From Pseudomonadota bacterium (lineage in GTDB: Bacteria > Pseudomonadota > Gammaproteobacteria > Steroidobacterales > MnTg04), in the NCBI GenBank assembly GCA_022560735.1, contig JADFSO010000009.1, positions 8,519 through 72,518 on the forward strand: 64,000 bases of DNA. Reading direction: 5' to 3'. A program made the position numbers and the translations under genes. Numbering within the stretch: position 1 is the first letter of the stretch; the number at the start of each line of letters is the position of its first letter. The notes under the pieces are model-generated. The model was not told where the DNA came from, searched no databases, and was given only the letters and a program-made list of their open reading frames with translations. Of this stretch, positions 1 to 64,000 are shown one piece after another.

Positions 1-1293
1 ACGCTGGCCAGGTGACTATTGATGATCGGCGAATTCGGTTCCAGCCGGTGCGCTTCCAGCGCTTGCTCGAGCGCTTTCGGCAAGCGACCCGTGCGCATCA
101 GCAGGAAGGAATACCAGTGGTGGGTGGTCGCCTCATCGGGGTCGAGCGAGATTGCGTTAAAAAAATCGGATTCGGCATCCGACCATTTCATCCCGGTCAC
201 GTTGATCAGCGCCAGCACCGCATGCGCTTCCGCCAATGTCGCGTCCAGCGCCAGCGCCTTGTAGACTGCCTCCTGCGCCAGCTTGTTGCCCTCCTCCTCC
301 GAAAGATCCGAATAGCCGGGAAGCACCACGTAGGCCGCGGCAAGGCCTGACGCGGCGCGGGCATAACTGGGGTCCAACGCAAGGGCTTTCTGGAACAACT
401 CGATGCTGTCGGTCAGGGAACGCTCGCCACGCTGGCGCCATTTGTGGCGCGCTTCCAGGTAATACTGGTAAGCCTGCATATCGCCGGTCGGCGGCGCATT
501 CAGCGTGGCGGCAAGCACCGGCTGTTGTTCGCCGCCGAACTGGATTTTCAGCGCGTCGACAATCTTTCGCGAAATATCGTCCTGGACCTCGAAAATATCC
601 TTGAGTTCCCGGTCATAGGTTTCCGACCAAAGATGAAAACCGTTGCTGACATCGATCAACTGCGCGGTAATCCTGATCCGGTCATCGCCCGACCAGCGCA
701 CGCTGCCTTCCAGCACCGTATTGACCCCCAGGTTTCTGCCGACCTCACGCGCGTCTATCTTTGCACCGCGATAAGCGAATGACGAAGTCCTGGCCGCAAC
801 CTGCAGGTTCGGAATCTTGGCGAGCAGGTTGAGCAGTTCCTCCGCTATCCCGTCACTAAAATAATCATTTCCGGGATCGTTGCTGATGTTCTCGAAAGGC
901 AGGACCGCGATTGAGTTTGACCGGTCGTTGGCAAGCCAGTCATAGCCTTTCAGGCCAAAGTGGTACAGGGCCAGGGTCAGCAGCGCGGTCCCGGCAATCA
1001 GCAACACCGTGTATACCACCCGTCCGGGGCCGCTTTCCACGACCCCCTGGCTGTCGGCCTCGGCCGCCGTACGCACAATGCCGCCCGGCCCGATATCGAA
1101 AACCCAGGCCAGGAACATGGCAATGGGAAACCCGATGATAAGCAGGACCACGACGAAAGTGATGGCCCAGTCCGGTACAAACAATGCCGGGAAAACCGTC
1201 GCCGAAACTTCAGTGATGATCCAGGCGGTGAACCCGTACATCGCGGCAACGCGAAATACCCGCCGTCGTTTGAGTTCTGCCATCAGGGCCATC
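1..1293 (-). CDS. TPR-repeat protein with N-terminal TM helix and TolB-N-like module (partial, C-terminus lies beyond window start)
   Basis: Not in the ORF track because it is edge-truncated. Hand translation of the minus strand from ATG 1293..1291 gives MALMAELKRRRVFRVAAMYGFTAWII, then SIAVLPFENISNDPGNDYFSDGIAEELL and TPR-like helices (ALALDPSYARAASGLAAAY). The frame stays open to the window edge. Confidence 0.7.
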
Positions 1294-1377
1294 TGGTCTC
1301 ACCGCTATGGTCTGTAACCTCCGCGCTATTATTGCATGAACCGTGTCAAAACCGGGCCAGCGTCGGCAAGGAGTCCG

Positions 1378-2322
1378 TTACTTCTTACACAGCGTCACAT
1401 CGCCGTTTAATGTCTTGATGCGAATCTCGCCATTACCGTCGCCGGCGGTGAATTTCAGTTCACGGCCAGGCGCGTACTTACTGGTTCGCTGCGCTTGCGG
1501 ACCGAAACAATTGTCGATATCGCCGTTAAAGGTCTCGATTTCGATTTCGGCGTTCACCGGCCCCACTAACATGATGATTGCATCGCCGTTGATGCTTTCC
1601 ACATCCACCCGGGCGCCTTTGGCCAGCTTGCCCGATAGTTCCATGTCACCGGTCGTCGACCGTACACGGGCTACGACAATGTCTACAAGCTCAAGATCCA
1701 GATCGCCGCTAACCGACTGTACTTCGATTTCACCGGACACATTTTCAATGTCGGCATCACCACTGACCAGGTTGACGGTGACCATGCCCGCGTGGCCATG
1801 GCCGACTACATTGACATCGCCGCTGATCGACCGGACTTCCAGATCGTTTTCCCAGATTAGCGTATCCACCGTACCGCTGACGCTTTGCAGACGCTGGTCG
1901 CCATGCACACCTTCGACCTCGATGTCTGCGCTGACGGTGATGACCTTGATTTCGCTATTCTGCGGCAGCCAGATTTCCAGATCGGTGCCATGGACTCTGC
2001 GATGTTTGCCTTTCTCTATTTCGACCCGAATCTCGACATGCGAACCGTTGCGCTCAAACACCAGTTCGCGGGTTCCCTTGCCCAGTTCGCCGGTTACCCT
2101 GACTTCTTTCTTGTCCCAGCCATGAATAAGGACCGAGCCGGCAATATTGGAAACCAGAACCTCGCCATCGTCGTCCGCAGCGAGTGTCCTGTCGATGTCT
2201 TGTCCAGCCACGCCGCCCTTTTGCGAATTGGACGGCGGTGCCGCCGCGTCTTGCTGTCCGCAACCGGCCAGCACGATTGCCGCCAACAGCAATCCGCCCA
2301 AAAAGGTTTTCCACTTGTTCAT
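1378..2322 (-). CDS. Lipoprotein with DUF4097-like (putative adhesin) repetitive beta domain
   Basis: 314-aa ORF with signal peptide plus lipobox (LLLAAIVLAGC). Repetitive SGD/NGD strands (VSGDADIENVSGEIEVQSVSGDLDLEL). Its ATG overlaps the upstream stop (ATGA at 2319..2322). Confidence 0.65.
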   Translation of the reverse strand: MNKWKTFLGGLLLAAIVLAGCGQQDAAAPPSNSQKGGVAGQDIDRTLAADDDGEVLVSNIAGSVLIHGWDKKEVRVTGELGKGTRELVFERNGSHVEIRVEIEKGKHRRVHGTDLEIWLPQNSEIKVITVSADIEVEGVHGDQRLQSVSGTVDTLIWENDLEVRSISGDVNVVGHGHAGMVTVNLVSGDADIENVSGEIEVQSVSGDLDLELVDIVVARVRSTTGDMELSGKLAKGARVDVESINGDAIIMLVGPVNAEIEIETFNGDIDNCFGPQAQRTSKYAPGRELKFTAGDGNGEIRIKTLNGDVTLCKK

Positions 2323-2921
2323 ATTTGGGTCCTCTGGGCCTTTACGGCCGCGGTAATTTGATTCAAATCGTCAAGCAGCATCAGTTCTCTTCGATACATG
2401 GTGAGCAAAAACTGTTGCAGCAATAGATTGCCGGGATCGCCGGTCAGCTCCCGGCTGATATCCTGAAGGGCGTGTTGGATCGCCAGCAGATCGCCGGCCA
2501 CTTTCTGTCGCGTCTCTTCGGGCAGCAACAAAATCTGCTCTTCCAGCACCTGCACCAGCTCGGCGCGGTCCTGCAGATAGCGTGCGCCCGGCACCCGGGT
2601 CTCGTCATAACTGGCGGGTAAAATCACCGGCCCGACCAGTGCGGCGAACTCGCCGTTACCGGCCAATTTCACCTGGCGACCGTCACCTTGTGCAATCCAC
2701 CAGCTGGTCGCCATCGAGGAAACAACCACCAGGGAAGCCGCGATCGCCAGGCGTACCAGTAATGGCCGCCGGCTGCCTCGAGCAGGCTGTCCCCGGCCGT
2801 TCGCGATTGCCTGGCTTATATTCGGCCAAAGATCGCTTTTCGGCAGTATTTCAAGCGGCAGTTCGTTCAATGCCTTGTCCAGCCTCGCATCCGCATCGGT
2901 ATTTTCGGGTCTTGTGCTCAT
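2319..2921 (-). CDS. Putative single-pass membrane anti-sigma factor
   Basis: Sits between the ECF sigma and the lipoprotein. Start MSTRPEN at 2921 forms an ATGA overlap with the sigma stop (2918..2921). One central TM helix (LLVRLAIAASLVVVSSMATSWWIA). The longer track start at 3041 would overlap the sigma gene. Confidence 0.55.
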   Translation of the reverse strand: MSTRPENTDADARLDKALNELPLEILPKSDLWPNISQAIANGRGQPARGSRRPLLVRLAIAASLVVVSSMATSWWIAQGDGRQVKLAGNGEFAALVGPVILPASYDETRVPGARYLQDRAELVQVLEEQILLLPEETRQKVAGDLLAIQHALQDISRELTGDPGNLLLQQFLLTMYRRELMLLDDLNQITAAVKAQRTQI

Positions 2922-3484
2922 CTCACATCCATCTGCTCTTTCAGTAATCGCCTGGCCCTGTGCAACTGCGCCTTGCTCGTGCCCACGGCTATCCCCAGCA
3001 TGCTGGAGGCTTCTTCGTGACTGAAACCGCCTACGCCGCAAAGCAACAGAACATCCCGGGCGCCTTCCGGCAGTCTGGCGATCGCATTTTCGATATCGAA
3101 ACCCGCGGTCTCCGGGGCCGGCGATGAAGCGCCCGCCGTCTGCCCGGCCAGCAACTCGAGATGCGCCCCCTGGCGCTTGCTGCTGCGCTTGTGACCCAGG
3201 ACCTGGTTGACCGCTATGCGGTGAATCCAGGTACCGAAGGCACTTTGCCCGCGAAACTCCGGCAATTTACGCCATGCGCGGATGAACGCTTCCTGGACAC
3301 AATCGTCCGCCAGCGCCGGCTGACCGGTCATCCTCAGGCAAAGCGCGTAAACCCGTCCAACATGCTGGCGGTAAAGCATCTCGAATGCGGCCTGTTCTCC
3401 TTGCCGGGCACGAACCACAAGATCCTTTTCTGCCTGCCTTGAGTCCGGTTCAGTCATCGATACAGCCACCAGGCTGACACCCAT
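2918..3484 (-). CDS. ECF-type RNA polymerase sigma-70 family factor
   Basis: 188 aa. Region 2 (FEMLYRQHVGRVYALCLRMTG, DCVQEAFIRAWRKL) and region 4 HTH (SHEEASSMLGIAVGTSKAQLHRARRLL). GGAG Shine-Dalgarno just upstream of 3484. Confidence 0.85.
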   Translation of the reverse strand: MGVSLVAVSMTEPDSRQAEKDLVVRARQGEQAAFEMLYRQHVGRVYALCLRMTGQPALADDCVQEAFIRAWRKLPEFRGQSAFGTWIHRIAVNQVLGHKRSSKRQGAHLELLAGQTAGASSPAPETAGFDIENAIARLPEGARDVLLLCGVGGFSHEEASSMLGIAVGTSKAQLHRARRLLKEQMDVR

Positions 3485-3603
3485 ACGCGCTCCAGCTGTT
3501 GTTTACTGGTTTTTTGATGCCGGGGGACATGCGAGGGTTTAAAAGACGGGGTTTGTGGTTTGGGGATTATGTAAAATCAAACAGGCTCGACGTTCTAACC
3601 CCG

Positions 3604-4818
3604 TCAGCCTGCCATCGACCACTGTTCGCGGATCTTCTTTTCCTGCTCCTCGACGTGTTTCGACCAGCGTGCAAGAAAACGATAGGCGCGATCTTGCGGC
3701 AGCGGTTTACAAACGTAATAACCCTGGGCGATATCACAACCGACCGAGCGCAGGAAATTCAGGGTGGGTTCGGACTCCACGCCTTCGGCGCAGACATTCA
3801 ACCCAAGCGCATGGGCCAGGTTGACTACAGCGGCAACCACGGATCTGGCCTCTTCACTGCGCCGAACCTCGAGAATAAAACTCGTGTCTACCTTGACCTC
3901 GGAAAACGGCATCCGGTAAAGCATTATTAACGGCGACGAAGCCGTACCAAAATTGTCGAGGCAAAGCTCTACCCCTTTCTTGCGCAGCCGTTTGAGAATA
4001 GCCAGGCTTTGCTCCGCATCCGTCATCGCCGAAGTTTCCGACAGCTCGAGCATCAGGCGGTCGGCCGGAACGTCGTAACGCGCCAGCAATTCCTCGACCA
4101 TGTCGGGGAAATCATCCTCCACCAGTTGGCGAGCCGACACATTGACACCGACATTGACTTCCTCGCCTTTTTCGGCCCAGGCCGCATTCGCTGCAAGCAC
4201 TTGCTCCAGCACGCAGCGAGACAATTCACCGGACAGACCGAGTTCCTCTGCCTTCGCCAGGAACGACCCCGGCATCATCAGGCCCTGGACCGGATGCTGC
4301 CACCTCACGAAGGCTTCCGCGCCACACATATAGATCGGACCGGTCAGGCGCAGACGCGCCTTCGGCTGGTAATGCACAACCATCTGGCCATCGTCGATGG
4401 CATTCAATATCAGCTCTTTGGTAAACCGCATTTCACCGCCGGGTACAGCCGTCAGCAGCATTTCCAGGTCATCCAGCATGACTGGCTTGGTCAGTCTGCC
4501 GGCCATCCGCAATCCCAGGCTGCGCCCCAGTTTTTCGGCCGATTTCAGCACCCGGTCATCCAGACCGCTGATCAGCAGGATTGCGGCCTGGCACTCCTCG
4601 TCCGCGAGATACCGAATCAGCTGGATCCCGTCAGCGTCCGGCATCTGCAGATCCATGATGATATAGCTCGGGTCGAACTCCTGTATCGCCCGCCTGAAAT
4701 GATCGGCATCATCGGCCAGCCTGACTTCAAATCCCTGCCCGCGCCCGACCTCGCCGATGAAACGCATAATTTCCGCTTCATCGTCGATTACCAGCAGCCG
4801 TTTTTCGGGTTCGTTCAA
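3604..4818 (-). CDS. Response-regulator receiver + EAL domain protein (c-di-GMP phosphodiesterase-like)
   Basis: N-terminal REC (LLVIDDEAEI..DLQMPDADG). EAL-domain landmarks are YQPK, EAFVRW, VNVS, ELSET, KVDTSF, AEGVES and QGYY, but DDFGTG is replaced by DNFGTA. Confidence 0.85.
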   Translation of the reverse strand: MNEPEKRLLVIDDEAEIMRFIGEVGRGQGFEVRLADDADHFRRAIQEFDPSYIIMDLQMPDADGIQLIRYLADEECQAAILLISGLDDRVLKSAEKLGRSLGLRMAGRLTKPVMLDDLEMLLTAVPGGEMRFTKELILNAIDDGQMVVHYQPKARLRLTGPIYMCGAEAFVRWQHPVQGLMMPGSFLAKAEELGLSGELSRCVLEQVLAANAAWAEKGEEVNVGVNVSARQLVEDDFPDMVEELLARYDVPADRLMLELSETSAMTDAEQSLAILKRLRKKGVELCLDNFGTASSPLIMLYRMPFSEVKVDTSFILEVRRSEEARSVVAAVVNLAHALGLNVCAEGVESEPTLNFLRSVGCDIAQGYYVCKPLPQDRAYRFLARWSKHVEEQEKKIREQWSMAG

Positions 4819-4978
4819 GGCTTCTCCCTGTATTCACGAGCCATTTTCCTGAAGCTAAGCGCAGCGGAGGAAAAAGTGCAAGGAATTCGGTAGTTTCTCC
4901 AGCTTCAGGAGTCTGCCGGCCTTGGGAAAAACCGATCAAACCGCCCGTGCTGATGGCTGGCTGCCAGCGGGCCCGATC

Positions 4979-5632
4979 TCAGCTATCGACAGAAATCAGC
5001 CCTTCACGAATGGCGTAACGAGTCAGATCGGCGAGGGTATTCACTTCAAGCTTTTTCATGATATTGCTGCGGTGCGTCTCGACTGTCTTGGCGCTGACGT
5101 GCAGCAATTCTCCGACCTGTGCGGTTTTCTTGCCTTCCGCCAGTAATTGCAAAACCTCTCGCTCGCGGCCGGTCAGTATCTCGGGCAGCGCTTGCTCACC
5201 ACCGCTGAGCAATGCCTCGAGCTGGTCTTTGTATTTGTCCCGGAGAGCATTGCTGAGATAAATCTCACCGTCGATCACGGTCTTGATGGCCAGTTCCAGC
5301 TCCTCGACAGCGTTTTCCTTCAGCACGTAGGCACGAGCCCCGGCACGCATCATTGCCGCTACATAGCGCCGGTCATCGTGCATGGTAAGCGCAATGACCG
5401 GCACTTTCGGATGCAACTTGCGCAATTTGCGGGTGGCTTCGATGCCATTCAACTCAGGCATGCCAATATCGATAATGACCAGGTCCGGCTCGAGACGGCG
5501 GACCATTCGTTCGACCTCGCGACCCGAGTTCGCAATGCCCACCACAGCGAACTTGCTCTCCCTTTCAAGCAGGACACGCAAGCCCTCGTTACAAATCTGG
5601 TGGTCATCCGCCAACAATATCTTAAGGGGCAT
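4979..5632 (-). CDS. NarL/FixJ (LuxR-type HTH) response regulator
   Basis: MPLKILLADDH..DIGMPELNG receiver plus C-terminal LTGREREVLQLLAEGKKTAQVGELLHVSAKTVETHRSNIMKKL. The start at 5632 overlaps the end of the kinase gene; the track start at 5671 is less likely. Confidence 0.85.
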   Translation of the reverse strand: MPLKILLADDHQICNEGLRVLLERESKFAVVGIANSGREVERMVRRLEPDLVIIDIGMPELNGIEATRKLRKLHPKVPVIALTMHDDRRYVAAMMRAGARAYVLKENAVEELELAIKTVIDGEIYLSNALRDKYKDQLEALLSGGEQALPEILTGREREVLQLLAEGKKTAQVGELLHVSAKTVETHRSNIMKKLEVNTLADLTRYAIREGLISVDS

Positions 5633-6944
5633 TGGACTCACCCCGCTTGCCCAAGGGAACACAGATGCCAACCGTGGAACCTTGCCCTGGCTCGCTATCG
5701 ATATTCAACTTACCATCCAGCGGTTTCAGTCTTTCGCGAATACTGAACAAGCCGAACCCCGGCCCGACGGCACTCATATTGAAACCGCAGCCGTTGTCTT
5801 TTACATCGACACACAACATGCCGCTGTTTTCAGAAATACTGACGGTCGCCGATTTTGCCCCGGAGTGCTTGGTTACGTTGACCAACAGTTCCCTGACCAG
5901 CTGATACATCGTGACCCGTAAATCATGATCGAGCAATAACTCACCACCCACGACCTCTACTCCGCATTCGATACCGTGCCGCTCACTGAGCATATCGCTC
6001 AGCCATTCAACCGCAGCGACAAAACCCAGTTCATACAAGATGGGCGGGCTCAGGTCGAAGACCAGTGTGCGGGTTTCGCGAATGGCATCATCGATCAATT
6101 CATTGATTTCGTGCAAGGAATCAAAACTTCCTTCATCACTTGTATCTTTCAGCACCGATCCCAGTTTCAGCTTGGCGATACTGAGCTGCTGAGCCACGGT
6201 ATCGTGCAGGGCGATCGCTATGTCTCGCCGAACCTTTTCCTCTGCGAGCGCGAGTCGCGTCGTCATCGAGCGAAGCTGGCGTTCATAAAGGCGCAGGTTC
6301 TGCTCGGCTTTGTGACGCTGGGTCACATCCAGCAATGCCGAGACCCTGAGATTCCTGCCATTAATATCCACAGTCCGGGCACGTATTTCGACATCGATTT
6401 TTTCACCGTCCTTACGCACGCCGGTGACCATGTATGTATCTTCCAGCCGTCCGGCGACATGCTCCTTTACGACCTGGCGACCTTCCGGGTCAGTCAGGTC
6501 AAAAATGGAACGTCCGATCAGTTCTTCGCGGCTATAACCGAGATCACGACAGCCCTGCTCATTGACAGCGAGGATTTTGCCATTTTCAGATATGAACAAG
6601 CCCTCGAAGCTGGCATCGCTCATGATGTTCAGCCAGGCCTGGCTTTCCTGCAGCCCCTGTTTCGCCTCTTTAAGACGGCTCACAAAGCCGTTGGCAGTCA
6701 TGCCCAGTACCAGGAATGTCACCGATGTGATCAGCCGGTGCACGAGATTGTCTTCGCCCGGTTTGATCAGGGCGGCCAGGAAACTTTGTTGCTCATCGAA
6801 AAAAGCCGCCAGCCAGGCATCGACGCACCAGAACAGGACAGCGACCGCGAAAACACCCCAGAAAAAACCGCCAAAGCAATGCGCCACGAGCGATTTTTTT
6901 TCCGTGGGTGGAACAGGCAACAAGGGCAGTTCGTTCATATTCAT
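5622..6944 (-). CDS. Membrane PAS-domain sensor histidine kinase (HisKA_3/NarX type)
   Basis: 440 aa. N-terminal TM helices, a PAS segment, the H-box ALHDTVAQQLSIAKLKL, and HATPase_c motifs (DNGCGF, GFGLFSIRERL). Confidence 0.85.
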   Translation of the reverse strand: MNMNELPLLPVPPTEKKSLVAHCFGGFFWGVFAVAVLFWCVDAWLAAFFDEQQSFLAALIKPGEDNLVHRLITSVTFLVLGMTANGFVSRLKEAKQGLQESQAWLNIMSDASFEGLFISENGKILAVNEQGCRDLGYSREELIGRSIFDLTDPEGRQVVKEHVAGRLEDTYMVTGVRKDGEKIDVEIRARTVDINGRNLRVSALLDVTQRHKAEQNLRLYERQLRSMTTRLALAEEKVRRDIAIALHDTVAQQLSIAKLKLGSVLKDTSDEGSFDSLHEINELIDDAIRETRTLVFDLSPPILYELGFVAAVEWLSDMLSERHGIECGVEVVGGELLLDHDLRVTMYQLVRELLVNVTKHSGAKSATVSISENSGMLCVDVKDNGCGFNMSAVGPGFGLFSIRERLKPLDGKLNIDSEPGQGSTVGICVPLGKRGESNAP

Positions 6945-7099
6945 TATTGCCAGAGACTCTAATGCTTGAGAAACCCGGACTGCAGGTATGCCTTAGCTGT
7001 AGCGGGGGATTATAGCTTGTGTTGGCACGCATATTTCACCGGGGCGGTGACCGCCGGGCGCAGGAAACGCAAGGATCAGGTATTTTGACTAATGATGAA

Positions 7100-9820
7100 T
7101 TATGCGGACTTGCCGATTTTCCTCGGCGCCCCGGTTTTTCTCGCACCCAGCACCCGGCGGATTTTTCGGGCCAGCTCATCGTGACCATAGGGCTTGCAGA
7201 TCACGCTATCGGGACCGGCCTCTACACCTTTATACATGATTGTGCTTTCAGCAAAACCGGTCGCAAACAGCACCGGCAGGTCAGGGCGGATTTCGCCGGC
7301 TTTTTGCGCCAGCACCGGTCCTCGCATCCCGCCAGGCATCATGACATCGCTAAACAGCAAGTCGATTTCCGGGTGCGCTCCCAATACGCGCAGCGCGGAA
7401 GGTCCGTCCCCCGCCTCCAGGGCCTGGTAACCGAGGTCGGTGAGCAGGGCTATCGTGGTTTTTCTGACTTCGTTGTCGTCTTCGACGACCAGTATGCACT
7501 CATCGCCTCTTGGCATTTCAATTTCAATGACCTGCTGCTCGCTGCTCGCAGTGTCTTCATCCGACATGGGGAATATCAGTCTGACGCGAGTTCCGACACC
7601 GACATTGCTCCTGATACTGGTAAAACCACCAGACTTCTCGACAAAACCATGGACCATGCTCAGGCCCAGACCACTGCCCTTGCCGACATCCTTGGTCGTA
7701 AAGAATGGCTCGAATGCCCGAGCGGCCACATCGGATGGCATTCCGCATCCGGTATCGCTTACCGCCAGGAATACATATTCACCTGGTGTCGCCTGGGGAA
7801 ACTCGGGGGATCCGCTTTCGGGAATGCTCAGGTTGCTGGTCTCGATCAGGAGTTGCCCACCTTCCGGCATGGCGTCCCTTGCGTTGATCGCAAGATTTAG
7901 CAAGGCGTTTTCCAGTTGCCCCGGATCGATGGTTGCGGGATGCAGGTTTTTTGCAAACCGGGTTTCTATGTCAACGCTGTTGCCCAGCGTTCGCCTCAGT
8001 AACTCGTCCATTTCCATGACCAGCTTGTTGACATCCAGCAACCTGGGTTCGAGCACCTGGCGGCGAGAGAGCGAAAGCAGCCTCTTGGTCAGATCCGCAC
8101 CGCGCAACGCCGCTTTCAGTGCGGAATCGACCAGCTCCATGAGTTTCTCCTGGCCTTGCAACGGCCTGGACAGCAACTGGAGATTGCCAACGATAATGCT
8201 TAGCAGATTATTGAAATCATGGGCTACGCCACCGGTAAGCTGACCGACGGCTTCCATTTTCTGCGCCTGACGCAGCTCCGCTTCCAGCCGCCGGTGCAAG
8301 GTCATATCCTGGACCACGGAAAAGAAGCCGATGACCTCGCCGCTGTCGTCACGATGCGGGATGTATGTCACTTCGAGCTCAAAGTCCTGCATGTCCCGTT
8401 CGGCGCCAACCGAATAGGTGACCATCTCGCCCGCCAGGACTTTGTCGATCCTCGGCCGGATAATCCGGTACGATTCCTCCGAGGTGATATGCCTGATTTT
8501 CTTGCCAATCAATTCGGGTTGTCTGACCCGGAACCAATCGAGATAATTTTGATTGGCGAAAGTAATGGTTTCGTCTTTTTCAACATAGGCGATGCTGATC
8601 GGCACCGAATTCAGAATAAGCTGAAAAAAGGACTGGCTGCTGCGCAAGGCTTCCTCGGCTTTCTTGCGCTCGCCAATATCCGCCACCGAGCCGGCCATCC
8701 GGGTTGCCCTGCCATCCGCGTTCCGCACAGACTGACCCTTGCCCTGCAGCCACAGGTACTCGCCGTTTTCCCTGCGCAGCCTGAATTCCACGTTGAAGGG
8801 CCGGTCATCGCGCAAATGCTCGATCACGGTCCGCCTGACGCGTGAGTGGTCATCCGGATGGATGCGGGACTGGAATTGTTTGAAGCCGTTGTTCTCGAGC
8901 TGCGGGTCGAAACCCAGCAGGTCGACCAGCCTCGGCGATGCAAAGAACCGGTCGGCGGCCAGGTCCCAGTCATACAACCCATCCAGCGATCCTTTGACCG
9001 CCAGCTCGAACCGCTCTTCGCTTTTACGCAGCGCTGCCTCTGCCCACATGCGCTCGGTCACATCGATCAAAGTGCCCTGGTAATGGGATGGCTTGCCATC
9101 GTCATCGTAAACCAGGCAGGAATTTTCCAGCACCGTAATTTCCCGGCCGTCTTTCCTTCTCAGCTTGAGCTCCGCGTTGACCATTTCGCCCGCCGCGTGA
9201 ACCTGCTCGACCCAGCGTTGCCTTTGTTCCGGGCAGGCATGAATCTGGCTGGGGATATCGATCTTTAGCAACTCCTCCTCGCTGTCATATCCGAGCAGCT
9301 CGACCATGCTTGGGTTGGCGGAGATAAACCGTCCATCAAGCGTCGTGCTAAAAACACCGGCGACTACGTTTCGATAAAGAGCCCGGTATTTCTGTTCCGA
9401 CGCCTTGAGCTCGATCTTGATGCGGGCTCTTTCGGTCGCGTTGCGTATCGTTCTGACCAGCAGTTCACAGTCAAAATCCCCCTTGACCAGGTAGTCCTCC
9501 GCGCCGCAGCGGACGGCATCCAGGCCCAGCTCCCTGGGCTCATGCCCCGAGAGAACGATAACCGGTACGTCTCCGGCTTGCGGCAACAACTTCTTTAGCG
9601 CATCCAGCCCCGTACAACCAGGCTGGTCCAGGCCAAGCAAGATTACATCGTATGGGCTGTCGTTCTTGCCATTGAGTCCGGTAAAGCCTTTGAGCAACGC
9701 GGTCTCCGTCACCTCGAAGCTGACACTGATCGCCTTGCCCAACTGCTCGCAAATATACGCCCGATCGCCGGCATCGTTATCGATTAACAGCGTATGGATC
9801 GATGTCTGGTTTGCGGTCAT
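7100..9820 (-). CDS. Hybrid sensor kinase: REC - three PAS/PAC - HisKA - HATPase_c - REC
   Basis: 906 aa. N-terminal receiver (LLIDNDAGD..LLGLDQPG), repeated PAS/PAC blocks, H-box GGVAHDFNNLL, HATPase (DTGCGM, GSGLGLSMV), C-terminal receiver (ILVVEDDNEV..DVMMPGG). Confidence 0.85.
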   Translation of the reverse strand: MTANQTSIHTLLIDNDAGDRAYICEQLGKAISVSFEVTETALLKGFTGLNGKNDSPYDVILLGLDQPGCTGLDALKKLLPQAGDVPVIVLSGHEPRELGLDAVRCGAEDYLVKGDFDCELLVRTIRNATERARIKIELKASEQKYRALYRNVVAGVFSTTLDGRFISANPSMVELLGYDSEEELLKIDIPSQIHACPEQRQRWVEQVHAAGEMVNAELKLRRKDGREITVLENSCLVYDDDGKPSHYQGTLIDVTERMWAEAALRKSEERFELAVKGSLDGLYDWDLAADRFFASPRLVDLLGFDPQLENNGFKQFQSRIHPDDHSRVRRTVIEHLRDDRPFNVEFRLRRENGEYLWLQGKGQSVRNADGRATRMAGSVADIGERKKAEEALRSSQSFFQLILNSVPISIAYVEKDETITFANQNYLDWFRVRQPELIGKKIRHITSEESYRIIRPRIDKVLAGEMVTYSVGAERDMQDFELEVTYIPHRDDSGEVIGFFSVVQDMTLHRRLEAELRQAQKMEAVGQLTGGVAHDFNNLLSIIVGNLQLLSRPLQGQEKLMELVDSALKAALRGADLTKRLLSLSRRQVLEPRLLDVNKLVMEMDELLRRTLGNSVDIETRFAKNLHPATIDPGQLENALLNLAINARDAMPEGGQLLIETSNLSIPESGSPEFPQATPGEYVFLAVSDTGCGMPSDVAARAFEPFFTTKDVGKGSGLGLSMVHGFVEKSGGFTSIRSNVGVGTRVRLIFPMSDEDTASSEQQVIEIEMPRGDECILVVEDDNEVRKTTIALLTDLGYQALEAGDGPSALRVLGAHPEIDLLFSDVMMPGGMRGPVLAQKAGEIRPDLPVLFATGFAESTIMYKGVEAGPDSVICKPYGHDELARKIRRVLGARKTGAPRKIGKSA

Positions 9821-10033
9821 GAGCGTCTGTCCCAGAAATCCCCGGGTTGCAAGGCACAGGCAGAATCTAGCATGGCAATTCCGGCCATTTGTGGTCCTGG
9901 TTCACATTATTTGGGGCGCGCAGAAATATCGTCGCCAGCTCGCCGCCGCCGCACCATTCAATTACGATAGAGCCCGCAGGAAACAACGACACGCCAGGGC
10001 ACACCCTGGTACCAGGCAACGGCAGAACTCTGG

Positions 10034-10663
10034 ATGAACAGAAAAAAACACTGGGACACCGTTTATGCCGGCAAGGCGCCAGACCAGCTAAGCTGGTACC
10101 AGGACACTCCCCGTATTTCACTGGATCTGATCGAGCAGACCGGGATCGCTCGCGATGGCGCAATCATCGATGTCGGCGGCGGTGCATCGGTCCTGGTCGA
10201 TCACCTGCTGGCGCTCGGCTATACGGATTTGACGGTGCTGGATATCTCAGACCGCGCATTGCAGGTTGCGCGGCACAGGCTGGGTGACAAAGCGGATCAG
10301 GTCTGCTGGATAGAGTCCGATATCACGGCATTCGCCCCACAGCGCCAATATGCGCTCTGGCATGACCGGGCGGCATTTCATTTTTTGACCGAGCCTGCGG
10401 ATCGGGCGAAATATGTCGCCATTTTAAAAAGCAGCCTGGCCACCGATGGCTTTCTGGTTATAGGCGCCTTCGCTGCCGATGGCCCCGTGCGCTGCAGCGG
10501 TCTGGATGTCGTCCGTTACGACCAGCAAGGAATCAGCGAGGAACTGGGCGCGAGTTTCCGTTTGCTCGGCGAGACTGCCGATCCCCATAAGACCCCATGG
10601 GGAGTCGAACAGAAGTTTGCTTTCTTCAGCTTTCGATACCTGGGGAATGACGATGGGCACTGA
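10034..10663 (+). CDS. Class I SAM-dependent methyltransferase
   Basis: 209 aa with a SAM-binding motif I-like IIDVGGGASVLVDHLLALGY followed by LDIS. Confidence 0.7.
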   Translation: MNRKKHWDTVYAGKAPDQLSWYQDTPRISLDLIEQTGIARDGAIIDVGGGASVLVDHLLALGYTDLTVLDISDRALQVARHRLGDKADQVCWIESDITAFAPQRQYALWHDRAAFHFLTEPADRAKYVAILKSSLATDGFLVIGAFAADGPVRCSGLDVVRYDQQGISEELGASFRLLGETADPHKTPWGVEQKFAFFSFRYLGNDDGH

Positions 10664-10735
10664 CCATCCGGCACGCTGGCCCGCAAGCGGCCCGGCACGT
10701 ATAGTAGCCAGTTCCAGTCTTGCGGGAGACTTCTC

Positions 10736-11176
10736 ATGATGTGGTGGGGATGGATCGTACTCGGGGTAATTATCCTGGGCGCTGAGATGTTTGTGATCGA
10801 CGCTCAGTTTTTCCTGGTGTTTATCGGTTTGTCGGCCATATTGGTCGGCCTGCTGAACCTTTTTGGGCTCGCGTTGCCGGAATGGGGACAGTGGATGTTA
10901 TTTGCCGCCCTGGCCTTGATCTCAATGTTCACTTTTCGCAAGGCTCTGTATTCCAAGATCAAGGGAAGCGCGCCTGGTTTTCGCGCGAGCATCGAAGGCG
11001 ACATGGTCCTGGTTGCGAATGAGCTGGCGCCCGGCGCCGAGAGCAGAACCAGCCATCGCGGCACAAATTGGACCATTCGAAATATTGGCGGCGGCAGCAT
11101 CCCGGCCGGGCAAAAAGCTCGCGTGGTGAAAACCGAGGGCCTGGTCCTTCATGTGTCAAACGATCCGGCGGATTGA
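10736..11176 (+). CDS. NfeD-family membrane protein
   Basis: 146 aa. Hydrophobic N-terminal helices then a soluble OB-like tail (WTIRNIGGGSIPAGQKARVVKTEGLVLHV). Lies directly upstream of an SPFH gene, which is the canonical pairing. Confidence 0.7.
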   Translation: MMWWGWIVLGVIILGAEMFVIDAQFFLVFIGLSAILVGLLNLFGLALPEWGQWMLFAALALISMFTFRKALYSKIKGSAPGFRASIEGDMVLVANELAPGAESRTSHRGTNWTIRNIGGGSIPAGQKARVVKTEGLVLHVSNDPAD

Positions 11177-11217
11177 AGCCGGGCAATTACAAATTTACAA
11201 ATACGGAGAAAAAACCC

Positions 11218-12144
11218 ATGGAAACATTGTATGTCGCACTGGCGACTGTTGTCGTCGCCGTTATCATCATCGCCAAGACCGCGGTCGTGGTACCGCAGCA
11301 AAACGCCTACGTAATTGAAAAGCTGGGCAAATTCAGCCGGACGCTCAAGGCCGGTTTTCATATTCTGGCGCCGTTTTTTGACCGGATCGCCTACAGACAC
11401 ACCTTGAAGGAACAGGCGATCGATATTCCCGAACAAATCTGCATTACCAAGGACAACGTACAAGTGGGCGTTGACGGGATCCTGTACCTGCAGGTCCTCG
11501 ACGCCGGCAGGGCATCCTACGGGATCTCCGATTATATCTGGGCCATCATTCAACTGGCGCAGACCACCCTGCGTAGCGAAATCGGCAAAATAGTCCTGGA
11601 CCGGACATTCGAAGAACGCTCGATGATCAATTTGAACGTCGTCAATGAACTCGACAAGGCGTCCGATCCCTGGGGAGTCAAAGTCCTGCGCTACGAGATC
11701 AAGAATATCAACCCGCCGCATGACGTCTTGACCGCGATGGAAAAACAGATGCGCGCCGAACGAGAAAAGCGTGCCGTCGTGCTGGGCTCCGAAGGCGAAC
11801 GCGATGCCAAGATCAACGAGGCCGAAGGCGAGAAGCAGCGGGTGATCAAGGAATCGGAAGCGAGCAAGCAAATGCAGATCAATGAAGCGGCCGGTGAAGC
11901 GCAAGCCATCCTGGCCGTGGCCACGGCTACCGCTGAAGGCATGCGGCGCATCGCTGCCGCCGTTATCGAAAAAGGCGGCAACGAAGCCATGCAACTGCGT
12001 ATTGCGGAGCAGTATATCGAACAATTCGGCAAGCTGGCCAAGGAAAGCAACACCCTGATCATCCCGGCACAGCTTGCGGATCTGAGCTCCATGATCGCGC
12101 TGGCTACCAACATCGCCAAGGGAGACAAGACCGTTGTCGGTTAA
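11218..12144 (+). CDS. SPFH/band-7 (stomatin/paraslipin-like) protein
   Basis: Start METLYVALATVVV at 11218 with a GGAGA SD. PHB-domain motifs (VVVPQQNAYVIEKLGKF, DNVQVGVDGILYLQV, TLRSEIGK, VLRYEIKNINPP). The track start at 11068 overlaps nfeD. Confidence 0.85.
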   Translation: METLYVALATVVVAVIIIAKTAVVVPQQNAYVIEKLGKFSRTLKAGFHILAPFFDRIAYRHTLKEQAIDIPEQICITKDNVQVGVDGILYLQVLDAGRASYGISDYIWAIIQLAQTTLRSEIGKIVLDRTFEERSMINLNVVNELDKASDPWGVKVLRYEIKNINPPHDVLTAMEKQMRAEREKRAVVLGSEGERDAKINEAEGEKQRVIKESEASKQMQINEAAGEAQAILAVATATAEGMRRIAAAVIEKGGNEAMQLRIAEQYIEQFGKLAKESNTLIIPAQLADLSSMIALATNIAKGDKTVVG

Positions 12145-12195
12145 GAAGCTGGCAGGTCGCACGCTGAATATGGAGGCTGCCTGACCCGGATCCCG

Positions 12196-13269
12196 ATGAA
12201 AACAGCGCTGCTGATTTTGTCCGTCGTCATGGTCGTTTTTCTGGCCTGGCTGTTTTTCTCACCGGTTTCGATTTCTCCATCGGGCTGGCAACCGGATGCC
12301 GATCCCGGGATGACCGGCGCTTTCCGCCGCAACGACGCCCTGGCAAGCGTGGTTCGCCTGACGCCCGGCCTGGGTGAAGGACCCGAGGATATTGCGCTGG
12401 GCCCGAGCGGCCTCCTGTATACGGGTCTGCAGGATGGCCGCATCGTGCGGTTCCTGTCCGATGGCACGATTATCGATGATTGGGTCAATACCGGTGGCCG
12501 GCCGCTGGGTATGCAGTTCGATGACCAGTACAACCTGATCGTGGCCGATTCGACGCGCGGCCTGCTGCGTATTTCGCCGACCGCGGAAATAGAAGTTCTG
12601 ACCGACTCGGTCAATGGCCGGCGAATGATATTCGTCGATGACCTGGATATCGCAGGCGATGGCGTAATCTGGTTCACCGATGCCTCGCAGCGGTTCGGAC
12701 AGGACGAATGGCGCCTGGACCTGATCGAAGCCAGCTTTAGCGGCCGCCTGCTCAGTTATAACCCGCAAAGCGGGGAGACCCGGGTTCGTATCGACAAGCT
12801 CGGCTTTGCCAATGGCGTCGCTTTGGGACCCAACGACGAATACGTGCTGGTCAATGAAACGCTGATGGCAAAAATTCACCGGCTATGGCTCAAGGGGCCA
12901 CTGGCCGGAACCCGTGATATTTTCGTCGGCTCCTTGCCGGGCTATCCGGACAACCTATCCTTTAACGGCGAGGACCTGTTCTGGGTCGCCCTGCCAGCGC
13001 CCAGGCAAAAGATTCTCGAGAGCCTGGCCGGCTCGCCATTCATGCTCAAGGCCCTGGCCCGCCTGCCGGAGAGCTTCGGGCCGAAGATCCCCAAGCTGGG
13101 CTGGGTAATCGGCATCGATCTGAGCGGACAAGTCAGGCACAGCATGCAGGACTGGTCCGGCACCTACTCCGGCGTGACCAGCGTCAATGAGATTGACAGC
13201 CGGCTTTTCCTCGGCAGCATCGCCATGCACACAGTGGGCGCGATCGACCTGCCCGAGCGATCGCAGTGA
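12196..13269 (+). CDS. Strictosidine-synthase-like / SMP-30-gluconolactonase-type beta-propeller protein, membrane anchored
   Basis: 357 aa with an N-terminal TM helix. GEGPEDIALGPSGLLYTGLQDGRIVRF and FANGVALGPNDEYVLVNET are typical of this propeller family. Confidence 0.55.
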   Translation: MKTALLILSVVMVVFLAWLFFSPVSISPSGWQPDADPGMTGAFRRNDALASVVRLTPGLGEGPEDIALGPSGLLYTGLQDGRIVRFLSDGTIIDDWVNTGGRPLGMQFDDQYNLIVADSTRGLLRISPTAEIEVLTDSVNGRRMIFVDDLDIAGDGVIWFTDASQRFGQDEWRLDLIEASFSGRLLSYNPQSGETRVRIDKLGFANGVALGPNDEYVLVNETLMAKIHRLWLKGPLAGTRDIFVGSLPGYPDNLSFNGEDLFWVALPAPRQKILESLAGSPFMLKALARLPESFGPKIPKLGWVIGIDLSGQVRHSMQDWSGTYSGVTSVNEIDSRLFLGSIAMHTVGAIDLPERSQ

Positions 13270-13452
13270 CCCCTGGATTGCAGGCACTTTCATTAAGTCG
13301 AGCCGGCCGCCTGGTCTGGCGGCCCATAACAGCCCGCTTTTTTATGATTTGACTTAATCTCCCCCGGGACGGATCTGTGATCCGGGTTCAGGCCGGGTTA
13401 ATGCGCGACTGCTAGAGTCGGTAACACTCCCTGGCTGACGAGTATCCGGAAT

Positions 13453-13977
13453 ATGAACCGACCGACCATTCACTGGCTGACCGCAGCAACCGTCACTATG
13501 GCGCTGCTGGCTGGTTGCGCCGGAAACTCGTCAGCACCCGTGTACATCAGCAAAGGAGAATTCCGCGCTGTCTCATCGCCCGGCGCCACACGGCAAAAAC
13601 CTTCCCTGGGTACGCAGCTCGCACGCACCGCGACAGAAATGATCGGTGTGCCATATGTTTACGGCGGGACTACGCCCGATGGCTTCGACTGCAGCGGACT
13701 CGTGTACTACTCATACCAGCAGGCCGGGATGAAGGTCCCGCGAACCTCGCAGGAACAGTACAAAGCTGCCAGGCGTATTTCACTGTCCAATGCCAAGCCC
13801 GGTGACTTGTTGTTTTTCCGCGGCGATCGCAGGATTTCACATGTCGCCATCTACATCGGCAACGGATATTTCGTGCATGCCCCTTCGAGCGGCAAGACAG
13901 TGTCCGTCGCCAGCATCAACGACACCTATTATCGTGAGCATTTCGATCGCGCCGGACGCCTGCACAGGTGGGATTAG
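13453..13977 (+). CDS. NlpC/P60 (C40) cell-wall peptidase lipoprotein
   Basis: Lipobox LLAGC. Catalytic Cys motif GFDCSGLVYYSY and His motif ISHVAIYIGNGYFVHAP. Confidence 0.8.
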   Translation: MNRPTIHWLTAATVTMALLAGCAGNSSAPVYISKGEFRAVSSPGATRQKPSLGTQLARTATEMIGVPYVYGGTTPDGFDCSGLVYYSYQQAGMKVPRTSQEQYKAARRISLSNAKPGDLLFFRGDRRISHVAIYIGNGYFVHAPSSGKTVSVASINDTYYREHFDRAGRLHRWD

Positions 13978-15629
13978 CCCCGGTTGCGGCCAAGACCGTC
14001 AACCAACGGAACGATAAAATCACGATAGTGCTCTTTCCAGCCGATCCTTTTGCTGGTCAACGGCTGTCTCGCCTGCCAACTGCTCAGCGTCAATACTGGC
14101 TGCGGGTTTTGCACCGGTGACAAACAGGCGTCGTTCCAGCCAAGCCCGCAATCCGTGAGCAGCTTGCGCATAACGGTTGACGGATCATCGACCAGGTTTT
14201 CATAAGCAATGGTGGAAATCGAATCCGGGTAAAGCGATTGCCAGTGATCCATCAACCGCCGGTAGTCGCGGAAATAACTGACGATATCGGCGAAATCGGT
14301 GGCATAGGTTTGTTCACCTTTGAAATCCTGTTGATAAATGGACCAGGCGTTATCCACGTTGTCCCGCGTGACATGAATAAACTTTGCCTTTGGAAAAACT
14401 GCACGGATCAAGCCAACGAACAGGAAATTGCCTGGCATTTTGTCGGTCCACACCGATTGCCCTGCAACCAGGCCGCACGCTTCCTCGCCATAAAACGCGG
14501 CAAGGGTTTTCAGTTTTTCCTCGTCAAGACCTGCGATCGATTCGGGATATCCATGCAAGCGGGTTTGGGTAATCGCCGAGAAAAAATACGCCTCCCCCAG
14601 ACCCTGCACATCGGGATGGTTCGACAGCAGTCTTTCGACCAGCGTGGTTCCCGAACGCGGCATTCCAATAACAAATATCGGTCGATTGTCATCCGCACTA
14701 TTGCATGCGCCCGGCGAGTCGCAGGCGCGGATAATACGGTCGATCCAGGCGCTGTGCTGCTTTGCATCGAAAGCAGGGATTAGCGAGCGTCTTGCTTCAT
14801 TCGCTTGCTGAAAATGGGAGAAAGCGGACTTGAAGGACCGACAATCGTCGAATGCCTTACCCAGCGCAAAATGGAGATTGGCCCGCATATCGGCATCCGG
14901 CGCTTTTCCCTCCAGGAGCGCCAGCATCGCGGCGATATCGGGATCGTCGACTGAATCGAAAGTCCTGATCATGGCCATGAGCCGCCAGGCCTCCGTCACC
15001 GCAGGGTGCCGGTCGGTTATCGAGCGATAGATTTTTTGCGCTTCATCGAACCGGCCAGTTGCCGTCAACGCGGCGCCCAGCCCTAACGATGCCTCGCAAC
15101 GATCCGGATGGGATGAGATTTCGTTCTCGTATATATCCATGGCATCGGTCGTGTTACGGGCTTGCAACAAGACTCTTGCCAGCCGCAGCTTGATTCGCCC
15201 ATCGGCATCCTCGGGCCCGGCCGTGGCTCGCCGGTAGGCGGCGATACTGGATTGCCAGTTGCCCAACCGTTCATCGACCCGGGCTCGCCCCAGCCAAAAA
15301 CGCCGCTCGGCCGGATATTTCCCGGTCAGTTGCCGGAAAACCTGGTCCGCAGTGTGCAGATCCCCGGTGACCATCGCCAGTTCGCCGGTTTCCGAAAACA
15401 CTTCGACCGAATCGGGCGCCAACCGGTTTGCCGTGCGCATCAACTCACCCGCCGCGTCCACATGTCCCATTTCCCGGTTAGCGCGCGCACACAGGCACAA
15501 GACCCGAATATCGTCATGCCGATTTTCGAGGATGGACCGGTACAGGCCCACCGCCTCTGCCAGTCTTCCCTGATCGTGCAGTTCCGCCGCCCGCTGTAAC
15601 TGCAGATTTCTTTGCCTACCCGATACCAT
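13974..15629 (-). CDS. TPR-repeat + PAPS-type sulfotransferase fusion protein
   Basis: 551 aa. N-terminal TPR helices and a C-terminal sulfotransferase with a 5'-PSB loop, IFVIGMPRSGTTLVERLLSNHP. Its stop overlaps the convergent NlpC/P60 stop (13974..13977). Confidence 0.75.
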   Translation of the reverse strand: MVSGRQRNLQLQRAAELHDQGRLAEAVGLYRSILENRHDDIRVLCLCARANREMGHVDAAGELMRTANRLAPDSVEVFSETGELAMVTGDLHTADQVFRQLTGKYPAERRFWLGRARVDERLGNWQSSIAAYRRATAGPEDADGRIKLRLARVLLQARNTTDAMDIYENEISSHPDRCEASLGLGAALTATGRFDEAQKIYRSITDRHPAVTEAWRLMAMIRTFDSVDDPDIAAMLALLEGKAPDADMRANLHFALGKAFDDCRSFKSAFSHFQQANEARRSLIPAFDAKQHSAWIDRIIRACDSPGACNSADDNRPIFVIGMPRSGTTLVERLLSNHPDVQGLGEAYFFSAITQTRLHGYPESIAGLDEEKLKTLAAFYGEEACGLVAGQSVWTDKMPGNFLFVGLIRAVFPKAKFIHVTRDNVDNAWSIYQQDFKGEQTYATDFADIVSYFRDYRRLMDHWQSLYPDSISTIAYENLVDDPSTVMRKLLTDCGLGWNDACLSPVQNPQPVLTLSSWQARQPLTSKRIGWKEHYRDFIVPLVDGLGRNRG

Positions 15630-15848
15630 GGCCGCACTCGTGATCTGAATTTTTCATCGATCGCCCCTCAGCGTGTACGATATACAGTCACGGCAACTGC
15701 GACAATGCCAGGCCTTTGTTCAGGAACAGCGCTGCGCGAGTCGGCAAGTCGCTTTTACCAACGTTATATCGCACCAGCTCTTCCAATCGGGGAACAAGCG
15801 TTTATCCTCTGGGTCGTAGACATATTGGTAAATCATCGGGGAGCTTCC

Positions 15849-18575
15849 ATGAAAAGGTTCAGCGGTCGCACACTGAGTGCACTGGCGGTACTGTTATTCG
15901 GCGCTAACGCCTTCGCGTCCACACCGGACATCGATATTCCATACGAGAAATTCACGCTGGACAACGGCCTGCGGGTCATTGTGCACGAAGATCGCAAGGC
16001 GCCGATCATTGCGGTCAGCGTCTGGTATCACGTCGGCTCAAAGGACGAAAAACCGGGCAAGACCGGTTTTGCTCATCTTTTCGAACACCTGATGTTCAAC
16101 GGTTCGGAAAATTACAATGACGAGTATTTCAAGCCATTTGACGAAGTCGGCGCCACCGCGATGAACGGAACGACCTGGTTCGACCGCACCAACTACTTTC
16201 AGAACGTCCCGACCACGGCGCTGGAAATGGCGCTGTGGATGGAATCTGACCGCATGGGGCATTTGCTCGGCGTGATAACCCAGAAAAAACTCGACGAGCA
16301 GCGCGGCGTCGTGCAGAACGAGAAGCGCAGCGGCGACAATCAGCCTTATGGCCTGGTCGAATACCGCACGCTGGAGGGGCTGTTCCCCGTGGGACACCCC
16401 TATCGCTGGAGTACGATCGGGTCGATGGAGGATCTGGACGCGGCTTCTCTCGATGATGTCAAGGATTGGTTCCGCCAGTATTATGGCGCGGCCAACACGG
16501 TGCTGGTTCTGGCCGGCGACATCAATGCCGCGGAGGCGCGTCCGCTGGTGGAAAAATATTTTGCCGATATCGACGCCGGCCCACCGCTCAGGCGCCTCAA
16601 GACAATGGTCCCGGTGCGCGACACCAGCACCCATGAAGTCATGTATGAGCAAGTTCCCCAGGCCCGTCTTTACCGGTCATGGGCAGTACCGGGTCGCACC
16701 GAACTCGAAGGCGCGCACCTGCAGCTGGCTGCTGCGATCCTTGGCAGCGGTCGCAATTCGCGATTGTATCGCGAACTGGTCTACCAGCGGCAGATCGCAA
16801 CCGCGGTCAGCGTCGATTATGAGGCACACACGCTGGCAGGTATTTTTACCATCGACGCGATGGTGAGACCGGGTTCCGATCCTGCTGAAGTCAGCCGGGT
16901 CATCGACCAGGTCGTCGAGGAATTTCTCGACAAGGGTCCAACCAAGGCCGAGATGGCGCGTGTTCGCACTTCCATTAATGCCGGCTTGATTCGCGGTCTC
17001 GAGAGGATCGGCGGATTTGGCGGCAAAGCCGTTACCCTGGCTCGCAGCGAGCTGTATGGCGGCAGCCCCGATTTCTGGCGCACCCGCCTGGGCTGGCTGA
17101 ACTCGGCCAGCCGGCGCGACGTACTCCGCACCGGCAACAAGTGGCTCGGCAAGGGCAATTACCGGCTCGACGTGCTCCCCTTTGCCAAATTCCAGACAGT
17201 GGCAACCGATGCCGATCGCAGCAAGATTCCGTATCCGTCTGCGATGCCGGCGTTGAAATTCCCGCAAATAGAGCGTGCGCGGCTGAAAAATGGCGTCGAG
17301 GTCGTGCTGGCCGAACGCCATTCCGTACCCATAGTCAATATCGCCATCCAGTTTGATGCCGGCTATGCCGCCGATGCCGGTCGCAAGCTCGGTGCCGCCA
17401 GTTTCACGCTGGCTATGTTGCGTGAGGGCACGACCAGCCGCGATGCGCTTGAGATCAGTGAGGAATCCGAACTGCTGGGCGCCCGGATTCGGACCAGCTC
17501 CAATCTGGATATGTCGCAAGCCAGCCTGAATGCGCTGAAGGAGAACCTCGACGAGTCGCTGGAGCTGTTTGCCGATATCGTCCGTAACCCGGCTTTCAAG
17601 ATCGAGGAAATAGAACGGCTACGGCCCCGTTCGCTGGCGGCGATCCAGCAGGAAAAAGTGCAGCCGGTGAGCATCGCCCTGCGCGAGCTGCCACCGTTAC
17701 TGTATGGCAAGGGTCACGCCTATGGAATTCCGTTTACCGGTTCCGGCACGGAGGAGTCGGTCAAGTCGATTACCCAGGATGATCTGCGGACATTTCACAG
17801 GGATTGGCTGCGGCCTGACAATGCGACCATTTTTGTCGTCGGCGATACCAGCATGAGCGAAATGCTGCCGTTGCTGAACCAGTACTTCGGTGACTGGGAT
17901 GCACCGACCAGCGAAAAGCCGATCAAGAATATCGCCATGGTCGAATTGGCAAGCGAAGCGAAAATTTATCTGGTCGACAAGCCGGGTTCGCCGCAGTCGC
18001 TGATCCTGGCCGGTCACCTCTCACCACCGGCGGGCGCCGATAATAACCTGGTTATCAATGCCATGAACAATGTCATCGGCGGCGATTTTACGTCACGGAT
18101 CAATATGGATTTGCGCGAGACGAAATCCTGGTCGTATGGCGCCCAGACTTTCATGATCGGCGCGCGCGGGCAACAGCCCTACCTGGTTTATGCGCCCGTG
18201 CAGATCGATCGCACGGCCGACTCGGTGATCGCCTTGCTGGAGCAGTTCGACGCCTACCTGGGGCCCGAGCGGACGCGGCCCGAGGAACTCGACCGGGTCG
18301 TCAAGAACGAAACCCGCAGCCTGCCGGGGCAGTATGAAACCGGTGCGGCGGTGCTGGCGACCATGCTATCCAACGCACGATACGGCCGACCCGACGACTA
18401 TGTAATGACGCTGACCGACCAGTACGAAGCGATGACCCTCGAGCAGATCGATGCCGCGGCCGATGAGGTCCTGAAACCTCATCAACTGATCTGGCTGATC
18501 GTCGGCGATCTTTCCAAGATAGAGGAACCCATCCGGGCGCTCGGCATCGCGGAGGTGGAAATACTGAAATTGTAG
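15849..18575 (+). CDS. Secreted M16 (pitrilysin/insulinase) zinc peptidase, double-module
   Basis: Start MKRFSGRTLSALAVLLFGANAFA (signal peptide) at 15849. HxxEH zinc motif HLFEHLMFNGS. A second inactive-type M16 half follows. The track start at 15612 overlaps the upstream gene. Confidence 0.85.
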   Translation: MKRFSGRTLSALAVLLFGANAFASTPDIDIPYEKFTLDNGLRVIVHEDRKAPIIAVSVWYHVGSKDEKPGKTGFAHLFEHLMFNGSENYNDEYFKPFDEVGATAMNGTTWFDRTNYFQNVPTTALEMALWMESDRMGHLLGVITQKKLDEQRGVVQNEKRSGDNQPYGLVEYRTLEGLFPVGHPYRWSTIGSMEDLDAASLDDVKDWFRQYYGAANTVLVLAGDINAAEARPLVEKYFADIDAGPPLRRLKTMVPVRDTSTHEVMYEQVPQARLYRSWAVPGRTELEGAHLQLAAAILGSGRNSRLYRELVYQRQIATAVSVDYEAHTLAGIFTIDAMVRPGSDPAEVSRVIDQVVEEFLDKGPTKAEMARVRTSINAGLIRGLERIGGFGGKAVTLARSELYGGSPDFWRTRLGWLNSASRRDVLRTGNKWLGKGNYRLDVLPFAKFQTVATDADRSKIPYPSAMPALKFPQIERARLKNGVEVVLAERHSVPIVNIAIQFDAGYAADAGRKLGAASFTLAMLREGTTSRDALEISEESELLGARIRTSSNLDMSQASLNALKENLDESLELFADIVRNPAFKIEEIERLRPRSLAAIQQEKVQPVSIALRELPPLLYGKGHAYGIPFTGSGTEESVKSITQDDLRTFHRDWLRPDNATIFVVGDTSMSEMLPLLNQYFGDWDAPTSEKPIKNIAMVELASEAKIYLVDKPGSPQSLILAGHLSPPAGADNNLVINAMNNVIGGDFTSRINMDLRETKSWSYGAQTFMIGARGQQPYLVYAPVQIDRTADSVIALLEQFDAYLGPERTRPEELDRVVKNETRSLPGQYETGAAVLATMLSNARYGRPDDYVMTLTDQYEAMTLEQIDAAADEVLKPHQLIWLIVGDLSKIEEPIRALGIAEVEILKL

Positions 18576-18629
18576 GAGGGCCTTCAGGCCCGATGAAAAA
18601 CCAATCGCGGCTGAAGCCGCTCCTGCAGG
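18571..18629. repeat. REP doublet (REPIN-like), locus A
   Basis: TGTAGGAGGGCCTTCAGGCCCGATG and, inverted, CCAATCGCGGCTGAAGCCGCTCCTGCAGG. Each has a 5-bp stem and 4-nt loop. The first unit overlaps the TAG stop of the M16 gene. Same family as 20603..20662 and 57498..57619. Confidence 0.8.
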
Positions 18630-18653
18630 TGTGGTGAAAAACTCGTTTTCCAT

Positions 18654-20465
18654 CTAACTACCGGGTTTGCGGAATTGTTGCGCGGTTTTGGCGACCTCAC
18701 CGGCACTCTCTATAGGCAGCGAGCACCTGTCGGGATTGCATATATACATGCTCGGCCTACCCCGATCCGGGTAACGCCCCGGTGCTTCGTAATGCAACAA
18801 CTTGCGCGGCTCGTAGACTGCTCTTGCCGCTGCAAATAATGATTCGGCGCGCGGGTCCGTGCTATCGCCCACGACACTGAACTCGATGTATTCGGCCGTC
18901 AGTTTTTCCAACGCCATTGCCAGCTGCCCGGTTATCCTGCCCTCGCGGCGAATGACGTCCGGGACAGCCACGGCGCGCAATGTACGCTCCGGCGCCGCTG
19001 CAAATCGCTCGTCCTTGGTATAGACCCACAAATCATAAAAAAAGCGGGCTGCGGTGGCGTTGTGCTCCAGGGGCTTGCGCGGTGCGAGTATGGATATGCC
19101 CGTTTCAGCGGTAGTGGCGAAAAAACCACCCAGCGCAGCGTCTTCCAATTGCTCCTGGGATGCTACCGCTATGGTTTCCGCCTGCGATAACCACTTTTGC
19201 TCCCCGGTCGCCCGGTACAACGCCAGCAATGCCGTTCCAAACCAGGCCTGGGCGCTCAGATACGGCCGTGATCCAGCGGCCAAAGGACGTATGCGATTGT
19301 CCTTGTGGACGGCCTTATTGGCCTTGGTTTGCAGAATCCAGCCTGCTTTGACCAGCCGCGAGGTCATCAGGGAATTTGCCGCGCGAACGGCGCTCGCCAG
19401 GTAAACACTCTCGCCAGTCGCTTCGTAGGCGCGCACATAGGCAACGATGACCTGACCATTCTTGTCCGTGTGTACAGCGTGATCGATAGGCGGGACCCCG
19501 TAGCGGAGCCGGGCCTCGCTATGGTCGAGACGATAATAATCGACCGCGCCCATGCCCGCGGGTAATCCGGGGGCATCGTCTTCCTGGCTCGTGTAAAACG
19601 TGCCATCGGGGGCCGTCATCCAGTCCCGCAAATACCGATCGATATCCGCTATACCGTCAGCATATCTGGAATCACCTGTGACTTGATAAGCGTTGGCAAA
19701 AGCCGCCATTGCGTTGGCCTGATTGGAGATGCGCTTTTCCGGAACAAAGCGGCCATTGATCGAGAACACAAAAACGCCGCCCCAGACCGGATCGATGGTC
19801 TGCAAATAACCGTCCGTGGTTTTCAATGCGATCGTTTGCAGTTCTTCGAGGTCGTACATATGCGCGCGCAGATACAAGTGCTGCAATTGCGATCCTTGTC
19901 CCGTGCGAACACCTTGCCTGCTCCATCCCCCATCCGTTTCATTCAGTTGGCGGTCCAACTGGGCACGGACACGATCACGAATCCGGGTCATTTCCGTTGT
20001 CTCCGGCTCGGGTGGCGCCGCATAGGGAGCAAGCCGGTCCGCTTCGAGTTGACCCGCCTTGTGCTTGGCGATGAGCTCATTGAGTATGGGTATGAAATTC
20101 CGCGGCTGGCGGTTGCCACGCAAGGCCAGCACCTGGGTCGAATCCGGGCCGAGAAAAATGGTGGCCGGCCAGGCCCAGTCCGAATAACGTTCGCCGATGT
20201 CCGGTCGCGACTCGGCATCCACCATGATGGGCACAAAATATTCGTTGACCAGTTTTACTACACCCGGGTTGGTATAGGTGATTTCATCCATCCAGCGACA
20301 GGCTGTGCACCCTTCCATGCCGACGTCGATGAGAATCATCTTGTTATCGTACCGGGCACGTTCAAACGGCGCCGAACCCCAATCCTGCCAGTCAATTGCA
20401 GTCGTATCGGTGGCCCCAATGACGGATGGCAGGATGAGTAATATGATAATTCTTAGCATATTCAA
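18654..20465 (-). CDS. Secreted thioredoxin-domain protein of the YyaL/DUF255 type (thioredoxin fold + alpha/alpha-toroid)
   Basis: 603 aa with a signal peptide. N-terminal DUF255-like block (WQDWGSAPFERARYDNKMILIDVGMEGCTACRWMD..YFVPIMVDAESRPDI). Confidence 0.7.
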   Translation of the reverse strand: MNMLRIIILLILPSVIGATDTTAIDWQDWGSAPFERARYDNKMILIDVGMEGCTACRWMDEITYTNPGVVKLVNEYFVPIMVDAESRPDIGERYSDWAWPATIFLGPDSTQVLALRGNRQPRNFIPILNELIAKHKAGQLEADRLAPYAAPPEPETTEMTRIRDRVRAQLDRQLNETDGGWSRQGVRTGQGSQLQHLYLRAHMYDLEELQTIALKTTDGYLQTIDPVWGGVFVFSINGRFVPEKRISNQANAMAAFANAYQVTGDSRYADGIADIDRYLRDWMTAPDGTFYTSQEDDAPGLPAGMGAVDYYRLDHSEARLRYGVPPIDHAVHTDKNGQVIVAYVRAYEATGESVYLASAVRAANSLMTSRLVKAGWILQTKANKAVHKDNRIRPLAAGSRPYLSAQAWFGTALLALYRATGEQKWLSQAETIAVASQEQLEDAALGGFFATTAETGISILAPRKPLEHNATAARFFYDLWVYTKDERFAAAPERTLRAVAVPDVIRREGRITGQLAMALEKLTAEYIEFSVVGDSTDPRAESLFAAARAVYEPRKLLHYEAPGRYPDRGRPSMYICNPDRCSLPIESAGEVAKTAQQFRKPGS

Positions 20466-20602
20466 TTTATGCCTCCCGGTCTGGCGTTACTGGTTCGCGT
20501 ACTTTTAGGACAGCGTCGGTGAGCGGTTAGTTTAATACAGGCGGGATGCCGAATTGGGCCTGAACAGAGTATCTACGAACCGTTGGCGGAACAACGATGT
20601 AT

Positions 20603-20662
20603 CGTAGGAGCGGCTTTAGCCGCGATAGGCGTTCGCATCGGGCCTGAAGGCCCTCCTACAAG
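20603..20662. repeat. REP doublet (REPIN-like), locus B
   Basis: CGTAGGAGCGGCTTTAGCCGCGATAGG followed by inverted CATCGGGCCTGAAGGCCCTCCTACAAG. Confidence 0.8.
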
Positions 20663-20677
20663 CGCGAATGGCAAACA

Positions 20678-20690
20678 GGGACAGATTTAT
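20678..20690 (+). repeat. Degenerate copy of the GGGGACAGATTTATTTT element
   Basis: GGGACAGATTTAT matches the core of the elements at 33859, 35391 and 63498 exactly. The flanks differ (AACAGGGACAGATTTATGTTT). Confidence 0.4.
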
Positions 20691-20700
20691 GTTTCGGGAT

Positions 20701-20731
20701 TTGTATCTGTACCTGCTACAGGTCTTATAAT
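20701..20731 (+). promoter_or_regulatory. Candidate MerR-family-type promoter/operator of the merT-like operon
   Basis: -35 TTGTAT (20701..20706), a 19-bp spacer containing the dyad CTGTACCTGCTACAG (20707..20721), and a perfect -10 TATAAT (20726..20731), about 80 nt upstream of the merT-like start. Confidence 0.5.
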
Positions 20732-20813
20732 ACTTGGCGTGCGAGTATTTCGGGCTGCGACGAGCCGATAACGCGACCAAACCACAGTATTGTTTTTTGT
20801 CCAAGAGACCACC

Positions 20814-21185
20814 ATGAGCAACAATCAGACCACAGCCGGAATCATTGGTAGCGCCCTGTTGGCGCTGACCGGTGCAACCTGTTGCGCCCTGCCGATTGCC
20901 CTCGTCGCCCTCGGGCTGGGTGGCGTCGTGGCCTCGGCCGTATCGGCGTTACCGTGGCTGGGAGTGCTCGCCGAATACAAGGCCGTCACCTTCGGCCTCA
21001 CCGCCGCGATCCTCGGCTATAGCTGGTGGCGCATCCGGCGCTCGAGCCTGTGCGAGATCGGCGAAAGCGGGCGATTACGCGTACAGAAGATTATCCTGTG
21101 GGTCATCAGCGCATTATTTGCCGCTTCCGTTTTCGCGGCCTATGCGCTTTTCCCGCTGACACTGTTTCTGGACAGCTTTGACTGA
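20814..21185 (+). CDS. MerT-like inner-membrane metal transporter
   Basis: Start MSNNQ at 20814. Three hydrophobic helices with a vicinal Cys pair in helix 1 (LTGATCCALPIALVALGLGG), as in MerT. The cytoplasmic loop has one Cys (SSLCEIG) instead of a pair. Confidence 0.6.
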   Translation: MSNNQTTAGIIGSALLALTGATCCALPIALVALGLGGVVASAVSALPWLGVLAEYKAVTFGLTAAILGYSWWRIRRSSLCEIGESGRLRVQKIILWVISALFAASVFAAYALFPLTLFLDSFD

Positions 21186-21201
21186 CCCTGCGAGGAACGA
21201 T

Positions 21202-21498
21202 ATGAAACGCTTGTTTTTTCTTTTGACCTTATTGTTTTTTACGAGTCAGACGCTGGCCGAAGATGTGCATTATCATCTCGTGGTTAGCGGCCTGTCCTGT
21301 CCTTTCTGTGTTTACGGTGTCGAGAAAAAACTGAAAAACCTCGAGGGCGTCGTGGATATCGAGTCGGAACTCGAAACCGGCGAGTTCTTCGTTAAAGTCG
21401 AAGACGGCGCGTCGCTTTCTGAGGAGACTATCGAGGAATTGGTCAGCAAGGCCGGGTTTACACTGGTGACCTTCGAAGCAATCGTCCTGGGAGATTGA
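21202..21498 (+). CDS. Periplasmic heavy-metal-associated (HMA, MerP-like) protein
   Basis: Start MKRLFFLLTLLFFTSQTLA (signal peptide) at 21202 with a GAGGAA SD. Ferredoxin-like HMA fold signature with CxxC as GLSCPFCVYGVEKKL. Confidence 0.65.
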   Translation: MKRLFFLLTLLFFTSQTLAEDVHYHLVVSGLSCPFCVYGVEKKLKNLEGVVDIESELETGEFFVKVEDGASLSEETIEELVSKAGFTLVTFEAIVLGD

Positions 21499-21500
21499 GC

Positions 21501-22385
21501 ATGAGGCCAGCAGGCGCCCTCGCCAGCCTCATTATCCTGCTGGCGCCGGTTCATGCGCCGGCAGCGCCGATCACCTTCAGCACTGCACTGCCCGTCGGCG
21601 AGGGCAAGTTCATCAACCGCGAACAGCTGGTATTTACGCGTTCGGGCGACGATCCAGGCAACAACGGGCTCGTCGTTGATGTGGACGCGCTCGTATCCGT
21701 CCTCGCCTACGGCGCCAGCGAAAAACTGGCGCTGTTTGCAACACTGCCATACCTGAAAAAGGAACTCAGGCAATCCGGTGGCGTACGCCGTTCGAGCAAA
21801 GGCCTGGGAGATCTGACGATTTTCGGGCGCTACACGCTGTTCCAGCGTGATGGTATCGGCCGGACGCTGAGGCTCGGGGCAATCGCAGGGATCAAGGCCC
21901 CGACTGGCGATGACGACGAAACCGATGCTCTCGGACGCCTGCCGATCCCGCTGCAATCCGGGACCGGTTCGTGGGACAGTTTCATCGGCGTAGTTGCCTC
22001 CTCCGAGACTTTGCGAGGTGGATTCCACAGCCAGCTCACCTACCAGGCGAAAACGGCGGCCAACAACTTCGAAGCCGGCGATGTGAGCCGGCTCGATCTG
22101 TCCTGGCAACGCCGGGTATGGCCCAGGGCACTCCAACCGAGCAGCAATGCGTTTCTCTACGGCGTACTCGAAGCCAACATCATCCACAGCAGGAAATCCA
22201 CGGTATCAGGCCAGGTCAACGACAACTCTGGCGGCACGACGATATTCATCACCCCCGGCATTCAATACGCCAGCAAGAAACTGATACTCGAAGCGGCCGT
22301 CCAGATCCCTGTCTATCAGGATCTGAATGGCACCGCCCTTGAGAACGACTATGTACTCAGGGCCGGTTTCCGGGTGAACTATTGA
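21501..22385 (+). CDS. Outer-membrane beta-barrel (MetA-pathway/transporter-like family)
   Basis: Signal peptide MRPAGALASLIILLAPVHAPA, alternating amphipathic strands, and a C-terminal aromatic ending ...RAGFRVNY. ATG at 21501 preferred over TTG at 21495 because of the GGGAGA SD. Confidence 0.6.
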   Translation: MRPAGALASLIILLAPVHAPAAPITFSTALPVGEGKFINREQLVFTRSGDDPGNNGLVVDVDALVSVLAYGASEKLALFATLPYLKKELRQSGGVRRSSKGLGDLTIFGRYTLFQRDGIGRTLRLGAIAGIKAPTGDDDETDALGRLPIPLQSGTGSWDSFIGVVASSETLRGGFHSQLTYQAKTAANNFEAGDVSRLDLSWQRRVWPRALQPSSNAFLYGVLEANIIHSRKSTVSGQVNDNSGGTTIFITPGIQYASKKLILEAAVQIPVYQDLNGTALENDYVLRAGFRVNY

Positions 22386-22494
22386 ACGGACCAGGCCCGG
22401 GCGACCCCGGGAATCACGCGTATTCTGACTTCTCGATGCGCCACCGGCTTGTACACGGTTGTGCGGCTACCTGGTTCGAAACTCCTTGTCGGAT

Positions 22495-22520
22495 ACAGAA
22501 AACCCCGCGCAAACGGGGTC
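22495..22520 (-). terminator. Rho-independent terminator of the SWIB gene
   Basis: On the minus strand: CCCCG-TTTGCG-CGGGG followed by TTTTCTGT, about 60 nt downstream of the stop at 22578. Confidence 0.5.
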
Positions 22521-22577
22521 CTCCGTCAAGAATCCCACCAGCCACCGTCAGAAAAGACGTGGCAGGGGTGCTGCTGG

Positions 22578-22904
22578 CTATTCCACGTTCGCACTGACCA
22601 CAGCGGCCATCTGCATCATATCTATGGTTTCGCCTTCCTGCATGTTACGCAGGTCGGTAAGATTGCCCGACTTGCTCGTGGAATTTGTGTTCTTGAACAC
22701 CTTGAGCAGTTTTGCATCGGCGACGATGTACTTCCCTGCGTTTTCCGGTGTGCCGTTGACAGATTTGGTTTGAAGCTTATTGGCTTTTATATAATCCCAA
22801 AGTCTTTTTGTAATCTCGGTGCGGGGCAGTTCGCTTACTCCACAAAATTCAGCCAAATCAGCTTTAAGTTTAACCGGTTTTTTAAGTCCTTTTAGTTCAG
22901 CCAC
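22578..22904 (-). CDS. SWIB/MDM2-domain protein
   Basis: 108 aa, GTG start with an AAGGAG SD. Core SWIB motif ELPRTEITKRLWDYIKANKLQ ... ADAKLLKVF. Local AT-rich context. Confidence 0.7.
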   Translation of the reverse strand: MAELKGLKKPVKLKADLAEFCGVSELPRTEITKRLWDYIKANKLQTKSVNGTPENAGKYIVADAKLLKVFKNTNSTSKSGNLTDLRNMQEGETIDMMQMAAVVSANVE

Positions 22905-22988
22905 AACAAGCTCCTTACATAATTAAGGTCAGTAATAATATATCCGTCGAATACGACAAAGCGGACAGACCTCACGGTTTCCGGAACC

Positions 22989-23012
22989 ATAGTGTGAACC
23001 CGGTCACACTAT
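22989..23012. promoter_or_regulatory. CRP/Vfr-type binding site upstream of the SWIB gene
   Basis: Perfect inverted repeat ATAGTGTGA-ACCCGG-TCACACTAT, containing the CRP core TGTGA-N6-TCACA. Its centre is about 96 nt upstream of the SWIB start codon. Confidence 0.5.
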
Positions 23013-23153
23013 TTCCGTAATCGAAAGAGTTCTGCAACAAGCGGCCGCCAATTTCACCGTATCGGGATACATAATTCTATCACTTCGACGTGACTGAGCG
23101 CGAGCCGAAAAAGGCCTCAAATCGCTGTGACAAGCCGGTCGCGGTTGAAATTG

Positions 23154-23852
23154 CTACTGTGAAACCCAGTCGGCCTTGTTCGCCAGCTTTTTTGCAGCGG
23201 CAAGCAAATCCTCGGCAGACAAGCGAATCCTGTAGTCAGGGTTCACAAAGTCAAAAACAATCTCGCCTGAGCGATCGATGACATAAACCGCCGGCACGGT
23301 AAGGGCCTTGTGCTTGCCGATCGAAGAGTCCGCGTAATCACGGCCTTTTTTCTTCAGGTTATCGATCAACCTCTCGTCTACCCTGAACGCAGTACCCAGC
23401 GCCATTGCCGCATTGAGATCCGCATCCGAAAGAATGAGATAGTCCAGTCCGTCAATACTCTCCTGGGTTTCTCTCTTGAGACTCGAGTACAGCAAATCCG
23501 GCCTGTCGTTACTCAGGAACAAGACGTCGAAACCATTCTTTTTGAGCTCGGGAATGGCAAAGCGCATGTTCGAGAGCTGCATGTTGCAGAAGGGGCACCA
23601 GCCGCCCCGGATCGAGATCAGGATCGTTGGACGTTCGAGGTTTTCCGGGTCAAACACGAAGGGTTCGTCGTCAACCGTGCGCACGGTAAATGCGGGCGCC
23701 CTGTCGCCGGTTGCAAGCGGTGTCGTTTCCTCTGCGCTCGCAGGCAATGCCGCATAATCGTCCGCGACTGCCCGGTTGGATTGCGAGTAGACAAAGGTCC
23801 CCAATAACAAAGCCAGAATGGCCAGGTAGACGAGGTTTCTGCTAAAGCCCAT
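23154..23852 (-). CDS. Membrane-anchored AhpC/TSA-redoxin family protein
   Basis: Start MGFSRNLVYLAILALLLGTFVYS at 23852 with an AAGGAGAA SD. Redox motif GGWCPFCNMQL. The track start at 23921 lacks an SD. Confidence 0.75.
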   Translation of the reverse strand: MGFSRNLVYLAILALLLGTFVYSQSNRAVADDYAALPASAEETTPLATGDRAPAFTVRTVDDEPFVFDPENLERPTILISIRGGWCPFCNMQLSNMRFAIPELKKNGFDVLFLSNDRPDLLYSSLKRETQESIDGLDYLILSDADLNAAMALGTAFRVDERLIDNLKKKGRDYADSSIGKHKALTVPAVYVIDRSGEIVFDFVNPDYRIRLSAEDLLAAAKKLANKADWVSQ

Positions 23853-24069
23853 GGAAAGTTCTCCTTGTTCGATAATCCACCAGACCATCGAGGGCGAGAT
23901 AATATTACAGCGGCTCGCCAATCAACAGCAGTCCACGGCCGATATTGGCCATGATGCCTGGCGCCTGTCATTTGTTGCCGCTGGTTAATATCCAGCCATG
24001 TAATAACGCACTTGAATTTCGGGTCTGGTGCTTGTTGAATGTAATGCAATCATCGCCTGAGGATTCGAC

Positions 24070-24627
24070 GTGCGCCATGCCCTGATACTGTCAGCCATCC
24101 TGTCAATGCTGCCGTTTGGTTCTTCGATCGCTGCCGGGAACATCGCACCAGACTGGACGCTCGCCGATCCTGACGGGCAAACGATTCGCCTGCAGGATGA
24201 AGTGGAGGCGCAAGCGACCATCCTGTTTTTCTGGGCTACCTGGTGTCCGTATTGCAAGGCATTATTCCCGCATCTGCAAAGCATTCGCCTCGAGTACGGG
24301 GATCGCGTCCGGATCCTGGCCATCAATTTCCGTGAAGATGGAGACCCTGCCACCTTCATCAACGAAAGCGGTTACGACGTCACGCTGTTGCTCGATGGCG
24401 ACGAAGTTGCCGAGTTATACGACATCTACGGAACACCGGGCGTAATACTGCTGGATAAGGATCGCGTAATACATTTTGACCTGCGCCACATCCCACCAAT
24501 CGAGCCGCCGGACCTCGGCAAACCGGCCAGCCACAAACGCAAGGCCGCCTACCGGGCGCCGTACTGGGCCGCCGAAATACGCAAGAGCCTCGACGCGATC
24601 ATTGCCGAGCATTACGAAATACCATAA
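24070..24627 (+). CDS. TlpA-like periplasmic thiol:disulfide oxidoreductase
   Basis: 185 aa with a signal peptide. Thioredoxin motif FWATWCPYCKALFP and YGTPGVILLD (cis-Pro loop). Confidence 0.8.
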   Translation: MRHALILSAILSMLPFGSSIAAGNIAPDWTLADPDGQTIRLQDEVEAQATILFFWATWCPYCKALFPHLQSIRLEYGDRVRILAINFREDGDPATFINESGYDVTLLLDGDEVAELYDIYGTPGVILLDKDRVIHFDLRHIPPIEPPDLGKPASHKRKAAYRAPYWAAEIRKSLDAIIAEHYEIP

Positions 24628-24670
24628 GCACGCGGACGATACCGGCGTTTATTGATTGGCGACCAATTAA

Positions 24671-24714
24671 TGGAGCGGGTGATGGGAATCGAACCCACAT
24701 TCTCAGCTTGGGAA
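24671..24714 (-). repeat. Displaced 3' half of tRNA-Gly (island attachment-site direct repeat)
   Basis: 44/44 nt identical to 27854..27897 (tggagcgggtgatgggaatcgaacccacattctcagcttgggaa). Sequence diverges immediately beyond. Confidence 0.9.
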
Positions 24715-25046
24715 TCCTGCTTAGCCTACTCGGCACAAAAGGTCACAACAACTAACAACAGAAAATTCAACCACTAACAGCATTGAACTTATTGCTGTTT
24801 GTGGCCAGTTATGGCCCTTTATTGTGTTGTAGTGCCCCACCAGTGTCCCACACGGTCTGGCATGTTGTTTTTATCGGCTGGAATTCTTTGACTGTCATTT
24901 TTGGCAGACTTTGATAGCCATGCTGAGCGACAGTAAATCGTTGCATAAACTACAGAGGCCGAATATACGTACGCAGTCGTGCCATGGCTGTCCTCAACAG
25001 AGTGCTTGCAATGAGGAGGAGTCCATATACGGACATTAAAAGTAAA

Positions 25047-25065
25047 CCCCGCCACGAGGGCGGGG
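25047..25065 (-). terminator. Rho-independent terminator oriented for minus-strand transcription
   Basis: On the minus strand: CCCCGCC-CTCGT-GGCGGGG followed by TTTACTTTTAAT. On the plus strand no T tract follows the hairpin. Confidence 0.5.
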
Positions 25066-25111
25066 CTGATTTAAGCCGGTGAGTTATCCCTCGGTGCGCA
25101 GGACCAAGTCT

Positions 25112-25402
25112 TTAGTGTCCAAACGTGATTGGTGGCGTAAAGCTTCCGTTAGGAACTCCGGTTATGTTGGGATCATTTTCGAATATCGGAACGACTGGAA
25201 AATTAGAGTTGATCTCGTCGCACACACCGTCGCCGCTCGAGTCGTAATTCGCCACAGAGAAGTGTAGAATCAGACGCAAAGTGGGCTGTCCGTCCGCGTT
25301 TAGAGCCCTTGGCCCAATATGTCCTCCAACAGCGCCGAGAGCACCAAGTCCCAGTATCGTCCACACCGGTGGCGCTTCAGCCGATTGGGCGGTTTCGATC
25401 AA
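25112..25402 (-). CDS. Doubtful small ORF (96 aa) overlapping the 5' end of the EF-hand gene in antisense
   Basis: ORF-track entry. Its C-terminal part has a TSP3-like acidic loop (YDSSGDGVCDEIN), and the terminator at 25047..25065 is correctly placed. I see no clear SD and no recognisable family. Confidence 0.2.
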   Translation of the reverse strand: MIETAQSAEAPPVWTILGLGALGAVGGHIGPRALNADGQPTLRLILHFSVANYDSSGDGVCDEINSNFPVVPIFENDPNITGVPNGSFTPPITFGH

Positions 25403-27520
25403 GTCCGCCTGGAAACCGGCATGGACCTGATGGCGTTAGATCAGCTTGATCAGAAGCTCTGGGCAACACTCGGGTGCCCCACCCACGGGCTGGAAATCGA
25501 TGCCAAGACCCTTGAGCTGATTGACGTCGACGGAGACGGACGCATTCGCGTACCCGACATCATCGCCGCAGTGCAGTGGGCCGGTACTGTCTTACGGGAT
25601 CCAGATGACCTCACTAAAAGGGCGAGTTCCTTGCCGCTTGAGGCCATCGACGAGCGAACTGAGGAGGGCAGGCAATTGCTTGCTTCGGCGAAACGGGTCC
25701 TCCTGAACCTGGGGAAGGGCGAGGCTACGGTAATTACCCCGGAAGACACGGGGAACATCGAACGGAACCTCAACGAGACGAAGTTTAACGGCGACGGGAT
25801 CATTCCCCTCGCCTCAGCGGACGATAAGGCGACTAAGGCCCTGATCGAAGCGATCATGGAGTGCGTTGGCTCAGAGCAAGACCGATGCGGCGATCCTGGG
25901 GTCTCGCAGGAAAAAGTCGAAGAGTTCTTCGCGCAGGCCCGGGCCTACTCGGCCTGGAGGCAGAAGGCGGAGAACGATCGGGACAACATTCTCCCGTTCG
26001 GTGACGCGACGGCCGCGGCCGCGGCGGTCTTCAGAGCCGTGAAATCGAAGGTGGACGATTACTTCACCCGTTGCCGGCTTGCGCAGTTCGACCCGCAGGC
26101 GGCTGCGCCGCTAAATCCGCGCGAAGCACAGTACGAGGCGCTTTTATCGACGGAGCTTTCGGCCACAACGGAAGAGATGGCTGCCTTTCCTCTCGCTCAC
26201 ATCGCACCCGGAAGGGCCCTCCCACTCGAGGAGGGCGTAAACCCAGCCTGGGTCGCTAGGGTAGCGAAATTGCGCGCCGAGATCGTGCGGCCGATGTTCG
26301 GGGACACGGACTGCGTAGAGGACGAACAATGGATGAGCCTGAGCAGCAAGTTCGCGGCCCACGAGGACTGGTTGAACGAGAAGGAAGGCGCTGTCGTCGA
26401 CGTGCTAGGCCTTGGGCGTGTGCGTGAGATCCTAGCCGGCGACGGCGAAGCGGCCGTAACCGCGCTGATCGAGAAGGATAAGGCGCTCGAGTCCGAAGCA
26501 AACGCCATTGTCTCGTTAGACAAGCTCATCCGCTACTATCGTGATCTGTTCACCCTCCTAAACAACTTCGTGTCGTTCCACGATTTTTACACGCCCGAGA
26601 CCAAAGCCATTTTCCAGGCGGGTACCCTCTATCTGGATGGACGGAGCTGCGAACTCTGCGTGAGGGTGGACGACGTGGAAAAGCACGCAAGGCTCGCCGC
26701 CCTGAGCCGCACTTACCTCGCCTACTGCAGTTGCGTGCGTAAGAACGGCGCCGAGCAGCAGATTAACATTGCCGCGGCGTTCACTAATGGCGACGGAAGC
26801 AACCTTCGGGTCGGCCGAAACGGTATCTTCTACGACCGCCAGGGGCAAGACTGGCATGCCACCATCGTCAAGGTGATTGAGAACCCGATCAGCGTCCGCG
26901 AGGCCTTCTGGGCGCCGTATCGGCGCGTCGGGCGAATGGTAGGGACGCAAGTTGAGAGGTTCGCAGCCGCTCGGGAAAAGCAAGTCGAGGCGAGTGCGGC
27001 CAAAGGCATCAGCGCTGTTCTGGAGGAGGCCGAGCCGCAGTTCGACGTGGCCAAGTTCGCGGGTATCTTCGCTGCTATAGGGCTCGCCATCGGAGCCATC
27101 GGCACCGCGATCGTAGCTACGGTAACAGGCTTTCTGCACCTCATGTGGTGGCAGATGCCGTTGGCGGTCATCGGTCTCTTCTTCGTCATCTCCGGACCCT
27201 CGATGGCCGCCGCATATCTGAGCCTGCGCAAACGCAACCTGGCTCCCATCCTCGACGCGAACGGCTGGGCGGTGAATGCGCGCGCCGTGATCAACCTCCC
27301 CTTCGGCGCCTCGCTCACTAGCATCGCCAAGCTCCCCGAGGGCTCCGAACATTCGCTGAAGGATCCGTTCGCCGTCAAGCGCAAGCGTTGGAAGCTCCTC
27401 CTCGCGTTGTTTGTGCTTTTAGTCGCAGCAGGAGTTCTCTGGCAAATGGGGACTCTGAGTGTATGGTGGGAGCGCATCAGCACCGGTGAGACGGCCGCCG
27501 CGGTCGAAGAGCCAGCCTAA
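25319..27520 (+). CDS. Orphan 733-aa EF-hand / C-terminal multi-TM protein (function unknown)
   Basis: Long uninterrupted ORF. Canonical 12-residue EF loop DVDGDGRIRVPD (25523..25558). Large soluble N-terminal region. Hydrophobic helices FAGIFAAIGLAIGAIGTAIVATVTGFL, MPLAVIGLFFVISGPSMAAAYL and WKLLLALFVLLVAAGVLW. In-frame stop at 25301 just upstream of the ATG. Confidence 0.8.
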   Translation: MSSNSAESTKSQYRPHRWRFSRLGGFDQVRLETGMDLMALDQLDQKLWATLGCPTHGLEIDAKTLELIDVDGDGRIRVPDIIAAVQWAGTVLRDPDDLTKRASSLPLEAIDERTEEGRQLLASAKRVLLNLGKGEATVITPEDTGNIERNLNETKFNGDGIIPLASADDKATKALIEAIMECVGSEQDRCGDPGVSQEKVEEFFAQARAYSAWRQKAENDRDNILPFGDATAAAAAVFRAVKSKVDDYFTRCRLAQFDPQAAAPLNPREAQYEALLSTELSATTEEMAAFPLAHIAPGRALPLEEGVNPAWVARVAKLRAEIVRPMFGDTDCVEDEQWMSLSSKFAAHEDWLNEKEGAVVDVLGLGRVREILAGDGEAAVTALIEKDKALESEANAIVSLDKLIRYYRDLFTLLNNFVSFHDFYTPETKAIFQAGTLYLDGRSCELCVRVDDVEKHARLAALSRTYLAYCSCVRKNGAEQQINIAAAFTNGDGSNLRVGRNGIFYDRQGQDWHATIVKVIENPISVREAFWAPYRRVGRMVGTQVERFAAAREKQVEASAAKGISAVLEEAEPQFDVAKFAGIFAAIGLAIGAIGTAIVATVTGFLHLMWWQMPLAVIGLFFVISGPSMAAAYLSLRKRNLAPILDANGWAVNARAVINLPFGASLTSIAKLPEGSEHSLKDPFAVKRKRWKLLLALFVLLVAAGVLWQMGTLSVWWERISTGETAAAVEEPA

Positions 27521-27594
27521 ACAGAAGGTTGATCTCGCTCCTAGTGGCTGGCGGGGTAGAGTTAGGGATGATTGGGCTCTAGTCTGAATGTCGC

Positions 27595-27709
27595 CTTCGG
27601 GTCGGTAAGCGACCGGGTCAATTTGAGATCACCGAGCAAGCTCGCCAGGCGATTCGCACATGGATTGACGAGGCAAACTTAGGAACAGCTCAGTACTTGT
27701 TTCCGAGCT
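27595..27709 (+). pseudogene. Tyrosine (phage-type) integrase fragment
   Basis: Hand translation LRVGKRPGQFEITEQARQAIRTWIDEANLGTAQYLFPS matches the conserved mid-section of tRNA-targeting integrases (..PVQFEITEQTR..W.....YLFPS). There is no N-terminal part and no catalytic RHRY region. Confidence 0.6.
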
Positions 27710-27715
27710 GTATCA

Positions 27716-27838
27716 ACGGCGCGGATCATTCTGCACTCCAACCGCGGCACGCAGTTTACCAGCGACGAATACCAGCGTTTCCTGCAAGGTCATAACCTGG
27801 TTTGCAGCATGAGCGGGGTGGGTAGTTCCGCGGACAAC
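27716..27838 (+). pseudogene. IS3-family transposase (OrfB) fragment
   Basis: Hand translation IILHSNRGTQFTSDEYQRFLQGHNLVCSMSGVGSSADN matches the DDE-core block HSDRGSQYTS...SMSRxGNCxDN. Only about 40 codons remain, and they end at the tRNA 3' end. Confidence 0.6.
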
Positions 27839-27853
27839 ACATATTGTTTTTAT

Positions 27854-27927
27854 TGGAGCGGGTGATGGGAATCGAACCCACATTCTCAGCTTGGGAAGCT
27901 GATGTTCTGCCTTTGAACTACACCCGC
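27854..27927 (-). tRNA. tRNA-Gly (anticodon CCC)
   Basis: The reverse complement folds as a cloverleaf: acceptor GCGGGTG/CACCCGC, D stem GTTC/GAAC, anticodon stem TCAGC/GCTGA with loop TTCCCAA, T arm GTGGG-TTCGATT-CCCAT, discriminator U plus encoded CCA. Confidence 0.9.
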
Positions 27928-28066
27928 TAAGCTTTGCTTCCAGTAGTTTAACCAGACAGCCAGGGGACAGACTACAGTTATTGCCAGTTGACCCGGAAAA
28001 GTCGCTAGGCGGAAACAGTTTAGTACAAACCAAAACCGCCGTCTGTTCCCTGTTTTTGCCCTATTT

Positions 28067-29431
28067 TTAGGTTTGACTGAAATCCTTGTCCGTAAAAAGC
28101 CGCGGCAAATCCGGATCGGCCAGGCGATTCGTCAGCGCTCTGATTTTCCTGACCAGCATAGCGCGCGTCGCGCGCAAATCATCGATTTCACTTCCCAGGC
28201 GGGTCAACCTGAGTACCGACAGCATCGATACCAGCAGGCTCACCTCCGCCTCTATCAATCGTACCGAGGCAAAGGAACTGACCATTAGCGCTATCGCTGC
28301 AATCAATGCCCACCAAAATCCAAAATTTACACCGACAAATATCGCGATGATTGTATATAAAAGCGGCAACAGCAAAATCGTCGAAAATACCTTCAAAGTT
28401 GCGATATCGTCCATTTCATAGCTAAAGCGCTCGCCGACCGTTGCCGCTATCCAGCCGACCGGCAGGTGCAAAAGCGCACCGGGTATCGCCAGCGGCAACA
28501 AGGCGAGCATGGTCAGGCTGCGGACCATCACTTTACGAAACGCCCGGCCCAGCGTAACCGGCTGACGCAATTGAAAGTCTTTGAGGCCGAGCATATCCAG
28601 CCGCGCCTGGTAGTTTTCCAGCTCGTCGCGAAACGCCAGCATCTCCGGATCGTCTGCCGCCTGCAGATAGCCATCGACAAAACGCCGGTTCAACTCGATA
28701 TATTCCCCCGGGCGAAGGTCTGCCGATGCCGGTTTGTACAGACGTCTGGCGGTTTGTATGAAACGCAAGGTGCGCCAATCCGGTGCATTGAGTGTTACGT
28801 TGGTCAACGCCTCGGCGAGGTGTGCGGTCAATTTTCTGACCGTTCCCTGCTCGTCCTGGTTGTATTCCCTGACCCATTGATCGTCGATAACGATCGGCTC
28901 ACCAAACTCGATCAGCACCTGGCTCCTGAAACGGTGGCGGTTGATGTAATTCAATCCGCAGGGAATAATTTTGACCTTTGCTTTGCCGCGGGCGGTGACG
29001 GAGAGCGCGATGCGTGCCGTACCGGTTTTCAGTTTGATCAGTTGCGACTCGGCATGGCTAATGCCCTCCGGAAATATGCCCATGCAATTGCCGGACTCGA
29101 TAACTTCGTATAGCTTCTCAAAAGCCTGCGAATTATCGACCTCGCCGGCATGCTCCTCGCGCCGGCAGACAGCGACGGCGCCGATCGCATCAAGGACTGG
29201 CGCGAGCAGCCGATACTCCCAGAGCTTGGCGTTGGCCATGAAGTGCAGCGGCCACCGACCGCATTTCGCAATCAGCAGGAAACCGTCCATCAGTGCATTC
29301 GGGTGATTGCCGGCAAAAATTACCGGGCCATCGGCGGGTACATTCTCGATGCCGACCACATCGATCCGGCGAAAAAAAGTGTTTGCGATAATGCGAATCA
29401 GCGAGATGATCATACGCTGGAACATCGGCAC
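28067..29431 (-). CDS. PlsC-type lysophospholipid acyltransferase family protein with C-terminal membrane extension
   Basis: 454 aa. Acyltransferase motifs IFAGNHPNALMDGF and GIFPEGISH. C-terminal TM helices. Confidence 0.7.
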   Translation of the reverse strand: MPMFQRMIISLIRIIANTFFRRIDVVGIENVPADGPVIFAGNHPNALMDGFLLIAKCGRWPLHFMANAKLWEYRLLAPVLDAIGAVAVCRREEHAGEVDNSQAFEKLYEVIESGNCMGIFPEGISHAESQLIKLKTGTARIALSVTARGKAKVKIIPCGLNYINRHRFRSQVLIEFGEPIVIDDQWVREYNQDEQGTVRKLTAHLAEALTNVTLNAPDWRTLRFIQTARRLYKPASADLRPGEYIELNRRFVDGYLQAADDPEMLAFRDELENYQARLDMLGLKDFQLRQPVTLGRAFRKVMVRSLTMLALLPLAIPGALLHLPVGWIAATVGERFSYEMDDIATLKVFSTILLLPLLYTIIAIFVGVNFGFWWALIAAIALMVSSFASVRLIEAEVSLLVSMLSVLRLTRLGSEIDDLRATRAMLVRKIRALTNRLADPDLPRLFTDKDFSQT

Positions 29432-29482
29432 GCCTCGCTACATCCTCGGATTAATTCACTTTGCGATCTTGCCTGCTTGCTG

Positions 29483-31318
29483 TCAAATTTGCTTTTGCGC
29501 CAGTTTCCTTGACGCGCGTTTGCGATCGGTCTCTTTTAACAATTTCTTTCGCAAACGTATATTTTTTGGCGTTACCTCGAGCAGTTCATCATCATCGATG
29601 AACTCCAGCGCCTGCTCCAGTGAATAACGAATCGGCGGGGTAAGCACGATATTCTCGTCGCTTCCGGCCGCGCGGATATTGGTTAGTTGCTTGGCCTTGG
29701 TCGGGTTTACCACCAGGTCGTTGCCGCGGCTGTGGATACCGACGATCATGCCCTCGTAAACCACGGCGCCGTGACCCAAAAACAGGCTCCCGCGTTCCTG
29801 GAGATTGAACAGCGAATAGGCCAGCGCCTTGCCGGCGACCATCGAGACCAGCACCCCGTTGTTGCGTTGCCCGATCGTCCCCGGCACTTGCCGGTCATAC
29901 TTGTCGAAAACATGGTAGAGCAGCCCCGTGCCAGATGTTGCGGTCAAATATTCGGTTCGAAAGCCGATCAGGCCACGGGTCGGGATGCGGTAATCGAGCC
30001 GTACCCGCCCCTTCCCATCCGGGTTCATGCTGAGAAGTTCGCCTTTGCGACTTGCCAGGCGAGTCATGACGGCGCCCTGGTACGCTTCTGCAAAATCGAC
30101 GCTGAGATTCTCCCAGGGCTCGAGTTTGACGCCGTCTTCTTCGTGAACGATGACCTCCGGTCTCGACACCGACAGTTCAAAGCCCTCCCGGCGCATGGTT
30201 TCAATGAGTATTGACAAGTGCAACTCGCCACGCCCGGACACCCGAAACTTGTCCGGGTCGTCGGTTTCATCCATGCGCAACGCCACATTGTGTTTGAGTT
30301 CCTGCTCGAGCCGCTCCTTGATCTGCCGGCTGGTCAGGAATTTTCCGTCCTGCCCGGCAAACGGCGACTTGTTGACCTGGAAGGTCATGCTTATGGTCGG
30401 CTCGTCGATCGCCAGTGCGGGGAGCGGATCGGGGTGATCCACTGCGCACAAGGTATCGGAGATATTGAGGCGATCGATGCCGCTGAAAACGATGATATTG
30501 CCGGCATCCGCATGCTGAATTTTCTCCCTCTCCAGACCGTGGAAGGCGTGCAGTTCGAGAATCCGCGCCTTGCGAACCGATCCATCGGGAGTCACTACGC
30601 AAACAGTGGAGTTGGCCTGAATGCTGCCGCGTTGCACCCGCCCGATGCCCAGGACGCCCACGTAGGCGTCATAATCGAGACTGGAAACCTGGAGCTGCAA
30701 AAATCCATCGCGGTCTACTTGTGGAGCAGATACGTGTTCGACAATCGCGGTAAGCAACGGATTCATGTCTCCCTGGCGTATCGTTGAATCCAGTGACGAG
30801 TAACCGTGAAGAGCGGATGCGTAAACGACCGGAAAATCGAGTTGCTCGTCGGTTGCGCCAAGGCGGTCAAACAGATCGAAGGTCTGATCCAGCACCCAGT
30901 CGGGCCGTGCCCCGTCGCGGTCGATCTTGTTGATGACCACGATGGGCTTGAGACCGCTGGCAAATGCTTTTTGGGTGACGAAGCGCGTTTGCGGCATCGG
31001 CCCTTCTACCGCGTCGACGAGCAGCAGTACGCTGTCCACCATGGACAGGACGCGTTCCACTTCGCCGCCGAAATCTGCGTGTCCCGGTGTGTCGATGATA
31101 TTGATCAGGTAGTCGTTCCAGCGAATCGAAGTATTCTTCGCCAGGATCGTAATGCCGCGTTCCCGTTCAAGATCGCTCGAGTCCATTACCCGGTCAGGCA
31201 CGGCTGCACGCGGCCCCAGGGTACCCGACTGTTGCAACAACTGGTCGACCAGCGTGGTCTTGCCATGGTCGACATGCGCGATGATGGCGATATTCCTGAG
31301 ATGCTTGAGATTCAACAT
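29483..31318 (-). CDS. typA: Translational GTPase TypA/BipA
   Basis: 611 aa. [49 protein letters not shown]. Confidence 0.95.
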
Positions 31319-31563
31319 GGATGCGGTGGCGGGAGGCGGAAAAGGCGCCGATTATAAATGAGCGGCCCGGTGAATTGATATGCTGTATTCGCGATAAGCG
31401 ACAGGTAGCGGATTTCGGTAAATACGTGGTCTGTCGTTCTTGAATCAATGATATGGTCACATCAGCTCGATTTTGCCGTCGAGGAGACCGCTCAAGGACC
31501 TGGATCAGGTGTTTTCTTGGTTATTAACCTTATAAAACAAGCGTTTGCGCAGGCGCAGCCAAG

Positions 31564-32307
31564 TTGAAGGCCTCTCTGATTGCCCTGGCCAGGGATGCGA
31601 TCTCCAGCCTGCGCGATCTCCTGCCGGTCGTCCTGGTAATCACCGTATTTCAAATGTTTGTGTTCCATACGCCCGCCTCGGGCCTGATGTCGCTGGCCGC
31701 CGGCGGTTTTCTGGTCGTTGCGGGTCTCACATTCTTCATATTCGGGCTGCGGCTCGCCTTGTTTCCGATTGGGGAAGGGCTCGCCCATGCACTGGCAAAA
31801 AAAGGCAGCGTGTTCTGGCTGGTCCTGTTCGCTTTTGCCCTTGGCTTTGGCACGACCATCGCCGAGCCTGCGTTGATTGCGGTTGCCGCAGAGGCAGCGG
31901 AAGTCGCGGCTGGAGCGGATGCAATCGTATGGTCCGCCGAATCTCAGAATAGCTACGCGCTGGGGTTGCGGATGACGGTCGCGCTGGCCGTCGGTGTCGC
32001 CCTGGTCGTGGGCGTAGTCCGAATATTGGCCAACTGGTCGTTGCCGATCATGATTATCAGCGGATACTTCCTGGTTATCCTGCTGACGACGATTGCGCCC
32101 AAAGACATCATCGGCATTGCCTATGACTTAGGTGGCGTGACGACATCCACGGTTACCGTGCCGCTGGTCACGGCGCTCGGTGTCGGTCTCGCGAGTTCGC
32201 TCAAAGGGCGTAATCCGATGACCGATGGATTTGGCCTGATTGCGTTCGCCTCGCTAACCCCGATTTTGTTTGTGCTTGTCTACGGAATAATCGTGCAATG
32301 GAGCTGA
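31564..32307 (+). CDS. DUF1538-like polytopic membrane protein (paralogue 1)
   Basis: 247 aa, TTG start. Shares AEPALIAV and [23 protein letters not shown] motifs with the next gene. Confidence 0.65.
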
Positions 32308-33116
32308 TCGTCTCCAGCATCGGGTTCATTGCCAACAGCGCTGTCGATGTGTTGCCGATTGCAATATTCCTGTTTGCCTTCCAGCGGCTGGTTATCGGCG
32401 GGCCGATGCCAAACCGGAAACAGATTTTGGTCGGTTTTCTTTTTGTCGTTATCGGGCTCGGTCTGTTTCTGGCCGGGTTGGAGCAAACGCTGTTTCCATT
32501 GGGTCGCCTGATGGCAAAGCAACTGACCGACCCCGAGTTCCTGCAAGCGGTTGCAGGACAAGGCGCGTCGGCCCTCGTCTGGCAGGACTATTACTGGGTC
32601 TATTTGTTCGCACTCGCCATTGCATTCAGCACGACACTTGCGGAACCGGCATTGATCGCCGTTTCCATGAAAGCGAATATGGTGTCAGGCGGCGCGATCG
32701 GCGTATGGGGTCTGCGTGTCGCCGTGGCGATCGGTGCCGGCGTCGGGGTGAGCCTCGGCTGTTTTCGAATCATTACGGGCCTGCCATTGCATTACTTTAT
32801 CGGCGCTGCATACCTGGTGGTCATTGTCCAAACAGCGATTGCGCCAAAAATGATCGTGCCGCTGGCGTATGATTCCGGTGGCGTGACGACGTCTACGGTA
32901 ACGGTTCCTATCGTTACGGCGCTCGGGCTCGGGCTTGCCGAGGCGATACCGGGGCGCAGCCCGTTGCTGGACGGCTTCGGCCTGGTGGCTTTTGCGGCCC
33001 TGTTTCCGATAATTTCGGTCCTCGCATACGGCCAGTTCGCAGCATTCAAAAACCGAGTCTCCAAATCCGATCCGGATGAACGAGACCCAGAACAGGAAAA
33101 CAACCATGCACTTTAA
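32298..33116 (+). CDS. DUF1538-like polytopic membrane protein (paralogue 2)
   Basis: 272 aa. AEPALIAV and [23 protein letters not shown]. The start overlaps the upstream stop by 10 nt. Confidence 0.65.
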
Positions 33117-33456
33117 ACTTATCATTGCCTTCGTTGAAGACAAAAAAACGGATGACATCATGGAAGCCGCTCGCGAAGCGGGTGCGACAGGATGCACGGT
33201 CATTACCAACGCCCGCGGGGAAGGGATAAAGGAGAGCAAGACCTTTTTCGGCCTGACCCTGGCAACTCAACGCGACGTTGTGCTGCTGCTGGTCGAGGAG
33301 CATCTGAGCCGGCATATACTCGAACACATTGGAGAAGTTGGTGAGTTCGATGCCAAACCGGGTACCGGCATCGCCGTACTCATCGATGTCGAAGACGCGG
33401 TTGGCGTAATGCACCAGGCAGAAGAACTCGGGGAAATTGTGGAGGAAAAACTATGA
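33106..33456 (+). CDS. PII-like (GlnB superfamily) signal-transduction protein
   Basis: Start [40 protein letters not shown] at 33106 with an AGGAAA SD. Beta-alpha-beta PII pattern with a short T-loop. Overlaps the upstream gene end. Confidence 0.65.
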   Translation: MHFKLIIAFVEDKKTDDIMEAAREAGATGCTVITNARGEGIKESKTFFGLTLATQRDVVLLLVEEHLSRHILEHIGEVGEFDAKPGTGIAVLIDVEDAVGVMHQAEELGEIVEEKL

Positions 33457-33857
33457 CCATTCAAAACTGGGGCCCCGTGCGAGATTGCATGCGTACGGAT
33501 GTGACGGAGGTTGACGGCCAGCTCGACGTTCTTTCTGCGCTGAAAATAATGAAAAAAGTCGGCGCGACCAGCCTGATCGTCAAACGTCGCAATGAGCACG
33601 ATGAGTACGGGTTGCTCCTGTTCTCCGATATTGCCAAGAAGGTAATCGCGAAAAATCGCGCACCGGAACGCGTGAATGTCTATGAAGTTATGGCCAAACC
33701 GGTCCTGACTGTGCGGCCCGATATGGATATTCGCTATTGCGCTCGATTATTCGACAATTTCGGCATCAGCCACGCGCCGGTCGTCGAAAACGAAAAAATC
33801 GTCGGCCTCGTCAGTTATTACCTGCTGGTGCTGCAGGGCTTGCCCGACCTCGACTGA
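33453..33857 (+). CDS. CBS-pair domain protein
   Basis: 134 aa with two CBS motifs (..VMAKPVLTVRPDMDIRYCARLFDNFGISHAPVVENEKIVGLVS). ATGA start/stop overlap with the PII-like gene. Confidence 0.7.
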   Translation: MTIQNWGPVRDCMRTDVTEVDGQLDVLSALKIMKKVGATSLIVKRRNEHDEYGLLLFSDIAKKVIAKNRAPERVNVYEVMAKPVLTVRPDMDIRYCARLFDNFGISHAPVVENEKIVGLVSYYLLVLQGLPDLD

Positions 33858-33858
33858 C

Positions 33859-33941
33859 AAAAAAAGGGACGGATTTATTTTTCTCGTATTGCTATCAATG
33901 GCCGGACACGATTTTATGGAAAAATAAATCCGTCCCCTTTT
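33859..33941. repeat. Inverted pair of the GGG(G)AC(A/G)GATTTATTTT element
   Basis: AAAAAAAGGGACGGATTTATTTTT (33859..33882) and its complement GGAAAAATAAATCCGTCCCCTTTT (33918..33941), separated by about 35 nt. Begins 2 nt after the CBS gene stop. Confidence 0.8.
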
Positions 33942-34109
33942 ACAGAGACTTCTGTTATAGTCCGCCGCGTTCTGGCGCACATCGGTCTGCGCCATTCGCT
34001 CCAGCCCAGCAATTCCGCGGGTTCCGGAGCTACCTGATAATCAAGCCTGGACCGAACCACGCGCGGTATATGCCGCCATCGTGTCAGGCGATCCTGGAGT
34101 ACAAACACA

Positions 34110-35390
34110 ATGTTATTCAATCAACTCGGCCTGTCGGCCGAATTGCTGCGTGCGGTCGAGGAACAAGGCTATAGCAAGGCAACCCCGATCCAGCAGCAAG
34201 CCATACCTTTAATCCTTGAAGGCCGGGATATTCTCGCCGGCGCCCAGACGGGCACCGGCAAGACCGCCGGCTTCACTTTGCCGCTGTTGCAGCGGCTGCA
34301 GCAGTCCCCATCCGGCAAGCGCCGCGTGCGCGCGCTCATTCTCACGCCAACCCGTGAACTCGCCGCGCAAGTCAGCGAGAGCGTACGCGACTATGGCCGT
34401 CACCTGCCATTCAAGCCAATGGTGATTTTTGGCGGCGTCAGCATCAATACCCAAATTTTCAAACTGCGGAAGGGCGCCGACATCGTAGTCGCCACGCCCG
34501 GTCGCCTGCTCGATCACATGCAAAGGGGCACGATCGATCTCGGTGGGGTCGAGATCCTGGTGCTCGATGAGGCCGATCGCATGCTCGATATGGGCTTTAT
34601 CCGCGACATACGCAAGATCCTCAAAGAACTGCCGAAAGAACGTCAGAACCTGTTGTTCTCTGCAACGTTCTCGAAAGAGATCAGGCGGCTCGCGGCCGAC
34701 TTGTTAAACGCACCGACCGAGATCCAGGTCGCGCAGCGCAATACGACGGTCGAGCTGGTCACCCAAATCGTGCACCCGGTCGATCGCAGCCGCAAACGCG
34801 AACTGCTGTCGCACCGCATCGGCGCGGAGAACTGGCGACAGGTGCTGGTTTTCACCCGCACCAAGCACGGCGCCAACCGTCTTGCCGAACAGTTATCGGG
34901 CGATGGGCTCAAGTCCGTGGCGATTCACGGCAACAAGTCGCAAGCCGCGCGGACCCGTGCGCTCGCCGATTTCAAGGCCGGCGTGGTCCGGGTGCTGGTC
35001 GCGACCGACATCGCTGCGCGCGGTCTCGACATCGATCGGCTGCCACACGTCGTCAATTACGAGTTGCCCAACGTCCCTGAAGACTACGTGCATCGTATCG
35101 GGCGCACGGCACGAGCCGGTCAGGAAGGTCATGCCGTATCGCTAGTCTGCGTCGATGAACACAAGCTGCTGGGCGATATCGAGCGCTTGCTCAAATGCAA
35201 GATTGAAAAGCAAATTATCCCCGGCTATGAACCGGATCCGCGGATCAAGGCGGAACCGATTCGACAAGGTCGTAATCAACGGCCTGCCGGCCGAGCCAAC
35301 GGGTCGCGCAAGAAGTTCAGAGCCGGTGCGGCACATGCTCATGGCGGACATCGCCATCGTTCATCGAGCCGCCAGCGACGCGCGGGATAG
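34110..35390 (+). CDS. rhlE: DEAD-box ATP-dependent RNA helicase RhlE
   Basis: 426 aa. Q motif, [34 protein letters not shown]. Basic C-terminal tail. Confidence 0.9.
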
Positions 35391-35413
35391 GAAAAAGGGG
35401 ACAGATTTATTTT
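35391..35413 (+). repeat. GAAAAAGGGGACAGATTTATTTT element
   Basis: 23/23 identical to 63498..63520. Starts on the base after the rhlE TAG and contains the TAA stop (35407..35409, minus strand) of the convergent gene. Confidence 0.85.
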
Positions 35414-37650
35414 TTGCGTAGCCAGAACTGGTACATGCCGACAAAGGTCTCGGGATGCCGTTGCTCGTAGTCATGCCAGTTGTCGAGGCTGGTCATGTCC
35501 GGGTCATCCGGACAGGCATCGCGGTATTGTTGCGCGGTGCTCGCGAAGCCGTGTTCGAAACCCAGAAACTCGAGATCGAGGTTGGCGAGAATTTCCTTTA
35601 TTTGCGGCAGCGTGAAGCGGTGCTCCTGGACATGAAACAGCAGGTCACGGCACAAGGATAAGCTGAAAAAATCACGGCTTTGCGCCACCGGTCTTGCCGG
35701 GTGATCGGCGGCCAGTGAAAAAATTGCCTGCCGGCATTTACGAATTCCATCGGCGGTAGCCGCAAAACCCCGTTCATCGATCAATGCACGCGCCGCGACC
35801 ACCGGCTGCCTGGCCAGATCGCTGTACAGGCCGATACGCATCAGGCCACCCGGCTTGAGCAAACCGCCGAGTACCGCCCAGCCCCTTTTTGGTTCCGCCA
35901 TATGATGCAGCACACCGCTGCAGTCGATAATATCGAACCGTTCATTGAGCGCCGCCAACTCAAGCACATCCGCCTGGACGAACTCGATATTCTCGATACC
36001 CAGCTCATCGGCTTTGCGGCGGGCGAAGGCAAGACTGGCCATGCTGAGGTCAATCGCCAGGGTCGTTGCGCCGGCAAACCTGGCGGCCGTTTCAAATGCA
36101 TTGCGACCGGTGCCGCACCCGGCAACGAGTATCCGCGGCTCGTTCGGCGATGCAATTTCCGATAGATCCCGAGCGCGAAAAACCTGGCGCATGACCTCGG
36201 CTACTCTTTTTGGCTCCGCCGCGGTGTACTCCGCCCAACGTGGGTACGGATTTTCTTCATACTGGTGTTGCACCGCCAGCGAAACAGCATCGCTGACCTC
36301 GCCCATGCGAGGAATATCCTGCGCCAGTACCGCTTCTGTTTGCGGTTCGTCGATCTGGGCGCGCGCCAATGCCTGCAAAACTTTGTTACCGGACCGGCGG
36401 GCAAGCTCGTGTATTTCGGCCGCGGCGAACCACTGTTCCAGCGGCGCGTAACAGGCCAGCAGAAATACGCCGGCCGGTACCGTATCGGATCGGTTTATCG
36501 ATGATTTCAACTCGGCTGCCAGCGCCTGCGTTTTCTGCTGTTCCTGCTCGCCGACCCGCCAAACGAATTCGTTGAACCAGCATTGTGTTGCCAGCGTTTC
36601 GCACAGGCGACTCGATTCCTGGCCGGCCGCAGGCCGGTCCGAAAATTTGTCGAGCAATGCACGTCTGCACCCGGTCAGCAAATGCTCCAGCTTTTCATCG
36701 CCAACGATGCACTGGCCGAGCAGCGCCTGCAGCAACGGGTCGGCAAGTCGCCCGCCCAGATCGTCGAGTACGATCGCGGCGTCGTCCCGGTCCGCCCAAT
36801 CGGCCGGCAATGTGAATGCGCCACCGACGCTCGGGTCGTTTTTGAGCAGGCTGAGCGCAGGCAACGCCAGGTGCTGATAATCGATGCCGTCTTTTGCAAA
36901 GCAATCGATCAGCAGCGATTTCAGATTCGCATCGAAACCAGTGAACTCCGTGGCTCGCATCGCCTGGGCCAGCCCGGTCCAGAAGCGCAGCGTGGCCGGC
37001 TCGTTCCGTACCGCCGCCCGGTATGCGCCAAGGGCTTCATCGTGCCGACCGGCCTGATCCAGCGCATTGGCGAGGTGGTGGTGGGCCGCGGCATAATCGG
37101 GCCTGGTTTGTATGGCGGCCTGGAAACCCGCAATTGCGGCGACTAAATTCTGCTGTTCGTGCAGCACGATCGCCTTGTTGTGCAAAGCCTCGGCATCGCC
37201 GGGGTTGATCGATAATGCACGGTCGTATGCAGCGATCGCCTGTTCCGGTTTGCCCAGCGAATGACAAACGATACCGAGGTTGTACCAGGCATCCTGGTGG
37301 CGAGGATCCAGTTCAATCGCCTTGTGATATTCCTTGAATGCCTGATCGTCACGCCTTGCATCGCGATATGCATTACCCAGGTTCGAATGCATCGCCGCGA
37401 CGTTGCCCTGGATGGCGATCGCTTTTTCGAGACAGTCAATCGCGCCATCGGCATCGCCTTGCTGGCGCATTGCAAGACCGAGCAGATGCAAGGCATCCGG
37501 ATTCTCGGGCTGGCTGGCGAGAACCTGGCGATAAACAGCTATCGCATCGCCTGCCCGGCCGCCCTGGTGCAGCGCGATGGCATTTTGCATCACCCGGGCA
37601 ATCTGGTCGTCCTGTACTGTCATTGATCTGCGCGTATCCGCTGCCCGCAC
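35407..37650 (-). CDS. TPR-repeat + class I SAM-dependent methyltransferase fusion protein
   Basis: 747 aa. N-terminal TPRs (ALHLLGLAMRQQGDADGAIDCLEKAIAI...). C-terminal methyltransferase motif I ILVAGCGTGRNAFETAARF and ..DCSGVLHHM. Confidence 0.75.
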   Translation of the reverse strand: MRAADTRRSMTVQDDQIARVMQNAIALHQGGRAGDAIAVYRQVLASQPENPDALHLLGLAMRQQGDADGAIDCLEKAIAIQGNVAAMHSNLGNAYRDARRDDQAFKEYHKAIELDPRHQDAWYNLGIVCHSLGKPEQAIAAYDRALSINPGDAEALHNKAIVLHEQQNLVAAIAGFQAAIQTRPDYAAAHHHLANALDQAGRHDEALGAYRAAVRNEPATLRFWTGLAQAMRATEFTGFDANLKSLLIDCFAKDGIDYQHLALPALSLLKNDPSVGGAFTLPADWADRDDAAIVLDDLGGRLADPLLQALLGQCIVGDEKLEHLLTGCRRALLDKFSDRPAAGQESSRLCETLATQCWFNEFVWRVGEQEQQKTQALAAELKSSINRSDTVPAGVFLLACYAPLEQWFAAAEIHELARRSGNKVLQALARAQIDEPQTEAVLAQDIPRMGEVSDAVSLAVQHQYEENPYPRWAEYTAAEPKRVAEVMRQVFRARDLSEIASPNEPRILVAGCGTGRNAFETAARFAGATTLAIDLSMASLAFARRKADELGIENIEFVQADVLELAALNERFDIIDCSGVLHHMAEPKRGWAVLGGLLKPGGLMRIGLYSDLARQPVVAARALIDERGFAATADGIRKCRQAIFSLAADHPARPVAQSRDFFSLSLCRDLLFHVQEHRFTLPQIKEILANLDLEFLGFEHGFASTAQQYRDACPDDPDMTSLDNWHDYEQRHPETFVGMYQFWLRKK

Positions 37651-37863
37651 GAGCCGGTGGCGCGACTATATAACAGCGGCGCATGCCGCGCATCGCACGC
37701 GACAGCGCATACGATCTCTATAAAATCGACGAATTGGCGCCAATAACTGGCGACAGCGGGCTGGACAAGGGTATCATCGCCGGCCCCCGCAGGAGATTTT
37801 GCCCCCGCGAGCTGGCTGGCCCAGCCTGATAATTAATGGATTTCCGCTGTCGAAGGAAAATGA

Positions 37864-39483
37864 ATGACTGACAAATTCGCAAAAATTCTGGCCACCTTGT
37901 TGTTGTCATCCGTGCTGCTCTCATGCGGCGACACCGAACCGCCGCTGCCGAAGCTGCTGTTCGTTGTGGAACCGGCGGTAAGTCCCGTTGCCACGCTGCC
38001 GCACGCCTGGGAGTTGACTGTCTCCACTACCTTGTTTACCGCAATCACGGCGGTGCTCGATGACGGCATGGGCCACACATATACGATCGAATTTAGTCCA
38101 CAGCGACGCGACCACGTCCTGACCGTGCTCGGAATGCGCCCCGGCCGAACCTATACCATGAGCGTCACCGCACACACGCTTGACGGCATCACCCTGGAAA
38201 CCACAGCACCATTGCAAGTGACAACCCCGCCGCTGCCGGCAAACTTCCCGGTAATCACTTTGCTGTCCGCCGACCCTGCCCTGATGGAAGCGGGTTTCAC
38301 GCTGATGGATACCGGACGCAAGGACGGCAGCGCTTCGTTTATCGTCATCGTGGACGATTCGGCAGAGGTTGTCTGGTATTTCCAGACCAACTCGCTGACG
38401 GAGACCGAGCGCATCGCATCGGGTAATTTCCTGTCCATCGACGAAGCCTCCGGCCTGATCCAGCTTATCAATGAAAGAGGCGAAATGGTCTCCGGACTGC
38501 ATTCGGTGCAGTCCCATCCGCCGACCGGCGCCAGTATCCCGGTCGATGTGGCCGAATTTCACGACGACGTCGTCAAACACAACCTGTTCGCCCAATACTT
38601 CACCAGTATTCGCGATGGGTCGCGTACCGTCGATAACTTTCCGCTTGACGAGAACGACCCCCTGGTGACCGGGACCGTAAACGTATTGGACGAGCCGATA
38701 ATCGAAATCGATCTCGATGGAAATATTCTCAACCGCTGGGATTTTCTCGATATGCTCAAGCCGACGCGTATCGGTTTTGACGGCACTTCCGGGTTACCGG
38801 CCGCGGCCGACTGGGCGCATGTCAATTCGGTCGCCTACAACGTAATCACAGACAACCTGATCGTATCGCTGAAACACCAGGACGCCGTGGTGAATTTCTC
38901 TCGCAGCGACGGTACGCTGAACTGGATCCTGGGCACGCCCGCCAACTGGCAGGGCTTCGAGCAATTTCTGCTGACCCCGGATGGCGGCGTCTTCAGCTGG
39001 CCCTACCATCAGCACGCCGTCGAAATCGTCGGCAATAACATCATCATGTTCGACAACGGCAACCGCCGCGCCAGCCCATTCACCGCCGAGCCGATCGTAG
39101 CCGCGGACGCCAATTCCAGCCGCGCCGTCGAGTACGCGATCGATACGGATACGATGCTCATTTCCCAGGTCTGGGAATGGGGTCTGGCGCAAAGCGGCGA
39201 ATCGCTTTATTCAACCATTGCCGGCGATGCCGACCGCCTGCCCAGAGGCAACACCCTGATAACCTTCGGCGGCCTGTGCGAGGAAAACGGGGTTCCCAGT
39301 GACAACCTGGCGCTTTGCCGCTCAACCGCGCGCGTCATCGAAGTCGAAACAGCGACCAGCGCGAAGGTGTTCGACATTTCGATCGATGACGCCGACCCGC
39401 TGTCTTCGGGTTATATCGTCAATCGCAGCGAACGGCTTGGCAATTTGTACCCGCTGGGTACAGTCACCATAACGGTGCCGTAA
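37864..39483 (+). CDS. Lipoprotein of the aryl-sulfate sulfotransferase (ASST) beta-propeller type
   Basis: Lipobox LLSSVLLSCG. DWAHVNSVAYNVITDNLIVSLKHQDAVVNFSRSDGTLNWILG resembles the ASST signature region. Confidence 0.5.
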   Translation: MTDKFAKILATLLLSSVLLSCGDTEPPLPKLLFVVEPAVSPVATLPHAWELTVSTTLFTAITAVLDDGMGHTYTIEFSPQRRDHVLTVLGMRPGRTYTMSVTAHTLDGITLETTAPLQVTTPPLPANFPVITLLSADPALMEAGFTLMDTGRKDGSASFIVIVDDSAEVVWYFQTNSLTETERIASGNFLSIDEASGLIQLINERGEMVSGLHSVQSHPPTGASIPVDVAEFHDDVVKHNLFAQYFTSIRDGSRTVDNFPLDENDPLVTGTVNVLDEPIIEIDLDGNILNRWDFLDMLKPTRIGFDGTSGLPAAADWAHVNSVAYNVITDNLIVSLKHQDAVVNFSRSDGTLNWILGTPANWQGFEQFLLTPDGGVFSWPYHQHAVEIVGNNIIMFDNGNRRASPFTAEPIVAADANSSRAVEYAIDTDTMLISQVWEWGLAQSGESLYSTIAGDADRLPRGNTLITFGGLCEENGVPSDNLALCRSTARVIEVETATSAKVFDISIDDADPLSSGYIVNRSERLGNLYPLGTVTITVP

Positions 39484-39540
39484 ATCTGACATCAGGTTGC
39501 TTCAACCGCGTACTCGACGGCACTATTTTTAGGAATTCGC

Positions 39541-40281
39541 TTGACCGAAAACCGCCAACGAACCATACGCAGCTTCGTAATGCGGATAGGCCGCATGACC
39601 GAATCCCAGGCGCGTGCAATTACCGATCTCTGGCCGGTGTTTGGCGTCGACCATGGGAAGAGCCCGCTGGATTTCACCCGGCTGTTTGGCCGCCCGGCGC
39701 CGGTCGTCGTCGAAATTGGATTCGGTAACGGTGAAAGCCTGGCGCAGCAGGCCGCCGACGAGCAGGAAGTCAATTTCCTGGGTATCGAGGTGCATCCGCC
39801 GGGTGTCGGTCACTTGCTGATCACGATTCGCCAACTCGAACTCAAAAATATCCGCATCAGCCGCGACGATGCGGTTGAAGTGCTGCGCGACCAGGTGGCG
39901 GATAACAGCCTGGCTGGAGTCAACTTGTTTTTTCCCGACCCCTGGCCAAAGAAACGCCATCACAAACGCCGCATCGTGCAAGCGAATTTCGTCAGCATGG
40001 TCGCGGCGAAATTGCAGCCCGGAGCGTTTTTCCACCTGGCGACCGACTGGCAGTCCTATGCCGAACATATGCTCGAAACGCTGGATCGCTGCCCGGATTT
40101 GCTCAACGAAGCCGGGGTCGGTTGCTTCAGCGAGCGGCTCGACAGCCGCACGCTGACCAAATTTGAAGCGCGCGGCCAGCGGCTCGGTCACGACGTCTGG
40201 GATTTGCGCTATCGTAAATCCGAACCCGGCCCGGCCATCAACGGGAAGGCCAGCGGAAAAACCGGGATGTCCTCCCGGTAG
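39541..40281 (+). CDS. trmB: tRNA (guanine46-N7)-methyltransferase
   Basis: TTG start. [54 protein letters not shown]. Confidence 0.9.
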
Positions 40282-40549
40282 CGTGCTTCATCCTGCTCCC
40301 TGAACGTTGTTGAACGCAATCCGGATTGCCGTGCAAAGACCATGTCCAGTGCAATGTTGTTCAACCATGATGCCCCGCACCATTCCGGTTTTTGTTTGCA
40401 CTAACACGCGCGCGGAGTATATTTACTTTGTGAGGAGTTTGCGCGCCGGAAAATATTCTGGTCCGCACGCTTCCGGGCAAGACATAAACTGCGTTCTGGC
40501 GCCACGAAAAATGCGGTGTCAGTCGCTGGAGCGATAATGGCGGACAGTC

Positions 40550-40843
40550 ATGAAGACTGTATATCCAGTTATCGGTGACTGGTATCGTCGCCCGGGTGGC
40601 CCGATTTTTGAGGTAGTGGCCACCGACGACGACGAAGGCAGCATCGAAATTCAGCATTTTGACGGCACCGTCGAAGAACTGGATATCGATGCCTGGAATG
40701 GCTCGGTTTTCCTGTCAGCTGAAGCGCCCGAAGACTGGTCGGGTTCGCTTGATATAGACCCGGCGGACAAGGTGCAGGATCAGGATGGCGCAAAAAGCCA
40801 GGACTGGGTTACGGCGATGGATTACGTTGACCACGCAGATTGA
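40550..40843 (+). CDS. Small acidic hypothetical protein
   Basis: 97-aa ORF with coding-like composition and no recognisable catalytic motif. Preceded by a 268-bp non-coding stretch. Confidence 0.45.
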   Translation: MKTVYPVIGDWYRRPGGPIFEVVATDDDEGSIEIQHFDGTVEELDIDAWNGSVFLSAEAPEDWSGSLDIDPADKVQDQDGAKSQDWVTAMDYVDHAD

Positions 40844-41027
40844 TACCAGGCGAACCGGTTGAGATGCGCGTACACGCGCGGCGGCAATCTATGTTGAGGA
40901 ATCGGCCCGCGTGCGGCCGGGCCGGCGATATCCGATAGCAGCGCTACCTCCTGTTTGCCGATGCGTTCCACTGGGTTTGTAGAATCCTCTCCTGCACAGA
41001 CTGCCGCCAATACCTTACCATTGGCCC

Positions 41028-42509
41028 ATGGCTGCATCCCAGACACCTTCCCTGCTGCGCTCAAAATTTTTCTGGGTGGGCGTTTTGTATTTTGCCCAGG
41101 GATTCCCGGCGGGCGTTTTCTATGAAATTCTCCCGGTACATTTTCGCAGCGCCGGTTCGTCGCTGACCGATATCGGGTTTTTGAGTCTGTTGGGCCTGGC
41201 CTGGACGCTGAAGTTTCTGTGGGCGCCGGCGATCACCCATTACCGGCGCCATCGGCGCTGGATGTTCGTCATGGATGCGTTGATGGCATTGCAAATGGCG
41301 TTTTTTGCATCCGCCGCAGGTATCGGCGATTGGGTCTGGATCGCGGTCGGGCTGTTTACGGTTTTTTCCGCAACCAACGACATTGCGATCGACGGCTACA
41401 CGATCGAAATGCTCAACCAGGATGAGATGGGATTCGCCAACGGGCTGCGCATCGGATTTTACCGCGTGGGTCTGCTTAGCACGGGCGGCTTGCTGATGCT
41501 GCAGGGACAACTGGGATGGAGCGGCGTATATGCCGGCGCAGCGATGTTGCTGGTGGCCGCCGGGTTTGCCTGTCTGCAGGCGCCAAAGGAGAAGGACTAC
41601 GCGCCACCCGACGGCCTGACACTGAAGGAGGAAATTCGGGCAATTCTCGCCAGTCCATTCGCGTTTTCCGCGGTCATTCTTTTTCTGCTGGGTACCGTCT
41701 GGATGGCCAACCGCACAACCGATTGGTCGGAAACCTACGAGGACTTCTGGCTGGTCGCCGTGGGCATCGCGGCCACGCTGATTATCCTCGACCTGCTGGC
41801 CAAGGCGCTGAGGACAAAGGACGAATCCACGGCGACTGATCTGAGCCAGGGCCCAATGTTTGGCGCGTTGCTCGACATGATGAAACGCCCCGGCATGCTG
41901 CTGGTGCTGTTTTTCATCCTGACTTTCAAGCTCGCGGATACCTCGATGGGTTTTATGATCAAGCCGTTTTGGGTCGACGCGGGTTTCACGCCGGCCCAGA
42001 TCGGCCTGGTATCGGTCAATATCGGCATCGGTCTGTCGGTGGTCGGCGGGCTTAGCGGTGGCTGGATCACGGACCGGATCGGAATTTTTCACGCGCTGTG
42101 GTCGCTGGGTCTGACCCAGGCCGTTTCCAACCTCGGCTATGCCTGGGTCGCCAGCGTATTGCCGGTGGGGGCGAATGTGGTGCCAGGCGGTGGTGAGAAA
42201 ATCATCATGTATGCGGCGAGCGGCATCGAATCCTTCACCCAGGGACTGGGCACCGCCGCGTTTCTCGCATTCCTGATGGCGATCGTGAACAAGCGGCGGT
42301 CGGCCACCGAGTACGCGCTGCTATCGGCGATTTTTATCCTGAGCCGATCGGTCGCCGGTTGGGCTGGCGGGTTCGGCGCCGAGGCGATGGGTTATGCCGA
42401 CTACTTCCTGCTGACTTTTTTCCTGGCCTTCCCGGCCTACCTCTTGCTGCCGTGGGTCAAGGGCATGTTGAAATACGCGGCCAGCCGCAGCGACTGGGAC
42501 CAGACCTGA
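41028..42509 (+). CDS. ampG: AmpG-family MFS permease (muropeptide transporter-like)
   Basis: 493 aa, polytopic. IGFLSLLGLAWTLKFLWAPAI resembles the AmpG signature IGFFSLVGQAYVFKFLWSP. Confidence 0.7.
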   Translation: MAASQTPSLLRSKFFWVGVLYFAQGFPAGVFYEILPVHFRSAGSSLTDIGFLSLLGLAWTLKFLWAPAITHYRRHRRWMFVMDALMALQMAFFASAAGIGDWVWIAVGLFTVFSATNDIAIDGYTIEMLNQDEMGFANGLRIGFYRVGLLSTGGLLMLQGQLGWSGVYAGAAMLLVAAGFACLQAPKEKDYAPPDGLTLKEEIRAILASPFAFSAVILFLLGTVWMANRTTDWSETYEDFWLVAVGIAATLIILDLLAKALRTKDESTATDLSQGPMFGALLDMMKRPGMLLVLFFILTFKLADTSMGFMIKPFWVDAGFTPAQIGLVSVNIGIGLSVVGGLSGGWITDRIGIFHALWSLGLTQAVSNLGYAWVASVLPVGANVVPGGGEKIIMYAASGIESFTQGLGTAAFLAFLMAIVNKRRSATEYALLSAIFILSRSVAGWAGGFGAEAMGYADYFLLTFFLAFPAYLLLPWVKGMLKYAASRSDWDQT

Positions 42510-42510
42510 C

Positions 42511-43287
42511 TCAAAGCTCATAGTCCAGGGTCAGCGGCGCGTGATCCGAGAAACGCCGGGCACGAAAAATTTCCGCAGCCCGGACCTTGCCTTTCAGCCC
42601 CGGCGTGACGACCTGGTAATCGATGCGCCACCCTACATTATTATCCCACGCGCGGCCGCGATTCGACCACCAGGTATATTGCTCCGCCTCGGAGTTGATT
42701 TCGCGAAAGGCATCGACATACCCCTCTGCAAACAATTGATCCATCCAGGCACGTTCCTCGGGCAGGAAACCTGAATTCTTTTGGTTGGCCTTCCAGTTTT
42801 TGAGATCTATCTCCCGGTGAGCGATATTCCAGTCGCCACAGAGTATGTATTCGCGGCGCTTTCTTCTGAGCTTCCTGAGATGCGGCATGAGCAAATCCAG
42901 AAAGCGGAATTTCTTTGCCTGGCGTTCCTCACTGGATGAACCGGAGGGGAGATACAGCGAAACTACGCTCAGTTTACCGAACTGTGCTTCCAGGTAGCGC
43001 GCCTCGTGATCGAATTCCGCCCAGCCCAGGCCGCGGATAATTCTGTCGGGCTTGCGCCGCGAATAAATCGCAACGCCACTGTAGCCTTTTTTGTCCGCAT
43101 CGAGATATTCGCAGTGATAACCGGCCGGACTAAACACCGGGTCGTCGAGCTGCTGGATCTGCGCCCTGATTTCCTGGACGCATACCACATCCGGTTTTTT
43201 CGCCGCCATCCAGTCGAAGAAACCCTTGCGCGCCGCCGCCCGGATACCGTTGACATTGATTGAGATCACCCTGAATCGGCTTGCCAA
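42511..43287 (-). CDS. xthA: Exodeoxyribonuclease III
   Basis: RVISINVNGIRAAARKGFFDW..VVCVQE..GYSGVAIY..CGDWNIAH..SDHAPL. Probable TTG start at 43287 (GGAGG SD); an ATG at 43320 is the alternative. The track ORF extends spuriously to 43758, across pyrE. Confidence 0.85.
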   Translation of the reverse strand: MASRFRVISINVNGIRAAARKGFFDWMAAKKPDVVCVQEIRAQIQQLDDPVFSPAGYHCEYLDADKKGYSGVAIYSRRKPDRIIRGLGWAEFDHEARYLEAQFGKLSVVSLYLPSGSSSEERQAKKFRFLDLLMPHLRKLRRKRREYILCGDWNIAHREIDLKNWKANQKNSGFLPEERAWMDQLFAEGYVDAFREINSEAEQYTWWSNRGRAWDNNVGWRIDYQVVTPGLKGKVRAAEIFRARRFSDHAPLTLDYEL

Positions 43288-43353
43288 AACTGTCCTCCGG
43301 AAAATGGGAGCGTGTATCATAGCGGCCTGGTGTCCGGTATGCAGCGGTAGATT

Positions 43354-44007
43354 GTGAAAGCTCACCAAAAAGAATTTCTCGACCTGGCGATGGAAATGGG
43401 CGCGTTGCGGTTCGGGGAGTTCACCCTTAAATCGGGTCGGGTCAGCCCGTATTTTTTTAACGCGGGTCTTTTTTGCAGCGGCCGCGCGATGGCGGTGCTG
43501 GGCCGTTGCTACGCACAATCCATCGTCGACTCCGGACTGCAGTTCGATATGTTGTTTGGCCCCGCCTACAAGGGCATTCCGCTGGCCGCGGTCACGGTGG
43601 CGGCACTGGCGGAGAAATTCGATCGCGACCCGGGCTGGGCCTACAACCGAAAGGAGGCCAAGGAACATGGCGAAGGCGGTATGATCGTCGGTGCGCCGCT
43701 GGCCGGACGAGTATTGATCCTGGATGATGTCATCACTGCGGGAACGGCAATTCGCCAAGCCGTCGAGATCATTCGCAATGCCGGGGCCAAGGCAATAGGC
43801 GTCGCCATTGCGCTGGACCGCGAGGAGCGCGGCCAGGGGGAATTATCGGCGGTACAGGAGGTCGAACAGGAACTGGGGATGGAAGTCATTCGAATTGTCG
43901 GTCTGTCAGACCTGATCGCCATGCTGGCAGGCGATAATAATCACGAGGCCGAACTGGCTGCAGTCAGCAGTTACCGGGACCGGTACGGCAGCAAGGCCGG
44001 AGCCTGA
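43354..44007 (+). CDS. pyrE: Orotate phosphoribosyltransferase
   Basis: 217 aa, GTG start. [42 protein letters not shown]. Confidence 0.95.
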
Positions 44008-44074
44008 AACCGTTTTTGGCAAAACTGTGAACTGAGGGTCTTTGCGAACGCCGGGACTGTGGTATACGAACCCT

Positions 44075-44713
44075 ATGAAAAGTATAGCGTTTTACAGTTT
44101 GACTATGTTTGCAGGCCTGGCTCTGACCGGGATGGCGACCGCAGCCGATACCTATCGCTGGGTCGACGAACAAGGCATCGTCCATTATGGCGACACCGTA
44201 CCGTCTGAGTCTGCCAGATACGATCAGCAGGTTCTCAATAGTCAGGGCGTCACGATCAGCATCATCGAAGGTTACCGGACGCAAGAGCAACGCGAGGAGC
44301 AGGCGCGCATCCGCTACGAGCAGGAGCGCATCGCCAGGGAGAAAGCGAAGCGCCAGGCCCGCGATTCCGTATTGCTGAATACCTATCTTTCCGTCGAGGA
44401 AATCGAGCGGCTGCGCGACCGTCGCCTGGAATTGCTGCGTGCCCAGTCCATGGTCACCGAACAATACCTTGGCACGCTGAACGCCAGGCTCAGGGGGCTG
44501 GAGGAAGAAGCGACCAAGTTCAACTATCCCTATGATCTCGACTCCGATCTGCCCCCGTTGCCGGAAAACCTGGCGATGGAAATGGTGCAAACACTGGAGG
44601 CGGTCGCACAGTACGAGTCCAACCTGCAGACCAAGCGTGAGGAGCAGGGCAGCCTGGATGCCCTGTTCAACATGGACATCGAGCGCTTCAAGGATCTGAA
44701 AGGCATCGAGTAA
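44075..44713 (+). CDS. DUF4124-domain secreted protein with coiled-coil tail
   Basis: Start MKSIAFYSLTMFAGLALTGMATA (signal peptide). YRWVDEQGIVHYGDTVP is the DUF4124 hallmark. Confidence 0.7.
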   Translation: MKSIAFYSLTMFAGLALTGMATAADTYRWVDEQGIVHYGDTVPSESARYDQQVLNSQGVTISIIEGYRTQEQREEQARIRYEQERIAREKAKRQARDSVLLNTYLSVEEIERLRDRRLELLRAQSMVTEQYLGTLNARLRGLEEEATKFNYPYDLDSDLPPLPENLAMEMVQTLEAVAQYESNLQTKREEQGSLDALFNMDIERFKDLKGIE

Positions 44714-44749
44714 AAAGCCGCAAACCAGTGCGAGCCGTCATTTGCAGAC

Positions 44750-45205
44750 TTAATGACGGCCTGAGTGGCCGAAACCGCCGTCTCCGCGTGCGCTCTTCAC
44801 GAACTCTTCGACCACTTCGAACTCGGCGTGAACGATCGGCAATATGACCATCTGTGCAATGCGTTCCCCCGGTTCTATCGTGAACGGCTTGAGACCGCGA
44901 TTCCAGCAGGAAACAAAAATCTGCCCCTGGTAATCGGAGTCGATCAAACCGGTAAGATTACCGAGAACGATACCGTGCTTGTGTCCAAGCCCGGACCGCG
45001 GCAGCAATACCGCCGCAAGACCCGGATCGTCCAGGTGTATCGCAATCCCGGTCGGGATCAACTCGGTCTGCCCCGGCTCCAGTGTTAGCGGCTCGTCCAG
45101 GCAGGCACGCAGATCGACGCCGGCGGATCCTGCCGTCGCCGGCTCCGGCAACGGGTACTCGCCACCGATCCTGGCATCCATGATTTTTAGCTGTATTTTA
45201 CTCAT
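44750..45205 (-). CDS. dut: dUTP diphosphatase
   Basis: 151 aa. [44 protein letters not shown]. Confidence 0.95.
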
Positions 45206-45226
45206 TCCGGCTGGGTTCCCTTGTCG

Positions 45227-46414
45227 CTATTCTGCTTTACCGGCCAGGCGGTTTGCGATCAGCTCCACCAGTTTGCGCGCGAGAATCAGTTTGTCCTCGG
45301 TGGCAAAATGCTTTTTACCCTCCGGCCAGTACGCCGTCAGGGAATTGACCGGCACCTCGAAACCGAGCCCCGGACCCACCTGGTTCGCAAAAATCATGTC
45401 CAGGCGTTTGTTTTTCATCTTGGCCAGCGCATTGGCCTCCACATCGTCAGTTTCGGCGGCGAACCCAACACAAAATGGCCGATTCTTGCTCGCAGCGACC
45501 CCGGCGAGGATATCGGGTGCGGCTTTCAAGGCTATCGACATATCGGCCCCGTCCTTTTTAATTTTTTTGCTCTGGAACGAAGCCGGCTGGTAATCGGATA
45601 CCGCCGCCGCAGCGATAAATACATCCGCCCCTGGCAACGCCTCGCTTACCGCCTCATGCATTTGCTCAGCGCTTTCCACATCGACCCTGTCGATGCCGGG
45701 TGCGGCAGTCAGATAAACCGGGCCGCTGATCAGTATTACTGTGGCGCCGGCCTCGGCCGCCGCCTGCGCCATCGCAAAACCCATGCGGCCGGAACTGCGG
45801 TTGCTGATATAACGGACCGGGTCCAGCGCTTCCCGGGTCGGGCCGGCGGTAACCACGATTTTCCTGCCGGCAAGCGCCCTGCCGCCGGTCAGACGCATGG
45901 CGATATCCAGCGGTTCCAGCATTCGCCCGGAACCGACTTCGCCGCAGGCCTGGTCACCCTCATCCGGTCCAAGCAGCGTAATGCCGCGCTCCCGCAGCTG
46001 CGCGCAATTCGCCTGGGTCGCCGAGTTGGCCCACATCTGCTGGTTCATCGCAGGCGCTAGAAACAACGGCGCTTGGCTCGCCAGGCACAAAGTGCCCAGC
46101 AGGTCGTCCGCCGAGCCGCTGGCCAGCCGGGCGATCAGGTTGGCGGTTGCCGGTGCGATCAGGATCAGATCCGCCCAGCGAGCCAGTTCGATATGCCCCA
46201 TCGCCGATTCTGCGTGTTCATCCCACAAATCGGTGCGCACCGGCCAATCCGAAACGGCCTGCAGGGTTAACGGGGTGATAAAACGTTGCGCGCCTTCGGT
46301 CATCACGACGCGTACTTCTGCCCCCCGCTGGCGCAGCCGGCGCACGAGGTCGGGGCTCTTGTAGGCGGCGATGCCGCCGCTGACGCCCAACAAAATTTTT
46401 CTGGCTTCAGGCAT
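45227..46414 (-). CDS. coaBC: Bifunctional phosphopantothenoylcysteine decarboxylase / phosphopantothenate-cysteine ligase
   Basis: Start [19 protein letters not shown] at 46414. [28 protein letters not shown]. The track start at 46618 adds a non-homologous extension. Confidence 0.95.
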
Positions 46415-46561
46415 AGGGGCGGCATTATCCCCGCTCACCGTGACGCGCGCCAGCAAAGCGCCATTTTGAGCGATATTCAGGCCCGGACGGGCAGATTCCC
46501 ACGGTGTATGCGCGTTCGCTTCATGACACGCTTTCGGCTGGTGGTTTCCCGGGAGCTGACG

Positions 46562-47236
46562 ATGGGTATTCGCGATTGGCCAAAAAACGAGCGTCCACGC
46601 GAGCGGCTGCTGGCACACGGCGCAGAGGCCGTATCGGAAGCCGAGTTGCTGGCCTGCTGGCTGGGCTCGGGCAGCCGTGGTTCATCGGCGATCGACCTGG
46701 CTCGCAGCCTGCTATCCAGGTTTGGCGGCCTGCGCGGCCTTTTTCATGCTTCAAAGGACGAACTATGCGAGCAACAGGGTTTTGGCCCGGCGCGCTACGT
46801 CCAGATGCAGGCCTGGCTGGAATTGTCGCGGCGCTATCTTGCGGAAACCCTGCCCAGGGGCCCCGAACTGACCAGCCCCGGCGCCACCAGCCGATTCCTG
46901 CAAGCCAAACTCAGGGACCTCGACCATGAGCTTTTTTGCGCACTGTTCCTGGACAATCGTCACCGGGTGATTCGTTTTCAGCCCCTTTTCCGCGGCACCA
47001 TCGATGGCGCCAGCGTGCATCCGCGGGATGTCGTCAAACAGGCCCTGGCGCTCAATGCCGCCGCAATGATACTTGCCCATAACCACCCGTCCGGGGTGGC
47101 CGAGCCGAGCCAGGCGGATCACCTGATCACCCGGCGATTACGGGATGCGCTGGCGCTGGTGGATATTCGCGTCCTCGATCACCTGGTGGTCGGCGATGGA
47201 ACCTGCTTTTCCTTTGCCGAACAGGGGTTTTTGTAA
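46562..47236 (+). CDS. radC: RadC-family (JAB/MPN) protein
   Basis: Start [17 protein letters not shown] at 46562. JAB motif [14 protein letters not shown]. Typical position next to coaBC and rpmB. Confidence 0.9.
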
Positions 47237-47280
47237 GCCGGGCTACAGGCAGATCAGCCTTCTCCAGCACCCGGTTTTTC

Positions 47281-47309
47281 TTGCGCGCAGCCCGCCATAC
47301 TGGTATAAA
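47281..47309 (+). promoter_or_regulatory. Candidate sigma70 promoter of rpmB-rpmG
   Basis: TTGCGC (47281..47286), 17-nt spacer, TATAAA (47304..47309), about 65 nt upstream of the rpmB ATG. Confidence 0.4.
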
Positions 47310-47373
47310 GTCCCGCTTTTCGCCAACCCGGCGCGGTCGGGTCGGCATTCGTTAGAACCAAGGATTCGAGACC

Positions 47374-47610
47374 ATGTCCAGAGTATGTCAGGTCACCGGC
47401 AAGCGGCCGATGGCCGGGAACAATGTTTCCCATGCCAACAACCACAACAAGCGCCGGTTTTTGCCGAATTTGCACAAGCATCGCTTCTGGCTGGAAAGCG
47501 AGAAACGCTTCGTACGGCTGAAAGTATCGGCCAAGGGCATGCGAATCATCGATAAATTCGGCATCGAAAAGGTGGTCGGCGATCTGCGTGCGCGCGGTGA
47601 GAAAGTCTGA
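47374..47610 (+). CDS. rpmB: 50S ribosomal protein L28
   Basis: [33 protein letters not shown]. Confidence 0.97.
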
Positions 47611-47655
47611 GCCCGATCCGGTTTATTGCTGTCGCCAGCGGATGAGGAATTAATT

Positions 47656-47811
47656 ATGAGAGACAAAATCAGGTTGGTATCGTCCGCTGGAACCGGGCAT
47701 TTCTACACCACGACGAAGAACAAGCGCCTGCATCCGGAAAAGGTCGAGATCAAGAAATACGACCCCACGATCCGCAAGCACGTGATCTACAAGGAAGCCA
47801 AGATCAAATAA
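47656..47811 (+). CDS. rpmG: 50S ribosomal protein L33
   Basis: Start [24 protein letters not shown] at 47656; 51 aa. Confidence 0.95.
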
Positions 47812-47835
47812 GTATTGATTAGGAAGAGCGGATAC

Positions 47836-47867
47836 AAAAAGAACCCGCCTGTTGGCGGGTTTTTTTG
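47836..47867. terminator. Bidirectional rho-independent terminator (rpmG / desaturase)
   Basis: AAAAAG-AACCCGCC-TGTT-GGCGGGTT-TTTTT. A-run and T-run flank an 8-bp GC stem between convergent genes. Confidence 0.75.
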
Positions 47868-47885
47868 TAATTCGAGGGTTTTTTG

Positions 47886-49073
47886 TCAGATCGCCAATGC
47901 TGGTTGGAGGCGATAGCTTTTCAGTACTTCGGCGAATTCCTGTAGCGCGCGGATGCCGCTGGCTTCCGCTTCCGCGATCCAGTCGTGTAACTGGCTGAGC
48001 AGTTTCTCGTTGCTGACATCGGTCGCGCCGGTCCAAAGATCGCGCAGCCGTTCACGAAACTCAACGACGGTTTTCAGTGCGTGATTGTTGTCCAGGATCT
48101 CGTGCAGGCGTGCATGGGCTTTTTCATCGAGCAAAGTCGGTCGCCGAACCAGTAATTTGCGCGCCCGGCGCAACAAACCGTCGCCCGCATCCGCGCCACG
48201 CAACTCCTTGTGGAATACAGGCAGCGTCACTGTTTTTGTGTAATTTCGCAGCACATGCATGCGATTGATGATGATTGCGCGCAGGGCTTCCAGATTAGCC
48301 ACCGGCTCGTCCGCAAACACCGGCGCCGGCACGACCCGGCGGACCTTGGCCAGGCCAAGGAATTTCAAAACGCTGATAAACCCCCAGCCGATATCGAATT
48401 CCCATGGACGGACCGAAAATTTTGCTGAACTTGGGAAGGCGTGGTGATTGTTGTGCAACTCTTCGCCGCCAACGATGATCGCGAGCGGGGTGATGTTGGT
48501 CGATGCGTCATCGCATTCGAAATTGCGGTAGCCATAGTAGTGACCGATGCCGTTGATGACGCCCGCGGCAAACAGCGGCATGGAAATCATCTGGAACGCA
48601 ATAATGATGATGCCCGGAACGCCGAACAACACCAGGTCCAGCAGCACCATCAGGATAATCCCGCCAAAGGGCAGACGCTCATAGACGTTTCGCTCGACCC
48701 AGTCGTCGGGGCAACCGCGACCGTATTTCTCCAGCGTTTCCGGATTACAGGCCTGGACCTGGTAAAGTTCGGCGCCTTCCAGCAGGACTTTTTTAAGACC
48801 CAAGATCTGCGGGCTGTGCGGGTCTTCGGTGGTCTCGCAACGTGCGTGGTGCTTGCGATGTACGGCGACCCACTGGCGCGTCAGCATGCCGGAGGTCATC
48901 CAGATCCACAGCCGGAAAAACTGGCGCACCCACGGATGCAGATCCAGTGCGCGGTGGGTTGCGTCCCGGTGCAGATAAACCGTAACCGCGAATATGCTGA
49001 CTTGAAACATGATGAATGCGGCCAGCACATAGCCCCAGAAATCGAGATCGAGAATGCCGTAGAGATATTGCAT
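47886..49073 (-). CDS. Membrane acyl-CoA/acyl-lipid delta-9-type fatty acid desaturase
   Basis: Three His boxes (HRDATHRA, HRKHHARCE, HNNHHAF). ATG at 49073 (MQYLYGILDL) preferred over TTG at 49097. Confidence 0.8.
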   Translation of the reverse strand: MQYLYGILDLDFWGYVLAAFIMFQVSIFAVTVYLHRDATHRALDLHPWVRQFFRLWIWMTSGMLTRQWVAVHRKHHARCETTEDPHSPQILGLKKVLLEGAELYQVQACNPETLEKYGRGCPDDWVERNVYERLPFGGIILMVLLDLVLFGVPGIIIIAFQMISMPLFAAGVINGIGHYYGYRNFECDDASTNITPLAIIVGGEELHNNHHAFPSSAKFSVRPWEFDIGWGFISVLKFLGLAKVRRVVPAPVFADEPVANLEALRAIIINRMHVLRNYTKTVTLPVFHKELRGADAGDGLLRRARKLLVRRPTLLDEKAHARLHEILDNNHALKTVVEFRERLRDLWTGATDVSNEKLLSQLHDWIAEAEASGIRALQEFAEVLKSYRLQPALAI

Positions 49074-49214
49074 CAAATCGTTGTCCTGTCGGCGCAAACG
49101 CGCGCACTATAGCTTATGACACCTGCTGGTTAAAGGAATCACATCATAATATTGCGCAGCAGCATGGAAAATACAGGCACGGCGCTGTCAAACAGATGAT
49201 TTAAAAGGATTTTT

Positions 49215-50030
49215 ATGCCGGAACTCCCCGAGGTAGAAACCGCTCGACGGGGCATAGAACCGCATCTGCGGGGCCAGCGCATCGCCCGTGTAGACCTGCG
49301 CCAGACCCGCCTCCGCTTCCCGGTAACCCGTGGGCTCGTGAAATCCCTGACCGGCGCCAGGATTGCCGCGGTCGGACGCCGCGGCAAGTATCTGCTGGTC
49401 AGGACCGATCGCGGCACCTTGCTCATACACCTGGGCATGTCCGGCAGCCTCCGAATCCTGGCCGGGTTTGAGGCAGCCGGTCGCCATGACCATTGCGATA
49501 TCTGGCTGGAAAATGGCCACGGGCTCCGCTTCACCGACCCGCGCCGGTTCGGCAGCCTGCTCTGGACCACCAAAGACCCGCTGCAGCACCGCCTGCTAAA
49601 ACACCTGGGCCCCGAACCACTGACCAAGGATTTCAGTGGCGCTTACCTGTATGCGCTTGCGCACCGCCGTAAAATGGCGATCAAACCATTGATCATGGAT
49701 GCGCAGGTCGTGGTGGGTATCGGCAATATCTATGCCAGCGAAGCGCTTTTCGCGGCCGGCATCCGGCCTACCCGGCAGTCGGGCCGCATCAGCCTCGAAC
49801 GTATGGAATTGCTGGTTACCCGGATCAAGGAGGTGCTGCGCAAGGCGATCAGGGCCGGCGGCACCACGCTGCGTGATTTCACCGGGAGCGACGGCACGCC
49901 CGGGTATTTTGCGCAGGAATTATCGGTGTATGACCGGGCGGGCCAGCCGTGTCCGCGGTGCTCCGCACCGGTTCGAAAGAAGGTTCTTGGCCAGAGAGCC
50001 TCCTATTATTGCGTGGCTTGCCAGTCCTGA
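49215..50030 (+). CDS. mutM: Formamidopyrimidine-DNA glycosylase
   Basis: MPELPEVETARRG and a C-terminal zinc finger CPRCSAPV..YYCVACQ. Confidence 0.95.
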   Translation: MPELPEVETARRGIEPHLRGQRIARVDLRQTRLRFPVTRGLVKSLTGARIAAVGRRGKYLLVRTDRGTLLIHLGMSGSLRILAGFEAAGRHDHCDIWLENGHGLRFTDPRRFGSLLWTTKDPLQHRLLKHLGPEPLTKDFSGAYLYALAHRRKMAIKPLIMDAQVVVGIGNIYASEALFAAGIRPTRQSGRISLERMELLVTRIKEVLRKAIRAGGTTLRDFTGSDGTPGYFAQELSVYDRAGQPCPRCSAPVRKKVLGQRASYYCVACQS

Positions 50031-50058
50031 CCGCGAGCGGCTTCATGAATAAGCGGGG

Positions 50059-50797
<739 letters not shown>

Positions 50798-50806
50798 AGC
50801 CTTCCT

Positions 50807-51388
50807 TCAGCCCGGTGGATGTGGTCGACGAAACAAATAATAACCGACTTGACCGGCTTTGCTGTCCCGCCAAAGCACCCATCCAGGCGGCATGCCCGGT
50901 AGCGGTTCGCGAGCCGGCTTCTCAGCATAGACGAAAGCATCTTTGCCGAGCCAGCCATTGGCTTCAAGTGCCTGCATCGCTGACGCCAGCAACGTACTTT
51001 GGTAGGGCGGGTCGAGAAAAACGATATCGAACTTCCGCACCGGCCCTTGCAGGAATTTCAACGCGTCACCGCAGACGACCTCCGCTTCGGCCCCGATTAC
51101 CTCGAGCTGATCCAGCAAGTGCGACGATGCCCGCCGGTTTTTTTCGACAAAAACCACGCTCGCAGCGCCTCTCGACAAAGCCTCGATACCCAGCGCACCG
51201 CTGCCCGCGAACAAATCCAGGCATACGGCGTTTTCGACCGGTTTTGCAAGCCAGTTGAACAAGGTCTCGCGCACGCGGTCCGGTGTCGGCCGCACGCCCG
51301 CAACATCGGCAATGGCCATTTTTCTGCCACGCCAGCGACCGCCGATGATGCGATATTTGCCCGGGAGTCCTGAATTCCTATGTTGCAC
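50807..51388 (-). CDS. rsmD: 16S rRNA (guanine966-N2)-methyltransferase
   Basis: RIIGGRWRGRK, DLFAGSGALGIEALSRGA, FLDPPY. Confidence 0.9.
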   Translation of the reverse strand: MQHRNSGLPGKYRIIGGRWRGRKMAIADVAGVRPTPDRVRETLFNWLAKPVENAVCLDLFAGSGALGIEALSRGAASVVFVEKNRRASSHLLDQLEVIGAEAEVVCGDALKFLQGPVRKFDIVFLDPPYQSTLLASAMQALEANGWLGKDAFVYAEKPAREPLPGMPPGWVLWRDSKAGQVGYYLFRRPHPPG

Positions 51389-51548
51389 TGCAGTATCGAT
51401 CCTCGATTCTGACCGGTAGCCGTCGCCTATAGCCGGTTTCGGGCCCCACTGTTTCTTGCGTTTTACAAGATAACAAGCGTAATCTTAGCAGCACAAATAA
51501 GCCCGCCGGGGTTAATCAAAACAAAAGCTATACCTCAGGAGCTAAGGC

Positions 51549-53753
51549 ATGAATCCACGTATTGCCGCGGTACTTTTCACCGCCAGTCTTTTTTTAACGG
51601 GATGTTTCTCGGACGCAGACAAGAAAGATATAGTCGGCAGCATGGCGCCGGCCCCACCGCCGGGCGGTACAGCGCCGCCACCGCCTGCGACTGGCTTCAG
51701 GGCGATTTACGTGCTCGCCGCGGGTGCGTTGCCATACCCGAACTCGCTGTTTTTCAACGGCAGCACCGATGGCACGATGAACCTGCCGATACTCGCCACA
51801 TCGCCGCTTAACGAATCGCTAAACACCCTCGACGGTTTTTCGACTACCCAGTATTTCAACCAGATTTTCAGCGCGCCGATTAATCCTGCGACCATCATTG
51901 GCGGCGTTACGGTCAATGTGCTCGAGGTGGTCGAGGACCTGGCCACGACGGCCACCGTTGGCGTGGTCGGGGTTTTGATACCGGGCGTGGACTACAGTGT
52001 CGGCCTCTCCCCGGATCTCGATGCGGGTACGACGACCCTGCAGGTTCGGCCCTTGACGCCGCTCAATCCTTCGAGCTCTTACCTGGTGTTGATGACGAAC
52101 GGCATTGCCGACATCTCCGGAAGCGCGGCAACGGCGGACACCGATTATGCCGGGCTGCGCGACGCGGCGCTTGCCGGCATCACCCTGCCCGACCCCACGC
52201 AGGATGGCCTGCGGCAACTGATCGGCGCTCACCTTGCGATCGCGGGGGCGATCGGGATGGACCCGGCATCGATTATTTCCAGCGCCAATTTCCGCACCCA
52301 GTCGATCGGCAATGTCATGGCCGCGGCTGCAGCACAGACCGTGGGACAGGGCGCCGTGGTCGGACCATTCCCCGGTGCCGGGGTAGTGCCGGGATGTCTG
52401 ACCCCGATTCTGACTACACTCTGCGTGCTGCCGCCGAGCGCGATGCCGAGCGGCAATGCTGACATTTACGTCGGTCAGCTTTTGGTCGATTACTACAGCG
52501 ACACACCGGCAATCGATCCGGTAACCGGCCTGCCGGACACCAATGACGTTGCCGTCATCGAGTCGATATGGACCGGCGCGCCCTTCACGCTCGACCCGAC
52601 GGCCGCACCGACCAATTTTGTGCATCGTTTCAACCCGGTCCCGGTCGCAACGACCACGCTCGGGATTCCGTTGATAATGACCGTACCCAACGCGGCCTCG
52701 GCCTGGATGCAGGCGGTCGGTGCGCCACCGCCAGGCGGCTGGCCGGTGATTGTTTTTTCGCATGGCATTACCCGCAACCGGACCGATATGCTGGCGCTGG
52801 CCGAACCGTTCGCCGATGCCGGTTTCGTAGTCGTTGCGATCGATCACCCCTTGCATGGACTGACCGAGCCGAACCCGCTGGTCGATCCCACCGGGATATT
52901 CTTCCAGGCGGGAAGCGAGCGTACTTTTGACCTCGATGTCATCGACAACGCGACTTTCGCGCCTGGCCCTGACGGGCTGATCGACATATCGGGGTTCCAC
53001 GCATTTCTCAACCTGGGCAACCCGCTGACCATCCGCGATGCCTGGCGCCAGGGCGCAGTCGATCTGCTCGCGCTGGCTCGCACGATCGGCATCATCGATG
53101 TCGATGGCAACGGCAGCCCCAACGATGCAGCGGACCTCGATGGCAACCGGGTGCATTTTGTCGGCCAGTCGCTGGGCAGCATGATCGGCATCAATATGTT
53201 GAGCCACCAAAACAACGATTTCGAATCGGCGACACTGGGCGTGCCCGGTGGCCTGATTCTGCAACTGGCGCTGGATTCGCAATCGTTCGGCGCGCTGGTT
53301 ACCGGCGCGCTCGCGGCGCAGGGCCTGACGCCGGGCACATCGTTGTTCAATAACACCCTCCGTGACATGCAAACCGCTATCGATGGGGCCGACCCGTGGA
53401 ACTTCGCGGCCGGGGCCCTGGGCCAGCCGGTACACATGATCGAGGTTATCGGCGATGCGACCGTGCCCAATAGCGCGACCGAGCGGCTGATCGATGTCAT
53501 GGGGCTTCCCGGCATCTCGGCTGCGGCCTGTGGTGGAGCGGCCCCCTGTCCGAACTTCGTCTCACAGGGTGTGGTTCGTTTCACCGAGGGCAGCCATGGC
53601 TCGCAGCTCGATCCCACGGCCAGCCTCGCCGCGACTATCGAGATGATGACGGAGACAGTCGTCTTCCATGCCGGTAACGCGCCAGCCGGAATCCCCGGCG
53701 GGGGACTGGTCATCCTGATCAGCAATCCGGCGGTGATTTCGACCCAGCCGTAG
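51549..53753 (+). CDS. Lipoprotein lipase/esterase of the bacterial virulence-factor-lipase type (N-terminal Pro-rich domain + alpha/beta hydrolase)
   Basis: Lipobox LFLTGC. Pro-rich linker. GxSxG nucleophile elbow FVGQSLGSMIG. Candidate Asp (VIGDATVPN) and His (EGSHGS). Confidence 0.6.
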   Translation: MNPRIAAVLFTASLFLTGCFSDADKKDIVGSMAPAPPPGGTAPPPPATGFRAIYVLAAGALPYPNSLFFNGSTDGTMNLPILATSPLNESLNTLDGFSTTQYFNQIFSAPINPATIIGGVTVNVLEVVEDLATTATVGVVGVLIPGVDYSVGLSPDLDAGTTTLQVRPLTPLNPSSSYLVLMTNGIADISGSAATADTDYAGLRDAALAGITLPDPTQDGLRQLIGAHLAIAGAIGMDPASIISSANFRTQSIGNVMAAAAAQTVGQGAVVGPFPGAGVVPGCLTPILTTLCVLPPSAMPSGNADIYVGQLLVDYYSDTPAIDPVTGLPDTNDVAVIESIWTGAPFTLDPTAAPTNFVHRFNPVPVATTTLGIPLIMTVPNAASAWMQAVGAPPPGGWPVIVFSHGITRNRTDMLALAEPFADAGFVVVAIDHPLHGLTEPNPLVDPTGIFFQAGSERTFDLDVIDNATFAPGPDGLIDISGFHAFLNLGNPLTIRDAWRQGAVDLLALARTIGIIDVDGNGSPNDAADLDGNRVHFVGQSLGSMIGINMLSHQNNDFESATLGVPGGLILQLALDSQSFGALVTGALAAQGLTPGTSLFNNTLRDMQTAIDGADPWNFAAGALGQPVHMIEVIGDATVPNSATERLIDVMGLPGISAAACGGAAPCPNFVSQGVVRFTEGSHGSQLDPTASLAATIEMMTETVVFHAGNAPAGIPGGGLVILISNPAVISTQP

Positions 53754-53774
53754 ATTCGCGCAATAACAAAAAAT

Positions 53775-53806
53775 AAGGGCGGCTTGCAGGCCGCCCTTAT
53801 TTTATT
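53775..53806 (+). terminator. Rho-independent terminator after the lipase gene
   Basis: AAGGGCGGC-TTGCAG-GCCGCCCTT followed by ATTTTATT. Confidence 0.75.
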
Positions 53807-53855
53807 CCTGCCCGCGGCTGGCTAGCATTAACGGAGCTTAGTAAACTCTGCCCCG

Positions 53856-54836
53856 ATGCTTAAACGGAAATCCTACGCAGCGAAGGATGAGACACGACAG
53901 AAACCCACAGGGTTTCTGCAACGTGTACGGCAACGTCTCAACAAAGGCGACTCCTGGCTGACCCGCGACCTCGCAGACTTTGTACCGGGCGGCAGGATCG
54001 ATGACGCGGTCATGGATGAGCTCGAAACACGGTTGTTGCTGGCCGATGTCGGCTTCGATGCAACCCGTGAGATTATCGATGCGCTTAACCATCGTGTCGT
54101 GCGCAAGGAACTGAAGGATCTGGACGCACTGCTGGCCGCGCTCGAAGAAAGCCTGTTTGAAATTCTTGCGCCATGCGAACAGCCCTTGTCGATCCCGCAA
54201 GGCACGGGGCCGTTTACGATCCTGGTCGTTGGCGTCAACGGTGCGGGCAAGACCACGACCATCGGCAAACTGGCCAGGCGGCTGACCGACGATGGTTACC
54301 GCGTGATGCTGGCCGCGGGCGATACATTCCGTGCGGCCGCGATCGAGCAACTCCAGGTCTGGGGCGAAAGAAACAACGTCCCGGTCATTGCGCAAAAGCC
54401 GGGCGCCGACCCGGCCGCGGTAATTTTTGACGCGATGGCGGCGGCGAAGGCGCGTGGCATCGATGTGCTTCTGGCCGACACGGCCGGTCGGCTGCAGAGC
54501 CAGTCGCACCTGATGGAAGAGCTAAAGAAAATCCGTCGAGTCATGCGCAAGGCTGACGAGCATGCGCCGCAGGAAACCCTGTTGGTCCTTGACGCCGGCC
54601 TGGGCCAGAATGCCCTGTCGCAGGCGCGCCAGTTTGACGAGGCGATCGGGCTGAGCGGGCTGGTGGTCACCAAGCTGGATGGCACGGCCAAGGGCGGAAT
54701 CGTCGTGGCGCTGGCGGGGAAAATGTCGCTGCCGCTGCGCTTCATTGGCGTCGGTGAGTCTGCCGAGGATCTCGGGCCTTTCGATGCCAGGACATTTGCC
54801 CGCACGCTGGTGGCGGGCCCGGGAGATAGCGCGTGA
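53856..54836 (+). CDS. ftsY: Signal-recognition-particle receptor FtsY (short N-terminal form)
   Basis: 326 aa. GVNGAGKTTTIGKLA, DTAGRL, TKLDGTAKGG. Confidence 0.95.
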   Translation: MLKRKSYAAKDETRQKPTGFLQRVRQRLNKGDSWLTRDLADFVPGGRIDDAVMDELETRLLLADVGFDATREIIDALNHRVVRKELKDLDALLAALEESLFEILAPCEQPLSIPQGTGPFTILVVGVNGAGKTTTIGKLARRLTDDGYRVMLAAGDTFRAAAIEQLQVWGERNNVPVIAQKPGADPAAVIFDAMAAAKARGIDVLLADTAGRLQSQSHLMEELKKIRRVMRKADEHAPQETLLVLDAGLGQNALSQARQFDEAIGLSGLVVTKLDGTAKGGIVVALAGKMSLPLRFIGVGESAEDLGPFDARTFARTLVAGPGDSA

Positions 54837-55522
54837 TCACGCTCGAGCATGTCAGCAAGCGATATCCCGGCGGTAGCGAAGCCTTGTCCGAGCTGAGTCT
54901 TGGCATCGAAAAAGGTGAGATGGTTTTTCTGACCGGTCATTCGGGCGCCGGCAAGAGCACGCTCTTGAAGTTGCTGGCGCTGATCGAAAGACCGACCCGT
55001 GGGCAGGTTATCGTCAACGGACAAAACACGGCCAAGGTCAGTCGCAGGCGGATACCGGCGTATCGGCGAAAAATCGGCATGGTTTTTCAGGATCACAAAC
55101 TCCTGCTGGATCGCACGGTGTTCGACAATGTCGCGCTGCCGCTGGTGATCGCCGGCATGGGCCGGCGGGAGACCGCGCGCCGGGTGAGGGCGGCTATCGA
55201 CCAGGTCGGCCTGCTGAGCAAGGAGAAACTGCTGCCGATGGCGCTGTCCACAGGCGAGCAGCAAAGAGTCGGCATCGCCAGGGCGGTTGTCAGCAAACCC
55301 GAGCTTTTGATCGCGGACGAACCCACCGGCAACCTGGATCCGGAACTGTCGCTTGAGATCATGAACCTGTTCGATCGCTTTAACGAAGTCGGTGTCACCT
55401 TGTTGATCGCCAGTCACGATATCGAACTGGTCCGGCGTATGGGTAGAAGACGAATCGTTTTGCACGAGGGTCGCCTGCAGGCCGACAGCGGAGCGGACGG
55501 GCAACTCCATGGCACGGTCTAA
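54833..55522 (+). CDS. ftsE: Cell-division ABC ATPase FtsE
   Basis: GTGA overlap with ftsY. GHSGAGKST, LSTGEQQRVGIARA, LLIADEPTGNLD. Confidence 0.95.
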   Translation: MITLEHVSKRYPGGSEALSELSLGIEKGEMVFLTGHSGAGKSTLLKLLALIERPTRGQVIVNGQNTAKVSRRRIPAYRRKIGMVFQDHKLLLDRTVFDNVALPLVIAGMGRRETARRVRAAIDQVGLLSKEKLLPMALSTGEQQRVGIARAVVSKPELLIADEPTGNLDPELSLEIMNLFDRFNEVGVTLLIASHDIELVRRMGRRRIVLHEGRLQADSGADGQLHGTV

Positions 55523-56477
55523 AAATCCGCGCGCCGGCAAAATCGGTATCCAGGGCCGGATACTCGGCTACCTGCTCAGGCATGTGCAAAACCTGCTGGG
55601 CGCGCTCGGTGGCTTATGCCGCCAGCCGCTTGCCAGCCTGATGACCGTATCGGTCATCGGTATCGCGCTTTCCATGCCGGCGGGATTGCACCTGATGGTC
55701 GAAAACGGCCGCGCTTTGAGCGGCGGCTGGGAGAGCACGCTGGAATGGTCGGTGTACCTGAAACCGGGTGTCAGCGAGCGCCGGGCGCAGACGCTGGCGG
55801 ACGAGTTGCAGGGCCAGCCTGGAATCGAAAAGGTCACCGTTATTACCGCGGATCAGGCGCTGGAAGAATTCCGCACCGGCTCCGGTTTTGGCGAGGCGCT
55901 GGAACTGCTCACCGACAATCCCTTGCCAAATGTGCTGGTCGTCCAGCCATCGGCCGACTCCGAAAGCGCCGGGCAGACGACACGGCTCGCAGACGAGTTG
56001 AAAAAGCTTGGCGATGTCGACCTCGTGCAACTGGACACGGCCTGGGTCCAGCGTTTTCACGCCATCCTGGATACGGTGCGCCGTGCGGTAACCCTGGCTT
56101 CCGCAGTGCTTGCCCTGGGCGTGTTGCTGATCGTCGGCAATACGATCCGGCTCGATATCCTGAACCGCCGCCAGGAAATCGAGGTGGCCAAGCTGGTCGG
56201 CGCCAGCGACGCATTCATTCGCAGGCCGTTTCTTTATCTCGGTCTTTGGTATGGAGTCGGCGGTGGGATCCTGGCAGTCGCGCTGGTTCAGCTGGTCGGG
56301 TTGTTGCTAAGAGAACCGGTCAGCCGGGTCGCGGGTCTGTATGGCAGCGATTACCGGCTGCTGAGCCTCGCCGCGGACGAGGCAGGGCTCTTGCTGTTCG
56401 CAGGCGCGTTTCTGGGTTGGCTGGGTTCGTGGATTGCGGCATCGCGGCATCTGCGCGATATGGATCCTGAATTCTGA
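55509..56477 (+). CDS. ftsX: Cell-division permease-like protein FtsX
   Basis: 322 aa. N-terminal TM, periplasmic domain, three C-terminal TM helices. Conserved position after ftsE. Confidence 0.9.
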   Translation: MARSKNPRAGKIGIQGRILGYLLRHVQNLLGALGGLCRQPLASLMTVSVIGIALSMPAGLHLMVENGRALSGGWESTLEWSVYLKPGVSERRAQTLADELQGQPGIEKVTVITADQALEEFRTGSGFGEALELLTDNPLPNVLVVQPSADSESAGQTTRLADELKKLGDVDLVQLDTAWVQRFHAILDTVRRAVTLASAVLALGVLLIVGNTIRLDILNRRQEIEVAKLVGASDAFIRRPFLYLGLWYGVGGGILAVALVQLVGLLLREPVSRVAGLYGSDYRLLSLAADEAGLLLFAGAFLGWLGSWIAASRHLRDMDPEF

Positions 56478-56530
56478 TGTTATTTTCGTAACTCATTGTT
56501 TTTTATTCCTTTTTATTTTTTACCTGACTG

Positions 56531-56557
56531 GAACCTGGAGTGAATTTAGCACTCCAA
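56531..56557 (+). promoter_or_regulatory. Candidate sigmaE (RpoE)-type promoter of rpoH
   Basis: GAACCT-N16-TCCAA, the same layout as E. coli rpoH P3 (GAACTT-N16-TCTGA, from memory). The -10 element lies inside the left CIRCE arm. Confidence 0.35.
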
Positions 56558-56572
56558 GCAATAGAGTGCTAA
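56546..56572. promoter_or_regulatory. CIRCE operator (HrcA binding site)
   Basis: TTAGCACTC-CAAGCAATA-GAGTGCTAA is an 18/18 match to the CIRCE consensus TTAGCACTC-N9-GAGTGCTAA, 36 nt upstream of the rpoH ATG. Confidence 0.8.
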
Positions 56573-56607
56573 AATAGCGTTGTCGCTTTGGGAGGAACAA
56601 TCTGACG

Positions 56608-57471
56608 ATGAGTAACGCCCTGTTGGTGAAAAATTTTGCGCTGACCAGCCCGGCCGCCGCCGGCAGCCTGGATCAGTACTTGCAGACCATAGGCAAGATT
56701 CCGGTGCTATCGCGGGAAGAAGAGCAAATTCTCGCCCGCCGCCTGCGTGATCATGATGATCTCGAGGCCGCGCGTATGCTGGTCGTTTCCCACTTGCGTT
56801 TTGTCGTCCATATTGCCAAGGGATATACCGGTTACGGGCTTCCCATCGGCGACCTGATCCAGGAAGGCAACGTCGGCCTGATGAAAGCGGTCAAGCGATT
56901 CGATCCGGATGTCGGCGTGCGCATGGTTTCCTTCGCCGTCCACTGGATTCGTGCGGAAATACATGAATTTGTCCTGCGCAACTGGCGGCTGGTCAAAGTG
57001 GCGACCACCAAGGCTCAGCGCAAACTGTTTTTCAACCTGCGCAAAGCCAGGAAAAATCTCAACTGGCTGAGCTCGGACGAAGCAAAGGCGGTTGCGGACG
57101 ACCTCGGGGTTTCGACCCGCGAAGTTTATGAAATGGAGAAGCGCCTGTCGGCGCGTGACCTGTCCATGGATCCAGCACCCGATGCCGGTGACGAGGAAAG
57201 TTATTCGCCGGCCGCGTATTTGCCCAGCCCGGCCGCCGATCCGGCGCAACTGGTCGAACAGGAAGACTGGCAACAGAAATCCAGCATGCAACTGGCCGAG
57301 GCGATGGAGACGCTGGATGACCGCAGCCGCGATATCCTGCAGCGCCGCTGGCTGACCGATGAAAAAGACACCTTGCACGAACTGGCCGATGAATACGGCA
57401 TCTCCGCGGAGCGCGTTCGCCAGGTCGAGGTAGCCGCAATCGGCAAACTGCGCAAGGCGATGGCGGATTGA
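56608..57471 (+). CDS. rpoH: Heat-shock sigma factor RpoH (sigma-32)
   Basis: 287 aa. RpoB-box-like QRKLFFNLRK, region 2 LIQEGNVGLMKAVKRFDP, region 4 LHELADEYGISAERVRQVE. Conserved ftsYEX-rpoH synteny. Confidence 0.95.
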   Translation: MSNALLVKNFALTSPAAAGSLDQYLQTIGKIPVLSREEEQILARRLRDHDDLEAARMLVVSHLRFVVHIAKGYTGYGLPIGDLIQEGNVGLMKAVKRFDPDVGVRMVSFAVHWIRAEIHEFVLRNWRLVKVATTKAQRKLFFNLRKARKNLNWLSSDEAKAVADDLGVSTREVYEMEKRLSARDLSMDPAPDAGDEESYSPAAYLPSPAADPAQLVEQEDWQQKSSMQLAEAMETLDDRSRDILQRRWLTDEKDTLHELADEYGISAERVRQVEVAAIGKLRKAMAD

Positions 57472-57497
57472 GGCCGGGGTAAAATCCGTTTTGTTCT

Positions 57498-57619
57498 CAT
57501 CGGGCCTGAAGGCCCTCCTGCATTCCGAACACGAACGTGAAGAAGCGGCTCGTAGGAGCGGCTTCAGCCGCGATTGGCGTTCTTCGTTCTTCCATCGGGC
57601 CTGAAGGCCCTCCCTACAG
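57498..57619. repeat. REP cluster (three units), locus C
   Basis: CATCGGGCCTGAAGGCCCTCCTGCA (57498..57522), CGTAGGAGCGGCTTCAGCCGCGATTGG (57551..57577) and CATCGGGCCTGAAGGCCCTCCCTACAG (57593..57619), between convergent rpoH and the ompA-like gene. Confidence 0.8.
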
Positions 57620-57650
57620 CGAATAAAAAATCACGGTATAACCGGACCGG

Positions 57651-58322
57651 TTAGCCGGTTATCGGCACCAGCGTCAACTCTACGCGGCGATTCAATAACT
57701 GGCCTTCGCTGGTCGAGTTATTGGCCACCGGCATGTCTTCGCCCAGCCCCACCGTGATAATCCGCAAGGGCATCACGCCCTGGCTTTCCAGGTACCTGGC
57801 AACCGCATCGGCGCGCTGTTCAGAGAGCCGCTGGTTGTAATCGTTCGAGCCCCGGCTGTCGGTGTGACCGGCGACTTCGATCAGCGTCTTTTCGAATTCT
57901 TTGGTGACTTCGCTAACGCCGTCAAGCACGCGGAAGAAATCCCCGTTCAGGTTCGAGCTTGCGGTTTCGAAAGTAATGTTGCCCGGCATGTTGAGCGTGA
58001 TGTTGTCACCGACACGGGTAACGCTGACCCCGGTACCCGCCATTTTCTGCCGCAGCTTCGCTTCCTGAACATCCATGTAGTAACCAATACCAGCGCCCGC
58101 AAGCGCGCCGATACCCGCGCCAATCAATGCGTGCTGCCGGCGCTCGACCGCGTTGTCCCCGGTCACGAGCCCGACCACGGCGCCGGCGGCAGCGCCGATC
58201 AGCGCACCCTTCGTCGCCTTGCTGGTTTGCGTTTCTCCCGTGTAGGGGTTGATGGTCTCGCAACCGGCAACAAGAACTGCCACCAGAAACATTATCGATA
58301 TACATGATAATCGGCTACTCAT
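57651..58322 (-). CDS. OmpA-family lipoprotein with glycine-zipper segment
   Basis: Lipobox LVAGC. Gly-zipper GALIGAAAGAVVGLVTG..GAGIGALAGAGIG. OmpA_C motif GHTDSRGSNDYNQRLSEQRA..NRRVEL. Confidence 0.85.
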   Translation of the reverse strand: MSSRLSCISIMFLVAVLVAGCETINPYTGETQTSKATKGALIGAAAGAVVGLVTGDNAVERRQHALIGAGIGALAGAGIGYYMDVQEAKLRQKMAGTGVSVTRVGDNITLNMPGNITFETASSNLNGDFFRVLDGVSEVTKEFEKTLIEVAGHTDSRGSNDYNQRLSEQRADAVARYLESQGVMPLRIITVGLGEDMPVANNSTSEGQLLNRRVELTLVPITG

Positions 58323-58401
58323 CGGAAATCCTCCCTGTTATTCCAGCTTCATTGTATCGCGAAACGCTGAATGAACGATGAACGAATAGACCACCGGGCG
58401 A

Positions 58402-58935
58402 TCAGAATCGTTCCGTATCCGCCGGTGGCGTCGTCGCCTTGACATAACCGCGCGGCCGAATCGCGACCGTGTTTTCGATATGCGTACACTGCGTGCCGTC
58501 GGTCAGGTAAAAACCGTATTCAAAAGTCGGGGTCGCCCGGCCCCGCTCCGCCAGCTCTGCCCGGATCTGTTCTTCCTGGCCCTTTTTCATGCTGAATCGC
58601 AACTCGAGATCGGTGCTGCCGCCGTGACGAAAATCAATGGTCATCGCGCGAGTCCAGGGCGCGTACCCCGGGAACACCCGGGCGCACGCGAGCGCCGCAA
58701 TCGGATCCGCGAGCGCCGCCTGGTAGCCGCCAAACATGACCCCGCCCGGGTTTCTCGAAATCGTATTCAACGGCAGCAGCATGCGAATTTCCCGCCAGTG
58801 CTCGCTGATTTCCAGCACCTTGATCCGCATCATGAAAAAGGGCGGGTAAAGCTCCATCCGCCGGGCATCGCTGAGAAAGCTGGAATTGGCGAAATGCTGG
58901 AGGACTCGCTGCCCCAGGGTCAGGCGTAGATTCAT
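58402..58935 (-). CDS. Hotdog-fold thioesterase (PaaI / YiiD C-terminal-like)
   Basis: 177 aa. GGVMFGGYQAALADPIAALA is typical of 4HBT/PaaI hotdog proteins. Confidence 0.5.
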   Translation of the reverse strand: MNLRLTLGQRVLQHFANSSFLSDARRMELYPPFFMMRIKVLEISEHWREIRMLLPLNTISRNPGGVMFGGYQAALADPIAALACARVFPGYAPWTRAMTIDFRHGGSTDLELRFSMKKGQEEQIRAELAERGRATPTFEYGFYLTDGTQCTHIENTVAIRPRGYVKATTPPADTERF

Positions 58936-59032
58936 CTATATTCCTTGTTTCATATCCGAAGTTTTCGCGTCCCGGACTTGCCCGCATCTCTTCCAGGACG
59001 TAGATTTAGCGTAGCGACTGCAGGAGATTATC

Positions 59033-59500
59033 ATGCGCCCAGCCGACGACTGGTTCAACGATTATGGCGCAAGCCACCAGAACCCGACCAACAAGGCCAT
59101 CCACTGGATTTGTGTGCCGTTTATCCTGCTGACGGTGCTCGGCATGCTCTGGGCGGCGCCGGTACCCGCCGCGATGGCCAGCGTGTCACCGTGGCTGAAC
59201 TGGGCCACCGTGGTCATGGTGCTCGGCCTGATCTATTACTTCGCTTTGTCGCCCTCGCTGGGCGCGGGGATGAGCATCGTGCTGGCGCTGTTCGCCTATA
59301 TCCTGCACACGCTGGCAGCCGCTGGCTTGCCCATGATGACTGCGTCGGTCAGCGTGTTTATCCTGGCCTGGATCGGCCAGTTTATCGGTCATCGCATCGA
59401 GGGCAAGAAACCCAGTTTCTTCAAGGATATCCAGTTCCTGATGATCGGTCCGATCTGGTTGCTCGGATTCATTTACCGCCGCATGGGGGTGACTTACTAG
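59033..59500 (+). CDS. DUF962 / Mpo1-like membrane protein
   Basis: 155 aa. YGASHQNPTNKAIHWICVPFI and GHRIEGKKPSFF motifs with four TM helices. Confidence 0.65.
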   Translation: MRPADDWFNDYGASHQNPTNKAIHWICVPFILLTVLGMLWAAPVPAAMASVSPWLNWATVVMVLGLIYYFALSPSLGAGMSIVLALFAYILHTLAAAGLPMMTASVSVFILAWIGQFIGHRIEGKKPSFFKDIQFLMIGPIWLLGFIYRRMGVTY

Positions 59501-59517
59501 GCTGCATTTCAGCGGTT

Positions 59518-60816
59518 CTATCGCGATCCTCTGACCGTTTCGGCTACGGCCGCCGCCACCTTGTCATGCACATTGGTATCGAGCGCATCCGGGACCAGGT
59601 CATCCGGCCCGGCCAGTTCCGCAAGCGTATGCGCTGCCGCCAGCAGCATTTCCCGGGTGAAGGTCCTGGCCTTGGCCGCCAGTGCACCCTTGAACAACCC
59701 CGGAAAGCCGAGCACGTTGTTGATGCCCTTACCATCGGCGGCAAACGCCGCGCCGCTTTCGAGCGCAAGGGTCGGTTCGATTTCGGGATCGGGGTTGGAC
59801 AGCGCCAGGATCACCTGTCCGTCCCTGACCCACTCAGGCTTGATCAGGTTTTTGACCCCGCTGGTCGCGATGACAAAATCGGCGCGCGCCATCAGTTCCT
59901 CAATGCTGACTGCGCGGCCACCGAGTTTCTCCAGCCGTTCCCGGGCATCGGCCTTGAGATCCGTGCCGAGCACCTCGCAGCTCCCCTGGGCCTTTAACAA
60001 GCTGACGATGCCGATGCCGGCGGCGCCAAGACCGATCTGCCCGATCACAGCTCCGGGCAGCGTTTTGCCTACCCTCCTGGTCGCATTGATCAGCGCGGCC
60101 AGCGCCACGACCGCGGTGCCATGCTGATCGTCATGCAGGACCGGGATGTGCAGTCGTTGTTTTAATTGTTCCTCAATCTCAAAGCACTCGGGCGCCTTGA
60201 TATCCTCCAGTTGTATGGCCCCGAACGATGGCGCTATGGCCTCGATCGTATCGACGATTTTCTGCGGGTCCTTGCTGTCCAGCAATATCGGCACCGCCGA
60301 CAGGCCAGCCAATTCCGCGAACAAGGCGGCCTTGCCCTCCATGACCGGCATCCCCGCCACCGGCCCGATATCGCCCAGACCGAGTATCGCGGTGCCGTTG
60401 GTCACCACCGCGACCGTCTTGTGGATATTGGTATACAGCCGCGCCTTCTCTGGATCATCCTGTATCGCCAGGCAGACGCGAGCCACACCCGGCGTGTAGA
60501 TATCGCGCAGGATTTGCAGCGACGATATGCGGACCCGCGACCGGGTCTCTATTTTTCCGCCGAGATGACGATCGAAGACACGATCCGACTTGCCGAGAAA
60601 GCGGGCGTTGGGCAATGCGTCGATTTTCTGGAACAGGCTGCGATCGGTCTCCTCGTCCATTTCCAGCGTGATTTCCCAGACCGTCTTGCCCTGCTCGCGG
60701 CGCAACGACTGCAGGTGTTCAACGACCAGGCCATCGTCGGCAATGACCTGCAAAATGCTGGCCAGGCTGCCGGGTTTCTGTGCCGATTCAATGACCAGTA
60801 TCTCGGGGATTTTCAT
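59518..60816 (-). CDS. NAD(P)-dependent malic enzyme with N-terminal ACT-like domain (no PTA domain)
   Basis: 432 aa. ACT-like start (VIESAQKPGSLASILQVIADDG), then malic-enzyme blocks IYTPGVARVC, VVTNGTAILGLGDIGP, FNDDQHGTA-like HDDQHGTA, GLGAAGIG. Confidence 0.8.
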   Translation of the reverse strand: MKIPEILVIESAQKPGSLASILQVIADDGLVVEHLQSLRREQGKTVWEITLEMDEETDRSLFQKIDALPNARFLGKSDRVFDRHLGGKIETRSRVRISSLQILRDIYTPGVARVCLAIQDDPEKARLYTNIHKTVAVVTNGTAILGLGDIGPVAGMPVMEGKAALFAELAGLSAVPILLDSKDPQKIVDTIEAIAPSFGAIQLEDIKAPECFEIEEQLKQRLHIPVLHDDQHGTAVVALAALINATRRVGKTLPGAVIGQIGLGAAGIGIVSLLKAQGSCEVLGTDLKADARERLEKLGGRAVSIEELMARADFVIATSGVKNLIKPEWVRDGQVILALSNPDPEIEPTLALESGAAFAADGKGINNVLGFPGLFKGALAAKARTFTREMLLAAAHTLAELAGPDDLVPDALDTNVHDKVAAAVAETVRGSR

Positions 60817-60952
60817 TGGGCTCTCCGCTATCGACTGCCTACAGCTTATGCTTTGCCGGGCCTATAAAAAAGCACCGGCGGAAGCCGGGCTGGCGCTTCA
60901 ATGCCCTGGCAAATGCGGTATTATTGCGCGCCTTGCAAGGCAGGAGTTCACC

Positions 60953-62113
60953 GTGGCCCTTAACCCCCTGGATTTATACGACATTCGCGACCAGCTGTCG
61001 GAGGACGAGCAACTGGTACAGGACAGCGTCGGTCGTTTTGTCGACGAGAAAGTCTTGCCGATCATCGGCAAGTGTTTTGAAGACCACCGCTTCCCCGATG
61101 AACTGGTTCCGGAAATGGCCGGCATGGGTCTGTTGGGCAGCTCGCTCGAAGGCTATGACTGCGCCGGCCTGAATGCTGTCTGTTATGGCCTGATCTGCCA
61201 GGAGCTCGAGCGTGGCGACAGCGGTTTACGTTCGTTTGCCTCGGTGCAGAGCAGCCTGGTCATGTACCCGATTCATGCCTTTGGCAGCGAAGAACAGAAA
61301 CAGAAGTGGTTGCCACCGCTGGCACGGGCCGAGGCGATCGGCTGTTTCGGCCTGACCGAGGCGCACGGCGGATCGGACCCGTCGAACATGAAAACGACCG
61401 CAAAAAAAGACGGCGATCACTGGATCCTGAACGGCTCCAAGATGTGGATCACCAACGGCAATGTGGCCGACGTCGCCGTGGTCTGGGCGGATACCAAGGA
61501 TGGCATCCGCGGGTTTATCGTCGAAAAGGACATGGAGGGATTTTCCGCCGAGGAAATCAAACACAAGTTTTCGCTGCGCGCATCGGTGACCTCCAGCCTG
61601 TTTTTCGACAATGTCCGGGTTCCCGATGCCAACCTGTTGCCTGGCGCGAAAGGTCTCAAGGGTCCGCTTAGCTGCCTGACCCAGGCGCGTTATGGCATCA
61701 CCTGGGGAGTGATCGGCGCCGCCCAGGCCTGCCTGCGGGAAGTGCTGGATTACACCGAGACCCGCATCCTGTTTGGCAAACCGGTCAACCAGACCCAGAT
61801 CATACAACTGCGTCTCGCCGACATGGCCCGCCGTATAACCGGCGCGCAATTAATTTCGCTGCAACTCGGGCGTTTGAAAGATGCCGGCAAAATGGTGCCT
61901 GCACAGGTATCGCTGGCCAAGTGGAACAATGTGCGCATGGCCCTCGATATCGCGCGCGATGCGCGCGACATGCTCGGTGGCGCGGGCATCAGCGCCGAGA
62001 TGTCGGCGATAAGGCACATGCTCAACCTCGAAAGCGTGATCACTTACGAAGGTACCGAGACGATTCACCAGCTCACGATCGGCAAGGAACTGACCGGCGT
62101 CAGCGCCTTCTGA
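60953..62113 (+). CDS. gcdH: Glutaryl-CoA dehydrogenase-type acyl-CoA dehydrogenase
   Basis: GTG start at 60953 (CAGGAG SD), giving VALNPLDLYDIRD. Strong resemblance to GcdH throughout (SVQSSLVMYPI, CFGLTEAHGGSDP, KMWITNG, LRASVTS, YEGT). The track start at 60590 overlaps the malic enzyme gene. Confidence 0.85.
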   Translation: MALNPLDLYDIRDQLSEDEQLVQDSVGRFVDEKVLPIIGKCFEDHRFPDELVPEMAGMGLLGSSLEGYDCAGLNAVCYGLICQELERGDSGLRSFASVQSSLVMYPIHAFGSEEQKQKWLPPLARAEAIGCFGLTEAHGGSDPSNMKTTAKKDGDHWILNGSKMWITNGNVADVAVVWADTKDGIRGFIVEKDMEGFSAEEIKHKFSLRASVTSSLFFDNVRVPDANLLPGAKGLKGPLSCLTQARYGITWGVIGAAQACLREVLDYTETRILFGKPVNQTQIIQLRLADMARRITGAQLISLQLGRLKDAGKMVPAQVSLAKWNNVRMALDIARDARDMLGGAGISAEMSAIRHMLNLESVITYEGTETIHQLTIGKELTGVSAF

Positions 62114-62188
62114 ATCATTGCTGAGCGATCGGCTTCGCAGCGTGCGAATCCGGCAATGCCGCGACCCGCACAAGAGACCTGAATCCCG

Positions 62189-63499
62189 GTGAAGCTCGCA
62201 GACCAGAAAGAGCATCGCAAGGTCTGGCGGATCGCCGCGCCGCTGATTCTGTCCAATATCACCGTGCCCTTGCTTGGCATGGTGGACACGGCGGTCATGG
62301 GCCATTTGCCCGACGCGCGTTACCTGGGCGCCGTCGCGATCGGCGCGACGATTTTCAGCTTCCTGTTTATCGGCTTCAATTTCCTGCGCATGGGTACGAC
62401 CGGCGTGACCGCCCAGGCCCATGGGGCGGGTGACGACGACCGCATCCGCGCCGGGCTCGGCCAGGCCGCGCTGCTCGCGGTCGCCATCGGCGCGCTGCTG
62501 ATATTGCTGCAATACCCGCTGCGTGAAGCGGCCATGTGGCTGCTGAGCCCGGACGCGGAAATCCTGCCTGAAGCCAGCATCTATTTCTCGATCAGGATCT
62601 GGGGCGCGCCGTTTACGCTGCTCAACTTCGCGCTGATCGGCTGGTTTATCGGCATGCAGTCGGGGCGCGGGCCGCTTTACCTGATGCTGACGATCAACCT
62701 CAGCAACATCCTGCTCGACCTGTTGTTCGTGGTCGGCATCGGCATGACCGCCGATGGCGTGGCGCTGGCCTCCGTGATCGCCGAAGGCTGTGGCAGCGGT
62801 CTGGGTTTGTGGCTGGCGGCGCGTCAGTTGCGTAGCCACCCGGGACGCTGGTCGCGCGCGCAGCTGGTCGACCGGGTCGCGCTCAAGCGCCTGGTGCATG
62901 TCAACAGCAACCTGTTGGTACGCACGCTGAGCCTGATGTTCGCTTTTGGCTTCCTGATCGCACAAAGCTCCCGTCAGGGCCAGATCATCCTCGCGGCCAA
63001 CGCCGTGCTGATGCAGTTCCAGTACCTGATGGCCTACGCCCTGGACGGTTTCGCCAACGCGGCCGAGGCACTGGTCGGCAAAGCGATCGGCGCGCGCGAC
63101 CGCAAGGCATTCCGCCAGGCGGTCCGCGTGTCGTTGACCTGGTCGTTGATTGTCGCGGCGATATTTTCGCTGGTCTTTTTGTTGTTTGGCCGCGGCATCA
63201 TCAACCTGCTGACCACGCTACCGGATGTCCGCAAAGCGATCTATCTCTACTTGCCATGGATCATCGTCTCGCCGCTGCTGTCGGTCTGGAGTTTTCTTTA
63301 CGATGGCGTCTATGTCGGTGGTACGCGTGCGCGAGAGATGCGCAACACCATGTTGTTCAGCGTGCTGATCATTTACCTGCCGGCGTTTTATGTGCTGCAG
63401 CCGCTGGGCAACCACGGGCTGTGGCTGGCTTTCATGCTGTTCATGTGCGCCCGTGGTATTTCCATGCATTATCTGTATAAGCGCATCAACTGGTGTTGA
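62189..63499 (+). CDS. MATE-family efflux transporter (DinF-like)
   Basis: 436 aa, GTG start, 12 predicted TM helices. N-terminal WRIAAPLILSNITVPLLGMVDTAVMGHL. Confidence 0.85.
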   Translation: MKLADQKEHRKVWRIAAPLILSNITVPLLGMVDTAVMGHLPDARYLGAVAIGATIFSFLFIGFNFLRMGTTGVTAQAHGAGDDDRIRAGLGQAALLAVAIGALLILLQYPLREAAMWLLSPDAEILPEASIYFSIRIWGAPFTLLNFALIGWFIGMQSGRGPLYLMLTINLSNILLDLLFVVGIGMTADGVALASVIAEGCGSGLGLWLAARQLRSHPGRWSRAQLVDRVALKRLVHVNSNLLVRTLSLMFAFGFLIAQSSRQGQIILAANAVLMQFQYLMAYALDGFANAAEALVGKAIGARDRKAFRQAVRVSLTWSLIVAAIFSLVFLLFGRGIINLLTTLPDVRKAIYLYLPWIIVSPLLSVWSFLYDGVYVGGTRAREMRNTMLFSVLIIYLPAFYVLQPLGNHGLWLAFMLFMCARGISMHYLYKRINWC

Positions 63500-63520
63500 A
63501 AAAGGGGACAGATTTATTTT
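63498..63520 (+). repeat. GAAAAAGGGGACAGATTTATTTT element
   Basis: 23/23 identical to 35391..35413. Overlaps the TGA stop (63497..63499) of the MATE gene. Confidence 0.85.
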
Positions 63521-63523
63521 CCC

Positions 63524-63554
63524 AGAAAAAAAGCCGGTGGGCGAACCCACCGGC
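63524..63554 (-). terminator. Rho-independent terminator of the sortase gene
   Basis: On the minus strand: GCCGGTGGG-TTCG-CCCACCGGC followed by TTTTTTTCTGGG, about 60 nt downstream of the stop at 63613. Confidence 0.7.
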
Positions 63555-63612
63555 AAGACCCGCTGATTTTTGGGATTACCGGGCAGCAGGTGACCCGTGA
63601 GGATTCAAATGT

Positions 63613-64000
63613 TCAGAGCATGGCCAGCGCCGGCACCGGTTCCGCGGTGACCACCAGCCTGAGCGGACCGCCGGGTACCTGTGCATCCAGCGGGTAACAA
63701 GTCACCAGTGTCAGCAGCCGGTCTTCGGTCCACAGATTAAGCTCTGCTTCCGCGCTGTTTACGACCTGGATATCGGTGACCTGCAGCCAGAAACTGTCTT
63801 CGGTGGTTTCGAGCAGCAGACGGTCGGTGACCGTGAGATCGCCGAGGAACGCGAAATGGGTATCGCGATGGCCGCCGATCACGCTGTTGCCCGCGCCGCC
63901 GGGAGGTTCGGTACCGTCCATGTGGCCCGGACCGAAGGCCAGCGTCCGCCCCGACCCGCCGGCGAGGACGATCAGGTCGACGCCGTGATCGGGCGCCAGC
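63613..64000 (-). CDS. Proteobacterial (class GN-type) sortase, N-terminus beyond window end
   Basis: GHRDTHF (catalytic His) and LTLVTCYP (TLxTC Cys). My hand translation upstream of the track start (..IVLAGGSGRTLAFGPGH MDG..) stays open to base 64000. Confidence 0.75.
   Translation of the reverse strand, partial: LAPDHGVDLIVLAGGSGRTLAFGPGHMDGTEPPGGAGNSVIGGHRDTHFAFLGDLTVTDRLLLETTEDSFWLQVTDIQVVNSAEAELNLWTEDRLLTLVTCYPLDAQVPGGPLRLVVTAEPVPALAML

Follow-up and report, generated by a model that had tools for sequence, protein, structure and literature searches.

Integrative and conjugative elements of the ICEclc type, found in Pseudomonas and Burkholderia, integrate into tRNA-Gly genes. ICEclc itself measures ~100 kb and carries conjugation genes, and its duplication covers only the last ~18 bp of the tRNA. 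In tRNA-integrated genomic islands, a regenerated tRNA gene (tDNA) and a displaced tDNA fragment mark the two island ends (PMC4383910). Sites centred on the anticodon, the "A" class of the Islander database, account for 2083 of 3919 islands (Hudson, Lau and Williams 2015, PMC4383910).

Here we describe an islet of 3.2 kb at a tRNA-Gly(CCC) gene in a stretch of 64,000 nucleotides from a Pseudomonadota bacterium, referred to as the window. The islet is, with a probability of about 0.85, what is left, now immobile, of an integrative element that decayed through insertion sequence (IS) activity and that carries a horizontally moving gene for a protein of 733 amino acids, here called X733. The islet resembles ICEclc-type elements in its target, the 3′ end of a tRNA-Gly gene, and in the best matches of its integrase fragment, which are to replicons of Burkholderia, Paraburkholderia and Pseudomonas. 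It differs from ICEclc in that its repeat is 44 bp long and starts at the anticodon loop, and in that no transfer genes are left. The closer parallel is the anticodon-centred "A" class of Islander (PMC4383910), with which the islet shares an intact tDNA whose 3′ part, from the anticodon loop on, is repeated in direct orientation, tyrosine-integrase DNA no more than ~130 bp from the tDNA 3′ end, past an IS3 fragment, and a relative in which the site is empty. Unlike the members of that class, the islet is only 3.2 kb long, keeps ~44 codons of an integrase that was cut or truncated by IS remnants, has no recognisable attP arms and would not pass filters that demand an integrase gene.

The integration site and its empty counterpart

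ARAGORN finds one tRNA gene in the window, an intact tRNA-Gly(CCC) on the minus strand (27854-27927; Rfam, 69.8 bits). The 44-mer TGGAGCGGGTGATGGGAATCGAACCCACATTCTCAGCTTGGGAA is present in the window in two exact copies, at 24671-24714 and 27854-27897, and corresponds by tRNA sequence to nucleotides 31-74 of the tRNA, which open with the first anticodon-loop base and close with the CCA. The perfect repeat of the tRNA 3′ half described in an earlier note on this DNA is thus present as claimed. No match was found in any of 100 dinucleotide-preserving shuffles with up to three mismatches permitted. A repeat search stretches the match to 48 nt with one mismatch, but the four added nucleotides, three of which match, are at chance level, and on the side away from the island all similarity between the copies is lost directly beyond the repeat, again as the note had it. 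A 17-nt similarity (D2, at 24861 and 27840) was also considered and rejected as chance, about one such pair being estimated per 5.5 kb.

Islander defines a tRNA-integrated island by an intact, regenerated tDNA and a displaced tDNA fragment that lie in the same orientation on one replicon, and both occur here. The displaced fragment comes from the 3′ side of the tRNA and begins at the anticodon loop (nt 31), which is, with the T-loop/acceptor junction, one of the crossover sublocations recognised in that scheme. It is assigned as attL (24671-24714, minus strand) and is continuous with the original chromosomal flank on the side of the TlpA-like gene. By inference, attR is the 3′ 44 nt of the tRNA (27854-27897), which would have been supplied by the element.

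The flanking genes in the window encode a TlpA/ResA-like redoxin on one side and a PlsC-type acyltransferase and TypA on the other, in agreement with the tlpA-like, plsC-like and typA genes named in the earlier note. The relative L015 has the gene order TypA-PlsC-tRNA-Gly-TlpA with the 44-mer present once, and the TlpA-like gene lies 46 bp from tRNA-Gly(CCC). Identity to the window is 95% for TypA, 90.5% for PlsC and 85% for the TlpA-like gene at the amino acid level, and 74 of 74 nucleotides for the tRNA. The DNA homology between the window and L015 halts at 24714, the end of the attL fragment, and restarts at 27854, so the intervening 3,183 bp are an insertion. The unoccupied site that site-specific integration predicts is therefore found in L015, and together with the duplicated tRNA part and the integrase and IS3 remnants described below it supports the footprint of such an integration proposed in the earlier note.

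The islet, called the only clearly accessory DNA of the window in the earlier note, is not the only variable DNA nearby: the neighbouring SWIB/AhpC-like segment differs between relatives too. Three variants of the locus, the window included, can be distinguished: L014, a 94%-identical relative, has a YaiI gene, and in L015 a methyltransferase replaces SWIB/AhpC.

Contents of the islet

The earlier note described about 600 bp of AT-richer non-coding DNA in the islet. This description fits 24715-25045 (GC 0.45), but not 25046-25318, where GC is 0.535 against 0.58 for the window. The "600 bp" tract is composite, and consists of AT-rich DNA, a remnant associated with the IS110 family and the 5′ section of a transferable gene module. 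The AT-rich part proper (24715-24953, ~240 bp, GC ~0.45) forms the attL-proximal edge and has no credible ORF: its ORFs are without a Pfam match, Rfam gives no match, and nothing similar was found in the fetched loci, plasmids or phages.

An 83-bp segment on the plus strand (24954-25036; blastn E 4e-9) is 81% identical to plasmid DNA of Pseudomonas veronii that lies 195-275 nt downstream of a coding sequence annotated as a transposase of the IS110 family ("family 20"). In the alignment the ends are conserved and the middle is variable, and the segment is probably an IS-end remnant. A scan identified a terminator-like hairpin on the minus strand at 25045-25067, with a 9-bp stem, seven G-C pairs and a T-rich tail; the transferable module starts at this hairpin. 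A candidate P9 sRNA, which at 23.5 bits stayed below the Rfam threshold of 43, was just this hairpin.

On the tRNA side, an internal piece of a tyrosine recombinase/integrase gene (27598-27729, plus strand) is followed by an IS3-family transposase fragment in a different frame (27707-27838, plus strand), which ends ~15 bp from the tRNA 3′ end. Both fragments had been placed next to the tRNA 3′ end in the earlier note, and both were recovered there, the former by tblastn and the latter by Pfam and PHROG profiles. The integrase piece spans ~44 codons, with neither a start nor a stop and with the catalytic C-terminus gone, and the islet is in this respect a remnant of a tRNA-integrated island and not a functional one. 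The piece matches 235 plasmid records, with the best matches on Burkholderia, Paraburkholderia and Pseudomonas replicons; among the matches listed (alignments of 40-44 aa with 51-55% identity, E as low as 1e-7), 6 of 15 lie under a tyrosine recombinase or phage integrase coding sequence and the rest where no gene is annotated. The matches to Pfam and PHROG HMMs taken alone are non-significant, and the 53-aa integrase fragment has no close relative among 5.8 billion proteins. Given this, and with no intact integrase present, the ancestral element cannot be reconstructed.

The IS3 fragment comprises ~45 codons of the rve/DDE core (Pfam rve, E 5.5e-4; PHROG transposase, E 3e-9), specifically the C-terminal end of the rve core (positions 68-101 of the 102-position profile). 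The complete OrfA/OrfB and the terminal inverted repeats of an IS3-family IS are absent, and the window holds no second copy. Relatives of the left arm or of either fragment were looked for in the 179 fetched loci and in the rest of the window, and none were found.

A gene module shared between unrelated contexts

Between these remnants lies a module of 2.56 kb (25046-27607, plus strand) that is 97.15% identical by blastn to nucleotides 1972-4532 of L086, a contig from a Gammaproteobacteria metagenome-assembled genome. The module flanks are unrelated between the two, and in L086 neither an integrase nor a tRNA repeat adjoins the module. It contains the single intact 733-aa gene expected in the islet, X733 (25319-27520, plus strand), which is recognized from its ORF, homologues and alignments. 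A conserved leader (25262-25318, plus strand) travels with the gene, as seen in an alignment of eight upstream regions from different contexts. The leader has a -10-like TAGAAT at 25265-25270 and no clear Shine-Dalgarno sequence, and a sigma-70 consensus scan found no full promoter. An insertion polymorphism between strains is located at the first position of the leader, 25262.

The unrelated contexts that hold close alleles of X733 (at least 79% amino acid identity) number seven or more. Four of them adjoin recombinases or transposases; L166, for example, has a serine recombinase there, and L001 and L003 have IS genes. The dS of X733 is 0.045-0.32; core genes compared with L015 give 0.34-0.61, and PlsC gives 1.3 or more in every other relative. 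The difference is only suggestive of horizontal transfer because the link between X733 contigs and PlsC contigs within the same metagenomes is circumstantial. The variety of contexts, the mobile neighbours and a synonymous divergence below that of the host backbones nevertheless identify X733 as horizontally moving cargo. The ratio dN/dS is 0.18-0.36, and X733 is under purifying selection as a stand-alone gene. Windowed GC and codon usage do not mark it as foreign: GC3 is 0.75 compared with 0.70 ± 0.04, and codon usage and composition are nearly host-like.

Taken as a whole, the family is not confined to islands, since its immediate neighbours in 69 GTDB loci outside the close clade are mostly housekeeping genes. 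Among the 25 commonest neighbour families in these loci there were no mobile-element families, and Pfam and PADLOC scans assigned the 118 immediate neighbours mainly to housekeeping families. All-against-all clustering of ORFs around the 69 homologues gave no conserved operon partner, as no neighbour family appeared in more than 12 loci or at a fixed position. A phage or plasmid origin of X733 was also rejected, with no match to phages or viral contigs and only one fragment, on an Aeromonas plasmid. Signs of an integron cassette were sought and no shared attC-like sequence was found; homology between contexts stops 1-30 bp past the X733 stop codon.

It is possible, although we lean against it, that the X733 module was not part of the incoming element and came later, by IS-mediated or illegitimate recombination, into a decaying islet that served as a dumping ground for mobile DNA. 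The module borders at 25046 and 27607 are sharp, and lie ~10 bp from the IS110-associated remnant and directly at the start of the integrase fragment, respectively. The occurrence of the same module in L086 away from any integrase or tRNA repeat and the insertion polymorphism at 25262 also favour a later arrival. The module has, however, no terminal repeats or target duplications, and deletions within a larger original island would look alike.

Integration and decay

For the decayed integrative element that we prefer, the following history can be proposed. The element would have integrated within the 3′ portion of the tRNA-Gly(CCC) gene through site-specific recombination by a tyrosine recombinase, with crossover presumably inside the block of identity that runs from the anticodon loop to the 3′ end. 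The present tRNA would be completed by the element's own copy of this block, and the displaced chromosomal copy would be attL. Insertions of IS3 and probably of an IS110-family element, together with deletions, may then have eliminated the two attP arms and the greater part of the integrase, leaving as the apparent survivor the 2.56-kb module, with one intact stand-alone gene and its own conserved leader. With most of the integrase lost and both attP arms presumably gone, the islet would be unable to excise, and the element appears to be no longer self-mobile.

The polarity of the difference from L015 could also be the reverse. On this rather unlikely account the islet predates the split from the L015 lineage, and the L015 site arose by precise excision or by deletion between the 44-bp repeats and was not always unoccupied. 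The heavy decay of the islet does suggest age, and the L014 contig ends within the tRNA, immediately 5′ of the segment that is repeated, which is the effect expected from a duplicated tRNA half. Against this, the only carriers of the islet seen among relatives are near-identical strains, and the three variants of the locus also differ in the YaiI gene (L014) and in the methyltransferase found in place of SWIB/AhpC (L015). Site-specific recombination at the 44-mer is implied under either polarity.

The X733 protein family

Homologues of X733 number more than 7,700 proteins in ~2,750 clusters at 50% identity, and are found in Proteobacteria, Bacteroidota, Verrucomicrobiota, Planctomycetota, Chlorobi and others, with 52-63% identity across phyla. 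Homologues in cultivable hosts include ADC63720.1 from Allochromatium vinosum and WP_130458958.1 from Azospira oryzae; literature searches by accession number found no paper on the homologues. Searches of Pfam, NCBIfam, PADLOC and PHROGs returned only a sub-threshold MFS match across the transmembrane (TM) helices, ten longer members of the family contain no fused domains, and no significant match to the PDB was found by sequence. The AF2 model (pLDDT 80) gave no fold match in Foldseek, with a best E of 0.68 in the PDB, to a protein outside the EF-hand group, and of 0.25 in BFVD.

The N-terminal part of the protein, predicted to be cytoplasmic, contains an EF-hand loop (residues 69-80) and an FNGDGI motif (156-161). 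In the middle, a helical region precedes a beta domain with conserved C444, C447, H456 and C470. The C-terminal part consists of a long helix and predicted TM helices at ~580-606, 613-637 and 691-709, the first of which is rich in small residues; an invariant loop, LDANGWAxN, is located at 645-653.

The loop at residues 69-80 agrees with the canonical 12-residue EF-hand pattern D-x-[DN]-x-D-G-x-[IV]-x-x-x-[ED]. Among 41 sequences, D69, D73, I/V76 and E/D80 are conserved in all, D71 in 38 (the other three have N) and G74 in 36. In the AF2 model the loop is flanked by helices at 62-68 and 78-91, and homologues are automatically named "EF-hand domain-containing protein" in UniProt. X733 has no match to a Pfam or NCBIfam model, with no Pfam EF-hand at E ≤ 0.1, and profile matches to polcalcin, NCS-1 and calmodulin in the PDB are sub-threshold (E 0.02-0.9). 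X733 is like EF-hand Ca2+-binding proteins of the calmodulin, polcalcin and neuronal calcium sensor type in having a canonical loop (consensus DxDxDGRIRxPE) between two predicted helices and a second, degenerate loop, FNGDGI, after the first. It differs from them in its length of 733 aa, ~90% of which is without a detectable relative, and in its three TM helices. From its sequence and model, the X733 product is predicted to be a membrane-anchored protein that faces the cytoplasm and bears an EF-hand Ca2+ loop and a Cys/His cluster; in the predicted topology the N-terminus is inside and the C-terminus outside. It may be speculated that it is a Ca2+-responsive membrane protein that needs no partner and could be a membrane effector or a channel made of oligomers.

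A role of X733 as a single-gene anti-phage or abortive-infection effector, in which a sensor domain would be coupled to membrane-disrupting TM helices, is very improbable. Such a role would suit a solitary gene that is patchy in distribution and here borne on an island, and a protein that combines a cytoplasmic domain with TM helices; in L086, moreover, a UvrD-like helicase and an NTPase are encoded less than 5 kb from X733. Yet PADLOC-DB 2.0 gives no match to X733, X733 is missing from phage and viral collections, and its cross-phylum identity of 52-63% is unusually high and untypical for defence genes. The mainly housekeeping neighbours in the 69 diverse genomes show essentially no enrichment in defence genes, with isolated methyltransferase and mads matches only.

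Integrity of the assembly

At least 16 independent metagenome contigs, colinear with the window and 98.9-99.9% identical to it, span the junctions. Ten contigs from different samples cross the left junction at attL, and at least six run from the tRNA through the IS3 and integrase fragments into X733 on the right. An assembly artefact is excluded by these contigs, and the repeat is genuine. That many metagenome contigs end in or at the islet (at 25193, at 25313, at 27706, where L013 terminates, and within the tRNA) therefore gives next to no credence to an artefact of assembly or binning.

Significance

The insertion itself is ordinary, a decayed tRNA island produced by the known process of integration followed by IS-driven decay. 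It is a clean example in which the empty and the occupied sites are both documented, and it adds little that is new about the process. The earlier note expected a novel function to hide in the islet, and this is borne out only in part, by a cargo that belongs to a true orphan family. The lasting value of the locus lies in this very large and strongly conserved family, which is unnamed in curated libraries and unlike any solved structure, and which pairs a textbook Ca2+-binding loop, as predicted, with a membrane anchor. We give a low probability, though not a negligible one, to the broadest proposal, that X733 founds an unrecognised cross-phylum family with a new fold, a lone Ca2+-sensing membrane effector or channel that in some lineages spreads as a single-gene module. 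Ca2+ sensing in bacteria is poorly understood, and a solitary, widespread EF-hand membrane protein in cultivable hosts is a tractable candidate for testing. If the proposal is true, the family would offer a handle on bacterial Ca2+ signalling.

Insertion at the tRNA-Gly(CCC) gene

The sole tRNA gene of the window, tRNA-Gly(CCC) at 27854–27927 on the minus strand, was found by ARAGORN and, in agreement, by Rfam with a score of 69.8 bits. The 44-mer at 27854–27897 (attR) has an exact second copy at 24671–24714 (attL). No third copy was found in the window with three mismatches allowed, and none of 100 shuffled sequences contained a match. Numbered from the 5′ end, the tRNA has its anticodon stem at nucleotides 26–30/38–42 and its loop at 31–37; the repeat, nucleotides 31–74, therefore starts at the first loop base and extends to CCA. 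The tRNA numbering and the exact repeat search thus bear out the coordinates given in an earlier note, made from the sequence alone, and its description of the repeat as the tRNA 3′ half from the anticodon loop to CCA.

A metagenome contig scan with the PlsC-like protein as query returned 70 loci, among them L015, a relative in which the site is empty. The TypA and PlsC products of L015 are 95% and 90.5% identical to those of the window at the amino acid level, and its TlpA-like product is 85% identical. Its tRNA-Gly(CCC) is identical to that of the window and includes a single copy of the 44-mer, with the TlpA-like gene 46 bp beyond, the arrangement that the earlier note had proposed looking for. 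The DNA match between the two runs to 24714 and restarts at 27854, so that the window has 3,183 bp, comprising one repeat copy and 24715–27853, that L015 lacks. An assembly artefact is ruled out by near-identical strains, located in many samples by exact-protein look-up. Ten contigs cross attL from the TlpA side into the islet, and at least six lead from TypA/PlsC through the tRNA, the IS3 fragment and the integrase fragment into X733, the 733-aa intact gene of the islet; all are colinear with the window at 98.9–99.9% identity.

Island ends marked by a regenerated tDNA and a displaced fragment are the basis of the Islander database, in which anticodon-centered sites occur in 2083 of 3919 islands and 3′ fragments in 3760 of 3919 (PMC4383910). 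The islet shares this defining signature. In L014, a 94%-identical relative, a YaiI/YqxD-family gene (1491–1997), absent from the window and L015, lies between PlsC and the tRNA-Gly 5′ end. The L014 contig breaks off within the tRNA immediately ahead of the repeated portion, a hint that the tRNA half is duplicated there as well.

Content and decay of the islet

The left arm of the islet begins with AT-rich DNA (24715–24953, GC 0.45) in which no ORF with a family match and no Rfam RNA family was found. It is followed by an 83-bp element (24954–25036) that is 81% identical (E 4e-9) to a Pseudomonas veronii plasmid stretch (LT599585, 4001–4081) located 195–275 nt 3′ of an IS110-family transposase gene. 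The ends of this element are conserved between the two (AGAGGCCGAATATACGT ... CTTGCAATGAGGAGGAGTCCATATACGGACAT) and its middle is variable. We infer that the element is a putative IS-end remnant. Members of the IS1111-like branch of the IS110 family encode a guide RNA 3′ of their transposase gene.

The module at 25046–27607, which includes X733 (25319–27520, plus strand), is 97.15% identical to part of L086, a gammaproteobacterial MAG contig whose flanks, with NmrA-like, NTPase, beta-lactamase-like and UvrD-like genes, are unrelated to the window. A terminator-like hairpin lies on the minus strand at the left edge of the module. A minus-strand reading frame at 25112–25260 (…ANYDSSGDGVCDEINSNFPVVPIFENDPNITGVPNGSFTPPITFGH, then stop) ends 40 nt before this hairpin and is 94–97% conserved in L086 and not in other contexts; it has no Pfam match and may be the remnant of a former neighbor of X733.

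At the right end, a tyrosine recombinase fragment of about 44 codons (27598–27729) matched 235 plasmid records by tblastn (E down to 1e-7); among the 15 plasmid matches listed, six fall under a CDS annotated as tyrosine recombinase or phage integrase. HMM searches alone gave no significant match for this fragment. An IS3 transposase rve-core fragment of about 45 codons (27707–27838) follows in a different frame, some 15 bp from the tRNA 3′ end. The islet retains neither an attP arm nor an intact recombination gene and is therefore immobile on its own.

With the repeat, the empty site and the integrase and IS3 fragments confirmed, reading the islet as a tRNA integration is supported: it is an ordinary, decayed tRNA island. 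On the best-supported account, a tyrosine-integrase element would have recombined with the tRNA-Gly gene within the stretch that extends from the anticodon loop to the 3′ end; next, IS3 and probably also an IS110-family element would have inserted into it; and deletions would have stripped it to fragments, selection keeping X733 alone. A 5.8-billion-protein collection gave no intact relative of the integrase fragment, so X733 may have arrived with the element or later.

Composition set the left arm apart, as the earlier note had remarked of the AT-rich islet DNA, and did not do so for X733. The 331-bp left arm is the only compositional outlier of the islet. The X733 gene (GC 0.61, GC3 0.75) is close to the 37 long ORFs of the window (GC 0.586 ± 0.025, GC3 0.70 ± 0.04), and its codon-usage distance reaches 1.06, more than in any other gene of at least 600 aa but inside the overall range, so that composition does not mark it as foreign. 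A second long ORF (51549–53753, plus strand, 734 aa) is also relatively deviant in codon usage; it is no X733 homologue, as tblastn of X733 against the window matched only the X733 gene.

Other variable DNA

The strain variant L176 departs from the window at 25262, just 5′ of the X733 leader, and several contigs stop between 25193 and 25313; the region upstream of X733 is thus still being hit by insertions. The corresponding L176 DNA (5602–5769) is unrelated to the window, directly precedes the TAGAAT box and holds an ORF start on the opposite strand (MFKWLGIILGAVRAAMRCRHDLATENLALRQQ). It weakly resembles 6022–6187 and 13146–13195 of L001, another contig with an X733 homologue, one of these places adjoining a tRNA-Gly-like remnant, and may be a candidate insertion sequence.

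The islet had been regarded as the only clearly accessory DNA, which does not hold near the tRNA: the DNA to the left of the TlpA-like gene (22440–23986), with a SWIB-domain gene (22578–22904) and a 255-aa AhpC/redoxin gene (23154–23921), is replaced in L015 (5379–6227) by a SAM-methyltransferase-like gene. A REP/MITE-like palindromic element of about 56–70 bp (GTAGGAGCGGCTTTAGCCGCGAT...GGCCCTCCTAC) has at least three copies in the window (18570–18629, 20604–20661 and 57550–57624). Polymorphism of the element, or of the DNA around it, is evident from 69 bp next to one copy (20565–20633) that the near-identical strains L009, L011 and L012 lack.

Genomic contexts and possible movement of X733

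Among 69 GTDB loci, no neighbor family recurs at a fixed position, the immediate neighbors belong mostly to housekeeping families (UvrC, GidA, RlmJ, aquaporin), no mobile-element family is among the commonest and defense genes are not enriched. The X733 gene acts alone. A phage origin is excluded by the phage and viral collections searched, and a defense role is unlikely given the lack of a PADLOC match, the housekeeping neighbors and the high conservation.

Close alleles (79–97% amino acid identity) are spread over at least seven contexts unrelated to one another (the window; L086; L166; L085/L167/L168; L001; L002/L003; L084). These have in common only the gene plus under 100 bp, except for L086, where the shared stretch is 2.56 kb. 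Recombinase or transposase genes lie within a few kb in four: the window, L166 (a large serine recombinase), L003 (IS3 fragments) and L001 (rve_3 and IS240 genes). Just past a PEP carboxylase gene and 2.9 kb 3′ of its X733 homologue, L001 also has a 34-nt tRNA-Gly-like fragment (13086–13119, from the T-arm to the anticodon stem, with 91% identity to the window tRNA); no full tRNA was found by ARAGORN in this locus. A 57-nt leader with the TAGAAT box accompanies the gene in all contexts but L084, where the homologue overlaps the end of the upstream gene.

X733 is under purifying selection, weaker than that on the flanking core genes (dN/dS 0.18–0.36 versus 0.08–0.14). Its dS against copies in other contexts is 0.045–0.32; core genes of the window and the closest empty-site relative differ by 0.34–0.61, and PlsC dS is at least 1.3 in every other relative from the metagenome scan save L014 (0.21). 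Two metagenomes with X733 alleles at dS 0.26–0.28 yielded only PlsC relatives of 75–84% amino acid identity, which is suggestive of horizontal movement of the close allele group.

The X733 protein family

X733 has no match in Pfam, NCBIfam, PADLOC or PHROGs. Its homologues among the 5.8 billion proteins number more than 7,700 (2,756 representatives after 50% clustering, almost all of full length) and are named "hypothetical" by NCBI and "EF-hand domain-containing protein" by UniProt automatic rules. Hosts of homologues at 48–63% identity include Chromatiaceae, Competibacteraceae, Nitrosomonas, Gallionella, Azospira, Syntrophobacterales, Desulfobulbus, Bacteroidota, Verrucomicrobiota, Planctomycetota (Jettenia), Prosthecochloris, Elusimicrobia and Methylomirabilis. 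No literature mention of the homologues from cultured hosts was found by accession.

The AF2 model (pLDDT 80, pTM 0.63) gave no significant match in PDB or BFVD (best E 0.68 and 0.25, respectively). All matches of the family profile to PDB sequences were sub-threshold; 17 of the 23 are EF-hand proteins, aligned to residues 54–96 or 133–200. Over 41 diverse sequences, a canonical EF-hand loop is conserved at D69 (41/41), D71 (38/41), D73 (41/41), G74 (36/41), I/V76 (41/41) and E/D80 (41/41), and a second conserved motif reads FNGDGI. A beta domain has conserved C444, C447, H456 and C470, a possible metal site. Also conserved are a small-residue-rich TM helix (G582, A585, G588, A590, G592), P627, R639 and the loop L645-D-A-N-G-W650-A-x-N653. 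A signal peptide is lacking, and the TM2–TM3 loop is bordered by basic residues, from which we infer that the N-terminus and this loop would face the cytoplasm. Motifs and model favor, as the most likely product, a cytoplasmic Ca2+-binding protein with a membrane anchor; that it might serve as a channel or an effector is a guess. This orphan EF-hand membrane protein family is the one feature here worth pursuing.

Follow-up and report, generated by a model that had tools for sequence, protein, structure and literature searches.

The window analysed here is a stretch of 64,000 nucleotides from contig JADFSO010000009.1 of a Pseudomonadota bacterium. At a tRNA-Gly(CCC) gene lies a short inserted islet, within which a single open reading frame (ORF) is intact. 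The features of this locus are:

24667..24714, no strand: left 48-nt direct repeat, att-like, a copy of the 3' part of the tRNA-Gly plus 4 nt
24715..27849, no strand: inserted islet of 3,135 bp, missing from the 96%-identical relative L089
25045..25067, minus strand: GC-rich hairpin, terminator-like on this strand (9-bp stem, 7 GC pairs, T-rich tail)
25046..27607, plus strand: gene segment common to locus L005 at 97% nucleotide identity, in a wholly different chromosomal context there
25319..27520, plus strand: intact ORF of 733 aa with an ATG start and zero internal stops, from a large family without a match to any family model
27598..27729, plus strand: tyrosine recombinase/integrase fragment of ~44 aa, in the frame from 27523 (tblastn E 2e-7)
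27689..27826, plus strand: fragment of ~46 aa from the catalytic core (rve) of an IS3-type transposase, in the frame from 27521
27850..27897, no strand: right 48-nt direct repeat, inside the tRNA gene
27854..27927, minus strand: tRNA-Gly(CCC), the integration target (Rfam tRNA, 69.8 bits)

The two direct repeats are identical at 47 of 48 positions. An empty version of the site is present on the metagenome contig L089 (Ga0114949_10013649), 96% identical to the window, where the repeat occurs once and the sequence from position 24714 leftward is joined directly to a complete tRNA-Gly. The integrase fragment shares 52% identity (tblastn) with annotated phage-integrase or tyrosine-type recombinase regions and gives no match in Pfam, and the transposase fragment aligns to positions 55-101 of the 102 of PF00665 (E 1e-4). 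None of the other islet ORFs matches a family. Since the integrase is reduced to a fragment of ~44 codons, the element is no longer autonomous. The first-pass annotation had described decayed mobility genes around a sole intact cargo delivered by a tRNA island, and both points hold at this locus: only the integrase and transposase fragments stand beside ORF 25319-27520, and delivery is documented by the repeats, the empty site in L089 and these same fragments. The ORF arrived on a small, now decayed island inserted in tRNA-Gly(CCC). The islet itself is ordinary, a textbook case of a tRNA island that decays while one of its genes is kept.

Such delivery is peculiar to the window. Of 60 homologous loci scanned, only a few have a tRNA gene within ~8 kb, and L046 alone has one less than 1 kb from the family gene. 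The L005 protein is 96% identical to the 733-aa protein and the two loci have no flanks in common; the hairpin at 25045-25067 forms the left end of the segment that they share. Loci L085-L087 share only ~25229-27528 with the window, at 89% nucleotide identity, and IS fragments adjoin the gene in L001-L003, L085, L087 and Allochromatium vinosum. Within the clade of the window the gene is mobile, a pattern more in keeping with an accessory or conflict gene than with a housekeeping gene. In L005, 82-nt palindromes flank the gene. An integron cassette was considered for them and rejected: the palindromes end in (G/A)TTCAAA and not in GTTRRRY, so that the attC cores R'' (RYYYAAC) and R' (GTTRRRY) are not matched; no intI was seen in the 12 kb of L005, and the window holds no complete copy of the palindromes.

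The initial reading of ORF 25319-27520 (plus strand) as long, uninterrupted and coding-like is confirmed. The ORF is under purifying selection, with a dN/dS of 0.14-0.36 against its relatives, as had been argued from the decay of the mobility genes around it. Upstream, an Rfam search for riboswitches or small RNAs returned the tRNA only, and no sigma-70-like promoter was found. ORF 51549-53753, of an equal length class (734 aa), was considered as a paralogue inside the window and discarded as unrelated. The layout of the 733-aa protein is that of an EF-hand loop at residues 69-80, a predicted cytoplasmic region of ~570 residues and three C-terminal transmembrane (TM) helices; the soluble region, put at ~550 residues on first inspection, comprises the ~570 N-terminal residues that precede these helices. 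Its parts are:

25523..25558, plus strand: EF-hand loop DVDGDGRIRVPD, residues 69-80, canonical at positions 1, 3, 5, 6, 8 and 12; position 9 is a conserved Arg
25781..25915, plus strand: degenerate EF-hand-like pair, loops 155-166 (FNGDG(V/I)I) and 188-199 (DRSGxxG(V/I))
25934..26593, plus strand: central all-helical domain, residues 206-425, with no fold match
26594..26893, plus strand: small beta domain, residues 426-525, one of the most conserved regions; its only matches, Tudor/SH3-like, are insignificant
26894..27013, plus strand: long stalk helix, residues 526-565, running towards the membrane in the AlphaFold model
27053..27229, plus strand: TM1-TM2 hairpin, residues 579-637, TM1 being Gly/Ala-rich and TM2 carrying a conserved kink
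27230..27388, plus strand: positively charged loop, residues 638-690, predicted to be cytoplasmic, with the motif R-N-L-x-P-x-L-D-A-N-G-W-A-x-N
27389..27457, plus strand: TM3, residues 691-713; the short tail after it varies and is predicted to be extracellular

We searched the protein against Pfam, NCBIfam, PADLOC and PHROG and obtained no family match, and neither Pfam and NCBIfam nor a PDB sequence-profile search and Foldseek detected a catalytic family. The earlier inability to assign it to a named family is shared by Pfam, NCBIfam and PADLOC. The term 'orphan' is apt in this sense, but more than 7,700 homologues exist across phyla (7,766 matches in one search, 2,756 clusters at 50% identity in another), with at least 569 loci in species-representative genomes of many phyla. 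The family ranges over Gamma-, Beta- and Alphaproteobacteria, Desulfobacterota, Verrucomicrobiota, Planctomycetota and others, and the architecture is uniform among all the members listed. Its distribution is patchy and identity between phyla is ~50%, both of which suggest horizontal transfer. A literature search by accession and keyword found no paper on the family. Judged from these comparisons, the family is new to the curated models, solved structures and papers searched, and the results support a description of the 733-aa protein as a predicted membrane-anchored protein with a conserved EF-hand, outside every named family searched.

The loop DVDGDGRIRVPD has the oxygen ligands at positions 1, 3, 5 and 12, the glycine at 6 and the hydrophobic residue at 8 by which EF-hands are recognised. 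The relaxed pattern D-x-[DN]-x-D-G-x-[ILV]-x3-[DE] occurs once in the protein and arose by chance in 88 of 200,000 shuffles of it. Over 85 diverse homologues, position 1 is D in 83, position 3 is D or N in 83, position 5 is D in 84, position 6 is G in 77, position 8 is I, V or L in all 85 and position 12 is E or D in 84. The strict loop pattern is present in 123 of 150 family representatives; the remaining 27 are fragments, or full-length proteins that miss it, in some cases owing to a single substituted loop residue. At position 9 an Arg is found in almost every homologue (81/85; Arg77 in the 733-aa protein). PROSITE PS00018 allows [DENQSTAGC] at this position, and because of the Arg this PROSITE expression finds zero matches in the protein. 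The first-pass annotation had called the loop, at residues 69-80 (nt 25523-25558), a textbook EF-hand; its place and its conservation throughout the family stand, but the Arg at 9 departs from the PS00018 pattern.

In the AlphaFold model, DSSP assigns a helix to residues 62-68, a short strand to 75-77 (loop positions 7-9) and a second helix to 78-91, an arrangement that fits an EF-hand. The partner of this loop is not recognisable as an EF-hand, and the Foldseek top 50 contains no EF-hand protein. Against Pfam EF-hand_7 the 733-aa protein scores 12.4 bits, the cut-off being 30, and across 62 family members no Pfam EF-hand model rises above threshold; sub-threshold matches occur in 7-13 of them (best E 0.0015), and the EF-hand is the only recurrent Pfam signal in this set. 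The two further EF-like loops, 155-166 and 188-199, are without acidic ligands at positions 1 and/or 12. In a sequence-profile search, residues 133-199 align weakly to the EF-hand pairs of polcalcin and CaBP in the PDB (E 0.04-0.2), and a calmodulin profile comparison gave an uninformative 12.5% probability. In UniProt, the homologues of A. vinosum and Azospira are named 'EF-hand domain-containing protein'.

A Foldseek comparison of an AlphaFold model, proposed along with the first description of the gene, was carried out on a full-length model (pLDDT 92.3) and a C-terminal model (pLDDT 91.0). Neither has a match in the PDB at E <= 1e-3, and the full-length model has no significant match in BFVD; its only likeness is weak and non-specific, to helical-bundle and BAR-like proteins. 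Conservation is highest in the beta domain, in TM2 and in the predicted cytoplasmic loop between TM2 and TM3. In the beta domain, G435, L437, Y469, G499 and D506 are invariant. A Zn or Fe-S site formed by C444/C447/C470/C472 was considered and rejected, these cysteines being lost independently of one another, with L, V or I in their place. A Cys-His-Asp catalytic centre was likewise set aside, as Pfam, NCBIfam, the PDB profile search and Foldseek give it no support. The protein may still be pictured as an enzyme at the membrane interface, for instance in lipid or envelope modification, with a polar active site shared by the beta domain and the loop and with Ca2+ acting as its cofactor or regulating it. 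These two show the highest conservation of the soluble parts, and D440, R442, H456, Y469, R500, N501, D506, R639 and N653 are invariant or nearly so. We nevertheless consider such an enzyme very unlikely, given that no catalytic family or fold was returned by Pfam, NCBIfam, the PDB sequence profiles or Foldseek, and that the cysteines of a possible Cys-His site are lost independently in favour of hydrophobic residues.

Hydrophobic helices lie at ~579-603, 611-637 and 691-713 (nt 27053-27127, 27149-27229 and 27389-27457), which agrees with the positions first proposed; their number is three, not four. TM1 has the consensus GxxAAIGxAxGxIGxA, and TM2 bears a conserved ISGPSM kink with an invariant P627. 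The uncharged loop between them has the consensus L-x-x-W-x-x-P-L, in which the alignment of homologues reveals no acidic selectivity motif. In the loop 638-690, R639, L645, W650, A651, N653 and P673 are invariant, and TM3 and the C-terminal tail are poorly conserved. The 733-aa protein has no signal peptide, none of 85 members examined has a hydrophobic N-terminus, and K and R cluster in the stretches that follow TM2 and precede TM3. Because of this lack of a signal peptide and this charge distribution, we infer an N-in, C-out topology in which the ~570-residue region would be cytoplasmic.

The three TM helices could be a mere anchor. The protein would then be a scaffold without transport, a cytoplasmic platform held at the membrane, in which Ca2+ at the EF-hand is structural or absent. 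The long, elongated helical domains with their weak helical-bundle and BAR-like similarity are consistent with this, as are the poorly conserved TM3 and tail and the fact that no obvious charged or polar pore-lining residues were seen in the TM helices. However, TM2 and the TM2-TM3 loop are highly conserved (P627, R639, W650, N653), beyond what a passive anchor needs, and no partner gene is conserved nearby. We regard a scaffold as unlikely.

Another reading comes from a database name. The Desulfobulbus elongatus homologue WP_028317089 is called 'phage holin family protein' at NCBI, and PF07332 (Phage_holin_3_6) matches the TM1-TM2 hairpin below threshold in 3 of 9 C-terminal segments and, among 62 full-length members, in one, which could point to a holin-like protein for lysis or export. 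The best of these matches reaches E 5e-4 and 20.5 bits, against a gathering threshold of 28.4; the C-terminal segment from the window scores 10.8 bits, and the full-length window protein gives no match. WP_028317089 itself shows no holin match in Pfam, NCBIfam or PHROGs, so the PGAP name, which is not reproduced with the current Pfam, NCBIfam and PHROG libraries, was discarded. PHROG is also negative on the full protein, and no lysis gene, endolysin or prophage was found among the neighbours. A cytoplasmic domain of 570 residues is not known as a trait of holins, and Gly/Ala-rich TM segments often produce spurious matches. Together with the absence of phage homologues, this makes a holin-like role extremely improbable.

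To examine the genomic context, we took the nearest neighbour on each side of ~80 homologues from crude ORF calls. The resulting 141 flanking ORFs fall into 132 unrelated Pfam families, none found in more than 4 ORFs, and are mostly ordinary metabolic or regulatory (housekeeping) genes. All-against-all clustering of the ORFs of 85 loci yielded no conserved partner gene, the only shared clusters being generic ABC, histidine-kinase and response-regulator families. Of 34 locus pairs with an identity of 70% or more, 23 keep their synteny from one species to the other. Among 50,697 phage records no family match was found, and plasmid records contain one family fragment only, on an Aeromonas plasmid. 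In other genomes the family member is for the most part chromosomal, stable in its place and stand-alone.

The first-pass annotation had suggested, as a hypothesis, a stand-alone membrane effector, for example an abortive-infection or stress-triggered channel. In a defence effector of this kind, infection would raise cytoplasmic Ca2+ or bring another cue, the EF-hand domain would sense it and the TM hairpin would permeabilise the membrane, so that the cell dies. A large sensor joined to a small TM hairpin recalls the TM effectors known from conflict systems; in its clade the gene is mobile, and it lies in a tRNA islet beside IS remnants; its patchy distribution suggests horizontal transfer; and SLATT matches appear in 2 of 9 C-terminal segments, albeit at noise level (E 0.07-0.7). 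PADLOC, which had been named as a check on this idea, does not support it: no family of PADLOC-DB v2 matches the 733-aa protein at E <= 1, and the 25 model matches in the 141 flanking ORFs come from about a dozen ORFs and mostly from generic domains (MotB, IscS-like, methyltransferase), with no enrichment of defence genes. The mainly metabolic and regulatory flanks and the cross-species synteny in most lineages also speak against it; the ~50% identity across phyla and the fixed architecture are unusual for fast-evolving defence genes, plasmids gave a single fragment, and neither a phage homologue nor a dedicated paper turned up. A defence effector thus seems quite unlikely to us. The architecture is compatible with a stand-alone membrane effector, but abortive infection as its purpose is unsupported. 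The opposite outcome envisaged at the time, homologues in conserved housekeeping operons with no defence enrichment, is borne out by half: the enrichment is lacking and so is a conserved operon.

Our tentative preference, held at somewhat less than even confidence, is for a membrane protein responsive to cytoplasmic Ca2+; it may form an oligomeric pore or channel in which a glycine-zipper TM hairpin is the core. The EF-hand would sense a rise in cytoplasmic Ca2+, and the signal would travel by way of the beta domain and the stalk, and of the conserved loop on the cytoplasmic side, to the TM hairpin. Ion permeability or the state of the membrane would change as a result, a homo-oligomeric channel or pore being the likeliest means. 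The physiological role would more probably be Ca2+ or membrane-stress homeostasis than dedicated phage defence. Several observations weigh against this preference: the Arg at loop position 9 and the degenerate partner loops, the TM1-TM2 loop in which no acidic selectivity motif is seen, the mobility of the gene in the window's clade and the patchy spread of the family across phyla. A bolder and rather doubtful version is that the family constitutes an unrecognised class of Ca2+-gated pores or channels with a new fold, combining a cytoplasmic EF-hand sensor and a glycine-zipper hairpin in one polypeptide, spread horizontally over at least 8 phyla. Cytoplasmic Ca2+ signalling has long been proposed in bacteria, and few of its sensors and effectors are known. 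If this version were true, the family would be among the first direct cytoplasmic Ca2+ effectors in bacteria, whether its part is in homeostasis (of Ca2+ or upon membrane damage) or in the suicide of the cell. With thousands of members and a conserved EF-hand on the predicted cytoplasmic side, it is a concrete and testable candidate for such an effector, and the conserved membrane module and the high-confidence models without known analogue add to its candidacy. Knock-outs are feasible, since homologues are present in the culturable and genetically tractable A. vinosum DSM 180 (ADC63720), Azospira oryzae and D. elongatus.

Finally, we compared the protein and its islet with known systems. Like tRNA-integrated islands with P4-type tyrosine integrases, the islet has an insertion at the 3' end of a tRNA, a 48-nt repeat, an integrase by the tRNA and an empty site, but it is only 3.1 kb long and degraded, its ~44-codon integrase is interrupted or followed by an IS3 fragment, and its one intact gene is also found elsewhere without an island. 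With EF-hand domains (PF13499, PF13405, PF00036; calmodulin-like) the protein shares the D/D/D/G/I/acidic loop, set by the AlphaFold model between two helices with a strand at positions 7-9, and a neighbouring EF-like loop pair that aligns to polcalcin and CaBP pairs; it differs by the Arg at 9, by having one canonical loop of three, by the lack of any member above the Pfam threshold and by its setting in a membrane protein of 733 aa, of which the remaining ~650 residues are without any match. The likeness to holin superfamily III (PF07332, YqjE-like) is a Gly/Ala-rich two-helix hairpin covering profile positions 20-101 of 116, in a protein about six times larger, with a big cytoplasmic domain, no phage context and sub-threshold scores only. 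As in SLATT and the CBASS/Pycsar TM effectors, a cytoplasmic sensor is predicted to be fused to a small membrane module in one polypeptide, whereas PADLOC matches, nucleotide-signalling partners and a defence neighbourhood are all missing. In architecture only, the predicted layout resembles CorA/ZntB-type divalent-cation channels. CorA has a pore gated by cytoplasmic cation binding. No likeness of sequence or fold to CorA/ZntB was detected, and the 733-aa protein differs in lacking the GMN motif and in having a third TM helix and an EF-hand. What they have in common with it is an N-terminal sensor (here predicted to be cytoplasmic), a long stalk helix that runs into a C-terminal TM hairpin, an outer loop that is short and, behind TM2, a basic segment.

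The ORF at 25319..27520 (plus strand) begins with an ATG and runs for 733 codons without an internal stop, as expected from its first description as long and uninterrupted. That description also presented the protein as an orphan, which it is not: a word-index search gave 7,766 homologues, an exhaustive search gave 2,756 clusters at 50% identity, of which 1,028 have E < 1e-30, and a scan of species-representative genomes gave at least 569 confirmed loci, distributed over several phyla. The loci listed come from Gammaproteobacteria (Chromatiaceae, Thioalkalivibrio), Betaproteobacteria (Azospira, Thauera, Nitrosomonas), Alphaproteobacteria, Desulfobacterota, Syntrophales, Verrucomicrobiota, Planctomycetota, Bacteroidota and Actinomycetota, among others. 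Identity to the target is still about 50% across phyla and, among the matches listed, the nearest relatives beyond the target's clade belong to Desulfobacterota and not to other Gammaproteobacteria, which implies that the family has probably been transferred horizontally. A full-length homologue (53% identity) is also found on an archaeon-binned contig, LNJE01000025.1 from a Candidatus Methanofastidiosum MAG, which points either to transfer between domains or to faulty binning. The architecture is uniform: a strict EF-loop pattern fits 123 of the 150 cluster representatives, and the remaining 27 are fragments, or full-length proteins missing the strict pattern, some by single loop substitutions. 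In one 398-aa representative (P0247), residues 1-166 run straight into 549-726 with no helical or beta domain between them, which may reflect a true deletion or a fault of assembly.

The EF-hand loop, DVDGDGRIRVPD, corresponds to residues 69-80 (nt 25523-25558). The target contains a single match to a relaxed EF-loop pattern, which only 88 of 200,000 shuffles of its sequence also reached. Over 85 diverse homologues, the loop carries D at position 1 (83/85), D or N at position 3 (83/85), D at position 5 (84/85), G at position 6 (77/85), I, V or L at position 8 (85/85) and E or D at position 12 (84/85). In the AlphaFold model of the target, a helix (62-68) precedes the loop, which contains a short strand at positions 7-9, and a second helix (78-91) follows. 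The first-pass annotation called this EF-hand textbook: its D/D/D/G/I/acidic ligand positions are indeed kept family-wide, but position 9 is an Arg in 81/85 homologues, and the strict PROSITE PS00018 pattern, in the form used here, therefore fails to match the target loop. The EF-hand Pfam models also leave it below their thresholds. Since the loop satisfies the EF-hand ligand pattern but neither PS00018 nor the Pfam thresholds, and binding is putative, we name it an EF-hand-type loop with a putative Ca2+ site. Two more EF-like loops, at residues 155-166 (FNGDGII) and 188-199, are degenerate. Another ORF of the window with an IDVDGNG motif and a near-equal length (51549-53753, plus strand, 734 aa) is not related to the target, the best local alignment having E 0.068.

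Hydropathy and the AlphaFold model agree on three membrane helices, at about 579-603, 611-637 and 691-713; the nucleotide ranges first proposed for "three to four" helices hold, and their number is three. No hydrophobic N-terminus was found among 85 members, K and R residues are gathered after TM2 and before TM3, and the TM1-TM2 loop carries no charge, from which we infer an N-in, C-out topology where the N-terminal region of about 570 residues, with its EF-hand, would face the cytoplasm. This large region bears one conserved EF-hand and no signal peptide, and in the AlphaFold model a long stalk helix joins the beta domain to the membrane. The beta domain, TM2 and the basic TM2-TM3 loop are the best conserved parts of the family, and the invariant residues are G435, L437, Y469, G499, D506, A529, P533, P627, R639, L645, W650, A651, N653 and P673. 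TM1 is rich in Gly and Ala (consensus GxxAAIGxAxGxIGxA), and TM2 holds a conserved ISGPSM kink.

The initial failure to assign the protein to a named family was confirmed at threshold in Pfam, NCBIfam, PADLOC and PHROGs, with the nuance that a sub-threshold EF-hand, seen in 7-13 of 62 members, is the sole recurrent Pfam signal. Sequence and profile searches of the PDB likewise returned weak EF-hand matches and nothing else. AlphaFold models were obtained for the full-length protein (pLDDT 92.3, pTM 0.80) and separately for the C-terminal module (pLDDT 91.0). The Foldseek comparison suggested by the first-pass annotation gave no match at E <= 1e-3 for either model in the PDB, nor for the full-length model in BFVD, a second structure library. 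The top matches are non-specific helical bundles and Tudor/SH3-like barrels, all with E >= 0.036 and with probabilities of at most 0.38 in the PDB and of 0.63 for one BFVD match. The predicted fold is new to the PDB, searched with both models, and to BFVD, searched with the full-length one, and outside the EF-hand-type loop the target belongs to nothing known. Literature searches found no publication on the family. Homologues are named "hypothetical protein" or "EF-hand domain-containing protein" (UniProt: A. vinosum D3RQN6, Azospira), and one is named "phage holin family protein", a name that would stem at best from sub-threshold matches of PF07332 (Phage_holin_3_6) on the TM hairpin. That the protein is holin-like, as this name and these matches would have it, is very improbable given that 50,697 phage records contain no family match.

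The gene is located in an islet at a tRNA-Gly gene, with the following features.

24667-24714 and 27850-27897: direct repeat of 48 nt, identical at 47/48 positions
27854-27927, minus strand: tRNA-Gly(CCC), the 3' part of which is the right repeat copy
Between the target and the tRNA: fragment of an rve (IS3-type transposase) gene, Pfam E 1e-4
Between the target and the tRNA: tyrosine integrase fragment of about 44 codons, tblastn E 2e-7 against annotated integrases

No other ORF between the repeats has a family match. A metagenome scan with a 24-mer spanning the left junction identified contig Ga0114949_10013649 (L089), in which the left flank (103-4051, equivalent to window 24714-20765 at 95.8% identity) is fused directly to an intact tRNA-Gly(CCC) with a single copy of the 48-nt repeat. 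Thus, window 24715-27849 is an insertion of 3,135 bp and, together with the repeats and the mobility gene fragments, this empty site substantiates the view of a decayed islet with one intact gene. Positions 1-4051 of L089 align with window 20765-24714 and 27850-27933; as the site is unoccupied in this 96%-identical relative, environmental populations are polymorphic for the islet. In L089, the 66 nt lying upstream of the tRNA gene resemble the window just loosely. A partial repeat of 17 nt (24861-24877 and 27840-27856, 88% identical) borders the att repeat at its right copy and could be left over from an earlier junction or be a chance similarity. As a degraded tRNA island the islet is ordinary, and so are the genes around it (M16 peptidase, DUF255 thioredoxin-like protein, MerT/HMA-like proteins, two AhpC/TSA redoxins, acyltransferase, BipA). 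Three genes in a row at 20790-22385 (plus strand) encode a MerT-like membrane protein, an HMA (MerP-like) metal-binding protein and a Phenol_MetA_deg-type outer-membrane protein, a run that resembles a metal-handling cluster lacking merA. At 22578-22904 (minus strand), in a lower-GC stretch (~0.50-0.53) with metal-related genes on one side and redoxins on the other, a 108-aa ORF has a clear SWIB/MDM2 domain (Pfam E 1.4e-17), a domain best known in eukaryotic chromatin-remodelling proteins.

Selection on the cargo, proposed from its intactness, is supported by dN/dS values of 0.14-0.36 against clade relatives. Synteny is kept in 23 of 34 locus pairs with proteins at least 70% identical, indicating that in most lineages the gene is stable, vertically inherited, stand-alone and chromosomal. 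The window's clade is an exception: one gene-bearing relative (L005) is 97% identical over 25046-27607 with no common flank, and L085-L087 (89% nt identity) and L001-L003 show still other contexts, often with IS fragments close by. Imperfect palindromic repeats of about 82 nt in L005 (692-773, ~1885-1917 and 4515-4596, one of them a short form) flank both an NmrA-like gene and the EF-hand gene; copy A folds at z = -3.95, and the window retains only the first ~22 nt (27590-27611). These palindromes resemble REP or attC elements, but their core, (G/A)TTCAAA, is at odds with attC. The copy of Allochromatium vinosum DSM 180, a model organism amenable to genetics (ADC63720, 787 aa; CP001896.1 3180977-3183340), adjoins a transposase-rich patch, with Tn5-type and DDE transposases and DUF4427 on one side and, on the other, a phosphoglucomutase gene in the same orientation whose start lies 33 bp downstream. 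The sole family match in 72,556 plasmid records is an unannotated fragment of ~145 aa (46% identity) on the conjugative Aeromonas salmonicida plasmid pBY3 (NZ_CP060033.1 61370-61804), near tetR(Y)/tet(Y).

When the ORFs of 85 loci were clustered all against all, no conserved neighbour emerged. Next to about 80 homologues lie 141 ORFs from 132 Pfam families, each family in at most 4 ORFs; they include malic enzyme, pyruvate kinase, methyltransferases, GNATs, ABC transporters and two-component proteins. A tRNA lies less than 1 kb from the gene in only 1 of 60 loci scanned (L046). The abortive-infection role guessed for this islet gene, or any defence role, is unlikely: the target has no PADLOC match, the few PADLOC matches of the flanking ORFs are mostly generic, and the phage records contain no family match.

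We tentatively favor a membrane protein that responds to Ca2+, has a role in physiology and not one dedicated to defence, and would have hitch-hiked here in the tRNA islet. Ca2+ binding at the EF-hand would act on the TM hairpin by way of the beta domain, the stalk and the loop; the hairpin, probably in a homo-oligomer, would then alter membrane permeability. That this mechanism is a Ca2+-gated pore or channel is a more doubtful proposal, by analogy with known channels; a scaffold or anchor without transport is somewhat less probable again, and a membrane-interface enzyme is improbable. The evidence so far indicates no surprising mechanism. The family is large, structurally novel as predicted, testable, and came without a family model or publication in our searches. 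Its layout is similar to that of CorA-type channels, an analogy and not homology, and the known kind it would join is that of EF-hand-regulated membrane proteins, as a variant with a predicted fold unmatched so far.
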